This document shows positions 1 to 64,000 of a stretch of DNA of 64,000 nt, piece after piece. The notes below the pieces were generated by a model that ran no database searches, was not told the origin of the DNA, and saw only the letters and a list, made by a program, of their open reading frames with translations. How positions within the stretch are numbered: position 1 is the stretch's first letter; every line of letters begins with the position of its first letter. The position numbers and the translations under genes are program-made. Source of the stretch: an uncultured Clostridia bacterium (lineage in GTDB: Bacteria > Bacillota > Clostridia > Christensenellales > UBA1242); the NCBI GenBank assembly GCA_947629745.1, contig CANREZ010000001.1:125181-189180 (forward strand), in the 5' to 3' direction.

Positions 1-1773
<1,773 letters not shown>

Positions 1774-2021
1774 TTATAACATAATTATTGACCAATTCCT
1801 AATCTTTTTGCCTACTTATATTATAAATATATATATTATATATAACTATATTATATCGGGCGAATCTGCCACCATTTTCGCGGTGTAGAGGCCATTCAAG
1901 TTCCTTTTTACAAAATAATCTATAATTGTGTGTGAGTTGCTATTATTTTTAACTTTTCCTTAACTCAAAAATTTACACCCTAGTTTTTGTTTTAGTTAAA
2001 ATATAGATATAGGGGTGTTTT

Positions 2022-4358
2022 ATGGAAAAATCTATCACACTGCGTGCATTAAAATCTAAGTCGAATGTAAAGACGAGGAAACTCGCGCAAGTCATATTCA
2101 ACTATCTATCAATACTCGGAGTATTCATACTATGCAGCCTTGCTAGTGTGAACGCAGGATACATTAGGACTTTCGGCTTTGGAGTGTACTTTGGAGCATT
2201 ATGGAGCGGATTTGAGCCACTAGGCACGAGCATTGCCTACCTTATCGCAGGCTCAGTTACAAACTTAAATATCTACAGTGTAGCATCTACGCTTGTCACG
2301 TGTATATTTGGATTGCTCTACACCTATCTCTATCTTAGGAGAGGTAAGAAGAAAAAGTACATTGGCATAATATTTAGCGTGCTGTCTCAGTGTCTATATC
2401 TATACACAGTGAGTGTGGATCTATCAGGAATGCTTGCCGGATTGCTCGGTGTATCTCTTGGCGCGATTGTCACATTCGCCACAATGAGTGCACTAAATAG
2501 CACCATCATGCACAATTTTGCAAAGAAACTAGTTGTGGACGAGAAAGTATCACTCGGAGTGCTAATAATGATACTAGGAATGGGTCTTGCTGCACTTAGG
2601 ATAGACTTCTTCGAGCCAATTAGATTGATTGAGATATTGTTACTTATATTCCTAGTGGATATAGGATACAGCAAACATATTTTATTCATTTCCATTTGCT
2701 TAGGATTAGGGGCTACACTTAGCACGCTTGATGCGAGCTACATCAGTGCTTTTGCTCTCCTGGGACTAATATGTCAGATATTCGTCTCGTCCAATAGATA
2801 TCTAGTAGGCATCAGTGCGGTGCTTGTCGACTGCTTCATGGGATTACTACTTAATGCCTATGTGGATTATAACATTGTGTCACTCGCAGTCGCGGTGGCA
2901 GGAGTGTTAGTGATGTTTTGTATTCCAAAGAAAGTGATTAGGAAAGTGACTAGATACATTCCGTGTGACATCGTCTACGACACGGGCAAGGATATAGTGA
3001 CCCGCAGTCAAAATATGCTATCCGCCAAGATAAATAATTTGTCGGGAATATTCCGCGAGATGGAGAGAGCTTATCGCAGTATGACCGAGACTGTAGTAAG
3101 TGAGGCAGATATCAAGGAAAATATTGGGCATGAATTGATGGACAAGTGTTGCAAAAATTGTGCAAATAGAGATAAGTGTCTAAAAATTGGCGGCAAATAT
3201 TCGAGTGAAGTATTCAGTGATATGCTAAATGCCGGCCTTAAGAAGGGAAAGGTTAATTTAGTCGACGTGTCGCAGTACCTATCCAGTCGTTGTACAAAAC
3301 TCCATAGCGTATTATCTATCACGAATAATATGTTAGATGGTTACAAGAATTATACGACCTATACCTCTAGCATGAATAGCTCAAGGCTGCTCGTGGCAGA
3401 CCAATTGTGTGGGGCTAGTAGTATACTTGCCGACCTATCCAGTCAAGTGAAACACACTATCACTTATGATAGAGGGAAGGAAGAGAGGATAAAGGAAGAA
3501 GTAGGCTACATCGGTGTGCGCGTGGATGATGTGGCAGTGTACACCGACTATGATATGCCTGTAGTTACTATCTCGCTAAAAGGTGAAGTGACAGCAGAGA
3601 ATGACAAGGAGATAAATAAGATAATCTCGCGTGTTTGTGGCATAAAGATGGTGCGTGATGACAACTTCACACCTCTTGGTGAGATAAGATGTTACACATA
3701 TAGGTCGCGGCCAAATTACAGCATCACTTATGGGTGTGCTAGTTGCACAAAGAGTCATGTGATAGCATCAGGTGATACTCACACACTAATTAAGATAGAT
3801 GATGGCAAATACATGATGGCGCTCTGTGATGGCATGGGCAGTGGCAGGGTGGCGCATTCTACCAGTAGCCTTGCTATATCCCTAATTGAAAATTTCTACA
3901 AAGCCGGCTTCTCATCGGATATGATACTCTCCTCTGTGAATAAATTGCTCTCTAGCTCGCAGGATGAGAATTACTCCACACTTGACATTTGCGTGATGGA
4001 TACGAGGTCGAGTGTGATGGACTTTATTAAGCTCGGTGCGCCATATGGGGTGATAAAGAATGGCAGCAATATCGAGGTGGTGGATACTTCCGGACTCCCA
4101 ATTGGAGTGCTAGATGAGATGACGCCTCACATAGATAGACATCCTATCAGCGACGGAGATATGATCATCACTTTCTCCGACGGCATTTGCGATGTATATA
4201 GTGATATGGAGAGTCTCATAGAATACATCCGCGCGCAGGATGTGCTAAATCCACAGACCCTCGCTGAGAGGATATTATCTCACACCATCGACCAGTGCGC
4301 CGATGAGGTGCGGGACGACATGAGTGTGTGTGTAGCAAGGCTCATTGCTAATACTTAG
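2022..4358 (+). CDS. spoIIE: Stage II sporulation protein E (membrane-bound PP2C-type phosphatase)
   Basis: 778 aa. The N-terminal half has about 10 hydrophobic helices. The C-terminal domain is PP2C/SpoIIE-like (MALCDGMGSGRVA, FSDGICD). AGGGGTG RBS upstream. Confidence 0.85.
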   Translation: MEKSITLRALKSKSNVKTRKLAQVIFNYLSILGVFILCSLASVNAGYIRTFGFGVYFGALWSGFEPLGTSIAYLIAGSVTNLNIYSVASTLVTCIFGLLYTYLYLRRGKKKKYIGIIFSVLSQCLYLYTVSVDLSGMLAGLLGVSLGAIVTFATMSALNSTIMHNFAKKLVVDEKVSLGVLIMILGMGLAALRIDFFEPIRLIEILLLIFLVDIGYSKHILFISICLGLGATLSTLDASYISAFALLGLICQIFVSSNRYLVGISAVLVDCFMGLLLNAYVDYNIVSLAVAVAGVLVMFCIPKKVIRKVTRYIPCDIVYDTGKDIVTRSQNMLSAKINNLSGIFREMERAYRSMTETVVSEADIKENIGHELMDKCCKNCANRDKCLKIGGKYSSEVFSDMLNAGLKKGKVNLVDVSQYLSSRCTKLHSVLSITNNMLDGYKNYTTYTSSMNSSRLLVADQLCGASSILADLSSQVKHTITYDRGKEERIKEEVGYIGVRVDDVAVYTDYDMPVVTISLKGEVTAENDKEINKIISRVCGIKMVRDDNFTPLGEIRCYTYRSRPNYSITYGCASCTKSHVIASGDTHTLIKIDDGKYMMALCDGMGSGRVAHSTSSLAISLIENFYKAGFSSDMILSSVNKLLSSSQDENYSTLDICVMDTRSSVMDFIKLGAPYGVIKNGSNIEVVDTSGLPIGVLDEMTPHIDRHPISDGDMIITFSDGICDVYSDMESLIEYIRAQDVLNPQTLAERILSHTIDQCADEVRDDMSVCVARLIANT

Positions 4359-4429
4359 TGGATAATAAAATGTATTTACTAGACAATCACCTAAAATTAT
4401 TGTAAAATTTAGATATAAAAGGTGATAAC

Positions 4430-5773
4430 ATGTTTGAGAAAGTACGAGAGTTTATAGAAGAAAACAATATGATCCATAGTGGAGATAGGATAGGTGTGGC
4501 ATGCTCTGGCGGAATAGACAGCATGTGCCTACTGCACTATCTGTGTTCACTGCGCGACAAATTGAATTTTAGCGTGTGCGTGATAAATATCGATCACAAC
4601 TTGCGCGACCATAGCGCGGATGACTCAAAGTTTGTGCTTGAGTATTGCAAGCAGCACGACATTCCAGTCTATATGTACAAGATAAATGCAAAGCGCCTAG
4701 CCTTAGATAAAGGTTATACCATAGAGCAGGCGTGCCGCGAAATGCGCTACAATATTTTTAATGCAATACTAAATAAGAAGATTGTAAATAAGATCGCACT
4801 AGGCCATCACGAGTCCGACCAAGCAGAGACTATACTTCTAAATATCTTCCGCGGCAGTGGCATACATGGGGCATGTGGCATGGAGCCTATCCGTGATGAT
4901 AAATATATTAGACCACTACTTACTACATCAAAGCTCGATATATCGGTCTACGCTAGCACGAATGACATCCCTTACGTCGAGGATGAAACTAATCTAGACA
5001 GTGAATATACTAGGAATTATCTACGCAACGTAGTCATGCCGCTAATTAGATCCAAGTGGCCCACTGTTGACAATTCTATAGCATCTTTTGGCAGAAAGTG
5101 TAGAGTAGAGGATAACTTCATCGCAGACCAGATAGATGAGAGTACAGTAGAGTATGAGAATGCGAATACAGTGAAAGTGCCGACATATTTCTTCACCATG
5201 CACGAGTGCATATACACCCGTGTTGTTCGCCATGCTCTAGAGAATATTGGAGCTAGTGTGGATATTGAGAGCAAACATTACAAGCAGATTGCAGACCTTG
5301 CCCTTGGCAGTGAGAATGGCAAGAAGATAAATTTGCCGCACAAACTGCGCGTGATAAAGGAATACAATTTCCTCACATTCACCAATGCGGGTGAGAATAA
5401 GCTAGTGCCAGAGTATCCATTTACAAAAGGTTCTACTGATATCAAGGCATATGGTGTGATAGAGGTGAATTTGCTACGCAATTGGTCGGTGGGTGAATAT
5501 GACCACTTGGTCGACCGAGTGAAGATCCCAAAGAACGCTGTGTGGCGCACACGCCATGAGGGTGACGTCATCACCAAGTTTGGCGGTGGCACAAAGACTC
5601 TAAAGGAATATTTCATTGAGAAGAAAGTGCCAACGAGGCTTCGCGATGTGACGCCGGTGCTTGCAGTGAAGAATGAGATATTAATAGTAGCAGGTGTGGA
5701 TATTTCGGATAAAGTAAAAGTGGATAAGAATACGAAATCTGCCTATGGCATCAATGTGATAAGATTTAGGTAA
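4430..5773 (+). CDS. tilS: tRNA(Ile)-lysidine synthetase
   Basis: 447 aa with PP-loop motif VACSGGIDSM. Length and C-terminal domain fit TilS. AAAGGTGA RBS. Confidence 0.9.
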   Translation: MFEKVREFIEENNMIHSGDRIGVACSGGIDSMCLLHYLCSLRDKLNFSVCVINIDHNLRDHSADDSKFVLEYCKQHDIPVYMYKINAKRLALDKGYTIEQACREMRYNIFNAILNKKIVNKIALGHHESDQAETILLNIFRGSGIHGACGMEPIRDDKYIRPLLTTSKLDISVYASTNDIPYVEDETNLDSEYTRNYLRNVVMPLIRSKWPTVDNSIASFGRKCRVEDNFIADQIDESTVEYENANTVKVPTYFFTMHECIYTRVVRHALENIGASVDIESKHYKQIADLALGSENGKKINLPHKLRVIKEYNFLTFTNAGENKLVPEYPFTKGSTDIKAYGVIEVNLLRNWSVGEYDHLVDRVKIPKNAVWRTRHEGDVITKFGGGTKTLKEYFIEKKVPTRLRDVTPVLAVKNEILIVAGVDISDKVKVDKNTKSAYGINVIRFR

Positions 5774-5844
5774 TATACTAAAATTTTTAGGATTATTTGT
5801 AGATTTATGTTACAATTAGATATATAGGTTCGGAGGAATATATT

Positions 5845-6270
5845 ATGAATATGATGCTAGTGGATAGCCAGTCAATTACAATTATAGTGATAGCGTCTGT
5901 AATATTTGTGCTAGGCCTTGCCTGCCTGATATACAAGATAGCTAAGCATATCAAGCGCAATAAGACCGGAGTGGAAGTGATAGACGACACGAGATACACC
6001 ACTACGGATAAGACACAAAAGGAAGACGGCTCAGTCAATGTGTCTGTCAATACCAGTGACCTCATGCTTGTACAGGACAAAGATTATATAGTGAGCAAGG
6101 ACGGCGAGCTAAAGCCTGGCAAGTACACCATTCTATCTACACAGGAAGGTCTTGCTACTGTATCACTTAGGATTGGTCATTATGTGAGGACATACAAGCA
6201 CGGCTCATCCATAGTATTCGTAGAGGGTGAGAAAGTGACACCTGTTAGCACATCGGTGATATTAAGATAA
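5845..6270 (+). CDS. Hypothetical membrane-anchored protein (single N-terminal TM helix, soluble beta-rich C-terminal part)
   Basis: 141-aa ORF with GGAGGA RBS. Sits directly upstream of the SPFH and zinc-ribbon genes. Confidence 0.6.
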   Translation: MNMMLVDSQSITIIVIASVIFVLGLACLIYKIAKHIKRNKTGVEVIDDTRYTTTDKTQKEDGSVNVSVNTSDLMLVQDKDYIVSKDGELKPGKYTILSTQEGLATVSLRIGHYVRTYKHGSSIVFVEGEKVTPVSTSVILR

Positions 6271-6299
6271 TTATTGCAAAAGAGAATTAGGAGAAAGAA

Positions 6300-7244
6300 A
6301 TGGGACTATTTAGTTTTTTAAGGAATAATACATTAAAATCTATCGAGTGGCTGGATAATACCAAGGACACCATAGTATATAGATTCCCTATGGACGGCAG
6401 GAGCATAATGTTTGGCAGCAAACTCACAGTGCGTGCCGGCCAAGTGGCAATATTTGTGAATAAGGGCAAAGTATGTGATGTATTCCAAGAGGGAATTCAT
6501 ACTCTTAGCACATCCAATTTGCCAATACTCACTCAAGTACTAGCCCTGCCATTTGGATTCAAATCACCATTCTTTAGCGAAGTGTATTTCGTTAATACCA
6601 AGCAATTTACCAACGAAAAATGGGGCACTTCAAACCCTGTCACCATGCGTGACCCAGAGTTTGGCACGATCAGGATTCGTGCATTTGGCACATACGCTTT
6701 CCGTGCAGAAGATCCTGTGACACTGCTTCGTGAATTGTTTGGCACGAGTGCTAGCTTTGAGACTGGGGATATCAGTGAATATCTAAAGAGCGTGATTGTG
6801 TCAGGACTATCGGATGCAATAGCTGAGTCTCATATATCGGCTCTAGATATGTCTAGCAATCTAAATGAATTCAACGAGACTATTGCAGCAAGGATTAGAG
6901 ACAAATTCCACACACTTGGATTAAAACTAGTGAACCTTGTGATAGAGAATATCTCATTCCCAGAGGAAGTGGAGAAGGCTATTGACGCAAGGACGTCCCT
7001 TGGCGTGATTGGCAAGGATATGGATACCTTTGTGAAGTACAAATCTGCAACTGCTATGAGTGATGCTGCGAATAACCCAAATGGTGCAGCAGGCACAGGT
7101 ATAGGCCTTGGAGCAGGAGTGGTCATGGCAAATATGATGAAGGACAGCGCAAAGTCAAAGCCTAGTGTGAAGTACTGCCCAAAGTGCGGTGCAGAATCTA
7201 AGTCAAGTAGCAAATTTTGCAGCCAATGCGGACATAAATTTTAA
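6300..7244 (+). CDS. SPFH/band-7 family protein with C-terminal zinc ribbon (B. subtilis YdjI-like)
   Basis: 314 aa. The N-terminus (FLRNNTLKSIEWLD..IVYRFP) and overall layout match my recollection of the YdjI/Band_7_1 type. The C-terminus YCPKCGAESKSSSKFCSQCGHKF is a CxxC..CxxC ribbon. Confidence 0.75.
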   Translation: MGLFSFLRNNTLKSIEWLDNTKDTIVYRFPMDGRSIMFGSKLTVRAGQVAIFVNKGKVCDVFQEGIHTLSTSNLPILTQVLALPFGFKSPFFSEVYFVNTKQFTNEKWGTSNPVTMRDPEFGTIRIRAFGTYAFRAEDPVTLLRELFGTSASFETGDISEYLKSVIVSGLSDAIAESHISALDMSSNLNEFNETIAARIRDKFHTLGLKLVNLVIENISFPEEVEKAIDARTSLGVIGKDMDTFVKYKSATAMSDAANNPNGAAGTGIGLGAGVVMANMMKDSAKSKPSVKYCPKCGAESKSSSKFCSQCGHKF

Positions 7245-7259
7245 TTAAAAAATTAGAGT

Positions 7260-7289
7260 AGGGCACACGTAATCTGTTGCCCTATTTTT
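7260..7289 (+). terminator. Rho-independent terminator or attenuator between the SPFH and zinc-ribbon genes
   Basis: AGGGCA..TGCCCT stem followed by a T-run. Confidence 0.6.
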
Positions 7290-7299
7290 GAGGAAAAAT

Positions 7300-8415
7300 A
7301 TGAAGTGTAAGAATTGTGGGTCAGTGATGACTTTTGACCCAAAAGCAAAGGGTATGTTATGCTCCAATTGTGGCTCAACACTAGATATTAAGTCAGAGGA
7401 TTATAGTGGCAAGTATGAGATAGATACACCCCTTGATACTAATATGAAGAGTAGTTATATCACGTGCGCCGAGTGCGGACATGGTAAGGAAGTGGACGGG
7501 GCCCAGGTGTGCGACTTTTGCTCGTCAGTACTGATCAATAATTATGTGGGAAAAGTGGACGCAGTGGTGCCTTTTGCTCTCGACAAAAAAGACGCAACTA
7601 GTGCATACAACTCATGGATTAGCAATAGATTTTGGGCGCCAAAAGCGGTGAGATCCAGCAAATACAATGGCAGTAGATTCCGTGGATATTACTTGCCATG
7701 CATGGCTTACGATATGAATACTACTACAAGATATAGTGGCACGATGTACGAGAGCCGTGACAGTCATGTTCACTATGGTGCTATGAATTTTGCACACATA
7801 TCTGGTGGACGAGTGAGTGTGCATATAGGCCCTAGCGGCATGCACCATGGCATGCATCATGGTATGCATCATCATGTTGGCGGACCAGTGGGTGGGCCAC
7901 ATAATGATATGAGGATAGTGCCATTCAGCGGCACAAGGACGGACAATTTTGTCGACTTGCTATATACTAATAGCGATATTACAAATGGTTATGATATCAA
8001 CGAGTTGTCACCATTTAAGATGGCTGATGCGAAGAAATATAACGCACTATACTTATCAGGTTACACTGCACCTAGTATGATTATAGACCAGAATGTGTCC
8101 CGTGATAGGACCCGCGACTATGCATATGACCTTATCAAGCAACGTGCCTGTGCAGGTAAGAATGTGGCATCATATAATCAGACTGTGAAAGTCAATTCGT
8201 TCAAAAAAGCAAGATACATGCTACCCGTCTATGTAGGGTCTTGGAAATACGGCAAGAAGCAGTACAAAGTATTCATCAATGGCTCTACTGGCAAAGTAAT
8301 GGGAGATTACCCAAAGAGTGCATTCAAGGTCACTCTTGCAGTACTCATATTCTTACTATTCTTTGGCACAATTTTTGCAGTATTCTTCCTGCAATTCTTC
8401 AATGTTGGGCTGTAA
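7300..8415 (+). CDS. Double zinc-ribbon protein with C-terminal TM anchor (YdjG-like); contains a His-rich GMHH x3 repeat
   Basis: MKCKNCGS..CSNCGS and CAECGH..CDFCSS ribbons, with a hydrophobic C-terminus. I moved the start to ATG 7300 (GAGGA RBS); the track start at 7288 is a TTG. Confidence 0.7.
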   Translation: MKCKNCGSVMTFDPKAKGMLCSNCGSTLDIKSEDYSGKYEIDTPLDTNMKSSYITCAECGHGKEVDGAQVCDFCSSVLINNYVGKVDAVVPFALDKKDATSAYNSWISNRFWAPKAVRSSKYNGSRFRGYYLPCMAYDMNTTTRYSGTMYESRDSHVHYGAMNFAHISGGRVSVHIGPSGMHHGMHHGMHHHVGGPVGGPHNDMRIVPFSGTRTDNFVDLLYTNSDITNGYDINELSPFKMADAKKYNALYLSGYTAPSMIIDQNVSRDRTRDYAYDLIKQRACAGKNVASYNQTVKVNSFKKARYMLPVYVGSWKYGKKQYKVFINGSTGKVMGDYPKSAFKVTLAVLIFLLFFGTIFAVFFLQFFNVGL

Positions 8416-8448
8416 AAATCACATAATATTTTAGATAGATTAAAAAAA

Positions 8449-8475
8449 ATACAATGGTTCCCCATTGTATTTTTT
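8449..8475 (+). terminator. Rho-independent terminator
   Basis: ATACAATGG/CCATTGTAT stem followed by TTTTTT. Confidence 0.8.
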
Positions 8476-8691
8476 CTATTTAACTAAGTATATTTTACTA
8501 ATTGTCAATTAGGAATTCATAATTTATATGAATAGAATTTATGAAAGAAATTTAGCATATTTATTTTTACACCAGGACTATGTAACAATTATCTACATTA
8601 GAAATAATAAACATATTAATCAATAATTCTGATGCTTAATTATGAAATTTTTTTACACTCAATCAACAATTTCTACACATTAATTAAAGTA

Positions 8692-9783
8692 CTACACGTT
8701 AAATCTAAATAGTATGACATCGCCGTCTTGCACCACATAGTCCTTTCCTTCCATGCGGACTAAGCCATGCTCGCGGGCGTTGTTGTATGAACCACTCTTT
8801 GCTAGGTCGTCAAAGGATACCACCTCGGCCTTGATAAATCCTCGCTCAAAGTCGGAGTGAATCTTGCCTGCAGCAGCAGGAGCTTTTGTGCCACGAGCGA
8901 TTGTCCACGCACGCACTTCAGGCTCGCCTGCAGTGAGATAGCTTATAAGGCCAAGCAATCTGTAACTAGTTACAATTAATTTGTCCAGTCCGGATGAAGA
9001 TAGACCTAGTTCTTCCTTAAATAATTCGGCTTCGTCAGGCTCGAGACTAGATAGTTCTTCCTCAATTTTTGCTGAGCACACTATGACCTCGGAGCCTTCT
9101 TTTGCTGCATAGGAGCGCACGGCTTTTACATAATCATTATCGCTACCACCTATATCGGAATCTTTTATATTAGCACAGTAGATCACAGGCTTTGATGTGA
9201 TGAGGAAATATCCCTTTATTATTTCATTTTCCTCGGCTGAGGCAGGGTAGTTTCGCACAGGTTTTTGAGACTCGAGCATCTCCATCAGTTTATTTTGCAG
9301 TTCGAGTTCTGCAGCAGCGGATTTATCACCGGCTTTCACACTCTTTGCAGTCTTTTCTATTTTCTTTTGCAGAGACTCGATGTCGGCTAGTATCAATTCT
9401 AGATTAATTGTCTCTATATCTCGCACAGGGTCTATTGTGTCACTCACGTGTATCACTTTTGGGTCATCAAAGCATCGGACGATGTGCACTATGGCATCGA
9501 CTTCTCGAATATGACTTAAGAATTTGTTCCCAAGTCCCGCACCTTGGCTAGCACCCTTTACTAGGCCTGCTATATCGACAAATTCTATTATTGCTGGAGT
9601 AATTTTCTTCGTGTCATACATACGGGCAAGTACTTCCAGTCGCTTGTCTGGCACGGTGACCACGCCAACATTTGGCTCAATGGTACAGAATGGGTAATTC
9701 TCCGCAGGAATACCTTTCTTAGTAATTGCGTTAAATAGTGTTGACTTGCCGACGTTTGGCAATCCTACTAAACCTAGTTTCAT
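8692..9783 (-). CDS. ychF: Redox-regulated ATPase YchF (Obg-family GTPase)
   Basis: MKLGLVGLPNVGKSTLFNA P-loop and a TGS-like C-terminus ending DGDVILFRFNV. Start set at the ATG preceded by AGGAGA; the track start at 9810 is 9 codons upstream. Confidence 0.95.
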   Translation of the reverse strand: MKLGLVGLPNVGKSTLFNAITKKGIPAENYPFCTIEPNVGVVTVPDKRLEVLARMYDTKKITPAIIEFVDIAGLVKGASQGAGLGNKFLSHIREVDAIVHIVRCFDDPKVIHVSDTIDPVRDIETINLELILADIESLQKKIEKTAKSVKAGDKSAAAELELQNKLMEMLESQKPVRNYPASAEENEIIKGYFLITSKPVIYCANIKDSDIGGSDNDYVKAVRSYAAKEGSEVIVCSAKIEEELSSLEPDEAELFKEELGLSSSGLDKLIVTSYRLLGLISYLTAGEPEVRAWTIARGTKAPAAAGKIHSDFERGFIKAEVVSFDDLAKSGSYNNAREHGLVRMEGKDYVVQDGDVILFRFNV

Positions 9784-9918
9784 AATTTCTCCTCTAGCAT
9801 AATCATGCAATATGATTATACACTATCCTTAGTGCTTTTGAAAAGTATTCTTAGCAAATTGTGGACACGATATGGCTTAATATGATATTATTTTACTATC
9901 AAATAGGAGATAAGTTTG

Positions 9919-11613
9919 ATGGATATCAAGCAAATTGTTTATGACAATATCAAGGATAGCCCGATGCTACGCGAGGTGGACAATCTATATGATTTGCTCG
10001 CACCTACAGTGTCGCTAGATAGAGGAGATATCACCCTGCCATGCTTTACACTGGCTAAGACATTCCACATGAGCCCAAACACCATTGCTGAGAATATCAA
10101 AAGCTCACTTAGTGGCACACAAGTATTCACAAAGATCGAATGTGTGAATGGATATCTCAATTTCTTCCTAGATAGGGCTATGTGTGAAGAGAGGATACTA
10201 GACGAGGCCACAAGCGGGGTGGACTTTGCGAAAGTAGACCTAGGCCACGGCGATGTGGTTATAGCCGATTATTCCAGTGTGAACCTTGCAAAATATATGC
10301 ATATAGGGCACTTGTCCACCACTATAATTGGTCAAGTGGTGTGCAATCTTTATGCATATCTAGGATACGATGTGAAAAGGTTAAACTACGTGGGCGACTA
10401 CGGCACACCTTTTGGCAAAATGGTTGCTGCGGTGAAGCGCTGGGGAAGCCTTGAGGAGATCAAGCGTGAGGGCATAGATAAGATCCAGGATTACTATGTG
10501 AGATTCACTAGAGAGGCCGAGGATGACCCAAGTCTGCTAGACGAGGCGCGCGAATACTTCAAGAAGATTGAGGAGAACGACCCCGAGACTCGCGAGATAT
10601 ACGATGTAATAATTTCGAAGAGCAAAGAGGAAGTGGAGTCCATCTGCAATATCCTAGGTGTGAAGTTCGATAGCTGGATAGGTGAGGCTTACTATCAAGA
10701 CAAGATGGCGGCTGTGGTGAAGGAGCTAGACGACCGCGGTCTTACCATGATTAGCGAAGGGGCAAAGATTGTGGATCTATCCGACTATGGCTTAGGCGTA
10801 TCCATGATCAATAAGTCGGATAACACGAGCCTTTATGTCACCCGTGACTTGACAGCAATTCAGGATAGATACAATAGATATCATTTTAGCAAAGCATTTT
10901 ATGTGACCAGTGTGCAGCAGAAGTTGCACTTCGAGAGATTATTCAAGCTGTGTGAGCTTTTGGAGCGACCATATGCCAAGGACCTAGTTCACATATATTA
11001 TGGCACATACTCCCTATCTACTGGCAAAATCTCCAGTCGTCTTGGCAAACAAGCACTCATTCGAGATATGTTGGATCTTGCTATCTCGCGTGCGCGTGAG
11101 GTGTTAGAATCCCGTGGCACAAAGACCGATGATATAGAGGCACTTGCAAGGAATATTGGTGTAGGGGCAGTGATATTTAGCGTGCTAAAGACTGAGAGGA
11201 CCAAGGACGCTGTCTTTGACATGGACCGCGCACTATCCTTTGATGGAGAGACTAGTCCATATATGCAGTACACCTATGCTAGATGTTGCAGCATTATTTC
11301 TAAGAGTGGCAGTGATATATCGGGATACAAGGATGAGATGGCAGGAATACTTGATAGCGATAGTTATGAGTTATTATCCCACATTAATAAATTCCGCGAC
11401 ATATTAGTAGATGCTGCGAAGAAATATGAGCCAAGTGTATTATCCAAGTATTTGCTCGAGCTGTGTAGCCTATTTAATAAATTTTATTCCACGCATCGCA
11501 TTATCGAGAATGACACTGTGTCGCACAGCCGACTAGCTGTAGTGCTTGCCACACGCAATGTCCTATTCACCGGTCTAAAACTCCTCAATATCACCCCAGT
11601 GGAGAAGATGTAG
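9919..11613 (+). CDS. argS: Arginine--tRNA ligase
   Basis: About 564 aa. Class I HIGH-type motif (MHIGHL) and an ArgRS-like N-terminal and anticodon-binding layout. AGGAGA RBS 8 nt before ATG 9919. Confidence 0.9.
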   Translation: MDIKQIVYDNIKDSPMLREVDNLYDLLAPTVSLDRGDITLPCFTLAKTFHMSPNTIAENIKSSLSGTQVFTKIECVNGYLNFFLDRAMCEERILDEATSGVDFAKVDLGHGDVVIADYSSVNLAKYMHIGHLSTTIIGQVVCNLYAYLGYDVKRLNYVGDYGTPFGKMVAAVKRWGSLEEIKREGIDKIQDYYVRFTREAEDDPSLLDEAREYFKKIEENDPETREIYDVIISKSKEEVESICNILGVKFDSWIGEAYYQDKMAAVVKELDDRGLTMISEGAKIVDLSDYGLGVSMINKSDNTSLYVTRDLTAIQDRYNRYHFSKAFYVTSVQQKLHFERLFKLCELLERPYAKDLVHIYYGTYSLSTGKISSRLGKQALIRDMLDLAISRAREVLESRGTKTDDIEALARNIGVGAVIFSVLKTERTKDAVFDMDRALSFDGETSPYMQYTYARCCSIISKSGSDISGYKDEMAGILDSDSYELLSHINKFRDILVDAAKKYEPSVLSKYLLELCSLFNKFYSTHRIIENDTVSHSRLAVVLATRNVLFTGLKLLNITPVEKM

Positions 11614-11697
11614 CAAAAGAAATGAGGATGATATTACAAACAGATTTTAATTAGTAAATGTAATTGCGATTAACTATTGTAATAAAAACATGATAAA

Positions 11698-11730
11698 TAA
11701 AAATGGAGTGCAAGATACACTCCATTTTTA
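11698..11730. terminator. Bidirectional terminator between convergent argS and the TVP38-family gene
   Basis: ATGGAGTG/CACTCCAT stem flanked by an A-run and a T-run. Confidence 0.75.
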
Positions 11731-11822
11731 GTAAGTAGACTAACCTATGATATATATAGAGGGAATATAGTCAGTATGTGACATGAGCGAGCTCTTAACT
11801 ATCTCATGTTCCAACATTTTTA

Positions 11823-12854
11823 CTACTTCTTTATTTTATTTGTTGATTGTTTTACTTTTTTATTATTTATCTTTTTACTATTCTGTATAGATTTTTTGTT
11901 TGAGGATTTTGTAGTTTTAGTATTGGTTAATTTTTTAGTCTTGGATTCGCTAGGCTTAGATTGATTATTAGGCTCAGACTGCGCTGTATCCTTTATAGAT
12001 TCTGATTCATTATCGCTAGATGGATGAGTAGTTGCTGATTCGACAGTTGTATTTTTAGTACTTTCTACTTCATCGACCGTGTTCACAGTATCTTTTGATT
12101 TATCACTCGTTTTATCTTTCTTGCGCTTAAATATGGAGGTTATTTTCTCGCCTAGGCGTACTGCAAAATTTTCTATCTGCGCCTGATATCTCACGGATAG
12201 CACGAATAGGATTATCATGAGGCCAAATAGCACAATCCACACCGGTATTCCCCACCCGTGATAAGGAATAATTGTGCCACTAGTCACATAGCACATAACA
12301 AAGGTATTTATCGAGCGAGAAATAATATTGGTGAAGATAAAAAATTTCCACGTCATGGATGTGAGACCGGCTACCATACAGAGTATGTCATCAGGGAATG
12401 CCGGGAATAACATCATTAGGAAGAACACATATTTTCCGCGAGATAGAGTCTTTTGCCACTTCTTGCATGTTTCTTCCCCCACCATCCAGTTTACAATCTT
12501 CGTGCCAACCACGCGCCCTAGATAAAAGGCAAATATACTGCCAAGCAGGGTAGAGGCAAGGCTGATGAGGAAAGTCTCCAGTGGTCCAAATATTAATACT
12601 CCCGCAATGGTCGTGACCATGGCAGGTATAGGGATGAATGTCACTTGCAGGAATTGTATTAAGAAGAATATTGCTCTGCTCCACACGCCTCCGCCGCTAT
12701 TTATTATGCGGTCGATTTCCTCAGGCTCGTCAAAATATTGGTACCAACCGGTCAGATACATAAGGAGTGTAATTCCTACAAGTAGTGCCACAATGATACC
12801 AATAGTGATACTGGTGCGGATAATTTTCTTGCGTTTATCCAATTTCTTTGCCAT
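11823..12854 (-). CDS. TVP38/TMEM64 (DedA/SNARE-associated) family membrane protein with a long Lys/Ser/Thr-rich C-terminal tail
   Basis: 343 aa. The core matches the SNARE_assoc pattern (FLIQFLQVTFIPIPAMVTTIAGVLIFGP). The last roughly 100 aa are low-complexity and K-rich. Confidence 0.8.
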   Translation of the reverse strand: MAKKLDKRKKIIRTSITIGIIVALLVGITLLMYLTGWYQYFDEPEEIDRIINSGGGVWSRAIFFLIQFLQVTFIPIPAMVTTIAGVLIFGPLETFLISLASTLLGSIFAFYLGRVVGTKIVNWMVGEETCKKWQKTLSRGKYVFFLMMLFPAFPDDILCMVAGLTSMTWKFFIFTNIISRSINTFVMCYVTSGTIIPYHGWGIPVWIVLFGLMIILFVLSVRYQAQIENFAVRLGEKITSIFKRKKDKTSDKSKDTVNTVDEVESTKNTTVESATTHPSSDNESESIKDTAQSEPNNQSKPSESKTKKLTNTKTTKSSNKKSIQNSKKINNKKVKQSTNKIKK

Positions 12855-12860
12855 ACATAT

Positions 12861-12889
12861 ATTTTACGCTTATTTTTAGATAATATCTA
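12861..12889 (-). promoter_or_regulatory. Sigma-A-like promoter positioned for a leaderless transcript of the TVP38 gene
   Basis: On the minus strand: TAGATA-17 nt-TAAAAT-atatgt-ATG. No SD. Confidence 0.5.
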
Positions 12890-13032
12890 TTAAATATGGT
12901 TATATTTTGTATATTCCATATATTTTGTAAATGTCTAGAAAAATTTTAAAATAACATAAATTTAGCGTACAATTTCATTTTTAGTTGTGGAAAATTCAAA
13001 ATAAATATATACTTGATTATAGGTAAATATTT

Positions 13033-13623
13033 ATGGATATGAAAGAAAACAAAATTTTAAATGCACTGCATGACGCAGAGTCAAAGGTAAATCCTTTTGT
13101 CATCATCTGCTTTTTAATGGGAGTGGTAGTCATTGTGATGTTCTTCTTCCCACTATTCAATTATACTAATCCGGATGAAGAGATAGGGTATTCCTACAAT
13201 TACAGCACATTTGACGTCCTACAAGGGGTGATCCAAGGGGATAAATATGCGGATATCAACGCATATGACTATGAGAAGAAGCGAGCACTAGTCGATTGGA
13301 TCAATGACGAACACAGCAATCCATATATTATTGCAAGTGTTGCATCGGGCACTATTGGCACAGGTCTTATGGTCCTCGCGTTCGCTAGCTTATTTTTTGG
13401 CGGGCCGTGGTTAGAACTAATTTTGTCCGCTCTTGGTGCGGTGTCATTCTCATGTTGCTTTGTTTTCAACAATTATTTAATAGAGGAACTAAAACACATT
13501 CCGGCATACACCACCATGGCTTTTTCGTCTGGCTGGGCGCTATATGTGTGCCTGTTTGTGACGGCTATGTTCTTTAGTTTGAACGTAGTGAGACGCCATG
13601 TGGCAAGGAAGAGAGGAGAGTAA
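13033..13623 (+). CDS. Hypothetical multi-pass membrane protein
   Basis: 196-aa ORF with several hydrophobic helices and an AGGTAA RBS. Confidence 0.55.
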   Translation: MDMKENKILNALHDAESKVNPFVIICFLMGVVVIVMFFFPLFNYTNPDEEIGYSYNYSTFDVLQGVIQGDKYADINAYDYEKKRALVDWINDEHSNPYIIASVASGTIGTGLMVLAFASLFFGGPWLELILSALGAVSFSCCFVFNNYLIEELKHIPAYTTMAFSSGWALYVCLFVTAMFFSLNVVRRHVARKRGE

Positions 13624-13629
13624 TATTTC

Positions 13630-14514
13630 GTGGAGTGCAATGGTTGTCCTAGGCACTGCAAAGTAGACCGGGCAAAACATCGTGGATATTGTGGAGCGAG
13701 TGAGGATATCACTCTTGCGCGTGTGTCCGTGCATATGGGGGAAGAACCACCTATCAGCGGTACGGCAGGTAGTGGGACTATATTCTTTAGCGGTTGCAAT
13801 CTAAAATGCGTGTTTTGCCAAAATTCCGACGTTTCCCGCAATGTAGTAGGAGAGACTATCTCGGTGGATAGACTAGTCGAGATATTCCACGAATTAGAGG
13901 AAAAAGGTGTGCACAATATAAACCTTGTGACCCCTAGCCATTATGTGTCAAAAATCAGGGATGCTCTTAAAATTTACAAGCCAAGTATCCCTATCGTGTA
14001 CAACACCAGTGGCTACGATAGCCTTGAGGCTATAGATAGTCTAGCTGGCCTTGTGGATATATATCTAACTGATCTAAAGTATTGCGATAGTACTCTATCT
14101 AATAAATACAGCAGTGCTGGGGATTACTTTGATGTAGCGACGGCTGCAATCAAGGCTATGTACAGGCAGGTTGGACCACTCGTGTTGGATAGCACGGGCA
14201 TTGCAAAGCGCGGGCTTATTATCCGCCACCTAATACTTCCCGGTTGCACTGACGATAGCAAGAGAGTGCTCGATTGGATAGCACGCAATACACCTGATGC
14301 TACAGTGAGCCTGATGAGCCAATATACACCTATGTATAGGGCAAAGGAATTCCCTGAGATCAACCGCACTATTACAAAACTTGAGTACAAAGTAGTGCTA
14401 AATTATTTGAACAAACTAGGTCTTGACGGATATATGCAAGATATGTCAAGTGTGGGGGAGAGCACTATTCCCGACTTTAACCTAGAAGGAGTGAAAAAAT
14501 GTATTACGAAATAA
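13630..14514 (+). CDS. Radical SAM protein, PflX-like (pyruvate formate-lyase activase homologue family)
   Basis: 294 aa with a CNLKCVFCQN CxxxCxxC cluster motif and an N-terminal CxxC..C region. GTG start. Confidence 0.8.
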   Translation: MECNGCPRHCKVDRAKHRGYCGASEDITLARVSVHMGEEPPISGTAGSGTIFFSGCNLKCVFCQNSDVSRNVVGETISVDRLVEIFHELEEKGVHNINLVTPSHYVSKIRDALKIYKPSIPIVYNTSGYDSLEAIDSLAGLVDIYLTDLKYCDSTLSNKYSSAGDYFDVATAAIKAMYRQVGPLVLDSTGIAKRGLIIRHLILPGCTDDSKRVLDWIARNTPDATVSLMSQYTPMYRAKEFPEINRTITKLEYKVVLNYLNKLGLDGYMQDMSSVGESTIPDFNLEGVKKCITK

Positions 14515-15752
14515 ACGTGTCAGATGAGCTATATGCTTTGGCTCGAGAATTTAGCAAAGCAGGTAGCACCCTGTATATCGTGGGTGGATACGTGCGAGAT
14601 AGCGTACTCGGGCTAAAAAATACCGATATAGATATCTGCGCGGACCTAAAATATGACGCCGCTATTGATCTTGCGAAGAAACTAGGCTATGAGGCAAAAA
14701 TAGTCAACGAGAAACTCGGCACTATTAGCATCAAGACCAAGCACGATGCATATGAGTACGTTACATTTAGGAAAGATAATTATAGCAAAGGCGGAGCGCA
14801 TAGTCCAGATAGTGTATCCTATGTGAAGGATATCCGTGTGGACGCTGCAAGGCGTGACCTTGCCGTAAACGCTATGTACTATGACATACTCTCTCACGAA
14901 TTACTAGATTTTTATAACGGCCTTGCAGATTTGAAGCGTGGAGTGATTCACTCAGTCACCCCAGCAAGTGAGGTATTCGCTAGTGATGGGCTAAGGATTT
15001 TGAGGCTGATTAGATTCTCGCAGGCACTAGGGTACAAGATAGATGCAGAGACTGCTGCAGTGGCAAAAAGTTTTGTGTCAAACTTAGCAGATATATCCAA
15101 AGATAGGATAATAGGTGAATTGCGTGCCATTGTAGAGCAAGCAGATAGATACAGCGTGCCAAGTGCCATAAAACGCTCTATCAAACTTATCAACGCTTGG
15201 CATATTATGGACCAAATTATCACCATTGGTGGCAGGAAGATAGATTATCACGGGATAGACAAAGTGGAGCGCGGCAATAGATTTGCCATGTTACTTTATA
15301 GGATATTCGAGCCATATGTATCTAGATGCAATAATTGTGAGGAATATTACCTCCACAATGTGTTAGGCAGGGGAGGACTCGGCGTCAGCAATAATCTTCT
15401 TGATATTGTGTCACACTTAGTTTCTATCACCCACACTGAGCCAAATCATTGGAGTGCTTATCAATTTAAGGCACTAAATACTGCTGAGCGTGACCTGTTG
15501 CGCGTGATAGATAGCGGTCTTTATAGCAAATATTATGACCTAACCCGTGATATGGAGAGTAATCACATGCCATTCACTCGCCATGACCTAAAGATTGACG
15601 CGAAATACGTTTCCTCTACGATTAAGAATCCTCGCGACACAGGTTACTACCTAGATAGGTTGATGTATGAAGTGTTGGAGAAGAACCTCCCGAATGACAA
15701 GAAACATTTAGAGTCCATGCTCCAGACCATACTCCTATCCGAGAATGTATAA
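14499..15752 (+). CDS. cca: CCA-adding tRNA nucleotidyltransferase / poly(A) polymerase family protein
   Basis: 417 aa. Head-domain motifs YIVGGYVRDSVLG and DIDI. Overlaps the upstream gene by 16 nt. GAAGGAG RBS. Confidence 0.8.
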   Translation: MYYEINVSDELYALAREFSKAGSTLYIVGGYVRDSVLGLKNTDIDICADLKYDAAIDLAKKLGYEAKIVNEKLGTISIKTKHDAYEYVTFRKDNYSKGGAHSPDSVSYVKDIRVDAARRDLAVNAMYYDILSHELLDFYNGLADLKRGVIHSVTPASEVFASDGLRILRLIRFSQALGYKIDAETAAVAKSFVSNLADISKDRIIGELRAIVEQADRYSVPSAIKRSIKLINAWHIMDQIITIGGRKIDYHGIDKVERGNRFAMLLYRIFEPYVSRCNNCEEYYLHNVLGRGGLGVSNNLLDIVSHLVSITHTEPNHWSAYQFKALNTAERDLLRVIDSGLYSKYYDLTRDMESNHMPFTRHDLKIDAKYVSSTIKNPRDTGYYLDRLMYEVLEKNLPNDKKHLESMLQTILLSENV

Positions 15753-15760
15753 ATATATTA

Positions 15761-15787
15761 GAGACTCTCATAGCAGAGTCTTTTTTA
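15761..15787 (+). terminator. Rho-independent terminator after cca
   Basis: AGACTCT/AGAGTCT stem followed by TTTTTT. Confidence 0.75.
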
Positions 15788-15855
15788 TCCGCAAATTGGG
15801 CTAAAATTATTAAGAGGGTATGAAGTTGGTGCAAGAGAGATAAAATTTGTTCAAT

Positions 15856-16248
15856 GTGGCACGCCACTGTGCTTGGGTGATAATGAAGTGAACGGATATT
15901 ATTTTTTAAGAGAGAATGATGTTGGAATGTGAGATTGGTAGTAAGCACGCTCAATCCCCTCAGTTGGCAAAAGCCAACAGCTCCCCCTACTACGGGGCGC
16001 CTAAAAGCGGATAAAACCATATAAGGCTCCCTTTTAGTAAGGGGAGCTGGCGGAAACTTCCGCCTGAGGGGATTGAGGCGACTTACGGGCCTACTTGGTT
16101 CGCGCTCATGACTCACTTGTATAATTTCATATTTATAGATTAAAAATTAAATTAAAATGAAGATGTAGTGTTAACAATTTACATAAAGATATAGACACAG
16201 TATTAACACAAGAATAATTTATTATAATCAACGAGAGTGGCGTGCCAC
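15856..16248. repeat. GC-rich hairpin-mosaic element, compact copy (element 1), bounded by inverted GTGGCACGCCAC / GTGGCGTGCCAC termini
   Basis: The left 95 nt are homologous to 26493-26585. A 128-bp imperfect palindrome at 15950-16077 is built from two inverted copies of the 52-nt motif. It lies between convergent genes. Confidence 0.8.
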
Positions 16249-16292
16249 ACTGAGGGGACTAACGCGTGCACTTGTTCCCGCCTATGTAACAA

Positions 16293-17150
16293 CTACATTC
16301 CTTCAAAATTTATTAAATACTCCAGTAGATCGATTGGGAGAGACTTGTTTTTGGCGGAGATGGAGGAGCGTAAATGTAATGGAAGAGGAGTGTCAAATTC
16401 CTCTGGACCCACCTCTATGGTGAATGCTGGGGTATGGTAGTGCTCGCTGATAAAATCCGAGTACCCACCTGTGCTATGCTCGGTCTTGATAGGAGTGTAG
16501 CCACAAATACTGGATAAATATTCGGCAATAGTCTTGTCACGGGATATTTCGTTATCCGTTAGCGCCTCAAAGCCGTAGTATATCACCTCACCTTTTGCGT
16601 GGTAGGATAGGGTTGCGATAGGCTTGACTTTTTCGGTGAAAGCGATTAGCACCCGTGTTTCTTTCTCGCTATTTGGATAGTACCCCACGAAGTTTGCGGG
16701 TGCGGGGCAGAAGACATTTTGTGCTCCACCTGCCCAGTGTGCGTCAAAATTCACATTTAGGTCTACGCCTAGGCCATTTGCCTTCCACCGACTAAAATCA
16801 AGTGCGTTATTATTTAGTATAGATAGATACTCTCTAGATACTGTGCAGGGGACACTAACAAGGCCGTCTAAAACTAATGCGACGCCATCGGGATTTGCAA
16901 AAGGGATGAAATATATCCCACCAGTCTCTACTCCGTGATTTACTGCATACACTATTTGGTCTATCACGCACAGTCCTGCCATATATTCTCGTGCGTGGAT
17001 GGAGCCCTCCACTATTATCTGTGGTCCTGAGTATGAGCCAACATGCAGGGCATAAATATTCCTGCCAAAAGTCGTTGTGCCGATGATCTCATAGTCTATT
17101 CCTTGGTCAATGAGGGCAGTTATCTCAAGGATGATATCTTCAAAATCCAT
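16293..17150 (-). CDS. M14-family zinc carboxypeptidase (gamma-D-glutamyl-diamino-acid peptidase-like)
   Basis: 285 aa with the HxxE zinc motif GSIHAREYMAG and a later H in the SYHAKGE context. Confidence 0.75.
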   Translation of the reverse strand: MDFEDIILEITALIDQGIDYEIIGTTTFGRNIYALHVGSYSGPQIIVEGSIHAREYMAGLCVIDQIVYAVNHGVETGGIYFIPFANPDGVALVLDGLVSVPCTVSREYLSILNNNALDFSRWKANGLGVDLNVNFDAHWAGGAQNVFCPAPANFVGYYPNSEKETRVLIAFTEKVKPIATLSYHAKGEVIYYGFEALTDNEISRDKTIAEYLSSICGYTPIKTEHSTGGYSDFISEHYHTPAFTIEVGPEEFDTPLPLHLRSSISAKNKSLPIDLLEYLINFEGM

Positions 17151-17306
17151 ATGTAAATGTTATATGCACGAAAAATACTACTTGTGTGCATATATTACAA
17201 TTAAAAAATTTTGAGAATATTGTAGTATTATGATATACTATTTTAAACACAAAATATGTGGCAAGGAGATATCCCATGTGCCACATTTACTCATTAGGAG
17301 AAACAG

Positions 17307-18116
17307 ATGACAAAGAATGAAGTCCTGACTCAAGAGGAAGAGCCTGCAAGCAAAAAGGTTTTTGCTAAAGGCATATGTTTTTTCAAACTCTTTTGGGTCT
17401 TTGTAATAGGTTGTCTTATTGGCACATACTATGAGCAATTCCTTAACTTGTTCCTGACAGGTTCGTGGGATAGCCGTGCAGGAGTTGTGTGGGGACCATT
17501 CAACCCAGTGTATGGATTTGGCATGGTGCTGATAGTCGCAGTATTGCACAATCAGAGGGATTGGAAGAGACTATTGGTATACGGCGCAGTGCTAGGTGGG
17601 GGACTAGAGTATATACTTAGTTTTCTGCAAGATTTCTTCCTAGATACTAGTTCGTGGGATTACCACGGCAAGTTCCTAAATATTAATGGCAGGACTACAG
17701 TGCCTTTCGCATTATTTTGGGGATTACTATGTATCCTCGTTGTGAAATTCGTTTATCCATTTATGTCAAAGTGGATTGAGAAGATCCCGTACAAATTTGG
17801 CACGATCATATCCATAATATTTGCTATATTTATGGGAGTAGACCTGCTACTCACAGGGGCTGCATTACTTAGGCAGGCTGTGAGGAAAAATGGTGATGCG
17901 CCACTAACATTCGTGGGTCAATGGCTAGACAATACATTTGACGACGAGTATTTATCCAAGATTTTCCCGAATATGATAGATAGACCATCTGATGACAAAA
18001 AGGAAGAAACGAATGGGGAGGGTGATATATCCTACCAATTTATAGTCTCATCGGATGGCAAAAGTGATCTAAATAGTATAGAGTATGACACGGCAACTGC
18101 CGTGTTTTTTACATAA
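17307..18116 (+). CDS. Membrane protein of the putative ABC-transporter type IV (CmpB-like, PF06541-type) family
   Basis: 269 aa with the characteristic WGPFNPVYGFG segment and multiple TM helices. AGGAGA RBS. Confidence 0.65.
   Translation: MTKNEVLTQEEEPASKKVFAKGICFFKLFWVFVIGCLIGTYYEQFLNLFLTGSWDSRAGVVWGPFNPVYGFGMVLIVAVLHNQRDWKRLLVYGAVLGGGLEYILSFLQDFFLDTSSWDYHGKFLNINGRTTVPFALFWGLLCILVVKFVYPFMSKWIEKIPYKFGTIISIIFAIFMGVDLLLTGAALLRQAVRKNGDAPLTFVGQWLDNTFDDEYLSKIFPNMIDRPSDDKKEETNGEGDISYQFIVSSDGKSDLNSIEYDTATAVFFT
18088..18110 (+). terminator. Rho-independent terminator overlapping the last codons of the preceding gene
   Basis: ACACGGC/GCCGTGT stem followed by TTTTTT. Confidence 0.7.
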
Positions 18117-18180
18117 TAGGCACTAAAAACTTTGTAATTCCAGCGAAAATTGATATACTACTAACAAGGATGAATAGATT

Positions 18181-18828
18181 ATGATTATCAAAAAGATATT
18201 TTTGAGCATTTATATAGCGCTATGCTTTGCCATCACATTTGCGTGGTATGGATTTTTCCTATTCGGGATATTCGCATTTGAGCCACTTGCTAGTAACATT
18301 GCAAATATCGCAGCGGATATCATGACGGGAAATGGCGTGCTAGTCACAGCAGCGGATATACTGAATAATTGCAAGACCGCACTGCTTGCATTACTGACAT
18401 TAAGCCTAGTGCTCGCCGTGGTCAAGACTTATATATCTTGCTATACTATCAAATACGCTAAGTACGATTATATAGACCTGTATCGTGATAGGTACAAATT
18501 CCTAGGACTAGTCGCTGCACATTTCTTCACAGGAACGATCGTGTTGGATACCGTACTTGCACTGCTATCCTTGCTATTATTCAATAGGAAAATTGCTGAG
18601 AAGGCAAAGGACCTTAGCAAAGTGGTGGAAGACGTGAAGAGTGACACATACAGTGGTGGAAAAGTCGATGCAGGAAAATTCACTGTGAATATTAAGACTG
18701 CAGATGATTACACTTACACTGCTAGCGAGAGTATGGATCTTAGCCGTGCAAGGCAACTATATGAGAATGGACTGCTCACCAAGAGACAGTTTAAGAAAAT
18801 TGAGAAGGATCTAAATAAGAAAAAATGA
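18181..18828 (+). CDS. Multi-pass membrane protein with SHOCT-like C-terminal helix
   Basis: 215 aa. The C-terminus (ARQLYENGLLTKRQFKKIEKDL) resembles the SHOCT motif. First of three overlapping genes. Confidence 0.6.
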   Translation: MIIKKIFLSIYIALCFAITFAWYGFFLFGIFAFEPLASNIANIAADIMTGNGVLVTAADILNNCKTALLALLTLSLVLAVVKTYISCYTIKYAKYDYIDLYRDRYKFLGLVAAHFFTGTIVLDTVLALLSLLLFNRKIAEKAKDLSKVVEDVKSDTYSGGKVDAGKFTVNIKTADDYTYTASESMDLSRARQLYENGLLTKRQFKKIEKDLNKKK

Positions 18829-19370
18829 GAGGAAAGAAGACAAGATATTTTGGCATTTGCATAGCAGTTATTGCCATTATGCTTGGACTCATGCTGGCCT
18901 GTGGAGGGTGTCTAATATATGTATATTTCGCGCGTCGAGATATACTAGAGACAATTCTTGCTAGATATTACGCGATGATGGGCATAGAATTCACCGGCAT
19001 AGATATGACAAGTATGTGGATGGAGATAATTATCTATGGTCTAGATATAGCAATTCTTATCTACTATCTAGTAAAATGTGCTAAGTTTATGAAGATGACG
19101 CAAGAGGAATTCATGAAGAAGAATTCCAAGCAGATTCTAGATGTGCTACTGTTATTTATAACTGGTGTGATCCCTGCGATAGTCTACCTAATTGTATGCG
19201 AAGCAAACAAAACCGATTCTCGAGAACAGGAAAAAGTGTATTTGCCAAATGGCGTGAATCCGGATATAACGAATATAATTCGCACGCTGCAGGAGTATCG
19301 CGACTCGGGTAGAATCACGCAAGAGACTTATGAGAAGATGCTACTAGATATCTTTACGGAGCACAAATGA
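18825..19370 (+). CDS. Membrane protein with SHOCT-like C-terminal helix
   Basis: 181 aa. The C-terminus reads LQEYRDSGRITQETYEKMLLDIF. ATGA overlap with the upstream gene. Confidence 0.6.
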   Translation: MRGKKTRYFGICIAVIAIMLGLMLACGGCLIYVYFARRDILETILARYYAMMGIEFTGIDMTSMWMEIIIYGLDIAILIYYLVKCAKFMKMTQEEFMKKNSKQILDVLLLFITGVIPAIVYLIVCEANKTDSREQEKVYLPNGVNPDITNIIRTLQEYRDSGRITQETYEKMLLDIFTEHK

Positions 19371-19642
19371 GAAAGAGTTTGATAGGATTTAGCGCACTAC
19401 AATTTTTGTTTGCTGCACTATACTGCATCACAATTGTCGGATTGCTTGTAGGAATTCCCATGATAATCTTTGGGATACAAATGTTAAGGGCGGCACGTGA
19501 CAAAGAGTATTTTAGTGAGTTTAGGTCAGAGTACACAAATATTGCGATTTTTAATCTAATATTCACGATTGTTTTAGGTATTTTGATGTTTTTAATGTAT
19601 AATAAGATATACGAGAAGAATTTTGGAGGCGAAAATGGATAA
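19367..19642 (+). CDS. Small membrane protein
   Basis: 91 aa with 2-3 hydrophobic helices. ATGA overlap with the upstream gene. Confidence 0.55.
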   Translation: MRKSLIGFSALQFLFAALYCITIVGLLVGIPMIIFGIQMLRAARDKEYFSEFRSEYTNIAIFNLIFTIVLGILMFLMYNKIYEKNFGGENG

Positions 19643-20240
19643 TTGGAATTGGCTAAAATATGACCACGATATCATGATGGAGCCAGACAGCAATTGCGCA
19701 TATCTTGCAGAGCGTTGGTCTGGACTTGGTGGGAATAAGCTACTAGAACTAGGCTCGGGTATGGGTCAAAATTCGTTGTACTTCGCTTGCAGTGGATATG
19801 ATGTCACCGCAGTGGACTATGACAGTTATGCTATAAAGCATCTGGAGAAAATGTGCGAGAGACAAGGCGTGAAGGTAAACACAATTTGTGATGACTTCTT
19901 CAAAGCTCCACTAAAGGATGGTGGATATGACTGCGTATTCATCCGCAACGTCGTTTCACACCAAAAACTAAGTGAGTTTAAGAAATTGATTCAACTAATC
20001 TACGATTGTTTGCGCGTTGGAGGCGAAGCATATATCACTGTGCCAAGCGTGGGCCATGCAGGTAGTGAGAGGAACCCAAAAGCTGACCTCGTGCTAACTG
20101 TGGAAGATGTGAAGAAATATTTCAAGAAATTTCAATTCGTGCACAACATTGACGAAGTGATCTCTCATGACGCAGGTTGTGACAATTGTGAGGAGTGCGA
20201 GATTAGTTACTTCACACTACTACTTAGGAAGATGAAATAA
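19635..20240 (+). CDS. Class I SAM-dependent methyltransferase
   Basis: LELGSGMGQNSLYFA glycine-rich SAM motif and an acidic DYD after beta-2. Start moved to ATG 19635 (GGAGG RBS), overlapping the upstream gene by 8 nt. Confidence 0.75.
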   Translation: MDNWNWLKYDHDIMMEPDSNCAYLAERWSGLGGNKLLELGSGMGQNSLYFACSGYDVTAVDYDSYAIKHLEKMCERQGVKVNTICDDFFKAPLKDGGYDCVFIRNVVSHQKLSEFKKLIQLIYDCLRVGGEAYITVPSVGHAGSERNPKADLVLTVEDVKKYFKKFQFVHNIDEVISHDAGCDNCEECEISYFTLLLRKMK

Positions 20241-20247
20241 ATATAGG

Positions 20248-20276
20248 AGTGTTACAGCGGATGTAACACTTTTTTT
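20248..20276 (+). terminator. Rho-independent terminator
   Basis: AGTGTTACA/TGTAACACT stem followed by TTTTTT. Confidence 0.8.
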
Positions 20277-20322
20277 GTTGCAAAGTAGTTGTATTTATTT
20301 ATTATTTAGAGGAAATGCCATA

Positions 20323-20351
20323 TTGACAAAACGTGATGCCTCTTATATAAT
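20323..20351 (+). promoter_or_regulatory. Consensus sigma-A promoter
   Basis: TTGACA-17 nt-TATAAT, 24 nt upstream of ATG 20375. Confidence 0.7.
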
Positions 20352-20374
20352 AAATATGTACTGTGGAGGGGAAT

Positions 20375-21028
20375 ATGGCTAAGAAGAAGCTAAATGACCA
20401 GACAATGTATGACATATGGCTAGACAGTGTTAAGAAGAAATTAGACGACTGCAAGAATAGATATATGCCATGTGCCAGAGGATTTTTAGATAACAAGACA
20501 GGCAAACGCATTCACCTAGAATTCCAGGGAGAAGATTTTGTCAACGATTTGGGTTACGCATTTGTGAAGCTCGGACCTAACGAGTACACCTTCTATAACG
20601 CAATGAATGACAGAGTGTTTACTGCTACTTTTGGATATCGCGACAAAGTGAGGAATATATTTGATGCACTTCGCAAGAATCCAGAGGATTTTAGGAGATT
20701 ATCGATAGAATCAATCATAGTGATGAATTACAAGGAGAGGAATGAGTTGCTCGATGCTGTGGGAACTGGTATAGACAATGAACTAAGGACTCTCCAGGCA
20801 GATAACAATTCTAAGACAAAAGATTTTAGGAAACTCTATGAACTACAAAAATACGTATCCGACACACTATACAAGGTAGATATGATGAAGGCTGCACATT
20901 CTAGTGCTGCCGTGGCTCAATCAAAGTACACACTTTGGATTAGACAAGGTACTTTACGTATGGAGACCAATCTTCATCAAGACCCATTGGACGATCGATA
21001 TGACCGTGCAGACAAGAGAATAAACTAG
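20375..21028 (+). CDS. Hypothetical protein, distant paralogue of 21198-22037
   Basis: Start set at ATG 20375 (GGAGGGG RBS). Shared segments are GYAFVKLGPNEYTFYNAMNDRVF and LRKNPEDFRRLS. Confidence 0.6.
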   Translation: MAKKKLNDQTMYDIWLDSVKKKLDDCKNRYMPCARGFLDNKTGKRIHLEFQGEDFVNDLGYAFVKLGPNEYTFYNAMNDRVFTATFGYRDKVRNIFDALRKNPEDFRRLSIESIIVMNYKERNELLDAVGTGIDNELRTLQADNNSKTKDFRKLYELQKYVSDTLYKVDMMKAAHSSAAVAQSKYTLWIRQGTLRMETNLHQDPLDDRYDRADKRIN

Positions 21029-21051
21029 GTTAGTGAGAGATATTTGGATAA

Positions 21052-21081
21052 ATACACATGGTGACCCATGTGTATTTTTTT
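21052..21081 (+). terminator. Rho-independent terminator
   Basis: ATACACATGG/CCATGTGTAT stem followed by a T-run. Confidence 0.8.
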
Positions 21082-21139
21082 GTGCAAAATGACCAAATGT
21101 TGACAATGCTAATATAGCTCGTGACAATAATGGCTATAT

Positions 21140-21168
21140 TTGACAAAATGGCCCAATTGGTGTATAAT
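21140..21168 (+). promoter_or_regulatory. Consensus sigma-A promoter
   Basis: TTGACA-17 nt-TATAAT, with TG immediately upstream of the -10. Confidence 0.7.
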
Positions 21169-21197
21169 ATTTATGTAAATAAAATGGAGGTGTTATT

Positions 21198-22037
21198 ATG
21201 GAATTTACATATAGATATATACCTTATAAGAAGCAGTATGGAGGAAACCTTACTTATGCAGACAACGTGGAGGGCAAGATAGTTGATCTTGACTTAGATT
21301 TTGTAGGGGTCGTAGATAATGAAACTGGATATTCCGAAGTGTGTTTGCCGGATAAAACTTGGACATTTTTTGATGCACATACGGGTAAACTTCAAAATGT
21401 GAGATTTGCTTCGGCTGGTCCGGTTGTGGATGGTTATTCATCCGTAAAATTATTGGATGGAACATGGACAATATACAATGTGATAGACCAAAAGATATTT
21501 GACGGAAAGGTTGAACTCTCTGACTACACACAGGGAGATCCAGAAGCACAGAAGGAAGTTGATAAAATGCTCAAAAGTGACGTTCTTGATGAGCCGATCA
21601 AGGATAAAGAACTTCGTAAAAAATTTTGGAATCTTGCAAATAAGGCATACAATACTTATGACAAAGATATTCGTTCTCAAGTACTTGGTTTAATATTCCG
21701 CAATCCAGAGAATTTTAAAAATTTAACATATATTTCATTTAAGGACGAAAAATATCTAAATGCTATAAAGAAAGCTACACGAAACGGTATATTGAACCGT
21801 GTTGACAAAAAGGAAGTTCCAGTCGAAGTAGCAAACGCAGAAATATCGTATGTCAAGCAAATGTTAGCTATTGTAAAAAAGGTCGAGCAAGAAAAATTAG
21901 CTGAAATTCCAGTGCGCGACCGTAAGATTGAGGAAGAGAAAGAGGCTCTAGACGAATTGTTTGAAAAAAGAATGAAAGAGAGGAGAGCAGCACTCTTCGG
22001 CGACGATGACGATGACGACGATCAGCCAGGAGATTAA
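21198..22037 (+). CDS. Hypothetical protein with WG-type beta repeats and an acidic poly-Asp tail
   Basis: 279 aa. Contains GYSSVKLLDGTWTIYNVIDQKIF and FRNPENFKNLT. The C-terminus is GDDDDDDDQPGD. GGAGGTG RBS. Confidence 0.6.
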   Translation: MEFTYRYIPYKKQYGGNLTYADNVEGKIVDLDLDFVGVVDNETGYSEVCLPDKTWTFFDAHTGKLQNVRFASAGPVVDGYSSVKLLDGTWTIYNVIDQKIFDGKVELSDYTQGDPEAQKEVDKMLKSDVLDEPIKDKELRKKFWNLANKAYNTYDKDIRSQVLGLIFRNPENFKNLTYISFKDEKYLNAIKKATRNGILNRVDKKEVPVEVANAEISYVKQMLAIVKKVEQEKLAEIPVRDRKIEEEKEALDELFEKRMKERRAALFGDDDDDDDQPGD

Positions 22038-22042
22038 AAAAG

Positions 22043-22071
22043 ATACACACCATAGCGGTGTGTATTTTTTT
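22043..22071 (+). terminator. Rho-independent terminator
   Basis: ATACACACC/GGTGTGTAT stem followed by a T-run. The stem sequence resembles the terminator at 21052. Confidence 0.8.
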
Positions 22072-22171
22072 GCTTGAGGTTGGGGTGATAAAAATTTTAT
22101 AATATTTTTTGTTAAACATAAATATGTAGTTTTACTTAGTAAAGAACGTTATAAATATTATATAAAAATAG

Positions 22172-22849
22172 TTACTTAGCAAGGCCGAAAGTAAAGAATG
22201 TTTTGTAGATAAATGCAATGTAACTCTCGTTTTTTGGCGTGACGTATTCCACTTTGCCTCGCACATCACGCATGGAGTATGCTCCATTTTCGGAACAATC
22301 TAGAGAGTTTGCGCGGTTGTCTCCTAGCACAAAGACGTGACCTTGCGGCACAGTGTATATCATGTGATTATTGCTATCATAGGATATATTACTTTTTTGT
22401 TCGGTAATAGATGATAATTGTTGGAATGAATTCATGCAATTAACCATATCTTCCTTGCTAAGGATATATGGTTCTTCGAGTTCTTCGCCATTTCGGAAGA
22501 CGTGCACATATTTATCATGACCAGCATACATAGATATCTCGTCTCCAGGAAGTGCTATGACGCGCTTTATGATCCATATATTATCCATCTTTAGGACGAT
22601 TATATCTCCATATGTATAGCTAGCACCTTTCCTCACATACGCTTGATCAGTATTGCCCGTGGCGTTGAGAGTAGGTTGCATAGATGGTCCCTCTATCGGA
22701 GAGGTTTCATAGAGTATGGAAAAAATCACGCAACATCCTGCAAATAGTATGCAGAATGTAACGATGATATTCGATAGCAAGCTCACTAGGAATAGATATA
22801 TTGCACGCGACTTGCTAGGATAAATAGATCCACCTCTGTATTTTTCCAT
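22172..22849 (-). CDS. lepB: Signal peptidase I
   Basis: 225 aa. N-terminal TM helix, catalytic-Ser box GPSMQPTL, and GDNRANSLD box. Confidence 0.85.
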   Translation of the reverse strand: MEKYRGGSIYPSKSRAIYLFLVSLLSNIIVTFCILFAGCCVIFSILYETSPIEGPSMQPTLNATGNTDQAYVRKGASYTYGDIIVLKMDNIWIIKRVIALPGDEISMYAGHDKYVHVFRNGEELEEPYILSKEDMVNCMNSFQQLSSITEQKSNISYDSNNHMIYTVPQGHVFVLGDNRANSLDCSENGAYSMRDVRGKVEYVTPKNESYIAFIYKTFFTFGLAK

Positions 22850-23010
22850 AACATAATTTTAGCACAATGGGTGACAAATTAAAACAATTTACACGTTACT
22901 ATGATAGTTTTTGTACCTATATCCAGTATCCCAAAACCATATTTCTACACGAAGTTATCTTTCTTTTCTTGAAAAGTTTGTGGTTATTGGATATAATAGG
23001 ATATCTATAT

Positions 23011-23087
23011 GCATCCATAGCGCAACTGGATAGAGCATCGGTCTTCGGAACCGAGGGTTGGGGGTTCGAATCCCTCTGGATGCACCA
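23011..23087 (+). tRNA. tRNA-Arg (anticodon TCG)
   Basis: Hand-folded cloverleaf: GCATCCA acceptor, anticodon loop CTTCGGA, T-loop TTCGAAT, encoded CCA. Confidence 0.85.
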
Positions 23088-23097
23088 AATGTATGAC

Positions 23098-23126
23098 TAA
23101 AAAAGCGGACAATTGCGTCCGCTTTT
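23098..23126 (+). terminator. Rho-independent terminator after tRNA-Arg
   Basis: AGCGGAC/GTCCGCT stem followed by TTTTT. Confidence 0.8.
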
Positions 23127-23180
23127 TGCATATCTAATAACTATTTCAAATATGATAGTGCATTAATTAAAATTATCTAT

Positions 23181-23561
23181 TTACCATCTTCTCAAATACT
23201 CGTGAGTAACAGCCAAGAAGAATTCGTCTTCCAAATCACTTTTGTCCTTTTTAAGATCACCATGAATTTCTTGGGTTAGGGCATAAATTTGTGCTTCCCT
23301 TGAGAGTTTCTCTATTTCCCCATAAGGATTGCCCGGCAAAGTACTGACATATGCCATCGTTGCATCTATTCTTTCTTTGATAGGAGGGAACTCTTGTATT
23401 GTCATATCTGCCTTTTTAAAAAGTGATGGATTATCCTTAATAATCATGTACATGAGAGTTAGCTCATATTGAACCTGTATTGCCTCTACTCGGGTCAATT
23501 GTTTATTTTGAAACCATTTAGGCTCGTTTTCCATCATATCCTCCACGAAACTTGCTATCAT
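23181..23561 (-). CDS. Hypothetical protein downstream of fic
   Basis: 126-aa ORF with its own TTGACA-17 nt-TATAAA promoter (minus strand, 23573-23601). The leader is very short and has no SD. Confidence 0.55.
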   Translation of the reverse strand: MIASFVEDMMENEPKWFQNKQLTRVEAIQVQYELTLMYMIIKDNPSLFKKADMTIQEFPPIKERIDATMAYVSTLPGNPYGEIEKLSREAQIYALTQEIHGDLKKDKSDLEDEFFLAVTHEYLRRW

Positions 23562-23678
23562 CTTGTCTTTTATTTATAACACGGGATAGCTCAATTGTCA
23601 ATAGGGATATTTTTAGAAAATATACTTACTTGCTAATTTTATTGCCTCATTTGGTGAGATTTTTGAGGATTAAATTTA

Positions 23679-24737
23679 TTATTTTAATGATTCTTTTCTT
23701 GTGTAGTAACTAGATTTACGATCGCCATGTTTTTGGATTTGCTTATTGTCCAACAATTTCTTTAGGCATCTTTCGATAGTTGTTTGGGACAATGTCGGAC
23801 AAAGTGCCAAAATGTCTGCCTTTGTAAATTTGCCCAAGATTGTTTTTATTGCACCCTCCACTAGAATCAATGCTTTTGAGTTGTTTTCACTCAAAATTTT
23901 TACTCTATCGTCAAGATCTCTATAAGCCTTTAAAATTACCGACAACATATATTTAATGAATGCTGAAGGATCGTTGTTATCCTCAATCCAGCCGAGTGAG
24001 CTAAATTGCAAAGCCTCATAATATTTGTCCTTGGTCTCTTCAATAATTTTTTCAATTGAAATAAATTTGCCGATATTAAAACCAAATTTATATAGCAGCA
24101 ATAGAGTAAGCAACCTGCTCATTCTACCATTTCCATCATTAAAAGGATGAATGCATAGGAAGTCCAGAATAAAAATAAGAATTAAGATTAATGGATCGAC
24201 GTCAAATTTGCTGGAAACAATGTTAAATTCTTGGCACAATCTTTCAACAGCATCTGGAGTCTCAAATGGTTCCAGAGGCTGAAATCTAACATAAGAACTG
24301 CCGTCAGGTCTTATTTCAGAGATGTAATTCTGGACATTCTTATATTTCCCGCCAATTGATTTATCTGAATACTTATATAACTGTCCATGTAATTGTAAAA
24401 TGTAAGAACTCTTAAGCGGTATATATTCATAATTTTCATGAATTACATTCAATACATCTCGATATCCAAGAATTTCCTCTTCATCTCTATTCCTTGGAGT
24501 AGTTTTATCGCTTAGAATTTGTTTGATGCGCGTAGAAGTTGTGACGATGCCTTCAATTTTGTTTGATGCTTCGGTGCTTTGAATTTTTGCAATTTCAACT
24601 AACTTATGAATTTTTGCTTTGCTATTTGATTCGATATTAGATAATCGACCCTTTAGTTCATAGATTTGAGAAATATAACCTAAAATTTCGTTATCCCAAC
24701 TAATATCCTTGTATTTTGAATAATTAAATGTTTTCAC
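23679..24737 (-). CDS. fic: Fic family protein (AMPylase-type) with N-terminal inhibitory helix and C-terminal winged-helix domain
   Basis: 352 aa. Fic motif HPFNDGNGRMSRLL. SNKIEG matches the (S/T)xxxE(G/N) auto-inhibition motif. AAAGGAGAT RBS. Confidence 0.9.
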   Translation of the reverse strand: MKTFNYSKYKDISWDNEILGYISQIYELKGRLSNIESNSKAKIHKLVEIAKIQSTEASNKIEGIVTTSTRIKQILSDKTTPRNRDEEEILGYRDVLNVIHENYEYIPLKSSYILQLHGQLYKYSDKSIGGKYKNVQNYISEIRPDGSSYVRFQPLEPFETPDAVERLCQEFNIVSSKFDVDPLILILIFILDFLCIHPFNDGNGRMSRLLTLLLLYKFGFNIGKFISIEKIIEETKDKYYEALQFSSLGWIEDNNDPSAFIKYMLSVILKAYRDLDDRVKILSENNSKALILVEGAIKTILGKFTKADILALCPTLSQTTIERCLKKLLDNKQIQKHGDRKSSYYTRKESLK

Positions 24738-24747
24738 GATATCTCCT

Positions 24748-24834
24748 TTATTGCATCATTATACAACTTTTGATGCAATAAATCAAGCATTTATTTTAGT
24801 TTATTGCATCATTTGATATATTTTGATGCAATAA
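24748..24834. promoter_or_regulatory. Two copies of a 34-bp palindromic operator (TTATTGCATCA-N12-TGATGCAATAA)
   Basis: The copies lie at 24748-24781 and 24801-24834, with centres 53 bp apart, in the divergent region between fic and 24945. The first copy abuts the fic RBS. Confidence 0.7.
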
Positions 24835-24944
24835 AATGAATTTTATAAGGGTAATAGTCAATTTCTCAATAATGCTTTTCTTCATCACAATTGCCTATTG
24901 ATTTGGAGTGGTTAGTATGGTAAAATATTTGTGTTGAGGTATTT

Positions 24945-26474
24945 ATGATAGATAATGCAAAGGCAAGTATAAATAGTGTGCAAGATTACGTCTATTATTT
25001 GATGTTAAAGAGGACCACTTACAGTGATCACATTGTGGTGGAAGTAAAGCGTGAGGATCTAGTAAGTCCAAATTTTTCACGCGCTATTCGGGATCAATTA
25101 TTTGTTATGCTTGCTGGTGGCAAACGTGTAGAATTCCATTGTATTGACAAGGATTTGTACTTTAGAGAAAGTGAAGCCTTAAAGTTACTTGGCGACTATG
25201 AATATCTTAAGGCTCATGGTTGTGAATTATATTTCCGCGAGACATTGGATGATATGGGGATAGAATTTAGTCTAGACGAAGCTGATAGACTTGACTATTT
25301 TACAATAGGCTCCAACAATAAAACGTATGAGAATGATGATAGGGTTCAGGCTGGCAAATTGGATTGGGATAAAACGGGCAAGACTATGACAACGCCAATA
25401 ACATTCGATCAAGTGATGGAGGCAAATTCAAAGATCCTCTCCGTTGCAAATAAGATAAATAGATATGCAGAGGAACATAATATCTCTCCATTTGAGAAAT
25501 TCTTGATCTGCCGCAAATACATTTGTAAAAAAATTGAATATATTACCGAACCTGTAGTGGACACGCATAGTTATATTGGCACTATACTTGCAATGAAAGG
25601 TTGTTGTTCGGGTGAAGCACAATCACTTAGAATTTTACTCAAATTATGTGGGATAAATTCATTTTGCATTAGCACAGATATTAATGCAAAGGATGTAAAT
25701 CTTTCCCTTCCACTAATGAGGAGATATAGCGGAGTCAATACGCTTATTTATGAAGGTAAAGAGTTAACCATAGATGAGTATGAAAAGATTTGTATAGACA
25801 AAATTAATAGCTTAGAATCTAAGGAAATGTCTACAAATCACGCCATCAATATAGTCCAAATAGATGATGATAAATATGGCATGCATGGAATAGGCGCTAC
25901 TGATCCTACCGGGAGTAATGATTTTGAATTACTATTCATAAAGGACAAAGAATGTCTTAATAATTTATTCAACTTTTCATCATATATACGTCTTTTACAC
26001 GGTAATGGATTTGAGGAGTTCATCCGAAATGTAGAGCAGAACACGATAAGCAAGGATGATTACAAAAAGATTGATGAAGATATTTTCAGTTTTGCAAAAA
26101 TGTCAATAATAGAACAGATAAAGGGAAGTACGCCAAAGAAATTAACAGATGAAGACCATAATGCAATGGCTATTTTCCTGAATGCGATCATTAAGTGTAA
26201 AACATTATCATCCTTGGAATATATAATGGATCTTTATAGTATGGGTCAAAATTCCAGCGAAAGTGAGTTAGCGCGTCATATATTCCCTCGCATTAAGAAT
26301 AACAAACTTGGAGCGTATTGCTTAATAAAAGAGGCTATTAGTAGTCGTGCCACACTCGAGAATCTGCCAAGGCTAGAGCCATTGTCGGTAGATGACTATG
26401 CGTGGGCTGACATAGTGTCAGACAAAGCATACAATGCTATCTTCCCTGAGGATAGCAACAACACGCAAAGATAG
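24945..26474 (+). CDS. Hypothetical protein with a central transglutaminase-like cysteine-protease core
   Basis: 509 aa. A candidate Cys-His-Asp arrangement is KGCCSGEAQSLRILLKLCGI ... NHAINIVQIDDDKYGMHGIGATDPT. Confidence 0.55.
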   Translation: MIDNAKASINSVQDYVYYLMLKRTTYSDHIVVEVKREDLVSPNFSRAIRDQLFVMLAGGKRVEFHCIDKDLYFRESEALKLLGDYEYLKAHGCELYFRETLDDMGIEFSLDEADRLDYFTIGSNNKTYENDDRVQAGKLDWDKTGKTMTTPITFDQVMEANSKILSVANKINRYAEEHNISPFEKFLICRKYICKKIEYITEPVVDTHSYIGTILAMKGCCSGEAQSLRILLKLCGINSFCISTDINAKDVNLSLPLMRRYSGVNTLIYEGKELTIDEYEKICIDKINSLESKEMSTNHAINIVQIDDDKYGMHGIGATDPTGSNDFELLFIKDKECLNNLFNFSSYIRLLHGNGFEEFIRNVEQNTISKDDYKKIDEDIFSFAKMSIIEQIKGSTPKKLTDEDHNAMAIFLNAIIKCKTLSSLEYIMDLYSMGQNSSESELARHIFPRIKNNKLGAYCLIKEAISSRATLENLPRLEPLSVDDYAWADIVSDKAYNAIFPEDSNNTQR

Positions 26475-26492
26475 GGGATAAGTTATAACAAA

Positions 26493-27164
26493 GTGGCACG
26501 CCACTGTCCTAGGGTGATAATGAAGTGAACTGATATTATTTGTTAGAGGGAATGATGTTGGCATGTGAGATTAGTAGTAAGCACGCTCAATCCCCCTTAC
26601 TAAGGGCGGCCTTTAAATAAGGACGGAATAGATATATGAGAGAGTATGGAGCACGAATGTAAGTAAGCAAAAAAAGTCGGCTCAATCCCCTCAGATTGCA
26701 TACGCAATCAGCTCCCCCTACTACGGGGCGCCTAAAGCGGTTAAAATTAAATAAAAAGATGGAACAATCGCTTAAACAAGCATTATATATTTGGGGTCCC
26801 CATAAAAATAGCTTGCGGCAAAATAGGGCATCCCGCAAAAATAGTCGTAGACGTACTTTTTGTGGGAAAGAGGAAGAGTCGAGTGATACCTCGGGAGTTT
26901 GTGCGAACAGCACAAAATTTCGTTTTAAACTCGTGCTCTGACGAGGGGAGGAGGCGAAGTCACGCGATACCCGGAAGTTGGCTGAGCGTATAAAAAATGC
27001 GAAGCCAACGCTTAAACGAGTGTGTACACTAACGGGGTCCCCGCAAAAATAGCGGAACGCGGCCTTTTGTGGGGAGAGGAGGAACAAATGCATAACCTGA
27101 AAGATTGTTCCATGATTTGTAAAAAAAATGGAACAATCGCTTAAACAAGCATTTGTTCCGACGA
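26493..27164 (-). repeat. GC-rich hairpin-mosaic element, long copy (element 2), fused to the 3' end of tRNA-Leu
   Basis: It starts right after the CCA of tRNA-Leu with a terminator hairpin and ends at GTGGCACGCCAC (26493-26504). It contains the 52-nt motif (26681-26732) and CAAAA/TTTTG-stem hairpins (26832-26866, 27039-27074). It is an inverted homologue of 34446-34997. Confidence 0.8.
27121..27159 (-). terminator. Rho-independent terminator of tRNA-Leu (part of element 2)
   Basis: On the minus strand: GGAACAAATGCTT-GTTT-AAGCGATTGTTCC hairpin followed by TTTTTTTT. Confidence 0.8.
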
Positions 27165-27249
27165 TGGTGCGGATAGGGAGACTCGAACTCCCACGGATTG
27201 CTCCACATGCCCCTCAAACATGAGCGTCTGCCAGTTCCGCCATATCCGC
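27165..27249 (-). tRNA. tRNA-Leu (anticodon GAG)
   Basis: Type II tRNA: GCGGATA acceptor, anticodon stem-loop CATGT-TTGAGGG-GCATG, long variable arm, T-loop TTCGAGT, encoded CCA. Confidence 0.85.
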
Positions 27250-27352
27250 ATATTTAGTTGTAACGAATATATAATAACATACTTTGAGATATTTTGAAAT
27301 ACTTTTTGTCCATATTTTACAAAATTCTATATCTATACTTATCTAAAAGTAC

Positions 27353-27381
27353 TGGACATAAAACATTTTATGTTATATACT
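27353..27381 (+). promoter_or_regulatory. Sigma-A-like promoter for tRNA-Val
   Basis: TGGACA-17 nt-TATACT, 20 nt upstream of the tRNA 5' end. Confidence 0.55.
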
Positions 27382-27400
27382 TGAAGGGTATCCTGAATAT

Positions 27401-27476
27401 GGGGAATTAACTCAGTTGGTAGAGTGCTTCCGTCACATGGAAGAAGTCATAGGTTCGAGTCCTATATTCCCTACCA
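27401..27476 (+). tRNA. tRNA-Val (anticodon CAC)
   Basis: The cloverleaf folds by hand. The anticodon stem-loop is CTTCC-GTCACAT-GGAAG, with an unusual G at position 32. The D and T arms are identical to tRNA-Val(GAC) at 35032. CCA is encoded. Confidence 0.75.
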
Positions 27477-27483
27477 TAGAAAA

Positions 27484-27510
27484 GATGAGACTTGTGTGTC
27501 TCATTTTTTT
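27484..27510 (+). terminator. Rho-independent terminator after tRNA-Val
   Basis: ATGAGAC/GTCTCAT stem followed by TTTTTTT. Confidence 0.8.
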
Positions 27511-27554
27511 GTGGATTCTAACTATTTGTGATATAAATAACTATAAGAGGTCTT

Positions 27555-28217
27555 ATGGATAATAGGTTTAAGTACAGGGCGTTTAATAGAGAAAAAGCGC
27601 TAAAATTTGGATTTAGGTCGGATAGTGCGGGGTACATATACGAGCAAGATATCTTGGATGGCACATTTAGGCTAGTGGTAACTATTAATAGTACAGGGGA
27701 AGTGTCGACCAAGGTCCTAGATAACAAAACTGGCGACGAATATATCATGTACAAGTTGTCCTCTAGTGGAAATTTTGTGGGGCAAGTGCGCGAGCATTGC
27801 GACAGCGTGTTAGACGAGATTGCACGAGAGTGTTTTGACCCAGATTCTTTCAAAAATACTCAGACTAAGGAAATTATAGCATATATCAAGGATAAATATG
27901 GTGACGAACTGGAATTCTTATGGGAAAACTTCCCGACTGACGCTATTTTTAGACGAAAGGATAATAAGAAGTGGTATGCACTACTAATGAGTGTAAAGAA
28001 CGAAAAGTTGAATCTATCTAGTACGGGTGAGAGTGAAGTGTTAGATATTCGCTGTGATGCAAATGCTATACAGAATATCGTGGATGGCAAAAAGATTTTA
28101 CCTGGTTACCATATGAATAAGAAACATTGGATCACTATAGTGTTAGATAATAGACTAGATATGGCGACTACTAGAGCCCTTATTGACGATAGTTACATGA
28201 TAGCGGGGAAGAAATAA
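27555..28217 (+). CDS. MmcQ/YjbR family DNA-binding protein with N-terminal extension
   Basis: 220 aa. The C-terminal half (FRRKDNKKWYALLMSV ... PGYHMNKKHWITIVLD) fits the YjbR fold family. Confidence 0.7.
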   Translation: MDNRFKYRAFNREKALKFGFRSDSAGYIYEQDILDGTFRLVVTINSTGEVSTKVLDNKTGDEYIMYKLSSSGNFVGQVREHCDSVLDEIARECFDPDSFKNTQTKEIIAYIKDKYGDELEFLWENFPTDAIFRRKDNKKWYALLMSVKNEKLNLSSTGESEVLDIRCDANAIQNIVDGKKILPGYHMNKKHWITIVLDNRLDMATTRALIDDSYMIAGKK

Positions 28218-28377
28218 CGTAGCAAAAACTTTCTCTAACTCAAAATTATCGCTACAATACGCCAAATTTTAAAGAAAATTTTTGTAAAAACAATTAAGAT
28301 TTTGGATATAAAATGCCTAAATTTCGTGGGCAAGAAATACGCCTAAAAAGATTGTAGGAATTGCATAAAAGATTTAC

Positions 28378-28406
28378 TTGCACTTTTAGCTTGAACCCTC
28401 TATAAT
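28378..28406 (+). promoter_or_regulatory. Sigma-A promoter
   Basis: TTGCAC-17 nt-TATAAT, about 55 nt upstream of the small ORF at 28460. Confidence 0.65.
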
Positions 28407-28459
28407 ATACAATATGTTGGGTAAAATTATCTAACGCACTACAATATATGGAGGGACAT

Positions 28460-28606
28460 ATGAGTGATCTATATGGTAGTAGTACTACATACAACGATGA
28501 AGATGGCAACGAGATAGTGTTTCACGAGGAAATTGGCGTGGACGACGATGGTCAGATCGGCTATAACAGCGGAATATCTATAAACGGAATTGATCTGGAT
28601 TATTAA
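28460..28606 (+). CDS. Small acidic hypothetical protein (48 aa)
   Basis: MSDLYGSSTTYNDEDGNEIVFHEEIGVDDDGQIGYNSGISINGIDLDY. It has a GGAGGG RBS 5 nt upstream, its own promoter and a downstream terminator. It falls below the ORF-track length cutoff. Confidence 0.45.
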   Translation: MSDLYGSSTTYNDEDGNEIVFHEEIGVDDDGQIGYNSGISINGIDLDY

Positions 28607-28671
28607 AAAAATTTAGAAATATTTAATAAAAATTATTTAATAAAATTTTGGGCATAACTTTTTTATACCCA

Positions 28672-28703
28672 CAAAAAATGTAGCAAAAGTGCTACATTTT
28701 TTT
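28672..28703. terminator. Bidirectional terminator
   Basis: ATGTAGC/GCTACAT stem flanked by an A-run and a T-run, between convergent genes. Confidence 0.75.
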
Positions 28704-28705
28704 GT

Positions 28706-29224
28706 TTATTCGATATACTGGATATAATCTTTCACACGCTCGCGCGAGGTATTGAGGAATTCCTCAAATAACTCGGGCCTATTATTTAGATCAGCATATA
28801 TCTTGCTCTGCAGGATGCAATCTAATTTGTCTAGTGCCTTTACGAAGCGAGCCTCAGGTGAGCTATTCTCCTCAAATTCTAGCCAAAGCGACTCAATCTC
28901 GGGCATACTAGAAAGATTTGATAGGCGGCAGATACATTTGTGTTCCTCACAATACTTTTGCTCCAGTGGCACATGGTCGATAGGGGTGACATCTCCCACA
29001 TCTATCTCACCCAGTTCGTGGAAGAGTATCATCTTTAGCACTTTCGCCTCATCCAGTTTTAGATGTTCACGCTCCATAATTTCACAGGCAAGTACAGCCA
29101 TGGAGAATGTGTGCTCAGCGTCACTCTCGACGCGTTTTGTATTTGGGTCAGACACATCTCTTACGATCCAGCCTTTCCTGCAAAGATTCTTTAACTTGTA
29201 AATTTCTTTGAATAACTCTGTCAT
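28706..29224 (-). CDS. HD-domain phosphohydrolase (YfbR-like 5'-deoxynucleotidase family)
   Basis: 172 aa. Contains ESDAEHTFSMAVLA and LFHELGEIDVGD (H..HD..D metal ligands). Confidence 0.8.
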   Translation of the reverse strand: MTELFKEIYKLKNLCRKGWIVRDVSDPNTKRVESDAEHTFSMAVLACEIMEREHLKLDEAKVLKMILFHELGEIDVGDVTPIDHVPLEQKYCEEHKCICRLSNLSSMPEIESLWLEFEENSSPEARFVKALDKLDCILQSKIYADLNNRPELFEEFLNTSRERVKDYIQYIE

Positions 29225-29334
29225 AATTTACCTACATAAATTTATATTACATTTGATCTAAATTTAGTATAACGAAATAAACTTTGCCTGACAAATATTT
29301 TTATCTCCCAACAACATATTTGGTGATCCTGCAC

Positions 29335-29363
29335 GAAAAAAGTGTGCCAAAATTAGCACACTT
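29335..29363 (-). terminator. Rho-independent terminator
   Basis: AAGTGTGC/GCACACTT stem with a T-run on the minus strand. Confidence 0.7.
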
Positions 29364-29385
29364 CATTTTACTATTTAACCTAAAA

Positions 29386-29721
29386 TTAATAGTCCTTTTT
29401 CTTTTTCTTAAGCTCATCTAGTTGCATTAGGATGACAGCATTGTACTGCTCATCAAGCTCATTATACATTCTTTTGAAGTTATCTGCCTTTTGCCAAGAA
29501 GTGGAAGAAGGATTGACATTCAGTCTCTTGCCCTCTATTGCGACCTTTTGCATATAGTCTGCTTTTGATGGTGACCATTTCCTAACGTACGCCTCGGTGA
29601 CATTGTATATGATGTCAAAGATACGGTCGTCGTGAACTTTGCAAAGTTCCTGCATCTGCTCCTTCCTAATTAGTGTGTCATGAATTTGTTGCTCAATTTC
29701 GTCTGCTGTGAAATTTGTCAT
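29386..29721 (-). CDS. Hypothetical protein
   Basis: Start set at MTNFTADEIEQQ, preceded by AAAGGAGAT. The track start at 29769 lacks an RBS. Confidence 0.55.
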   Translation of the reverse strand: MTNFTADEIEQQIHDTLIRKEQMQELCKVHDDRIFDIIYNVTEAYVRKWSPSKADYMQKVAIEGKRLNVNPSSTSWQKADNFKRMYNELDEQYNAVILMQLDELKKKKKDY

Positions 29722-29793
29722 ATCTAATCTCCTTTTTATCATGATAACATATTTTACGCTTGATGGCAAAGAATGTAGACAATTATCAAAAAT

Positions 29794-29868
29794 TGGTCGG
29801 GGTGATGAGATTTGAACTCATGGCCTCATGGTCCCGAACCATGCGCGCTACCCCTGCGCTACACCCCG
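29794..29868 (-). tRNA. tRNA-Pro (anticodon CGG)
   Basis: CGGGGTG acceptor, anticodon stem-loop CATGG-TTCGGGA-CCATG, T-loop TTCAAAT, encoded CCA. Confidence 0.85.
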
Positions 29869-29965
29869 AAAAATATGATTGCATAACCATATAAGATATG
29901 ATAGCACAACCAAGGATTTTTTACAATCCAAAGTGGATAGATAATAACTATGGAGTAATTGTAGA

Positions 29966-30000
29966 TAAAAATAGGCCACAGTATTTGTGGCCTATTTTTA
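29966..30000. other. Strong terminator-like hairpin in a divergent intergenic region
   Basis: ATAGGCCACA/TGTGGCCTAT 10-bp stem flanked by AAAA and TTTT. It lies between the tRNA-Pro 5' end and the MFS gene start. Confidence 0.5.
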
Positions 30001-30111
30001 ATAAACGGTGACAAATAGGGGATAAATATATTACACCATATATTCGTCCATAATATGTATAAAAAATTGACAAAAAAGAGTGCATTTGCTAAATTGTTTA
30101 TGTGAGGCAAT

Positions 30112-31422
30112 ATGGAATATACTTATGATATAAATACTAGTAAGAAAGATAACCGTGCCAATGTGTGTATATTCATCTGTCACTTCTTTTATGCAGTGAT
30201 TGACCTATTCATATCCACATTCCTTGTGGCGCATATCAAGGATCTCACGACTAGTGTAGGTGAATACATCAGGTATATCGCGATATATTACATGATAACA
30301 CTTACCGTGCAACTAGTGGCGTACCCTATAATCTCAAGGATCGTGGATAGGACAAATCGTGTGTGGATGTACAGGATTGGTTGCTTGATGCTCGCAGTTG
30401 TTGTCACTTTGTCTATGTTTAGTGACAAAAACACCTTAGTTATGCTCATTATTCTGGGTTCATGCTATGGTGTGGCAGATACGGCATATTATGCTAGTTA
30501 CAATACTATGAAGCAAGAGATGGTCAGTCGCAAGTCGATTGAGAAATTCTCCTATTATATGACGATTATATCTAAATGCATCGATGTGGTAGTGCCACTA
30601 ACACTCGGCTCTATCATTCAGTCATCGTCCTTTGTCGTGGGAAGTATAGTTGTCGCAATAATTGCTGCTATCCAAGTGGGTGTGTCATTTGGCGTATCAG
30701 CCAAGCATCCAAAGGGTAGCAAATTTAATATGCGGGGATTCATTAGGAAAGTGCGATCACGTCCGGCATTAAAGAAGAAACTGGACTTCCTGTATGCAAT
30801 ATTTGCGGGCTATGGATTCCTACTATTCTTTAGCATATGCATGAATGTATTCACTATGCTGCATATGGACTCCAACTTATCCCTTGGAATAATTAAGAGC
30901 TCGTGTAGTGTGATAGCAATATTATTTACTGTCATGTCACTCAGTCTTGGCAAGATCGGCAAGCGCACTCCGTCGTATATAATTTGTGCAATACTTCCAG
31001 TGATTGCCGGAGTAATATACGCTATCAACCCATGTGAATGGACTATAATATTCTTCACACTTGCATTCCTTATTAGTTACATCGAGTGTAAGACCACTCT
31101 TGATTACTTTAGAAATACACTGCTAAAGGAAGCAGGTCTATACAGTGAGATTACCGAGCACCAGACACTAATTGAGATGTTACTTGCTACAGTCAGATTA
31201 TTTACATTTGCACTGCTACTTGCTATGTCATTCGTAGGCAGTGAGCTTGGAGTCAATATCCTTGCTTGCATCTTCACTCTAGCATTCCCATTCATCTATA
31301 TTATGCTCATCATCTTTGAGAAGAAGATACTCCCTATTGGCACAGATGCTGATATCGCGGGAAGTAATGATGCAAGTGATGTGCAAACTAGCGAAGACAA
31401 GGGAAACCTCAAAAACAACTAA
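30112..31422 (+). CDS. MFS-type transporter
   Basis: 436 aa with about 12 TM helices and a central cytoplasmic loop. Preceded by TTGACA-17 nt-TAAATT and a GAGG RBS. Confidence 0.6.
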   Translation: MEYTYDINTSKKDNRANVCIFICHFFYAVIDLFISTFLVAHIKDLTTSVGEYIRYIAIYYMITLTVQLVAYPIISRIVDRTNRVWMYRIGCLMLAVVVTLSMFSDKNTLVMLIILGSCYGVADTAYYASYNTMKQEMVSRKSIEKFSYYMTIISKCIDVVVPLTLGSIIQSSSFVVGSIVVAIIAAIQVGVSFGVSAKHPKGSKFNMRGFIRKVRSRPALKKKLDFLYAIFAGYGFLLFFSICMNVFTMLHMDSNLSLGIIKSSCSVIAILFTVMSLSLGKIGKRTPSYIICAILPVIAGVIYAINPCEWTIIFFTLAFLISYIECKTTLDYFRNTLLKEAGLYSEITEHQTLIEMLLATVRLFTFALLLAMSFVGSELGVNILACIFTLAFPFIYIMLIIFEKKILPIGTDADIAGSNDASDVQTSEDKGNLKNN

Positions 31423-31545
31423 CTATAAAATTAGTAGAGTTGCTAACAAATAGCGAGTAACAAAATAATTATTTGTTAGAAAGTAGCAAAAAGACCAATT
31501 GTACTAATTCAATTAGTAGCAATATTGATAGTTTAATATTTGTGA

Positions 31546-31581
31546 TAAAAAAATGCATTGTTTCGCACAATGCATTTTTTA
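31546..31581. terminator. Bidirectional terminator
   Basis: AATGCATTG/CAATGCATT stem flanked by an A-run and a T-run. Confidence 0.8.
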
Positions 31582-31588
31582 AACTTAT

Positions 31589-32416
31589 TTAGTGAGTGGA
31601 GACGAATATGAATCCGAATGCGTTTGGTCCCCAGTGGCACGCGATAGCAGGGTCTAGGTTGTCATAAATGGTCATTACCTGCTTGTATTTCTCATCACAC
31701 ATATTCACTAGTGCATCGAGATTGCTTTGATTGTATGAGTATGATGCGATGATAGGATAACTTGTGTCACAATCAAGCTCAGATAATTGCTTTGAGATAT
31801 ATTGCATGCTGCCGCGAAGACCTAGCTTCTTTGCAATCACCTTCACTTCGCCATTAACGAATCCTATAACCGGCTTGATATGAAGTGTGTCGCCGAGAAT
31901 TTTTTCGAACCTATTTAGTCTGCCGCCACGATATAGATACTCTAGTGTCTCAGGGATAGCCATGATGTGAATCTTCGACCTTAGCTCTTCCAATTTCCCA
32001 AGGACAAAATCTATATCCTTGTCGCGATATTTATTCGCTTCCATCACAAGATATCTTATAGCACCAACTGCTCCCATGGAGTCAAATACGTGGACTTTTT
32101 CGTTCTCCTTGAACATATTTGAGATGGTGTTGAACGTGCCAGAAATTTTTGACGAAATGGTGATGAGCAACACTTCGTCACCTGCTTTTGTGTAACCCTC
32201 GACTAACTTTTGCACGGATTCAAGCTCGGGTAGGGCAGTCTTTGGGAATAACTTCTCATCGATTAGTTTGTGGTAAAATTCTTCATTTGAGATCTCTATC
32301 TCATCAGCGTAATCTTTGTCTTCAAATATGACGCGAAGAGGCAGGATATCCACATTGTACTCAGATTTTTCCGCCTGCTTGATACTGCTGCCGGAATCAA
32401 CAATTATTCTTAACAT
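31589..32416 (-). CDS. DegV family fatty-acid-binding protein
   Basis: 275 aa. The N-terminus (IIVDSGSSI ... VDILPLRV) and the length fit DegV. AGGAGA RBS. Confidence 0.85.
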   Translation of the reverse strand: MLRIIVDSGSSIKQAEKSEYNVDILPLRVIFEDKDYADEIEISNEEFYHKLIDEKLFPKTALPELESVQKLVEGYTKAGDEVLLITISSKISGTFNTISNMFKENEKVHVFDSMGAVGAIRYLVMEANKYRDKDIDFVLGKLEELRSKIHIMAIPETLEYLYRGGRLNRFEKILGDTLHIKPVIGFVNGEVKVIAKKLGLRGSMQYISKQLSELDCDTSYPIIASYSYNQSNLDALVNMCDEKYKQVMTIYDNLDPAIACHWGPNAFGFIFVSTH

Positions 32417-32579
32417 ATTATCTCCTATATATACTATCTATGAAAGCAATTTCTCAAATATTCTCCCGAATATATGCGAAATTTTTGTATTTTAATCATC
32501 TTATCTTAAGGAACATTGTAGCACAATCTATTTCTTTTGCCAAGGGAATATAATAGTATAAAGTGCAACTCGTGCGAAT

Positions 32580-33251
32580 TTAGTCATTTTTTAGGAAATG
32601 GTTAAATGCGAGTAACCACACATTGCTTGTTATATCCTCAGGCTTAGTGTAGGATGTGATAACACTTGCGTCGTGCTTGGTAAAGGCTATTACATCAAAT
32701 AGTTTGTAATAATCTGTAGTCGGCATGACTAGATTGTGTGCCACGTCTATCACCTCTCCTGCACTCTCTATCCAGGTGTGAAGGTGGCCTACACTATGGC
32801 GTTCCCACTGAGATATATCTATCACTCCTGTTACAATAAGATATGTGGAGTGAGGACATTTGCGGCAAACATCTATCACTTGGTCTGCACTATCTCCTCT
32901 AGAATTCTTGCTAGCACGGACGAGGTTTGCTGGTCCTTGTTCGTCAAGCCTTGCATATTCGAAATGCCCCACTATAGGGTTGCTAAATTCTTCGCTCTCT
33001 TCACTATTTAGATAGATGCCGTCGCCGTGTTTGTGTTCATTGTATTTTTGCAGCTCATGGTAGACATCTAGCCTGTCACTTCCTGCCATGCATTCCTTGA
33101 TAACAAGGCCTGCAATCACACCTTTTGGCTCACGCTTTCGGGGTTTGCCCATATACGTATCTGTGTCAGACGATGCTTCGTCGCGGATACGCTTTTCTAC
33201 GAATCTCTTTGCCTCAGATATGTTTAGATTCAAAATGTCCAATTCTTCCAT
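32580..33251 (-). CDS. Hypothetical protein (possible papain/transglutaminase-like Cys-His fold)
   Basis: 223-aa ORF. CRKCPHS ... GHLHTWIESAGEVIDVAHN hints at a Cys/His/Asp hydrolase, but this is weak. It has a leaderless-type promoter. Confidence 0.55.
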   Translation of the reverse strand: MEELDILNLNISEAKRFVEKRIRDEASSDTDTYMGKPRKREPKGVIAGLVIKECMAGSDRLDVYHELQKYNEHKHGDGIYLNSEESEEFSNPIVGHFEYARLDEQGPANLVRASKNSRGDSADQVIDVCRKCPHSTYLIVTGVIDISQWERHSVGHLHTWIESAGEVIDVAHNLVMPTTDYYKLFDVIAFTKHDASVITSYTKPEDITSNVWLLAFNHFLKND

Positions 33252-33257
33252 ATTCTA

Positions 33258-33286
33258 ATTATACTTTTAGTAGAGAGTTTTGTCAA
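33258..33286 (-). promoter_or_regulatory. Perfect consensus sigma-A promoter positioned for a leaderless mRNA
   Basis: On the minus strand: TTGACA-17 nt-TATAAT-tagaat-ATG (start codon 33249-33251). No SD. Confidence 0.65.
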
Positions 33287-33348
33287 AGTGTAACTAGAAG
33301 TAATTCTAATTTAGGTGGGATAGAGCATATCATATTGTGAGGTGGAAT

Positions 33349-33633
33349 ATGGAAAATGTAATTCGCGTGACAAACAATCAACCGACAGGTACTCACCGTG
33401 TGGTGATAGACTCTAGAGAAAAGGTGACTATGACTGGGGTAGAAAAGGTGGATAGTGCCTCGGATAGTCAAGTAAATCTCCATGCTGCAAAGACCAAGGT
33501 GACAATATTAGGCTCGGGTCTATTAGTGAATAAATTTGACGTGGAGAGTGGCAACCTAGAGGTAGTGGGGAAAATAAATGGAGTACGCTATAACGAACCA
33601 GCCAAAGGATTACTAAAAAGGTTAGTTAAGTAA
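33349..33633 (+). CDS. yabP: Sporulation protein YabP
   Basis: About 94 aa. The YabP-like core reads HRVVIDSREKVTMTGVEKVDSASDSQVNLH ... LEVVGKINGVRY. Start set at ATG 33349 (GAGGTGG RBS). Confidence 0.75.
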   Translation: MENVIRVTNNQPTGTHRVVIDSREKVTMTGVEKVDSASDSQVNLHAAKTKVTILGSGLLVNKFDVESGNLEVVGKINGVRYNEPAKGLLKRLVK

Positions 33634-34001
33634 TGTATTTTAATACGCTATCTCAAGGGTACATTGCACTCATTCTTGCCACTATTGGATTCTTGTGTGG
33701 AATAATCTACAATTTGTCCCGCGCAACGACCATGATATTTGGTGGAAGTGCAGTAATTAGATTTATACTAGACTTCCTAGCAACGCTCATATCATTTGGA
33801 GTATTGTACTTATCTATCAATATCCTATATTTCGGGTGGATTCGACCATATATGCTAGCAGCATTTTTCCTTGGAATGTATTTTGAGCTAATCACTGTGG
33901 GAAAATTATTTGCCAATACATTCAAAATGCTATATAATAAAATAGCAAAGTTGTGGGGCAAATTTTTGAACACACGCTTTGGCAAAAGGCTAGCGAAGTA
34001 G
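33633..34001 (+). CDS. yabQ: Spore cortex biosynthesis membrane protein YabQ
   Basis: 122-aa multi-TM protein. Assignment rests on its position after yabP and a TAATG overlap with it. Confidence 0.6.
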   Translation: MYFNTLSQGYIALILATIGFLCGIIYNLSRATTMIFGGSAVIRFILDFLATLISFGVLYLSINILYFGWIRPYMLAAFFLGMYFELITVGKLFANTFKMLYNKIAKLWGKFLNTRFGKRLAK

Positions 34002-34192
34002 TGGATAACAACAAAAAATGGACTTTAATCTCACTGATAGTATCGGGCGTCATCATGGTGACACTGATTGTTGTCATGTGCTTCCAGTTCGTGAAGATAA
34101 ATGATTACAAGTCGAGACTACAAGATTTGGAGCGCCAATTGGACGAAATTAGTGAAAAATTGGATGATTCTACTTCGGGGAATAACCACTAG
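34001..34192 (+). CDS. divIC: Septum formation initiator (DivIC/FtsB family)
   Basis: A single TM helix followed by a coiled coil (LQDLERQLDEISEKL), in the yabP-yabQ-divIC synteny. GTG 34001 overlaps the yabQ stop (TAGTG). The track start at 33953 is in the same frame. Confidence 0.55.
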   Translation: MDNNKKWTLISLIVSGVIMVTLIVVMCFQFVKINDYKSRLQDLERQLDEISEKLDDSTSGNNH

Positions 34193-34226
34193 AATACTCT
34201 AGCCAGCAAAATATCGCTAAAATGTA

Positions 34227-34255
34227 TTGACAAATTGTCGTAATTAAAATAAAAT
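34227..34255 (+). promoter_or_regulatory. Sigma-A promoter for the tRNA-fMet/tRNA-Met pair
   Basis: TTGACA-17 nt-TAAAAT, 28 nt upstream of tRNA-fMet. Confidence 0.65.
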
Positions 34256-34283
34256 AAAAGGGCAATTAAGCAAAACATTTCGT

Positions 34284-34360
34284 CGCGGGGTGGAGCAGCT
34301 CGGCAGCTCGTTGGGCTCATAACCCAAAGGTCGTAGGTTCGAATCCTACCCCCGCAACCA
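34284..34360 (+). tRNA. Initiator tRNA-fMet (anticodon CAT)
   Basis: C1-A72 mismatch, three G-C pairs closing the anticodon stem (TTGGG-CTCATAA-CCCAA), encoded CCA. Confidence 0.9.
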
Positions 34361-34368
34361 TTTATTTT

Positions 34369-34445
34369 GGCGGTATAGCTTAGCTGGTTAGAGCGTCCGG
34401 TTCATACCCGGAAGATCATAAGTTCGATTCTTATTACCGCTACCA
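34369..34445 (+). tRNA. Elongator tRNA-Met (anticodon CAT)
   Basis: GGCGGTA acceptor and anticodon loop TTCATAC as in Bacillus elongator Met. Not Ile2-like. CCA is encoded. Confidence 0.8.
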
Positions 34446-34997
34446 CGTCGGAACAAACGCTTGTTTAAGCGATTGTTCCATTTTTTTTCACAAAACATGG
34501 AACAATCTTCCAGGTTTCGCGTTTGTTCCTCCTCTTCCCCACAAAAGGCCGCAAGCTATTTTTGTGGGGGCCCCGTTTATGAACGCGCTCGTCTATGCGC
34601 TCAGCTAACTTCCAGGTTTCGCGCGGCTTCGCCTCTTTTCCAGCAAAAGGCCGCGTTCCGCTATTTTTGCTGGAGTTTTTAGTAGGTCGAGAAGTAGGTT
34701 TTTTATAAGGATAAATTAAGTATTTAGCAGGTTATGCGTTCGTCACAAAAAGCTGTAAGCTACTTTTGTGGAGATAAGAAAGTATTTATAAAATTGCAAA
34801 AAAAGAAGACATAGAAAGTATGTCTCATCTTTTTTCATATTTCTCACTATAAGGCGCCCCGTAGTAGGGGGAGCTGGATGCGTTAGCAGACTGAGGGGAT
34901 TGAGCAGACTATTGTGCAAATCTTATGTGCCAACTTCTGTCCCACTAAATAGTTAAATAAGTACACCTAATTTACATTTAGTGCAGTGGCGTGCCAC
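34446..34997 (+). repeat. GC-rich hairpin-mosaic element, long copy (element 3), fused to the 3' end of tRNA-Met
   Basis: It begins at the base after CCA with a terminator hairpin (34450-34488). It contains CAAAA/TTTTG-stem hairpins (34537-34569, 34640-34673, 34744-34770) and the 52-nt motif (34853-34904). It ends at GTGGCGTGCCAC (34986-34997). Confidence 0.8.
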
Positions 34998-35023
34998 AAA
35001 AAAAGGTCTCATATTGAGACCTT
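34998..35023 (-). terminator. Rho-independent terminator of tRNA-Val(GAC)
   Basis: AAGGTCTC/GAGACCTT stem with a T-run on the minus strand. Confidence 0.8.
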
Positions 35024-35031
35024 ATTTCTTA

Positions 35032-35107
35032 TGGTACGCGATATAGGACTCGAACCTATGACATCCTCCACGTCAAGAAGGCACTCTACCAACTGAGTTA
35101 ATCGCGC
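35032..35107 (-). tRNA. tRNA-Val (anticodon GAC)
   Basis: GCGCGAT acceptor, anticodon stem-loop CCTTC-TTGACGT-GGAGG, T-loop TTCGAGT, encoded CCA. Confidence 0.85.
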
Positions 35108-35170
35108 ATATGCTATATAATATATATAACATATATAGCTTTTTGTCAATTATTTTTTGTTAATTGCTAT

Positions 35171-35908
35171 CTATTCATTTTCCTTTGCGCTAAGATATTT
35201 GTCTAGCATATCTTTGATAGTACTATTCTTTTCTAGTTGTTCCTTAATAAAACGTTTCACCGAGTTTAGTTTCTTGATATTTGTTGACTCTATATCTTGA
35301 TACAGGCTACGGTTATTCAGATACGGAGTAGTTATCTGCTTGATAAATACATAAGGGAAATTTTCCATATAATATTGCAGGAAATTGTAGTAAGGATTGT
35401 TTATTGGCGCATTGTCGGAATTTGGCTTGTCATTTTCAGATATTTCTATTTTGCCCACACTCCTAATATTGGCTAGCATATAATCTATGTGATGCTGGAT
35501 GATATTCTTGCCATAGACATCTTCCTGCACAGCGCAAGCAGGGTACAATTTGACTAAGCTACTCACTACTTCTATATATCCTTTTGTCGCAGCGATCATA
35601 GCAATATTCATGCCATCGGAATTCTCATATTTCATGATCTTTGAAATAGACTTATTCATATTGATGAAAGAATCCCACTTATTTGGGTTGGCACTAAGGC
35701 CACTGTAAAAGTCTGTGACCTTATCTAACATCTTATCTATATCTTCCTGGGAGAGGTCAAGTTTCTTTGGATTGCGCAATTTCTTGACAAGTGCAGTATA
35801 TGAGGCCATATTGCCACCTGCTATCTCATCAAGCATAGTATTAAATGAACTCTTTACGGAAGATTTTTTGTGTAAAAGCATGTCTATCAGCTCGGCTAAT
35901 TTCCCCAT
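35171..35908 (-). CDS. Hypothetical protein with one ankyrin-like repeat
   Basis: 245 aa. DGMNIAMIAATKGYIEVVSSLVK resembles an ANK repeat. AAGGAG RBS. Confidence 0.55.
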   Translation of the reverse strand: MGKLAELIDMLLHKKSSVKSSFNTMLDEIAGGNMASYTALVKKLRNPKKLDLSQEDIDKMLDKVTDFYSGLSANPNKWDSFINMNKSISKIMKYENSDGMNIAMIAATKGYIEVVSSLVKLYPACAVQEDVYGKNIIQHHIDYMLANIRSVGKIEISENDKPNSDNAPINNPYYNFLQYYMENFPYVFIKQITTPYLNNRSLYQDIESTNIKKLNSVKRFIKEQLEKNSTIKDMLDKYLSAKENE

Positions 35909-36042
35909 AAATGCACTCCTTATGACTTATTATAGCACACGGAAAATGCTATTGCAATACCAAAAGGCGGATAAAATTTGTGATAAAAAATTTTGACTAA
36001 AATGTATTTCCATACTATCCTATAATAAACAAGGAGGCAGTT

Positions 36043-36543
36043 ATGTCAAAGATTGTAGTTTATTTCTCCCACGCAGGAGAGAATTATTTTAATGGAGGAT
36101 ACAAGAAGCTTGACCGTGGCAACGCTAGTGTCATTGCGGAAAAACTAGCAAATATGCTAGGATGTGAAACATTTGAGATTGTGCCAAAGATCGCTTATCC
36201 TAATACTTACAAGGCAGCGTGCGATGCAGCGCTAAAGGAGAAGAAGGAGGGAATATTGCCACCATATGAGGGGTATATCGATGTATCCGGATACAGTGAT
36301 GTCTATCTAGTGTATCCATGCTGGTGGGGAACTTGCCCACAAGTGGTATTCAAATTTTTGAAGGACCAGCGCTTTAATTCTAGCACCACTATTCACCCTA
36401 TCTGCACTCATGAGGGCAGTGAGATGGGAACAAGTGAGCGTGATCTAGCAAAGGATGTAAGTCCAGCACGCGTCGGACCTGGTCTTGCAATACGCGGCAG
36501 TGACCGAGACAATTGCGATGGCGCACTATCCTCTTGGATATAA
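36043..36543 (+). CDS. Flavodoxin-like protein (Flavodoxin_4 type)
   Basis: 166 aa. N-terminus KIVVYFSHAGENY and the YPCWWGTCP segment. AAGGAGG RBS. Confidence 0.7.
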   Translation: MSKIVVYFSHAGENYFNGGYKKLDRGNASVIAEKLANMLGCETFEIVPKIAYPNTYKAACDAALKEKKEGILPPYEGYIDVSGYSDVYLVYPCWWGTCPQVVFKFLKDQRFNSSTTIHPICTHEGSEMGTSERDLAKDVSPARVGPGLAIRGSDRDNCDGALSSWI

Positions 36544-36606
36544 TTACCATTACTATTTAGAATAATGACACCCCTTTTGCTTATACTAAGACCAAAGGGG
36601 GATAAT

Positions 36607-37038
36607 ATGGAAGTAAAACAAAAGAATATACTGCAAAATATACTATATTACTCGCTAATCGCAGTCATTGTAGCTCTATCAGTATTTTATATGATAGCCT
36701 TAGCCCCAAATGACGTGATGATGTATGCAAAAGTAGTGTACTATATTTGGATCGCAGGCCTGCTACTAGTACTAATGCTAGATATACTCGCTACTATCAT
36801 GTGTAGAGGAAAATTTTGTACCGGATTATTATTCTTTGCACTTACTTGTGCCTGCATAGTCATGGCGATCATAGTCTACTGTGATCTCATAGTGGGTGGG
36901 GTACTGCCTGAGGCTAGTATGTATCTATTCACTAGACTTGTAATATTCTCGGGTGTAATAGATGTGCTATCCGTCATATGTTATACGACCGGCGAATTCA
37001 TCTGCGGTCTAAATTCTTCGGCACAGAAGAGGAAATAA
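36607..37038 (+). CDS. Hypothetical four-helix membrane protein
   Basis: Start moved to ATG 36607 (AAGGGGGA RBS). The protein is hydrophobic throughout. Confidence 0.55.
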   Translation: MEVKQKNILQNILYYSLIAVIVALSVFYMIALAPNDVMMYAKVVYYIWIAGLLLVLMLDILATIMCRGKFCTGLLFFALTCACIVMAIIVYCDLIVGGVLPEASMYLFTRLVIFSGVIDVLSVICYTTGEFICGLNSSAQKRK

Positions 37039-37044
37039 TTATAG

Positions 37045-37070
37045 TGAGGCAAATAGTTGCCTCATTTTTT
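37045..37070 (+). terminator. Rho-independent terminator
   Basis: TGAGGCA/TGCCTCA stem followed by TTTTTT. Confidence 0.8.
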
Positions 37071-37127
37071 ATGTCACACAAAATACCCAGACTTAATATT
37101 TAATATTATATAGATTGGGGGTAATAT

Positions 37128-38858
37128 ATGTGTGGCATTGCAGGATATATAGGGGATAGTCCTTGTGAGGAAATACTTTTGCAGGACCTATACAAATTGG
37201 AGTATAGGGGATATGACTCGTGTGGCATGGCACTACTATGTAATAAGAAAATTGAGACTATAAAAGCCGTGGGCGATATATCCCACTTATCGTCTCAAAT
37301 AGGTGGCCATGATGCAAGGATAGGCATTGCACACACTAGGTGGGCCACTCACGGCAAGTGTGATATATGCAATTGCCATCCGCACCTATCCATGAATGGC
37401 AAGTGGGCCGTAGTGCACAATGGCATTATTGAGAATTTTAAAGAGATAAAAAATACACTGCTATCCAAAGGTTATACTTTTCATTCCGAGACCGATAGTG
37501 AGGTGATAGCAAATTCCATACAGTATCACGACAAGACCACACCAATTCAGGCTATCATCCGTGCGGTGAGACATATGCGTGGGTCATTTGCCCTTGCTAT
37601 ATTGAATGCAGATAATAACAAAATATATGCGGCTAAGCGCACAAGTCCGCTCTATGTGGCACATGACGGCAAATGCGGTTATGTGACAAGTGATGTTGCG
37701 ACATTTATCGGCAAAGTGGCGAAATACTATCGGATGGAGGATAACGAATTTGCCATCATTGACACGCAGTCTGTGACGTTCTTTAATTCCTCGGGGCAGA
37801 AGATAACTAAGGAACTATACTCAATTGGCACTGAGATGGAATTGTCTTCCAAGGGCGAGTATCCATATTATATGTTAAAGGAGATTCACGATATCCCAAA
37901 AGCGTTAAAGAATACTTATAGCCACATCAAGTATAGCCTAGATAGAACACAATTGTTGAAGTTATTAAAGGGCAAGAAAAATATTGTATTCATCGGTTGC
38001 GGCACGGCTTATCACGCGGGATTGCACGGGGCGTACTATTTCGAGGAAATTGGTTACCACACCGAGAGTTTCTACGCAAGTGAATTTTATTATAGGAAGC
38101 CGCGCATCGACCGCACAAGTGTATATATTTTAGTCAGTCAGAGTGGGGAGACAGCCGACACTTTCGCGTGTGCCAAGTATATCAGGGAACACAAGGGCAA
38201 GATTATTGCTATAACCAATGTGCCATATTGCGCGCTAAATAACTTGGCGGATATGGTGGTGGGAACGACTGCGGGCAAGGAATATGCCGTGGCTTCCACC
38301 AAGGCCTACAACTGCCAAGTAATAGCCATGTTAACCCTTGCGGTGATTGTAAAAGACATACCAGTCGACTACGATAGATATATAGATAGACTGCAATTCG
38401 ACTACGACCTGCCGGATATCACGGGATATAAGAAAATATTCTTTATAGGCAGGCTTGCAGATTATATCACCTGCATGGAAGGAGCATTAAAACTAAAGGA
38501 AATCACTTATATCAATTGTTCCAGTATCCCTGCAGGGGAGCTAAAACATGGGACACTCTCACTAATTGATGATGACACACTGACAATTGCAGTGTGCACA
38601 AATAGTGATATTTTCGATAAACTGAGGAATAACATTAGCGAGATTCGTTCACGTGGAGGCCATGTGATACTAATCACTACACTAGATGATGTCGACTGCG
38701 ATGTGGATAGCATAATCCGTGTGGCTCGCACGTCAAATGAGTTTGACCAAATATCCATCATCATCCCACTCCAATTACTTGCATACAAGACTTGTATAAC
38801 TCTTGGCCATGACCCCGACAAACCGAGAAACCTCGCAAAATCCGTGACTGTGGAGTAG
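37128..38858 (+). CDS. glmS: Glutamine--fructose-6-phosphate aminotransferase
   Basis: 576 aa. MCGIAGYIG Ntn-amidotransferase start, two SIS domains, C-terminus KPRNLAKSVTVE. Confidence 0.95.
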   Translation: MCGIAGYIGDSPCEEILLQDLYKLEYRGYDSCGMALLCNKKIETIKAVGDISHLSSQIGGHDARIGIAHTRWATHGKCDICNCHPHLSMNGKWAVVHNGIIENFKEIKNTLLSKGYTFHSETDSEVIANSIQYHDKTTPIQAIIRAVRHMRGSFALAILNADNNKIYAAKRTSPLYVAHDGKCGYVTSDVATFIGKVAKYYRMEDNEFAIIDTQSVTFFNSSGQKITKELYSIGTEMELSSKGEYPYYMLKEIHDIPKALKNTYSHIKYSLDRTQLLKLLKGKKNIVFIGCGTAYHAGLHGAYYFEEIGYHTESFYASEFYYRKPRIDRTSVYILVSQSGETADTFACAKYIREHKGKIIAITNVPYCALNNLADMVVGTTAGKEYAVASTKAYNCQVIAMLTLAVIVKDIPVDYDRYIDRLQFDYDLPDITGYKKIFFIGRLADYITCMEGALKLKEITYINCSSIPAGELKHGTLSLIDDDTLTIAVCTNSDIFDKLRNNISEIRSRGGHVILITTLDDVDCDVDSIIRVARTSNEFDQISIIIPLQLLAYKTCITLGHDPDKPRNLAKSVTVE

Positions 38859-38872
38859 CAATGAAATTAATT

Positions 38873-38903
38873 AGGATTGTAAATATAGTTGCAATCCTTT
38901 TTT
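38873..38903 (+). terminator. Rho-independent terminator after glmS
   Basis: AGGATTG/CAATCCT stem followed by TTTTTT. Confidence 0.65.
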
Positions 38904-39001
38904 AGTTATTTTTGCTGAATATATGGGGATGAATTTTCAAATTACATATTGACAATGCGGCAGGAGGCGGTATAATTATATTAAGGGATTGGGGGTAAAT
39001 T

Positions 39002-39811
39002 ATGACTAGAGAAGAGATAAGAACGTGGGTAGAGGAAATGACTAAAGGCACCACACTACTTGATGATTACTATGAGGCAGCATCAGAGTGTTATGCAGAA
39101 TATTTAGTTGACAGATCTTTATTCAATTTAGGCAGATCCTTTGATAAAAAATCCACACATTACATCCTAGGTAGAGATGAAGTCCCTAGTGACAAGATGG
39201 AAGCAATAGTCAATACTATTTCCAAAGATGCAGAAATCCAGATGGATATCAAGCCTGGTATGTCAAAAGAAGACGGAGAGAAATTGATAAATTCTCTCAT
39301 ATGGAGAGAGCATATGGGTCAATCAATCCTATCTAGACAGACTGTGGAATATAGCGTGTCAGCAATATTTGGGAAGAAATTTGTAGGACGAAAGAACCAC
39401 AACCGTATTGTAGAGGAAATTGAAGAAATAGTAAGGGTCCATGATCCAAAGATTGTCCGAAATGTCGTCATGTCGCTACTGACTCAGCACAATGATATAT
39501 TTAGCGCTATATACAAGGATCAAAATGCTTTGAAGGAATATGGCAGTAGCTTGACACTGGATAGCGTAATGGTAGCCAATGGCCTTGTGTTAGGTGCACT
39601 TGGGATCGTGCAGACTGTAGCTGATAGACCTATTATTGGAATACCATTTTCAATTATGGGATTAGTATTAACTGTGCTAAATGGCTCTTTAGTCAAAAGG
39701 CGAGTAGATAAAATCTCCGAAGCAAAATACGATATGAATATAAACGTCGATGCATTGATGACTGCTATCAAAGATGAGATAGCAAGGCTTGAGGCTGAAT
39801 CCGAGAGATAA
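39002..39811 (+). CDS. Hypothetical protein with two C-terminal TM helices
   Basis: 269-aa ORF with a GGGGG RBS. No recognisable motif. Confidence 0.55.
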   Translation: MTREEIRTWVEEMTKGTTLLDDYYEAASECYAEYLVDRSLFNLGRSFDKKSTHYILGRDEVPSDKMEAIVNTISKDAEIQMDIKPGMSKEDGEKLINSLIWREHMGQSILSRQTVEYSVSAIFGKKFVGRKNHNRIVEEIEEIVRVHDPKIVRNVVMSLLTQHNDIFSAIYKDQNALKEYGSSLTLDSVMVANGLVLGALGIVQTVADRPIIGIPFSIMGLVLTVLNGSLVKRRVDKISEAKYDMNINVDALMTAIKDEIARLEAESER

Positions 39812-39864
39812 TAGGGTAGCTTAATAAACTAGCTGAAAGCTAATGGTAAAAAATAAGAATAGAT

Positions 39865-39902
39865 AAAAAAAAAGAGTTCTCAAAATATGAGAACTCTTTT
39901 TT
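39865..39902. terminator. Bidirectional terminator
   Basis: AGAGTTCTC/GAGAACTCT stem flanked by an A-run and a T-run. Confidence 0.8.
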
Positions 39903-39922
39903 AATTAAATTGCTTTTTAATC

Positions 39923-41044
39923 TTATTTATTTGCTTTCTTTGAGGACTTCCCTTTTGGTGCTGATTTTTCTTCAGTCTTTGCTGTTGTCTCAGCTTTTAC
40001 TTCAGGTTCAGATTTTGTTGTCTCAGTTTTAGGGTTTGCGACTTTTTGTTCTTGCTTCTTTTTCTTATTTTCGGCACGCTTTTTCTTGGTCTTCTTGAGG
40101 AGTTTGCTTGCCTCGTCTATTAGGTCATGGGAAGCGCTATCTTCACGCACTTTTTCTACACGTGCTGGGAGTGAATCCTTGTAGACAGGGAGTTTCACTT
40201 CGTCGTCCTTTAGGCGGACCTCCAATTGATTGTAATCAACTGAGATGTCGTTCTTCTTGAATTCGTCAAACGCTCTATCCATGACGTAGTAGTACACGTC
40301 CCAATAATCTTCACTATCTACCCAACAATTAGCAAAGAATGTGATATTGCTGTCATCGAGAGTCTTTAGCTGCACAAATGGTGCTGGGTCGAGATACACT
40401 TTGCCATTCGACTTCATCACCGAGCTAATTATATCTCGCACTAGTTTCACATCAGATTTGTAACTAACGGAGAAACTAAAGTCCACGCGTCTACGACCTA
40501 GTGTATTGTAGTTTATCACTTCCTTGGTCACGATATGGCTATTTGGGATGATAACTAGTTTGTTGTCCACTGTTGCAATGGATGTGGTTAGGATCTTTAT
40601 GGCCTTCACCGTTCCCTCAGTACCGCCGATATTGACGAAGTCACCTTCGTGGAATGGCTTGGATGAGATAATGATGATGCCGTTAGCAAGATTAGCAAGT
40701 GAATCTTGCACTGCAAGACCTAATGCTAAGCTGCCTGCGGTGAGCAATGCTACAATGCCTGTGATAGGAATATTTAGTATTTGCATCACAATCATGATGA
40801 GTAGCACATATAGTAGCACTTTCACAACTGATAATAGGAATGATTGAGTGATCTTCTCGATTCTGCTCTTCGATAATAATCGTGCAGTAATTTTTAGTAA
40901 AATCTTTACTACGAGCACTCCGATGACTAGTCCAAGGATAGCCTCTAGTATTAGCCAACCACGGGACAGCACCTGCTCAGTAAAGAAATTTTTGATAGTC
41001 TGGAATATATCCGTAGACTCTGCTGCTTGTTCGCTTGTTTCCAT
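39923..41044 (-). CDS. mscS: Small-conductance mechanosensitive channel (MscS family) with K-rich C-terminal tail
   Basis: TM3 plus beta-domain signature (GLAVQDSLANLANGIIIISSKPFHEGDFVNIGGTEGTVKAI). Start set at METSEQ (GAGGG RBS). Confidence 0.85.
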   Translation of the reverse strand: METSEQAAESTDIFQTIKNFFTEQVLSRGWLILEAILGLVIGVLVVKILLKITARLLSKSRIEKITQSFLLSVVKVLLYVLLIMIVMQILNIPITGIVALLTAGSLALGLAVQDSLANLANGIIIISSKPFHEGDFVNIGGTEGTVKAIKILTTSIATVDNKLVIIPNSHIVTKEVINYNTLGRRRVDFSFSVSYKSDVKLVRDIISSVMKSNGKVYLDPAPFVQLKTLDDSNITFFANCWVDSEDYWDVYYYVMDRAFDEFKKNDISVDYNQLEVRLKDDEVKLPVYKDSLPARVEKVREDSASHDLIDEASKLLKKTKKKRAENKKKKQEQKVANPKTETTKSEPEVKAETTAKTEEKSAPKGKSSKKANK

Positions 41045-41150
41045 AATTTTCCCTCTAAACAACTACAATTATAGTCCCTCGAAAACTAATTGTAAAGCGG
41101 AATTTACAAAATATGACATATATTTGACAAAAGTTTTTTATTTTTATATC

Positions 41151-41774
41151 ATGAGTAAAAGAGGGAAGGGATTGAGACATTATTTTATAGATAGGGAAAG
41201 GGCGGACGACGAGTTCTTTTCGTTCCATGATAGCATCCAGGGAATGGAACTTGTTATCCATAGTGCCAGTGATATTTTTAGCAAATCGATGATAGATGCT
41301 GGCACTCGCACACTGATAGACACCGTAGTAGAGAATGAGAAGATAGCACCTAGTATGCGCGTGCTGGACCTTGCATGCGGATATGGGATAATAGGGATTT
41401 GCATGTCAAAAATATTTGGTTGTGAAACTATGATGTGCGACATCAATTCTACAGCAGTGGACCTAGCAAAAATAAATGCCAGTGAGAATGATTGTAGCAA
41501 AATTAGTGCCGTTGTCTCCGATGGACTAGATAATATTGATGGCACATTCGACTACATAATCTCAAACCCTCCAATCAAGGTGGGGAAAGAAGTGCTGTAC
41601 AAAATACTAGATGCCACCATTTCTCATCTAAATCCTTCTGGCAAACTATATCTAGTGATAAGGAAGGATCACGGGATGCAATCGGTGCGTGAGCATCTTG
41701 CTAGTATCTTTGGCAATTGCAGTATCGTTAGACGTAACAAAGGTTATTACATACTGTCTTGCACTAAGGAGTAA
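41151..41774 (+). CDS. Class I SAM-dependent methyltransferase, MTS/RsmC-YbxB-like
   Basis: VLDLACGYGIIG SAM motif and ISNPPI catalytic NPPY-like motif. About 207 aa, as in B. subtilis YbxB. The track start at 40848 would overlap mscS antisense. Confidence 0.8.
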   Translation: MSKRGKGLRHYFIDRERADDEFFSFHDSIQGMELVIHSASDIFSKSMIDAGTRTLIDTVVENEKIAPSMRVLDLACGYGIIGICMSKIFGCETMMCDINSTAVDLAKINASENDCSKISAVVSDGLDNIDGTFDYIISNPPIKVGKEVLYKILDATISHLNPSGKLYLVIRKDHGMQSVREHLASIFGNCSIVRRNKGYYILSCTKE

Positions 41775-41789
41775 AATATTTGCACAAAG

Positions 41790-41820
41790 AAAAATCCTAT
41801 GTAATATATAGGATTTTTTA
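41790..41820 (+). terminator. Rho-independent terminator
   Basis: AATCCTAT/ATAGGATT stem followed by TTTTTT. Confidence 0.8.
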
Positions 41821-41901
41821 TTGTTAAGATTTATAGATCTATAATTTTTACTATGACATAAATTGATGTGTAACAAATAAATTTTACTTCTCTATAAACT
41901 A

Positions 41902-42465
41902 TTATTTTGTCATGTTATCTAGTATGGCAAGAGTTAGTGCGTCGAGGTCGCTTGTGTGTTTAGTGCGAAATATCTCCCACTCCGATTTTGGCAGTCTATA
42001 ATACTTCGGGCAATATATATCGCTGTGATTAGGCGTGATAGCCTCCACATTGCAGGTGACTAGCATTATCTCGAAGTTTGAGAGTTTTGGGATAATTGGG
42101 CAGTTAATATATTGCGTAGCACAATCAAATATTTTTAGGCCAATGTCACTTAGCATATTAGATATAGTACTATCTTTTGGCGTGCCAGACACGATAAGAT
42201 TTGGGAGCGTGTATATGAATCTGCCTAGGCTTGGGCAAAAAGTATATTCTAGCACAAACTCATCTTCATGAGTGTAGGAGTTATAGTAAATAGGGCAGGC
42301 GTAGAGCAGCTTTTGCCGCACAGATTCACTAGACTTATCTATATTGTTATCTAGTGATGCGAAGTTTGATGAAATATTGCTATCATCTAGTCTGTAGGTG
42401 GCAGAGAGTATGTGCAGTGGTGTAGACGTCGACTGAAGCGAAAATTCTAATAGATTGTATCTCAT
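41902..42465 (-). CDS. Hypothetical protein, divergent from the hydrogenase gene
   Basis: Start set at MRYNLLEF, where TATAAT lies 6 nt upstream of the ATG. The track start at 42702 overlaps the hydrogenase gene. Confidence 0.5.
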   Translation of the reverse strand: MRYNLLEFSLQSTSTPLHILSATYRLDDSNISSNFASLDNNIDKSSESVRQKLLYACPIYYNSYTHEDEFVLEYTFCPSLGRFIYTLPNLIVSGTPKDSTISNMLSDIGLKIFDCATQYINCPIIPKLSNFEIMLVTCNVEAITPNHSDIYCPKYYRLPKSEWEIFRTKHTSDLDALTLAILDNMTK

Positions 42466-42586
42466 GTTATCATTATATCTAAAAAATGATTTGATACTAA
42501 AAGTAGAACTTAACAATTTTTGTCGAAATATACAAAATAGTTTGATTATTATGTCTAAAATTTTTATAATTACAAAAAAGGGAAAT

Positions 42587-43933
42587 ATGGACGAAGAAAT
42601 TTTAAACACCATCCGTGTGCCTATATCGGGCGATAACCCATGCATCGAGCGAGATGAGGCTCTGTGCATTCGTTGTGGTGCGTGCAAGCGTGTCTGCCAC
42701 AATGATGAGACAATCGATGGATATTATACTATCAAGGATGAGCCAATATGCGTAGGTTGTGGCCAGTGCATCATGTCATGTCCTACTCACGCACTGCATG
42801 AGAAATACGAGTACAGGCGAGTGCGAGCCTTGATGGAGAGTGGGAAGGACAAAATATTTGTCATCTCCACAGCGCCTGCTTGCCGTGTGGCACTAGCTGA
42901 GGAATTTGGCGGCAAGGCAGGACAAAACGTCGAGGGCAAACTTGTGACTCTGCTCAGAAACTTGGGCTTTAAATACGTATTCGACGTGACATTTGGGGCG
43001 GACCTTACTATTATGGAAGAGGCTAATGAATTACTGGATAGACTAAAGAGTAAGGACAAATTACCTATGTTTACCAGCTGCTGTCCTAGTTGGGTAAAAT
43101 TCGTAGAGACATTCTATCCGGACTTGACCCATCACTTGTCTTCAGCAAAGAGTCCAATAGGAATGCAAGGGGCTATAATCAAGACGTATTTTGCAAAAGC
43201 AATGGGATTAGACCCAAAGGATATAGTAAATGTAGTAATTGCACCATGCACAGCAAAGAAGTTTGAGATAAGAAGCGGCGAGATGCATAGTGCAGGGGAA
43301 GTGCTCGGGATAGAAAATATGCCTGACACCGACTATTGCATCACAACTAGAGAGGTCGCTATCTGGGCAAAGATAGCACATATTAATTTTAAGAAATTAG
43401 TACCTACCAAATACGATGACTTGCTCGGTCGCGGCACAGGCGCAGGAGTAATATTTGGCGCAAGCGGTGGAGTGATGGAATCTGCCATTAGAATGTGCGC
43501 AAAAACACTTGGGCAGGACGTATCTCCTTATCTAAATTTTGAGCCCGTTCGTGGTGGAAAAGGTGTGAAGACGGCAGAGATCACACTTGGTGGCAGGACA
43601 CTACATCTAGCTGTAGTACATGGGCTAAATAACGTGCGCCCAATACTGGAGGATATTAGGAATAATAAATGTCCATATGACTTCATCGAGGTGATGAATT
43701 GTGTGGGTGGATGCGTAGGAGGTGGCGGTCAGCCATATAGTGCAAATCCTAAGAAGATATACGATAGGATGCGCGGGCTATATGATGCAGATAGCATAAC
43801 GGACGTGCGCGTAGCAGGGGATAATCCGGATATATCTAAGGTGTACGCAGATTATCTAGGGCGTCCTAATAGCGAGATTGCAAAGAAATTGTTGCATACT
43901 ACATACATAGATAGATCAGGTGATGCAAAATAA
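42587..43933 (+). CDS. hydA: [FeFe]-hydrogenase, monomeric type with two N-terminal [4Fe-4S] ferredoxin motifs
   Basis: CIRCGACKRVC and CVGCGQCIMSCP clusters. H-cluster motifs are TSCCPSW, APCTAKKFE and MNCVGGCVGGGGQP. Start set at ATG 42587 (AAGGGA RBS). Confidence 0.9.
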   Translation: MDEEILNTIRVPISGDNPCIERDEALCIRCGACKRVCHNDETIDGYYTIKDEPICVGCGQCIMSCPTHALHEKYEYRRVRALMESGKDKIFVISTAPACRVALAEEFGGKAGQNVEGKLVTLLRNLGFKYVFDVTFGADLTIMEEANELLDRLKSKDKLPMFTSCCPSWVKFVETFYPDLTHHLSSAKSPIGMQGAIIKTYFAKAMGLDPKDIVNVVIAPCTAKKFEIRSGEMHSAGEVLGIENMPDTDYCITTREVAIWAKIAHINFKKLVPTKYDDLLGRGTGAGVIFGASGGVMESAIRMCAKTLGQDVSPYLNFEPVRGGKGVKTAEITLGGRTLHLAVVHGLNNVRPILEDIRNNKCPYDFIEVMNCVGGCVGGGGQPYSANPKKIYDRMRGLYDADSITDVRVAGDNPDISKVYADYLGRPNSEIAKKLLHTTYIDRSGDAK

Positions 43934-44022
43934 TTAATGTTGTACAAATTATGGTGATACAAATAATTAGAGATTCAAAAAGTTATTATGATGCACAATA
44001 AATATAATAACGCAAAAAAAAT

Positions 44023-44063
44023 ATGAGGAACATTGATTGTTTCTCATATTTTTTATCTTTCAG
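44023..44063. terminator. Bidirectional terminator-like hairpin overlapping the stop of the minus-strand gene
   Basis: ATATGAG/CTCATAT stem with a 15-nt loop, flanked by an A-run and a T-run. Confidence 0.5.
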
Positions 44064-45189
44064 TATCGTCTTGACAGTTAAACTTTTTAGTGTTATTTGG
44101 CGCCACGCCTAGAGCTTTGGCCTCATTTAGCACTGCATTCATTGCCGCACCATAGTATTTAGTTATCACGTCTCGCTCTAAGGTATATTTATCTTGAAGA
44201 CTTTCGAGCTTAGGAGAATACTCACTTAGCGCCTCGCATACTTTGTCTATAATGCTAGCACATACGCGGACGAAGTCCACATAGGAGTCATGGGTGAATA
44301 GGCTCTTTATTTGCTTGAAATTGTGATAAGAGTTTAGATCAGAATTGATGGGGTGTGATGCAGTGTATCTCATTGCACCACCTGCCACGAAATACATATT
44401 GTGTATATCTGGGAATATCAGGCCCAGGTATGCTTTTGAGATAATCGGGGCAAATATTTCACTTGTGTCGAACTCCTTTACTGTGGCATTATCTCCACGC
44501 AGGGACAGGTCGATGAATACCACTCCACGATGAGGCGAAGACTTGTCAAAATTAAACTTCACATTATCCCCGAAGTAGTCTATCTGGAAATTTTTTGCAC
44601 TGATTGCACACACATCGGATAGAGTGTTTTTGATATCGTCCACACTTAGGGTATCGATTTTCTTTAGTAGGTCATAGAGTTCGCGCATAGTGTTTGTCTG
44701 GCAAGAATAGGCGAATGGGAATGCTTCCTCTATTACAATTACCGAGTTAGTCTCAGGCACGTCGCCTTTCTCATAGGCAGTATTTACAATTGTGTCATCA
44801 TTTGTCGCATCGACTGCAGGGATAGACTTCATCATCATGTTGAGCAATTTTGCATTGATTAGACCTAATTTGTCCTCATCTGCAATAGTTACAGCCTGCG
44901 GTGCGACTAACATCTTTGGCACATTCACGCCAAGGATATTTAGCTCGTTCTGCGCTTCGTATTGAGAATTCATGCTATTGCTAGATCTTTTATTGCAAAT
45001 GATCTTAACGATATATTTCGATAGTTCGCTATTTGATTCAGTTTCGTTAAAAAGGAAGATGTTAGTCTGAGGATTTGGCTCGGTGAGCATAGTAAAATTA
45101 CCTGAGGCTAGACCACTTAGGCCACTTCGCTCTAGGATATTCTTTATCTGTCGGATCTTCACTTGATATATGTTCTTAACATCTGCCAT
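44053..45189 (-). CDS. Hypothetical protein (weak kinase-fold-like hints)
   Basis: About 378-aa ORF. Start chosen at MADVKNIYQ because of the promoter geometry. No confident motif. Confidence 0.55.
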   Translation of the reverse strand: MADVKNIYQVKIRQIKNILERSGLSGLASGNFTMLTEPNPQTNIFLFNETESNSELSKYIVKIICNKRSSNSMNSQYEAQNELNILGVNVPKMLVAPQAVTIADEDKLGLINAKLLNMMMKSIPAVDATNDDTIVNTAYEKGDVPETNSVIVIEEAFPFAYSCQTNTMRELYDLLKKIDTLSVDDIKNTLSDVCAISAKNFQIDYFGDNVKFNFDKSSPHRGVVFIDLSLRGDNATVKEFDTSEIFAPIISKAYLGLIFPDIHNMYFVAGGAMRYTASHPINSDLNSYHNFKQIKSLFTHDSYVDFVRVCASIIDKVCEALSEYSPKLESLQDKYTLERDVITKYYGAAMNAVLNEAKALGVAPNNTKKFNCQDDTER

Positions 45190-45194
45190 ACTAA

Positions 45195-45223
45195 ATAGTA
45201 CCACAAAGTGTCACGATTTTCAA
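45195..45223 (-). promoter_or_regulatory. Sigma-A-like promoter positioned for a leaderless mRNA
   Basis: On the minus strand: TTGAAA-17 nt-TACTAT-ttagt-ATG. No SD. Confidence 0.55.
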
Positions 45224-45527
45224 TAACTAATCAAAAAATATTTTCGCTTATTCACACAAAAATGTATGTATTTGCCCGTCTATTGATGTGTGGATTATTT
45301 TGGCAAGTGAATTTTGATAAATTTTTTAAATTTGTTAAAACTCACCAAAATTGAAAATTAGTAAAATATTCGATTGACGAATCATAGTATTATTTGATAG
45401 GATAAAAACAGAAAACCACAACATATTGTGTTTTCGTGTACTATATATGTCTATGGATTGTGTATGATTATAACTCAAAAAATTATAATTATGCATGGAT
45501 GCAAGGCTCATTCGAGGTGGTAAGATT

Positions 45528-46202
45528 ATGAAAATATGCGGACTGGACAAGTTATCCTTAGTAGATTATCCGCATAAGACTTGTGCAATAATATTCACTG
45601 CGGGGTGTAATTTCGCTTGTCCTTATTGCCACAATAGCACTATAGCTAGTGGTAGAGAGGATATTATTCCAGAGGATGAAGTGCTAGAGTATCTATCAAA
45701 GCGCAAGAATCTACTCGACGGCGTGTGCATTAGCGGAGGCGAGCCTCTGATACAACCTGACCTTGTAGAATTCATGAGGAAGGTAAAGGCCATGGGCTAT
45801 GACATCAAGCTTGACACCAATGGCTATCTACCAGATACACTAGATAATGTGCTAAAGACAGGGCTTGTCGACTATGTGGCAATGGATATCAAGGGCAGCC
45901 TGGAGGATTATCCAGTGATCACTAAGTGCAGATCCTTTGACCCAAAGAGAATACTTAGGAGCATCGAGATACTAGAGACATCGGGGGTCGAGCATGAATA
46001 TCGCACGACTTACATCCGCGATTATCACAAGGATATACCAAGCATCCTTAGTCTTGTGCCCGAGAATTGTACCTACTACATCCAGAGTTTCGAGATGAGT
46101 GACAACGTCACCGATCGCACACTATCTGCATTTAGCCCGGATGAATTACAAGAAATATTAGTACAGGCAAAATCAAAAATTAAAAATACATATCTAAGAT
46201 AG
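45528..46202 (+). CDS. nrdG: Anaerobic ribonucleoside-triphosphate reductase activating protein (radical SAM)
   Basis: CNFACPYCHN cluster motif and GGEPL. About 224 aa. Start set at ATG 45528 (GAGGTGG RBS). Confidence 0.85.
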   Translation: MKICGLDKLSLVDYPHKTCAIIFTAGCNFACPYCHNSTIASGREDIIPEDEVLEYLSKRKNLLDGVCISGGEPLIQPDLVEFMRKVKAMGYDIKLDTNGYLPDTLDNVLKTGLVDYVAMDIKGSLEDYPVITKCRSFDPKRILRSIEILETSGVEHEYRTTYIRDYHKDIPSILSLVPENCTYYIQSFEMSDNVTDRTLSAFSPDELQEILVQAKSKIKNTYLR

Positions 46203-46214
46203 GAGGAACATTTT

Positions 46215-48602
46215 ATGATAAAGGTTGAGAAGAAGAATAGAGCAATTGTGGATTTTGACTTAGAGAAGATTAAGGTGGCTATCACCAAGGCATTTGATGC
46301 TAACAATGCACCTCATGCTCCATCTATGATAGAGGCTATAGCCCTTCGCGCTACGTCAAAATTTGGAGACAAGATCAAGGATGGCATTCTCCATGTCGAG
46401 GATATTCAGGATTGTGTGGAGGAATCTCTCATTGAGTGCGGATACGCCGCAGTGGCAAAGTCCTACATACTATATCGTGACCAGAAGAGGAAACTAAGGC
46501 AAGCGCATGCCACACTACTTGACTACAAAAAGGTTGTCGATGATTATCTAGGAGTCAACGACTGGAGGGTAAAGGAAAGCTCCACAGTCACATATTCTAT
46601 AGGTGGACTGATCCTTGCCGAAGCCGGTGCAGTCACAGCCAACTATTGGCTAAGCGAAGTGTATGACGAGGAAATAGCAAACGCTCACAGGAATTGCGAC
46701 ATACATTTGCACGACCTATCAATGCTATCCGGATACTGCGCAGGTTGGAGTCTAAAGCAACTGATCAAGGAAGGACTAGGTGGGGTGGAAGGAAAGATTT
46801 GTTCCTCTCCTGCTAATCACCTCTCCACACTTTGTAACCAGATGGTAAACTTCCTAGGAATCATGCAAAATGAGTGGGCAGGTGCGCAAGCATTCTCATC
46901 ATTTGATACCTACCTTGCACCATTTGTCAAGGTGGATAATCTATCATATAAGGAAGTCAAACAATGCATTCAGTCATTCATATATGGCGTCAACACTCCA
47001 TCTAGATGGGGAACTCAGGCACCATTTACCAATATTACACTAGACTGGACCGTGCCAGATGATCTAGCGAATATGCCAGCAATTGTTGGTGGCAAAGAGT
47101 TGGACTTCACATACGGCGATTGCAAACCTGAGATGGATATGATAAACAAAGCCTTCATCGAGATAATGATTGAGGGTGATGCTTATGGCAGAGGATTCCA
47201 ATATCCTATCCCAACATATTCTATCACCAAGGACTTTGACTGGTCTGACACAGAGAATAATAGATTATTATTCGAGATGACTGCAAAGTACGGCATTCCA
47301 TATTTCTCAAATTATGTCAATTCGGATATGAAGCCAAGCGACATTAGGTCGATGTGTTGCAGACTAAGACTCGACCTTAGGGAACTGAGGAAGAAACAAG
47401 GTGGATTCTTTGGCTCAGGTGAGAGCACCGGCAGTATCGGTGTGGTCACTATCAATTTGCCAAAGATTGCATACCTATCTAGTGACGAAAAAGATTTCTT
47501 TGATAGACTAGATCACATGATGGATATCGCAGCACGCAGCCTTGATACCAAGCGTCGTGTGGTGGATAATTTCCTAAAAGCTGGTCTATATCCATACACC
47601 AAGAGATACCTTGGCACGCTAGATAATCACTTCTCCACAATTGGCCTCATCGGCATGAACGAAGTGGGTCTAAATGCTAAGTGGATTAGATGTGACCTCA
47701 CGCACAAAGTGATGCAAGACTTTGCAGTAAAAGTGCTGGAGCATATGAGAAATCGTTTATCTGATTATCAGGAAAAGTACGGGGCATTATTCAACCTCGA
47801 GGCAACTCCTGCTGAGAGCACGACATATAGATTCGCAAAACACGACCGTGAGAAATATCCAGATATAATCACTGCTGGTAACCCAGGTGAGACACCATTC
47901 TACACCAATAGCAGTCACTTGCCTGTGGGATACACGGATGATATATTTGAAGCCCTAGATATACAGGATAGATTGCAGACTCTCTACACATCAGGTACAG
48001 TATTCCATACTTTCCTTGGTGAGAGGATCAATGACTGGAAGTCCTGTGCAAACTTGGTGAAGAAGATTGCAGATAATTACAAACTCCCATACTACACCAT
48101 GTCGCCGACATACTCAGTATGTAGGAATCATGGATATATAGCAGGTGATGTGAGGAAATGCCCAAAGTGCGGATCTGAGTGCGAAGTGTATTCTAGGATC
48201 ACCGGTTACTATCGCCCAGTGAAGAATTGGAATGACGGCAAGGTACAGGAATTTAAACAAAGGAAGACCTATGATGTATCTGAGGTATCCAAGGACGGCG
48301 GACGAATACTACAGACGCCAAGAGCAGAGGAGAGCAAGGCTATTAAGTGCGACAAATTAGCAAATGGTTTGTATCTATTTGAGTCCAAGACTTGTCCAAA
48401 TTGCAAGATGGCGAAGATGATACTGGATAAATCAAATACTGCATATTTTGAGATCCTCGCACAGGACAATGTAGAGCTGTGTGAGAGCTTAGAGATAACT
48501 CTTGCTCCAACACTTGTTGAGATAGTGGATGGCAATGTGACAAAATATGAGGGACTCGCTGCTATCAAGACATTTATTGAGCAAGCACAAGTGGTGGCAT
48601 AA
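46215..48602 (+). CDS. nrdD: Anaerobic (class III) ribonucleoside-triphosphate reductase with a C-terminal thioredoxin-fold extension
   Basis: 795 aa. N-terminal ATP cone, SMCCRLRLD finger loop, Zn site CPKCGSEC, glycyl-radical motif SRITGYYRPV. An extra roughly 110 aa then follows, containing LFESKTCPNCKMAK ... APTLV. Confidence 0.95.
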   Translation: MIKVEKKNRAIVDFDLEKIKVAITKAFDANNAPHAPSMIEAIALRATSKFGDKIKDGILHVEDIQDCVEESLIECGYAAVAKSYILYRDQKRKLRQAHATLLDYKKVVDDYLGVNDWRVKESSTVTYSIGGLILAEAGAVTANYWLSEVYDEEIANAHRNCDIHLHDLSMLSGYCAGWSLKQLIKEGLGGVEGKICSSPANHLSTLCNQMVNFLGIMQNEWAGAQAFSSFDTYLAPFVKVDNLSYKEVKQCIQSFIYGVNTPSRWGTQAPFTNITLDWTVPDDLANMPAIVGGKELDFTYGDCKPEMDMINKAFIEIMIEGDAYGRGFQYPIPTYSITKDFDWSDTENNRLLFEMTAKYGIPYFSNYVNSDMKPSDIRSMCCRLRLDLRELRKKQGGFFGSGESTGSIGVVTINLPKIAYLSSDEKDFFDRLDHMMDIAARSLDTKRRVVDNFLKAGLYPYTKRYLGTLDNHFSTIGLIGMNEVGLNAKWIRCDLTHKVMQDFAVKVLEHMRNRLSDYQEKYGALFNLEATPAESTTYRFAKHDREKYPDIITAGNPGETPFYTNSSHLPVGYTDDIFEALDIQDRLQTLYTSGTVFHTFLGERINDWKSCANLVKKIADNYKLPYYTMSPTYSVCRNHGYIAGDVRKCPKCGSECEVYSRITGYYRPVKNWNDGKVQEFKQRKTYDVSEVSKDGGRILQTPRAEESKAIKCDKLANGLYLFESKTCPNCKMAKMILDKSNTAYFEILAQDNVELCESLEITLAPTLVEIVDGNVTKYEGLAAIKTFIEQAQVVA

Positions 48603-49513
48603 TGTACGATATCATAATAATTGGTGCAGGGCCTGCGGGACTTACCGCAGGCATTTATGCCCGAAGAGCAGGAAAGAGTGTATTGATACTCGAGGGTGAA
48701 GCCATTGGCGGGCAGATAGCAAAGAGCGCCCGTGTGGTAAATTATCCTTCGTGGAAGGACATATCGGGAGTGGAGTTATCCTCCAATATGTTTGAGCAGG
48801 CGACCGACTTTGGTTGTGAATTTGAGCTAGAGACAGCGACGGGAATCATTAGCGTTGGTGATCACTACGAGGTGCAGTGTGGCAAAGTATCCTTTATGGG
48901 ATACGCGGTAATTATTGCCGTTGGCTGCCAACCTAGGAGACTAAGTATCCCTGACCCTGATAAATATTTAGGTCATGGCCTTGGATACTGCGTGGTGTGC
49001 GATGGAGACTTCTATAGAGGCAAGGTCTGTGCCGTAATTGGTGGGGGCAATAGTGCCTGCCAAGACGCGCTGTATCTTAGCGATATTTGCCCAAAAGTCT
49101 ATCTCATCCAAGACCTTGATAGGTTAACTGCTGAGCAGACAATCTTAGATAATATTAATGCAAAAGATAATATTGAGGTCATTTTGTCTAGCAAGGTCAA
49201 TTCACTTATCGGTGATGGCAAAGTCAGTGCTGTAAATATTTCCTCACAAGAAAAAGAGAGGATAATAGATGTAGACGGAGTATTCGTAGCAATTGGTCAT
49301 GAGCCACATTGTGAGGCGTTTAGCATAGTTGACCAAGAGGCAGGTTACATCCTAGCTGATGAAGATATGAGGACGAGCGTGCCGGGCATATTCGTAGCAG
49401 GGGATTGTAGGAAGAAGAAGGTTCGCCAACTGACGACCGCTACAAATGATGGCACAATTGCCGCTATCAACGCATGCTCCTATGTGGATCAGATAAAAAA
49501 TAGTAATAAATAA
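48602..49513 (+). CDS. trxB: Thioredoxin-disulfide reductase family flavoprotein
   Basis: 303 aa. GAGPAGLTAGIYA FAD motif, redox-active CVVCDG, GGGNSA NAD(P)H motif. The start overlaps the nrdD stop (TAATG). Confidence 0.85.
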   Translation: MYDIIIIGAGPAGLTAGIYARRAGKSVLILEGEAIGGQIAKSARVVNYPSWKDISGVELSSNMFEQATDFGCEFELETATGIISVGDHYEVQCGKVSFMGYAVIIAVGCQPRRLSIPDPDKYLGHGLGYCVVCDGDFYRGKVCAVIGGGNSACQDALYLSDICPKVYLIQDLDRLTAEQTILDNINAKDNIEVILSSKVNSLIGDGKVSAVNISSQEKERIIDVDGVFVAIGHEPHCEAFSIVDQEAGYILADEDMRTSVPGIFVAGDCRKKKVRQLTTATNDGTIAAINACSYVDQIKNSNK

Positions 49514-49680
49514 AATCTTTTATGGAAGAGATAATAAAATCTTATATAGATCAGATAAGAAAAAAATCCTAGATGGATAAAATAAGAAAAATTTTATAAG
49601 GATTATATAAGGAAAAACTTATTTAGACCAAATAAGGGAAAATCCTGTATAGAGCAAATAAAATAACTAAAAGAAATAGA
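49485..49680 (+). repeat. Degenerate tandem repeats (about 25-35 bp units, core TAGAnCAnATAAnnAAAAATC)
   Basis: At least six recognisable units begin inside the last codons of trxB (GGATCAGATAAAAAATAG...) and continue through the intergenic region. Confidence 0.6.
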
Positions 49681-49695
49681 TTTGAGTTCTTCTAA

Positions 49696-49732
49696 CAAAA
49701 AAGAGAAACTACTAGAATAGTTTCTCTTTTTT
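49696..49732. terminator. Bidirectional terminator
   Basis: AGAGAAACT/AGTTTCTCT stem flanked by an A-run and a T-run. Confidence 0.8.
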
Positions 49733-50327
49733 ATTTATCTTTATTTTGTTCTTTTGCTGCAAGACATGAATTCAATTCATTGGTCCAATTTTGCAAAATG
49801 TCAAAGCATATTTCCTTTGGATGTCCACTAAATTGGATGTACTGCCTTGCGAATTTGTACAGATTGTGGATATCCTTCTCGTATTGTTTCTCAGAGTAAT
49901 TTATAATACTATCTGGCAGTTTAGTAAAGAGATTAACTGCCGTGGATATAGCGTTGTAGAGTATGGTATCTCGTCTACATTTATCTATATAGCTATTGCT
50001 CTTCCTTAGTTGCAATTTTGTGCTATTTTGAAGTTCCTTTTGGAATTCTATTAGGTCGTGAATATTGACTATTTGGAAGCATACCGTCTTAAAATAATCA
50101 TCAGTATATTGATTCTTGTGCTTGGACGTATCCATGATATATTCTAGGGTATTAGTGCCGTACTTGTCTTTATCTTTGTCTTTCCCGCGCAGACATTTCC
50201 TTGTGATGAATATTGCCATAGGGATGCATTTTTCCCTTCTATTGTGGTAGAACATTTCCTGAGAGGTAAGAGTCTTATCAATTAACGCGTCTAGCGTGAT
50301 TTGCGATGTGCTTTTGCTACTTGACAT
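49731..50327 (-). CDS. Hypothetical protein
   Basis: 198-aa ORF with a GGAGG RBS. No recognisable motif. Confidence 0.55.
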   Translation of the reverse strand: MSSSKSTSQITLDALIDKTLTSQEMFYHNRREKCIPMAIFITRKCLRGKDKDKDKYGTNTLEYIMDTSKHKNQYTDDYFKTVCFQIVNIHDLIEFQKELQNSTKLQLRKSNSYIDKCRRDTILYNAISTAVNLFTKLPDSIINYSEKQYEKDIHNLYKFARQYIQFSGHPKEICFDILQNWTNELNSCLAAKEQNKDK

Positions 50328-50488
50328 AACTAACCTCCAGTTTAATATATTATATAGTAAAATATTATACTTTTCAATAGTGTTCCTAAAAAATTTTTAA
50401 CTTTTTATAACGAAAACGAGCATTTAATTTGTGCAAAAATTTTCTTGTGGGGCAAATAATATTAGAGATATTTTGATGTATTTAGAAA

Positions 50489-50512
50489 TAAAAAAGACTA
50501 GAGGTCTAGTCT
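50489..50512 (-). terminator. Rho-independent terminator after the holin-like gene
   Basis: AGACTAG/CTAGTCT stem with a T-run on the minus strand. Confidence 0.65.
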
Positions 50513-50543
50513 AGTAGGGTTATGTACATCCTAAGGGTTACCC

Positions 50544-50891
50544 CTAGGATGGATTGCTAGAATCGCCTGTCCCTTCCCCTTTGCTTGAGATATTCACTCG
50601 CTTGGAAAAGTCAATCAATTTTTCAATTGCTTGGGATACTTGAAGTGGCTCAAATTTGTATCCCGCCTCTTTGCAGAATTGTTCTACCCAAGTGAGCACA
50701 GCTTGTTTCTTTTGCTCACCAGTTGCACCCACCATATTTTCCGCTTGGATCATAAATTCGCAAACATTGGCTTTTATAATATTCCAATTTTTGTTCTTGA
50801 TCACTTTTAGGATTGCGGATATAAGTCCTGCAAGAGACACGAGGAGTGAAATGACAAGGGGTAGTAGATCGCTAATATTACTTAATGTCAT
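50544..50891 (-). CDS. Phage holin-like protein (LL-H family pattern)
   Basis: 115 aa. An N-terminal TM helix is followed by a ..AENMVGATGEQKKQAVLTWVEQ..AIEKLI pattern typical of LL-H-type holins. AGGAGGGG RBS. Confidence 0.55.
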   Translation of the reverse strand: MTLSNISDLLPLVISLLVSLAGLISAILKVIKNKNWNIIKANVCEFMIQAENMVGATGEQKKQAVLTWVEQFCKEAGYKFEPLQVSQAIEKLIDFSKRVNISSKGEGTGDSSNPS

Positions 50892-50955
50892 AATTTCCCC
50901 TCCTGCTATATGATATGAGGGAAGTTTTAGATTTGATTATCTTAGGGATTACGTT

Positions 50956-51855
50956 TTAGTCCAGTTTGAAGAACGTGCAATATAGGAGGATGCTAGCACG
51001 CGTGTCGGATGTGATGGAAAAATTTAGGTCACACGCCTGTAGATATCCAGCTTGCTTGCTAAGATTGACAAATTCATATTCGTGGCTTGTGTCAGTCACT
51101 TTGAATAATCCTTGGCCTGTCGAGGTAGAGGCTTGTTTGTCAAAGTTCCACGCATTGGATGCCAACATTACCTCATCCGTTGTAGTATCCCGCAGACCAA
51201 TTGCTACGAAATCCTTGTACGGGGCGACGTTTTCACTCACTTGCACTGTGGGATTCACTGTGAATATTCCATAATACGAGCCTGTATCGTTAAAGGTGAT
51301 GGTGTTAGCTTTCTTGTTTAGCGAGAGCAGCCCGTAGTCATCCATATTTATTTCCATGATAGGCACACGCCCACCGGATAGCACTTCATATCCTAGTACG
51401 TAAAATCCACTAGTTGTGTCATAGTGTGAGGATAGGGATGCAGCCTTTATTCTATATGGTCCAGCTGGACCTGTCTCACCTCTTGGGCCTATTGGACCAG
51501 CTGGCCCTAGGTTACCTGTAGGACCAATTTCTCCTTGTGTGCCAGTTATCCCACGAGGGATGTAAATATCTAGATTGTGTGTGCCGGATATATATTCGTC
51601 TACTATCCTTGCACCCTCATCGGGGCTTGTAGATAACACATTTCGTATATTTATCTTCTCACTAGCACCGGTAGGCCCAGCTTTGCCACTAGGTCCAGTG
51701 GGACCAGTGACACCCATAGGCCCGGTAGCACCAGTAGGGCCTGTAATACCCGTAGGCCCAGTAGGGCCAGGAAGATCCTTTATGGGGTAGACTTTTTCCA
51801 CATAAATTGTGCGAGGGATTACATGATAGTTTTCGTTATTACGCGTTATTCGCAT
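50956..51855 (-). CDS. Collagen-like triple-helix repeat protein with globular C-terminal domain (BclA-like exosporium or phage fibre-like)
   Basis: 299 aa. Two G-X-Y tracts ([34 protein letters not shown] and [32 protein letters not shown]) are followed by a beta-rich C-terminal domain of about 150 aa. Confidence 0.75.
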
Positions 51856-51900
51856 ATATCACCTAAATTTATACTATATATGCAACGCTATGCAATATTG

Positions 51901-52365
51901 CTAATAAGACTGTTTATCTTTAATTTTCAGATATTTATCAAATAACTTGTGGCACTCATCGTGATCCACTTGAATTAGCCTAGAAGCCAATTTCTTGGTG
52001 GAAAGGGAGATAGTTTTGTAAAAAATTTCGTCTCTAAAACCAATCACACTATTTTCAGCAACACTGCATCCATAGTATATGTGGTCGATATTTGCCCAGA
52101 GGATTGCACCTAGGCACATTGGGCAAGGTTGCCCTGTGGTGTAGATATCTGCACCTGATAGGTCATAGGTCGATAGATTCTTGCAGGCACTATGTATTGC
52201 CTCTATCTCTCCATGGCAAGTAGGGTCAGCGTTTGCTATCACCATATTGTGACCTCGGCCAATAATTTTGCCATCTTTTACAATCACTGCGCCAAATGGT
52301 CCACCATGACCTGACTTGATGCCAATTTGTGCTTCCTTGATCGCTTCTTTCATAAACTTATTCAT
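51901..52365 (-). CDS. guaD: Guanine deaminase-like CMP/dCMP-type zinc deaminase
   Basis: 154 aa. GGPFGAVIVKDGKIIG, CHGEIEAI and PCPMCLGAI closely mirror B. subtilis GuaD as I recall it. Confidence 0.7.
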   Translation of the reverse strand: MNKFMKEAIKEAQIGIKSGHGGPFGAVIVKDGKIIGRGHNMVIANADPTCHGEIEAIHSACKNLSTYDLSGADIYTTGQPCPMCLGAILWANIDHIYYGCSVAENSVIGFRDEIFYKTISLSTKKLASRLIQVDHDECHKLFDKYLKIKDKQSY

Positions 52366-52377
52366 ATAAAATTCCTT

Positions 52378-52409
52378 TTAAAAAACTCCTTTTTAGTAAG
52401 GAGTTTTTA
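52378..52409 (-). terminator. Rho-independent terminator after the SDR gene remnant
   Basis: ACTCCTT/AAGGAGT stem flanked by an A-run and a T-run. Confidence 0.7.
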
Positions 52410-52410
52410 G

Positions 52411-52545
52411 TTATTTCTTTCTTTTTCTATTCACGGATATATCGCTAATTTCTATATTCTTTGGCACGGCTAGAGTCATGAGTAATACTTCTGCCATATC
52501 CTTTGGGTCAATCCAATCTTTTGGATCAGCATCGGATATCTTCTC
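52411..52545 (-). pseudogene. 3'-terminal remnant of a short-chain dehydrogenase/reductase gene (YdfG-like C-terminus)
   Basis: The 44-codon open frame reads EKISDADPKDWIDPKDMAEVLLMTLAVPKNIEISDISVNRKRKK*. It resembles an SDR C-terminus and retains its terminator. An in-frame stop lies at 52546-52548, and there is no upstream Rossmann part. Confidence 0.45.
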
Positions 52546-52559
52546 CTATTCAGACCCCG

Positions 52560-52612
52560 TAATTAGGAGACTAAATAAGACTTAGCCACCTATGGCGCGT
52601 GGGAGGGATTTG
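52560..52612 (-). repeat. Degenerate direct copy of the tRNA-Ser 3' end plus its downstream flank
   Basis: TAATTAGGAGACTAAATAAGACTTAGCCACCTATGGCGCGTGGGAGGGATTTG aligns with 52766-52830 (TAATTAGGATTCTAAAAACAATTGAGCCACCATATGGCGCTGAGGGAGGGATTTG). Confidence 0.65.
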
Positions 52613-52809
52613 TAAGGAACGAAGTGACGGAATAACGAGCACAGATGTTGCGCGTTAGAATGGGTATACTTAATGCGAGTGTCACTTGTTCGGACCCCGA
52701 CCGAAGCACAATGTTTGGTGGCGAAATACAGCTAGAAGCCTAATTAGGGACAATGTAATTGTCTCTTAATTAGGATTCTAAAAACAATTGAGCCACCATA
52801 TGGCGCTGA

Positions 52810-52897
52810 GGGAGGGATTTGAACCCCCGATACCTTTCGGTATACCGGTTTTCGAGACCAGCACATTCGACCACTCTGACACCTCAGCATGCCCTTA
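52810..52897 (-). tRNA. tRNA-Ser (anticodon CGA)
   Basis: Type II tRNA: GCTGAGG acceptor, anticodon stem-loop CTGGT-CTCGAAA-ACCGG, long variable arm, T-loop TTCAAAT, encoded CCA. Confidence 0.85.
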
Positions 52898-52964
52898 CTT
52901 AGACATTCTAACATAAAAGTTAGCATTTTTACAAGTGTAAATTATCCACAATTAGTACAAAATT

Positions 52965-52993
52965 ATTATAATTTGATAGCCAAAAGTTGTCAA
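52965..52993 (-). promoter_or_regulatory. Consensus sigma-A promoter driving tRNA-Ser
   Basis: On the minus strand: TTGACA-17 nt-TATAAT, about 65 nt upstream of the tRNA 5' end. Confidence 0.65.
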
Positions 52994-53080
52994 ATGGCGG
53001 ACAATATACAAAATGCTATCCAAAACATTTTGAGATATTCAAAAATTAAAGTATCATATTAGTATATTTTAGGAGGAAAT

Positions 53081-53479
53081 ATGGCAGAGGAAGTATTCAC
53101 ATTTGAGGACGGGAATGGCAACAAATTTGATTTTAACCACATTGCTACATTTGATGTGGGGAATGACTGGTATGCAGCGTTCACCCCAGTTGAGGATAAC
53201 GATGTCCTAAAACGCGATGAGGTGATATTCTTTAGAGTAGTAGAGGACAAAGACGGTGGTCAGACACTTGAGGGACTAAAGAATGAAGCTGAGCTAAACC
53301 GTGCATGGAGGGCTTTCCAGAAACTACTCGAGCACGATGAGTGTGAGTGTGAAGAATGCGAACATGAGAAATCTGCTGCGAAGAAAGAAAAGAAAGCAGC
53401 TTCGAGCAAGAGTGCAAAGACAACGAAAAAGGCAGCAAAGCCTGCAGCAAAGCAAACTGCTAAGAAGTCTAGCAAATAG
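53081..53479 (+). CDS. DUF1292-family protein with Cys/Glu-rich linker and Lys/Ala-rich tail
   Basis: 132 aa. The N-terminal core (FTFEDGNGNKFDFNHIATFDVGNDWYAAFTPV ... VIFFRVVED) fits DUF1292. The tail is KKEKKAASSKSAKTTKKAAKPAAKQTAKKSSK. AGGAGG RBS. Confidence 0.7.
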   Translation: MAEEVFTFEDGNGNKFDFNHIATFDVGNDWYAAFTPVEDNDVLKRDEVIFFRVVEDKDGGQTLEGLKNEAELNRAWRAFQKLLEHDECECEECEHEKSAAKKEKKAASSKSAKTTKKAAKPAAKQTAKKSSK

Positions 53480-53504
53480 TAGTTGTGCAAATTTTTATTA
53501 TTCC

Positions 53505-53533
53505 TTGACAGTAAAATGATTTTTTGATACTAT
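53505..53533 (+). promoter_or_regulatory. Sigma-A promoter of the pheST leader
   Basis: TTGACA-17 nt-TACTAT. Confidence 0.7.
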
Positions 53534-53539
53534 CATAGA

Positions 53540-53790
53540 AGTAAAAGCGTAGAAGGTGATATAGTAGCATACGTATTGCGTGTGTAGGGAGTCTTGACCG
53601 TGGACTGAAAGTCAAGGTACATAGCGCGTAATTGTGAATTTCGGCACTGGAGCAGCCATAAGAAATTATGGACGGTTGACGCCCGTTATAGCGTAATGAG
53701 TAGGATAATCCTAGAAATTGGGTGGTACCACGATTTTTTCCAAGTCGTCCCATGGATATGAATGTTTCATTTCCTTTGGACGACTTTTTT
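53540..53790 (+). promoter_or_regulatory. T-box riboswitch leader (Phe specifier) with terminator/antiterminator
   Basis: The conserved T-box sequence AAATTGGGTGGTACCACG lies at 53716-53733. A candidate specifier UUC sits within GAAUUUCGG (about 53637-53645). The terminator AAGTCGTCC..GGACGACTT plus a T-run is at 53742-53790. The leader lies directly upstream of pheS. Confidence 0.85.
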
Positions 53791-53800
53791 TGGAGGACAT

Positions 53801-54823
53801 ATGAATTTAGACGAAATATTACTAGCATTTGATAGAGACCTTGAGAGCATTACTTCAGATGATGAATTGCAAAATTTGAGGAATAACTACCTTGGCAAAT
53901 CCGGGCATCTGACCACAATTATGCGTGTGATGCGCGACCTTGACCCAAAAGAGCGACCAATCTTTGGCCAAAAGGTGAATGCTGCAAAGCAAAAGATTGA
54001 GCAAGCACTAGGTAGCATGCGTGAAAAATTGGAGGCAAGGAAGATAGAGCGTGCGCTAAAGGGCACCAAATCCATCGACCTATCCACACCGCTTAGGGAA
54101 GAGACTGGGTCACTACATCCTATCACCATTATTGAGCAAAAGATTATAGAGATATTCAAGTCTATGGGCTTTAGCATCGAGGATGGCAATGAGGTGGAGA
54201 CAGAATACAACAACTTTGAGGCCGTGAACGTGCCAAAGGATCACCCAGCACGCGATATGCAGGATACTTTCTTCCTAGATAACGGCGAATTACTTAAGAC
54301 TCACACATCGGCTTCCCAAAATAGAATCATGAGGAAATACGGCGCGCCATGCAAAGTGATATTCCCAGGGCGATGCTTTAGGAACGAAGATGTGGACGCA
54401 TCGCACGACAACACGTTCTTCCAAGTGGAAGGCATGATGATAAATGAGAATGTGTCGATATCCAATCTAATATATTTCATGAAAGAAATGTTGTCCAAAG
54501 TGTTTGGCAAAGACGTTGATGTGAGATTGAGACCGGGATTCTTCCCATTCGTTGAGCCGGGATTCGAACTCGATTGCAAATGCCCATACTGTGATGGCAA
54601 GGGTTGCAATGTGTGCAAGTCGACCGGTTGGATCGAGCTATGCCCATGTGGGATGATTCATCCAAAAGTATTAGAGATGGGTGGCATTGACACCGAGAAA
54701 TATCAAGGGTTCGCGTTTGGACTAGGGTTATCAAGGCTTGTCATGATGGTGTACGACATAGATGACATCAGGAAACTCAATAGTTCGGACCTAAAAATAT
54801 TAAAAGATTTCAAGATAAAGTAG
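53801..54823 (+). CDS. pheS: Phenylalanine--tRNA ligase alpha subunit
   Basis: 340 aa from ATG 53801 (GGAGG RBS after the T-box terminator). Class II motifs include FRNEDVDASH and GFAFGLGLSRL. Confidence 0.95.
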   Translation: MNLDEILLAFDRDLESITSDDELQNLRNNYLGKSGHLTTIMRVMRDLDPKERPIFGQKVNAAKQKIEQALGSMREKLEARKIERALKGTKSIDLSTPLREETGSLHPITIIEQKIIEIFKSMGFSIEDGNEVETEYNNFEAVNVPKDHPARDMQDTFFLDNGELLKTHTSASQNRIMRKYGAPCKVIFPGRCFRNEDVDASHDNTFFQVEGMMINENVSISNLIYFMKEMLSKVFGKDVDVRLRPGFFPFVEPGFELDCKCPYCDGKGCNVCKSTGWIELCPCGMIHPKVLEMGGIDTEKYQGFAFGLGLSRLVMMVYDIDDIRKLNSSDLKILKDFKIK

Positions 54824-54831
54824 GTGATAGC

Positions 54832-57195
54832 ATGTATATTTCATTAAATTGGATAAAAGACTTCGTCGACCTCGAGGGACTTGACGAGAAATATCTAGTG
54901 GACAAATTCACTATGTCCTGTGCTGAAGTCGATGGATACGAGATAAAAGGACAAAACTTGTCAGGAGTTGTGGTAGGCAAGATCTTAAGTGTAGACGCAC
55001 ATCCAAATAGTAAGAAACTGCATCTATTAAAAGTAGATGTGGGTAGCGAGATACTAGATATAGTCTGCGGCGCACCAAATGTGCGAGTAGGACTAAGAGT
55101 GCCTGTGGCAAAAGACGGTGCGAATGTCTGTGGGGTGAAAATTACTCCTGCAGTAGTCGGAGGATACAAGAGCTATGGAATGTGCTGCAGTGCACACGAA
55201 TTAGGTATTAGCGACGATAATAGCGGACTGATGGAACTTGATGACAATTTCCCTATAGGTGCTGACATAAAGAGTGTGCTACCTATCGACGACTGTATAC
55301 TAGAGGTGGATAATACTGCACTCACCAATAGACCGGATCTATGGGGACATTATGGTATAGCAAGGGAATTCGCAGCGATCACCGGTCGCCCACTAAAGAA
55401 ATTAATAGTGGATGATATAGATAGATACGACAAATTAGATAATGTGGATATCAGCATTGAGAGCAAGAAGTGCTTGCGTTACTGCGGCATGAAGATTGCC
55501 GGAGTCACTAAGACTACTAGCCCATACGCTATGCAGATTAGATTGTACTACACTGGGATGCGAGCAATCAATCTACTCACTGACCTCACCAATTATATAA
55601 TGCTCGAGGTGGGCCAACCAATGCACGCATTCGATGGGTCAAAGGTAAGTAAAATTGTAGTAAAGGAACTAGGTAGTGATACCAAGTTTAAGACTCTTGA
55701 TGGGCAGGAAAGAACACTTGCCCGCGGCACACTTGTGATAGACAATGGACTAAATCCTGTAGCAGTTGCAGGTGTCATGGGAGGACTAGACTCCGAGATA
55801 GAGGATAGCACGGGAGAATTGCTACTAGAGAGTGCAAACTTTGATGCAACCACTATCAGGCGTAGTGCAAAGGCTCTTGGGATGCGCACTGAGGCAAGCA
55901 ATAGATATGAAAAGAAACTAGATCCAGAGCTATGTGATACAGCTATTGCTAGATACCTATATCTATTAAAGTCTATAGATAGCGATGTCAAGGTTATTAG
56001 CAAATGCACAGATGTTTATGTCACAAAGTATCCAAATATTGTCATAAAAGTTGATAAAAAGTTTATTGATAAATATATTGGCAAGTCACTGCCGATGGAT
56101 AAAATAATAGGGATACTCGAGTCACTGCATTTTGGCGTACTTCGCATAGGTGACACACTTGAGGTCCATGTGCCAAGCTATAGGGCAACGAAGGATATTA
56201 CCTGCAAGGCCGATATCGTGGAGGAGATAACTAGGATATATGGTTATGATAATTTCGCACCACTATCCAGTAACTGGACTTTAGCACCTGTGACACAGAG
56301 CGTGAATGTAGCACTGGATTATGATGTGAAACTCGCCCTTGCTACGCGATACAACCTACACGAAGTGGGTACAAGGATCTGGGAAGACCAGGAGAAAATG
56401 CGTGAGATTGGCATCACTTCATCTGGATATCTGAGGGTGATCAATAGTATAAATGGTGAGAACAATTTCATCCGTAATTCCATGATTCCGACTCTCCTTA
56501 GTGTGGCAAAACAAAATGAGGACATGAGGGATTTTGGAATATTCGAGATAGGCCATGTAGTCTCCTCACTAGATAAAGATAACTTAGCAGTGGAGGAGAA
56601 ACACTTAGGCATTGCCTTAGTGTCCAGCAAGGATTACTCCGAGGTCATCTTGCGTGCAAAAGACATACTTAATTACTTGTCCGAATATGTGCTGTGTAGG
56701 ACAATTAGCCTCCGTGCAGCAACTCCAGTTAGCGAATATATGCATCCGGTGAATTACTATGAGATAATGAGCGGAGAGTCCGTAATTGGCAGGATTGGTC
56801 TAATCCATCCTAATATCATGTCACACTTTGAGGGCAAACTAAATATTGCTGTAGTGGAACTCAATATGACCGAGATATACAATTTAGAAGAATCAGAAGT
56901 AAAACCCGATGACATGGGTAGATTCCCTGTGACAACCTTGGACTTCAACCTAGTGCTTCCTGCTGGCAGATATTATAGCGAGATAGAGGATGTGGCAAAT
57001 AATATAGCCTCTCCACTAAAATTCAAGTACACGCTCGTTGATGTCTACGATAATGCCGGGGATGACACCAAGAGTTACACTATTAGGTTCCAGGTAACGA
57101 GTCTCGACCACACGCTAAATTCTAGCGAGATTGAGACTTTCCACAAACAAGTGATTGAGGAATTTTCTAAAGCAAATATTAACTTAAAAGCCTAA
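54832..57195 (+). CDS. pheT: Phenylalanine--tRNA ligase beta subunit
   Basis: 787 aa. N-terminal tRNA-binding domain (MYISLNWIKDFV..VVGKILSVDAHPNSKKLHLLKVD), B3/4, B5 and FDX-ACB-like C-terminal domains. Confidence 0.95.
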   Translation: MYISLNWIKDFVDLEGLDEKYLVDKFTMSCAEVDGYEIKGQNLSGVVVGKILSVDAHPNSKKLHLLKVDVGSEILDIVCGAPNVRVGLRVPVAKDGANVCGVKITPAVVGGYKSYGMCCSAHELGISDDNSGLMELDDNFPIGADIKSVLPIDDCILEVDNTALTNRPDLWGHYGIAREFAAITGRPLKKLIVDDIDRYDKLDNVDISIESKKCLRYCGMKIAGVTKTTSPYAMQIRLYYTGMRAINLLTDLTNYIMLEVGQPMHAFDGSKVSKIVVKELGSDTKFKTLDGQERTLARGTLVIDNGLNPVAVAGVMGGLDSEIEDSTGELLLESANFDATTIRRSAKALGMRTEASNRYEKKLDPELCDTAIARYLYLLKSIDSDVKVISKCTDVYVTKYPNIVIKVDKKFIDKYIGKSLPMDKIIGILESLHFGVLRIGDTLEVHVPSYRATKDITCKADIVEEITRIYGYDNFAPLSSNWTLAPVTQSVNVALDYDVKLALATRYNLHEVGTRIWEDQEKMREIGITSSGYLRVINSINGENNFIRNSMIPTLLSVAKQNEDMRDFGIFEIGHVVSSLDKDNLAVEEKHLGIALVSSKDYSEVILRAKDILNYLSEYVLCRTISLRAATPVSEYMHPVNYYEIMSGESVIGRIGLIHPNIMSHFEGKLNIAVVELNMTEIYNLEESEVKPDDMGRFPVTTLDFNLVLPAGRYYSEIEDVANNIASPLKFKYTLVDVYDNAGDDTKSYTIRFQVTSLDHTLNSSEIETFHKQVIEEFSKANINLKA

Positions 57196-57348
57196 ATATA
57201 GGCGTCTAGAACTATTCGTATTCCATCATAAAACATGATAATATTTTGTGTTAATTTAGATAAATAGTTAGTGTCAATACGAATAACTAGAATGAATATA
57301 AAATGCTTAAAATTCAAGCGCTTAGGATGAATAAAAAGAACTAAAATT

Positions 57349-57381
57349 AAGTCTGCAAATACAACTATTGCAGACTTTTTT
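57349..57381 (+). terminator. Rho-independent terminator after pheT
   Basis: GTCTGCAA/TTGCAGAC stem followed by TTTTTT. Confidence 0.8.
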
Positions 57382-57607
57382 ATTTAGTCACTTTGCACAA
57401 AAAGTAATATTTATTTTCACTCAAGTCTAGTAAGTTATGATGTCTTCATATTCAATAAAATACTTGCCTATCTTTAGTGTATTTTTTAGTCAATTTGCAC
57501 AAAAACTGTGTTTCTAAATTGCCAATTTATTTAGTCATTTTGCACAAAATTGTGTGCAGTTTTGCGGCTAAAACTGCAAAATATTATTTAGTCAAACTGC
57601 ACAAAAA
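57381..57607 (+). repeat. Four dispersed direct repeats of about 22 bp (TATTTAGTCAnnnTGCACAAAA)
   Basis: The copies are at 57381-57403, 57484-57505, 57528-57549 and 57586-57607. An inverted half-site TTTGTGCAA is at 57619-57627, and a hairpin GCAGTTTT..AAAACTGC is at about 57556-57578. Confidence 0.75.
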
Positions 57608-57828
57608 TAAGTAAAATATTTGTGCAAGTTGCATAAAATTTATAAAATAAATTATTATTAAAATTGACGTTATTGAACCCAACTTTGATAGACATAAATT
57701 TTTCTAAATAATTTATGTTAAATATTAGAATATTTAGGCTAATTTTTCCATTTTTTGCTCAAACTAGACTAAACGGGGAGTTTTTACATAATTTTAGACC
57801 AGAAAATATCCTGCGCTAGTCACCGGTT

Positions 57829-57885
57829 ATTAGTATATAAATATACTAATATCGTTTGACAAGTATCGACAAAAATCATTATACT
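57829..57885 (+). promoter_or_regulatory. Perfect 10-2-10 palindrome abutting a sigma-A-like promoter of the giant lipoprotein gene
   Basis: ATTAGTATAT-AA-ATATACTAAT lies at 57829-57850. TTGACA (57856-57861)-18 nt-TATACT (57880-57885) follows. Confidence 0.55.
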
Positions 57886-57951
57886 TGTAATATAATTTAT
57901 CCTTAAAGAATTTTAGGGAGAGATTAATCCGCTAATTTTAGGTGAATGGAA

Positions 57952-60900
57952 ATGGAAAAAGTGAAGAGTAAAATAGTACTATTGATGTCGATATTGCTAA
58001 CCTGTGTGTTAGCGTTATTCGGTTGCGGTGATCCGTATAGAAATATGAAGCTTAGCGTTGATGCTGAGTTTGATAGCACTACTGGGCAATACACTAAGAC
58101 CGTGGTGGTCGACGAGAATACTGATACATTCACTCTATCTGCTACCGTCTCTGGTGCAGAAAAAGGTGTGAGTACTGACCTAAGATTCACAGTTTCCAGC
58201 ACAAACAACGCTATTGAGCAAGTGCCAAATAGCGTGACAAAAGTGAGCAACACGACGACTGCAACATTTAGGGTAAACAAAGTGGATAATGCCAAAGTCG
58301 ATGTTATCACTAGTGAAGGACCAAATGGTGGACTGAAAGCATCTGTCCTAATCAATGTGGTAAAGGCTGTCCAGTCCATGTCATTCATCCCAGATAGCAC
58401 TGACCCACAAAATCCATGCATATATGTCGAGCGCGGCAAGGCAAAGGACCTAACAAAAGGACTCGCCTACACTCCATTTGACACCACTCAAAAAGATCTA
58501 GAGCTAGTAAGTATCACAGATATTGTAGGTGGCACAGCTGCTGATATATCTATCGATGGCAACAAATTGCTCGTTGCAAGTGGCACTGATGTTAGGAGCT
58601 TTAGTGTAGAGGTAAGGTCAAAGGGAAATACCGATGTCCACGCTACAACCAAGGTGGATGTGGTCGACCTGATTGATGAGAATAATATAACATTAGCCCA
58701 AATAGAGAGTGGCCACTATACTGAACTAGAGAAAAACGAACAGGATATATACACTATCACCCTCGCTAGTAACAATCCTGCACAAGATCTGTGGAGGAGA
58801 GATATATACTTTAGATATGGCTCAGATTTTGCTGCCCTTGGTGATTACACTGTAACTATCGAGGATGGCACACTGATGAAACTATTTAGAAGTTTCGAAG
58901 TGAATATGGTGGACTCAGGGAAAGAAAATCAACATGCTGAGGTCACTACTCTAGCTAATCCAGGCACTGAGCGTGTGAGATTTGCTATCAAATACAACGC
59001 TCATAGCGGGCTTGAGACCAAATATATTGACCTTGAAGTGCGCGTAGTCGTCTATCCTACTAGGATTGACGTTTATGACCACAATGGTGACGCACTTGGT
59101 GTTAGCAACCCATTTGTCGTGTATGACACGCGAGAGTATTCTAGCGGAGATTATTTTGCATTCCGCGTGTATGGCAGCACGGGGGAGCTCATCGATACCA
59201 GCAGCCAAGTGTATATCAAGGTGGGCAAGCTATCGGGTGAGAATATAGTGGAGGACCCAAAAGTAGCGGTCTACACTCAATATGATTTCGTAGTAGGCAA
59301 CAACGCAGTGCCAAGTGGCGTGCCATACTATGTGAGACATACATATACTGACGTCGAGGAAATTAGTGGCGAGTACTACTGCGAGATTCGCAGTGCCACT
59401 AAGGGATCAGATGTCAAAGTGACCTTCCCTATCACATTCATTCGTGGTAATGTCAGTGTGCAATTTACTGAAGAACAAAAGAGCATGAGTCTAAATACCG
59501 AACAGACTCTGGTGCTATCATCGAATTACTCTAGCTTTGATGACAGACGTGACCAATTAGTCCTCTCATATGATAGTGACCTGATTGAGGCTAGTTTAAC
59601 TGATGATGGAGTATTAGTCCGTGCATTTGATAGGCGTGGCACAGTGACCCTAAGGCTTACTTCGCCAAACGGATTCACCTCCACTATCAATATCACTATA
59701 TTTGAGACACTAGAGACTGCTAAGGTACGTGTATTTGGCAGAGAAATTACTGGCTCAGAGACCGAAGTAACTGATGAGAATGTAATAAAATTTGTTGGCC
59801 GAAGTGGAGAGAGCATCCCACTAGACTTTTTATTCAAAAATACTGGGACGTATTCTAGCGTTATTCCAGAGGATATAGAGTTCTCTCAGAGCTCAAATAA
59901 CGTCGTTCTCGCATCCATATTTGAAAGCAACGGCGCATATAGTTTGATCCTTGGAAATAGAGTGGGAACGGCTAGGATCAATATGTCATTCCTAGGATTC
60001 AACGAAGATGGAGTAAGAGAGCAAATTTTCTATATATCATTTGATGTAGAAGTGAAGATAATTGTGACCAGCACGAATTACGTATCCAATATGAGTGCAT
60101 ATGATCACAAGGGTATGATCACGAGCGCTAGCGTGCCAACTTTGATGGAGGCAACATACACACTTAGCCCAAGCGGCGCAACACTCACTACCGACGAGGT
60201 GGAGTGGCAGATAGTGATCGGCACTAGCACCTTTACGCTAAATTATCTGCGTGAGAGTTCTAGCGAAGTGGAGGATAGACCAAGATACAACTACGACTAT
60301 GAGACTAATACGAAACAATACGACTACACTGATAGCGTAGGCAATAGATATTACTTTGTCCTAGACCTTACTACACCATTTGTCATGCGCACATACGCCA
60401 TACTTGCAGATGGCGTGCAATCTGTCTCATACAACGCTCAAGTGATAATCACACAAAAGTACACCGATAGGCGTGGCAGTGAGATAACTGAGCAGGATAC
60501 GAGCACCAATTATAGATTCACTGTAGACCGTGTAGCAACAGTTAATGACATCATCCTTAGCGGCGTGTCAAGGAGAGTGGAGAATGGCTCCAGCACCCTA
60601 GTCCTCACATTCGATAAGAGGAAGGGTGGAATGGTAGATCAAACGACTGTAGAGAGTGCACCTGAAGGCAACAGGCGTGTGATATACGCTAGCCTCAACC
60701 CATCCTATGCACTGTACAAAGAGATTAACGCAAGGTTCAATTTCGGCAGTGCAAATGACTACTTTGATGTAAAAATAGAGGATTACAATGGCAGTGATTA
60801 TGTGAAGAAGATCACAATCACGATGATTAAATCTATCGCATTACTCCCAAAGGAGACATCAAATATTGTATGTACTCTTGCAACTATGGATGGCGGCAAT

Positions 60901-63900
60901 AGAGAGGTAGCATTTAGGATAGAACTCCTCGACGGCGGGGTGAACAATCCATATACTGTGTCAAATAAACAGGAATTACTGGATATCGCAAACGCTCCAG
61001 ATAGCAATTATATCTTAACCAACAATATTGACTTTGGCGGTCAAATTATTACTCCAATTGGAGCAGGGGACGCCGATGTCAAGACATTCGCAGGTAGCCT
61101 ATCTACCCGTAGCAATGAGACCTTTACCATATCCAATTTCACTGTAAATCCTAGTGTAATAGGCACTGAACTTTATGCCGGATTATTCGCAAAAGTCGGT
61201 GGCAGCATATCCAATATCAATATCCGCGATGCAAAGATAAATGTATCAGATATTGGCACTAGCGCAAATAGTGTGCACAGTGTGTATATAGGCTCACTGG
61301 CAGGGCAATTAACAAACCGTGCAACACTAGAGAATGTAAGTGTGGAAAATTCCGCATTCAATAAGATAACAGATAATAGTGATGTGGATATCGTATTCAA
61401 TATCCCACAAATACAGGGCAATACATACATTGGTGGTGTGGCAGGATATGCATCTAGTGCAACATTTAGGAATGTAAATGCTAGAGTGAAGATTTCAGCA
61501 ACTGACACAGCAGACGTCAGTACAGGTAATAACGTATATGTAGGTGCAATTGCAGGACGTGTTGAGGGTGGATTCTTCAATAATAGTGTGACTGGGGATA
61601 CCCCTACATCTAGTGTCATCACTTGCATTACAGGCAATCTCACTAACACAAACTCCGCAATAGGTGGAGCATTTGGTTATATCCAAAATATCAGCATCAA
61701 CAATCTAAATGTCACATCCAATATCACCGGCCATGACAACGTGGGTGGAGCAATCGGTGTGGCAAATTACTCAAGCGTTTCCTATATTAGCGATGTGACA
61801 GTCACAGTGGATAATCTAAAGGGTCACGATAATGTCGGAGGCTTGGTAGGTAAAGTGACTGGCTCTATTGACGGAGATAGGACACTTAATATCTACAACA
61901 ACACTATCCAGTTATTAAAACGTGAAGAAAATAAATATATCTCTGCCAACGACAACATCGGTGGCTTAATCGGAAGCATTGATGTTGTGAACTCATCTAT
62001 CACCAACAACGGTGTGTTTGACTACTCCGAGGCAACGTCTATTACAACCAGCAACACTGGTGCTAAGATTGGTGGACTGGTTGGAAATAGCAAAGCAAAG
62101 ACATATGGCAGCAACTTAGTCAATGCACTAATTAATGGCACAAGTCTAACTAACGCAGGCGGATTGATCGGCACACAAGAGGGCGATGTCTCAATTACCG
62201 CTAGCGCAATTATTAATACTAAGAATCTAACCGCATTCGCAGTCGCATCTACGAGTAGCAATGTCACTATCAAAGACACTTATGCTTGTGGCGACGGCAA
62301 TTGGATTGGAAATAAAGAAAACACTGAAGTAGATGAAACAAACAATAACTTGCTAATTGTAAAAGGTACAACACAGCAATCTGATATTACAACATTTGTT
62401 AATAAAGCAAATGGCAATGAAGAGTCAGGTAAGGTCTTCTACTATGAAGAAAATAATAGTCCACTCAAGGCAGATATTTTAAATCTACCTATTCCATTCA
62501 AGACACTGGATATTGAGGGAGATGGCACGATTGACCAATTAGTCTACAAGGTCGTACCAACCGAAATTACACTTAGTGCGAAGAGTGCAGAGGGTGTAAT
62601 ATTATATGGTGATGAAGATAAGAATATCGCACTACAATATTTTGCTGTGAACAGTACACTACTAAATGGTTCCATGATCCGTGGATTTGACGCTGACACC
62701 AGTAGACTAATTCTCGATAGCATTGCAAGCAAGAATACTTACAAGTTATCGGATATCTTAACTCTAAGTGTCGTGCCAGATGCACTAAAAGATTCCATCG
62801 GCTCGAATATAGCAGTGACATCCAATAGCGCAGTGATTAGCGTGCAACGTGACAACCATGGTGACTACATCTTAGTCACCCGTGGTGTGGGTACGGCTAC
62901 TATCACAGTGTCTAGCATCCTTGACCCTAGTGTGTCGGGGACTATAGATATCCGAGTCATTGCAGGCATTGGAGATTTTTCAGTAAATAATAATAGTATT
63001 ACCGTAGTGAAGCAAGACTCAGCAAATATTGAACTGACATTGCCAAACTACATTTCGCTAAACGTCGTAGGACAAGATGTTACAATCTTGCTCCAGGGAA
63101 ACAACACTTATGGCGTCACTATTTTAGCAAGTGAGAGCGCACAAGGTGTTGTCTCTATCGATAACAATGAGTTTGGTGCAGAGCATAAAGAAATTACTCT
63201 ACACAATATCACCGACATCATCACAATCATTGGAACAAAAGCCGGCAATATTGGAGAGGTGAAAGTCGACCTGCTCACATCTATTGATGGGCAGTTTGTC
63301 AGCACTGGCCTTAGTGTGAAGATAAGTATCGATGTCGTCAATGGTACACATGGAATATATGTGGATGAGAATACCAAGTCATTCACATTCAACCCATGGT
63401 CCACACTATACTTTAGCGTAGTCATCTTGACAGACAAGAATGATGAGACGCTATACATTAGGTCGGGCGACACCGTGATAGGCAAAGTGCTATATGTAAA
63501 CGAAAAGTATCTACTATCTGATCCAATGAATGGACTATTCATGGATGATAGCAGCACTATTCCGTTCTACCTAGCCCTTGGCAATATCAAGATCAGCCTA
63601 GCATCAGCTACATATATGACAACATCTGATCCTGCAAAGAATCACATCGAGTATCTATTTAGAGTAGAGTTGTACCTAGATAGTCTCATGGGGAACATCG
63701 ATGGTCGTGAATACTTATTAAATAATGACAATTATCTAGGACTTGACCAAAATATTATGCTAAACTTCGCAACACAATTGGTGGGTGAAGAGTTTACTTA
63801 TGAGACCGAGCCAGTGTCTATCACCATGCTAAGTCAGGCAATGGCTGATAGCAGTGTGAAGTCGACATATTATTCCTACGCGCAGGAAGAAGTCACAGGT

Positions 63901-64000
63901 GAGAATGGAGATGAGCTAGTATACAACCCAACTGAAGCATCTAGTGAGTCCATCGTGCTAGGATATACCGGAATGCTGACATACAGCATCCGACCAATTT
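57952..64000 (+). CDS. Giant surface lipoprotein (more than 2016 aa, 3' end beyond the window) with Ig-like beta repeats and a central GLUG-type repeat region
   Basis: Hand translation gives MEKVKSKIVLLMSILLTCVLALFGCGD (signal peptide plus lipobox Cys). The frame is open to the window end and is absent from the ORF track for lack of a stop. The region at about 61150-62280 encodes repeated xxIGGLxG / NVGGAIG / YIGGVAGY motifs. Confidence 0.85.
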   Translation, partial: MEKVKSKIVLLMSILLTCVLALFGCGDPYRNMKLSVDAEFDSTTGQYTKTVVVDENTDTFTLSATVSGAEKGVSTDLRFTVSSTNNAIEQVPNSVTKVSNTTTATFRVNKVDNAKVDVITSEGPNGGLKASVLINVVKAVQSMSFIPDSTDPQNPCIYVERGKAKDLTKGLAYTPFDTTQKDLELVSITDIVGGTAADISIDGNKLLVASGTDVRSFSVEVRSKGNTDVHATTKVDVVDLIDENNITLAQIESGHYTELEKNEQDIYTITLASNNPAQDLWRRDIYFRYGSDFAALGDYTVTIEDGTLMKLFRSFEVNMVDSGKENQHAEVTTLANPGTERVRFAIKYNAHSGLETKYIDLEVRVVVYPTRIDVYDHNGDALGVSNPFVVYDTREYSSGDYFAFRVYGSTGELIDTSSQVYIKVGKLSGENIVEDPKVAVYTQYDFVVGNNAVPSGVPYYVRHTYTDVEEISGEYYCEIRSATKGSDVKVTFPITFIRGNVSVQFTEEQKSMSLNTEQTLVLSSNYSSFDDRRDQLVLSYDSDLIEASLTDDGVLVRAFDRRGTVTLRLTSPNGFTSTINITIFETLETAKVRVFGREITGSETEVTDENVIKFVGRSGESIPLDFLFKNTGTYSSVIPEDIEFSQSSNNVVLASIFESNGAYSLILGNRVGTARINMSFLGFNEDGVREQIFYISFDVEVKIIVTSTNYVSNMSAYDHKGMITSASVPTLMEATYTLSPSGATLTTDEVEWQIVIGTSTFTLNYLRESSSEVEDRPRYNYDYETNTKQYDYTDSVGNRYYFVLDLTTPFVMRTYAILADGVQSVSYNAQVIITQKYTDRRGSEITEQDTSTNYRFTVDRVATVNDIILSGVSRRVENGSSTLVLTFDKRKGGMVDQTTVESAPEGNRRVIYASLNPSYALYKEINARFNFGSANDYFDVKIEDYNGSDYVKKITITMIKSIALLPKETSNIVCTLATMDGGNREVAFRIELLDGGVNNPYTVSNKQELLDIANAPDSNYILTNNIDFGGQIITPIGAGDADVKTFAGSLSTRSNETFTISNFTVNPSVIGTELYAGLFAKVGGSISNINIRDAKINVSDIGTSANSVHSVYIGSLAGQLTNRATLENVSVENSAFNKITDNSDVDIVFNIPQIQGNTYIGGVAGYASSATFRNVNARVKISATDTADVSTGNNVYVGAIAGRVEGGFFNNSVTGDTPTSSVITCITGNLTNTNSAIGGAFGYIQNISINNLNVTSNITGHDNVGGAIGVANYSSVSYISDVTVTVDNLKGHDNVGGLVGKVTGSIDGDRTLNIYNNTIQLLKREENKYISANDNIGGLIGSIDVVNSSITNNGVFDYSEATSITTSNTGAKIGGLVGNSKAKTYGSNLVNALINGTSLTNAGGLIGTQEGDVSITASAIINTKNLTAFAVASTSSNVTIKDTYACGDGNWIGNKENTEVDETNNNLLIVKGTTQQSDITTFVNKANGNEESGKVFYYEENNSPLKADILNLPIPFKTLDIEGDGTIDQLVYKVVPTEITLSAKSAEGVILYGDEDKNIALQYFAVNSTLLNGSMIRGFDADTSRLILDSIASKNTYKLSDILTLSVVPDALKDSIGSNIAVTSNSAVISVQRDNHGDYILVTRGVGTATITVSSILDPSVSGTIDIRVIAGIGDFSVNNNSITVVKQDSANIELTLPNYISLNVVGQDVTILLQGNNTYGVTILASESAQGVVSIDNNEFGAEHKEITLHNITDIITIIGTKAGNIGEVKVDLLTSIDGQFVSTGLSVKISIDVVNGTHGIYVDENTKSFTFNPWSTLYFSVVILTDKNDETLYIRSGDTVIGKVLYVNEKYLLSDPMNGLFMDDSSTIPFYLALGNIKISLASATYMTTSDPAKNHIEYLFRVELYLDSLMGNIDGREYLLNNDNYLGLDQNIMLNFATQLVGEEFTYETEPVSITMLSQAMADSSVKSTYYSYAQEEVTGENGDELVYNPTEASSESIVLGYTGMLTYSIRPI

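Follow-up and report, generated by a model that had tools for sequence, protein, structure and literature searches.

Element 3, at positions 34446-34997 of the window (the whole 64,000-nucleotide stretch of DNA analyzed here), is on balance probably a member of a family of mosaic extragenic palindromic repeats restricted to its lineage, similar in kind, though not in sequence, to the REP/REPIN/BIME repeats of proteobacteria or the BOX elements of pneumococci. The example is new but its kind, palindromic intergenic repeats, is familiar, and element 3 is not a new kind of element. Mosaic repeats fit the locus better than one large RNA gene because its modules are shuffled and truncated, inverted doublets occur, and hairpins are kept rather than sequence; the restriction to convergent gaps, the decay of copies and the presence of one module in distant genomes point the same way. 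The family would be built from three types of module: A, a terminator hairpin; B, which is tandemly duplicated; and C, two hairpins with a conserved single-stranded 3′ motif, which would itself be part of a much wider repeat family in gut Clostridia. The modules would gather in convergent intergenic gaps, where insertion breaks no promoter, and would spread and be reshuffled as copies duplicate, recombine and undergo gene conversion with one another, possibly with the involvement of a transposase that recognizes single-stranded DNA hairpins. Either selection or the copying mechanism would keep the hairpins intact, giving rise to the compensatory pattern described below. The benefit to the host, if any, would be termination and 3′-end protection of the flanking convergent transcripts. 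We infer terminator activity of module A, any stabilizer role and any mobility, the last purely so, since neither a transposase nor a target-site duplication nor an empty site was seen.

Element 3, its counterparts and their genomic setting

The host DNA is chromosomal, comes from a spore-forming member of the Clostridia, has a G+C content of 40% and encodes SpoIIE, YabP, YabQ, NrdD and PheT. Element 3 lies on the forward strand and was compared with two other loci, elements 1 and 2; all repeat counts refer to these three loci within the 64-kb window. The features that place them are as follows.

34227-34255 (+): promoter TTGACA-17-TAAAAT, 5′ of the tRNA-Met pair
34284-34360 (+): initiator tRNA-Met, with a C1.A72 mismatch and three G-C pairs (GGG/CCC) in the anticodon stem
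34369-34445 (+): elongator tRNA-Met(CAT), identified by ARAGORN and Rfam; its sequence, GGCGGTA..., fits an elongator
35003-35023: terminator of tRNA-Val(GAC), adjoining the end of element 3
35032-35107: tRNA-Val(GAC), convergent to tRNA-Met
27165-27249 (-): tRNA-Leu(GAG), adjoining element 2
26489-27164 (-): element 2, after tRNA-Leu(GAG), holding modules A, B and C and a tail
15851-16253: element 1, two copies of module C with tail arranged head to head, at 15851-16009 (-) and 16018-16253 (+)

An earlier note on this DNA had placed the start of element 3 at the first base past the CCA of elongator tRNA-Met. This is borne out: the ARAGORN and Rfam predictions end the tRNA at 34445, and homology to the reverse complement of element 2 starts at 34446 (CGTCGGAACAA). 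Element 2 has one additional T following the CCA of tRNA-Leu(GAG). A formal MAFFT alignment of 34446-35031 with the reverse complement of 26440-27164 shows the two elements to be true homologues. Over 34446-34575 it yields 118 matches, 10 mismatches and five gap columns (92% identity), in agreement with the "roughly a dozen" differences over ~130 nt reported before. Identity is 77% over 34576-34640, a segment that includes a 22-nt indel, and past ~34640 the global alignment drops to 33-52%, with homology there only in the form of rearranged modules. Local comparisons bring these out. Segment 34635-34673 is 87% identical to 27040-27078, which relates the second hairpin of element 3 to the first of element 2; 34548-34574 is 93% identical to 26793-26819, matching the loop and 3′ arm of the first hairpin of element 3 to a truncated hairpin; and 34846-34912 aligns with 26672-26733 at 84-87% identity. 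The motifs common to the repeats have an expectation of zero in shuffled sequences and thus stand far above chance. The description of element 3 as a "second long copy" is therefore right as to homology but too generous as to extent, since colinearity is lost after ~195 nt and the remainder consists of shuffled, truncated and decayed modules in a different order.

Homology that starts exactly at the tRNA 3′ end at two loci is not predicted by random insertion, and this exact junction hints at a trailer function or a site preference.

The ends of element 1 form a 25-nt terminal inverted repeat around GTGGCACGCCAC; element 3 is without terminal inverted repeats. Element 1 contains no A or B modules and has no tRNA nearby, and a search of its flanks for a target-site duplication found none. 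No transposase is encoded among the 20 window ORFs scanned against Pfam. Within 34446-34997 there is no credible gene, the ORFs being short, and no promoter-like site was found; a coding signal is likewise missing, with inter-copy indels of 1, 13 and 22 nt. The window has 12 convergent gaps, and elements 1, 2 and 3 fill the three longest (540, 690 and 586 nt, respectively), the remaining nine spanning 93-488 nt.

Elements 2 and 3 are oppositely oriented repeats separated by 7.3 kb, and two related tRNA-Val genes edge the block between them. This geometry, and the failure to find relatives elsewhere, would suit a passive relic of one segmental duplication or inversion of tRNA-flanking DNA, a sequence with neither function nor mobility whose apparent compensatory changes stem from arm-to-arm gene conversion in palindromes. 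We consider such a relic very unlikely: the tRNAs upstream of the two elements are unrelated (Leu vs Met) and the homology ends at the tRNA end, the B units have been tandemly multiplied in each element, and module C is also found in element 1 and outside this genome.

Hairpin modules A and B

Module A and the larger palindrome that it opens occupy the following positions.

34446-34489 (+): module A, consisting of CGTC, the hairpin GGAACAAACGCTT-GTTT-AAGCGATTGTTCC (34450-34479) and U8 (34481-34488)
34450-34530 (+): head palindrome, 81 nt, nested as a-b′-U8-b-a′
27077-27160 (-): head palindrome of element 2
26753-26784: extra module A in element 2, 5′-truncated

The module A hairpin has 12 bp with one A.A mismatch and a GUUU loop (-15.6 kcal/mol, z -4.6), and U8 follows one base past the stem, which agrees with the definition of an intrinsic terminator as a G+C-rich stem-loop with a U-run. 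It sits 4-5 nt past the tRNA CCA, and the remaining tRNAs of the window have ordinary terminators equally distant from their CCA. The twin of module A, at 27121-27164 (-) after tRNA-Leu, is 96% identical and forms the best conserved part of the elements. A 21-mer of the module, GGAACAATCGCTTAAACAAGC, is found three times in the window against an expectation of zero. Given the hairpin, the U8 and the similarly placed terminators of other tRNAs, the simplest reading of module A is as a tRNA terminator; judged by its predicted fold, it very probably ends transcription of the tRNA-Met operon as an intrinsic terminator, and the twin would do so for tRNA-Leu. Termination at module A would leave modules B and C mostly untranscribed from the tRNA side. 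In that case their hairpins may have a role in the DNA itself, or in infrequent read-through or antisense 3′-UTR RNA.

The head palindrome carries four GGAACAA half-sites in alternating orientation at ~24-nt spacing. In effect it is a REPIN-like doublet in which one 31-nt unit occurs twice in inverted orientation, and it folds well beyond shuffled sequences in both element 3 (-31.9 kcal/mol, z -6.3) and element 2 (-30.5 kcal/mol, z -7.3). Seven differences separate the two heads; the two that fall in the 22 core pairs are mutual partners (34458 C>T and 34521 G>A).

The module B hairpins, with their CAAAA/TTTTG stems, and the structure that follows them in element 3 are listed here.

34505-34608 (+): B unit 1, ~102 nt; hairpin at 34536-34570, CCCCACAAAA-GGC[CGCAA]GCT-A-TTTTTGTGGGG, then the palindrome GGGGGCCCC; 51.1 bits
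34607-34680 (+): B unit 2; hairpin at 34638-34675 (TCCAGCAAAA..TTTTGCTGGA); 54.2 bits, z -4.25
34721-34776 (+): B unit 3; hairpin at 34740-34774, CACAAAA-AGC[TGTAA]GCT-AC-TTTTGTG; 42.4 bits
34799-34836 (+): A-run, hairpin and T-run, GAAGACATA..TATGTCTC, then TTTTTT; -12 kcal/mol, z -5.1
27038-27075 and 26830-26868 (-): B hairpins of element 2
26793-26819: truncated (half) B hairpin in element 2

A module B unit is ~100 nt long and holds one hairpin. Element 3 has three units, of which the third has lost 13 nt from its flank; element 2 has two and a half. The hairpins had been located before at 34537-34569, 34640-34673 and 34744-34770, with counterparts at 27039-27074 and 26832-26866, and all of these positions prove exact. 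Of the loops listed with them, GTACGTCTACGACTA comes from element 2 (reverse complement of 26842-26856). The loops of element 3 are GGCCGCAAGCTA at 34547-34558, GGCCGCGTTCCGCTA at 34649-34663 and, in the third hairpin, AGCTGTAAGCTAC. Upstream of the hairpin, the five full B units have in common a flank of ~30 nt, A[T/A]CTTCCAGGTT..GCG..CCTCTTCCCC. Since this non-hairpin sequence is common to all five, the units are paralogous, and the CAAAA/TTTTG hairpins are related by descent rather than being independent terminators.

Covariation in module B was assessed on a structure-based alignment of the five hairpins with the loops masked, using 500 shuffles and slid controls. Standard pairs make up 94.3% of cells, a value reached by one of the 500 shuffles. 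Four pairs, in five cells, are changed on both sides, and the covariation score is reached in 2 of 500 shuffles. The both-side changes include A-U/G-C, C-G/A-U and C-G/U-A, and the slid controls give 0-1 such pairs; between the stems of units 1 and 2 there are three. The claim of pairing-preserving differences thus holds for the stems and the 3-bp inner stem, while the loops merely differ. From the aligned sequences we take the stem compensation to be real, with modest support, as the five copies are paralogous and the structure was derived from the same sequences. A covariance model of the B hairpin scores these five copies at 42-54 bits and recovers no others in the 64 kb, the next best hit scoring 11.5; it finds no match in the Oscillospiraceae metagenome-assembled genome (MAG) loci that carry module C. 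Tandem Repeats Finder did not detect the B units.

The terminator role suggested for the hairpins suits the first of them, module A. It does not extend to the CAAAA/TTTTG hairpins, which fail the terminator definition: the T-run lies inside the stem, GTGGGG comes after it, and the inner G+C stem is 3 bp. A terminator consensus scan reported no B hairpin. The ordinary terminators of the genome nonetheless have a CACAAAAAA-stem-TTTTTTTGT outline that the B hairpins echo, and one of them, at 28668-28705, shows the very CACAAAA...TTTTGTG outline. The structure at 34799-34836 is terminator-like, and the same place in element 2 is taken by the truncated extra module A.

These observations bear on the possibility that the locus is a selected terminator or insulator array, in which the hairpins jointly stop or stall polymerases arriving from either side of convergent, highly expressed units and protect 3′ ends, and in which a useful cassette was duplicated rather than spreading selfishly. 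Every locus does lie between convergent units, module A and 34799-34836 are terminator-shaped, the outline of the B hairpins is that of the genome's terminators, and the B hairpins of element 2 show G.U pairs when read in the direction of the upstream 509-aa gene. Such an array is nevertheless doubtful. Beyond the departure of the B hairpins from the definition, both flanking tRNA genes have their own terminators, the nine other convergent gaps do with their shorter lengths, and the decayed modules speak against strong selection.

G.U pairs occur on the tRNA-sense strand in module A, module C and three B inner stems; this distribution, which covers most of the B modules, would suit an RNA-level role. 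The two B hairpins of element 2 have A.C in the tRNA-sense strand and G.U in the opposite one, which is the strand that the 509-aa gene reads. Taken together, the G.U pairs do not point to one strand.

The locus might also encode a functional RNA made as a tRNA trailer. It would be transcribed together with the tRNA, freed when the tRNA 3′ end is processed, and act as a structured noncoding RNA, for example a sponge or a longer tRNA-linked RNA. Homology from the first base past the CCA at two different tRNAs speaks for a trailer, as do the 96% conservation of module A, the G.U pairs that favor the tRNA-sense strand in A, C and most B modules, and a fold that beats shuffles (34446-34800, z -3.6; head, z -6.3). 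We nevertheless judge a trailer RNA unlikely. Module A is a strong predicted terminator whose U8 ends at 34488, and most transcripts should stop there, ahead of B and C. The antisense strand folds at least equally well (z -5.7), the two copies differ through shuffling, truncation and decay of their modules, and in element 1 module C stands apart from any tRNA. In addition, no Rfam family matches (ROOL and GOLLD included), and no promoter-like site lies inside.

Module C and the search for relatives

Returning to the mosaic repeats, the 3′ part of element 3 and its counterparts in element 2 comprise the following.

34845-34905 (+): module C of element 3; 68.4 bits
34905-34997 (+): module C tail, ending in the near-palindrome GTGGCGTGCCAC at 34986-34997
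26680-26740 (-): module C of element 2
26585-26619: module C without hairpin 2, in element 2; 12.6 bits
26493-26504 (-): end of the element 2 tail, GTGGCACGCCAC

Module C is built of hairpin 1, GAGCTG, hairpin 2 and CTGAGGGGATTGAG, with GTGGCGTGCCAC ~95 nt further on. The window holds four copies and a fifth without hairpin 2. The copy in element 3 is decayed: a remnant of hairpin 1 pairs CCCC (34857-60) with GGGG (34867-70), the remnant of hairpin 2 at 34877-34890 has two pairs broken, and CTGAGGGGATTGAG is conserved at 34891-34904. This copy as a whole folds no better than shuffled sequences (z -0.4).

Module C is the only module with relatives outside the host genome. A pattern scan of genome contigs returned six loci only, with 12 copies, all in Clostridiales/Oscillospiraceae MAGs, where the copies often form inverted doublets of ~150 nt close to contig ends. 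These MAGs look G+C-rich (about 60%, an estimate by eye, vs 40% in the host). The module was also found in unannotated human-faecal contigs, its only matches in that search. Across 16 copies from four genomes, pairing in hairpin 2 stands at 96.9% and both-side changes affect 14 cells, a result that none of 500 shuffles reached, and broken hairpin-2 pairs occur only in element 3.

Two further interpretations would be more novel and are, even between them, quite unlikely: a hairpin-directed mobile system of tRNA ends, or module C as an undescribed class of motif. In the former case the arrays could be products of a mobile or copying system of this deep uncultured Clostridia lineage that lands precisely at the tRNA 3′ boundary or at the terminator. 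In the latter, the two covarying hairpins of module C and its invariant CUGAGGGGAUUGAG, which resembles a Shine-Dalgarno sequence, could make up a functional single-strand motif of wide occurrence, serving as the end or guide of a transposon or as an RNA that acts in cis.

For modules A and B no relatives were found in genome, metagenome, viral, plasmid or phage collections. The 21-mer of module A gave four matches in metagenomes, all in one marine coding region and attributable to chance; the viral collections gave no match, and neither did a blastn search of element 3 against plasmids and phages. As A and B are without detectable relatives, the "family" could consist of just these copies. 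Rfam 15 cmscan of the window, at both gathering and permissive E-value thresholds, assigned no family to the element, and the module C loci of the MAGs fared likewise. Protein searches with neighboring genes gave no close relatives: the best homologues of the MFS transporter outside its own genome are 40-43% identical, and a protein search with YabP found only itself. Contigs from the ENA metagenome of the same strain are 100% identical, short, and end inside the repeats, and thus show neither strain variation nor empty sites. Contig breaks inside the repeats and MAG copies at contig ends are typical of multi-copy repeats.

Several other identities were considered and set aside. A protein-coding element is at odds with inter-copy indels that are not multiples of three. 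For a tRNA-targeting integrative element, no second tRNA-Met or tRNA-Leu 3′ end was found in the window with up to three mismatches. Elements 2 and 3 do not make up a composite transposon, as the block between them consists of housekeeping genes (yabP, yabQ, degV, HD, MFS). ROOL, GOLLD, group II intron domains and curated Clostridiales motifs gave no Rfam match, and integron attC sites, CRISPR and degenerate tRNA genes were left without supporting features. A sigma-54 promoter at GTGGCACGCCAC would have TGGCAC exact and the GC element one base off either way.

If the assignment to mosaic repeats is right, element 3 would add a family not described before to the known palindromic intergenic repeats, from a Clostridia lineage that has hardly been sampled (best outside protein homologues ~40%), with a repeat module that doubles as a tRNA terminator. 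Module C deserves to be flagged as an unannotated, covarying two-hairpin motif common to gut Clostridia. On the practical side, such repeats break assemblies and give rise to spurious ORF calls, such as the 168-aa "protein" across element 2, whose sole protein match is itself. Element 3 opens no long-standing question.

Comparison with known RNAs and repeats

Like ROOL, GOLLD and ORF-less group II introns, element 3 runs to several hundred nucleotides, lies beside a tRNA or past a terminator and contains many hairpins; unlike them, it has no match in the Rfam 15 cmscan. Intrinsic and bidirectional A-tract/T-tract terminators are resembled by module A and by 34799-34836, in which a T-run follows the stem. 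The resemblance ends at module B, where the T-run is base-paired within the hairpin, and at module C, which has no T-run in the host genome.

The 3′ETS-leuZ of E. coli is a 3′ external transcribed spacer of a tRNA operon that acts as a sponge RNA. Element 3 is similar in offering a conserved sequence directly 3′ of a tRNA, terminator included, that would be made with every tRNA transcript. This comparison covers module A only (~45 nt) and not the 550-nt element.

BOX elements of Streptococcus pneumoniae have the layout boxA-boxB(n)-boxC, form hairpins, are intergenic, reach more than 100 copies per genome and are not known to be tied to tRNA 3′ ends. The elements described here likewise reside in a Firmicute, have a head module, variable internal repeats and a tail module, form hairpins and are intergenic. 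They differ from BOX in that the sequences are unrelated and elements 2 and 3 adjoin tRNA 3′ ends; the count here, three loci, covers 64 kb.

REPs are palindromic units that form opposite-orientation dimers and prefer convergent and unidirectional gaps (PMC3733652; PMC2817692). Those tagged with CGTC have stems of 8-9 bp and a CCA tail, and Firmicutes are not listed among the phyla with CGTC repeats (PMC3733652). Module A resembles the CGTC-tagged superfamily in its unpaired CGTC 5′ of the stem and its 4-nt loop, a likeness that counts as one independent observation; it differs in its 12-bp stem with a mismatch and its AUU tail. The B stems, at 13-14 bp, are also longer than the 8-9 bp of CGTC REPs, and the module family shares no sequence similarity with REPs. 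The likeness of module A is accordingly a lead and not a claim of membership. In general build, the agreement with REP, REPIN and BIME repeats is broader: these too are short, imperfect extragenic palindromes whose inverted pairs fold into larger structures and which form mosaic clusters (PMC2817692, PMC3116915, PMC3733652). Here we find palindromes with paired stems, an extragenic location between convergent genes, and inverted dimers or mosaics in the head, in element 1 and in the MAG doublets. As in REP and BIME repeats, the copies occupy convergent or 3′ gaps and their stems vary yet stay paired, and the roles proposed for REPs are termination and mRNA stabilization.

Module C in other genomes and contigs

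Module C, the two-hairpin unit with a conserved 3' motif and tail that occurs in palindromic-repeat elements 1-3, is a repeat in Oscillospiraceae MAGs. It is built of GGCTCCCCTT..AAGGGGAGC, a variable hairpin and then CTGAGGGGATTGAG, and no Rfam family exists for it. Copies were located in six MAG loci.

Module C copies in MAG loci
L002, 7470-7531
L003, 94-254
L004, 383-543
L005, 4989-5050
L006, 15-173
L007, 57-293 and 4190-4425

In these MAGs the module often forms inverted doublets of ~150 nt close to contig ends, and the G+C content of the sequence carrying it is apparently much higher, as judged by eye. L005 contains additional tandem hairpins (CCTCCCCCT..AGGGGGAGG) at 5180-5300.

Low-coverage ENA metagenome contigs from the same strain match the window at 100% identity (L001, 3015-3110; L014, 990-1378). 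Their ends fall within the module C tail, as expected of a multi-copy repeat that breaks assemblies.

Genes bordering the elements

Elements 2 and 3 adjoin tRNA CCA ends, and element 1 (15851-16253) lies just downstream of a PolyA_pol/CCA-adding-type nucleotidyltransferase gene (14499-15752, plus strand); this correspondence is probably a coincidence. The block delimited by elements 2 and 3 has a tRNA-Val gene at each of its opposite edges. These genes, tRNA-Val(CAC) and tRNA-Val(GAC), are 83% alike (27397-27483 and 35025-35111) and also have upstream, promoter-side sequence in common, in inverted orientation (27339-27379 and 35123-35163).

Other features of the window

The following features were also observed.

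23679-24737, minus: Fic-domain gene
24747-24782 and 24800-24835: 36-nt palindrome TTTATTGCATCA...TGATGCAATAAA, two copies 53 nt apart
24945-26474, plus: 509-aa gene, no Pfam hit
28460-28606, plus: small acidic ORF of 48 codons (MSDLYGSSTTYNDEDGNEIVFHEE...)
28668-28705: clean bidirectional terminator
53541-53755, plus: candidate T-box leader
53762-57195: pheS/pheT
57946-64000, plus: giant protein gene, an ORF of >2000 codons continuing past the window end and missing from the list_orfs output

The palindromes occupy the divergent gap between the Fic-domain and 509-aa genes, and the pair (24747-24835) looks like paired operators. The 48-codon ORF, preceded by a Shine-Dalgarno-like GGAGGG and accompanied by the terminator, is set in an otherwise long convergent gap. 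Immediately upstream of pheS/pheT, the candidate leader scores 86.6 bits (E = 2e-17), slightly under the Rfam gathering score of 93 for the T-box.
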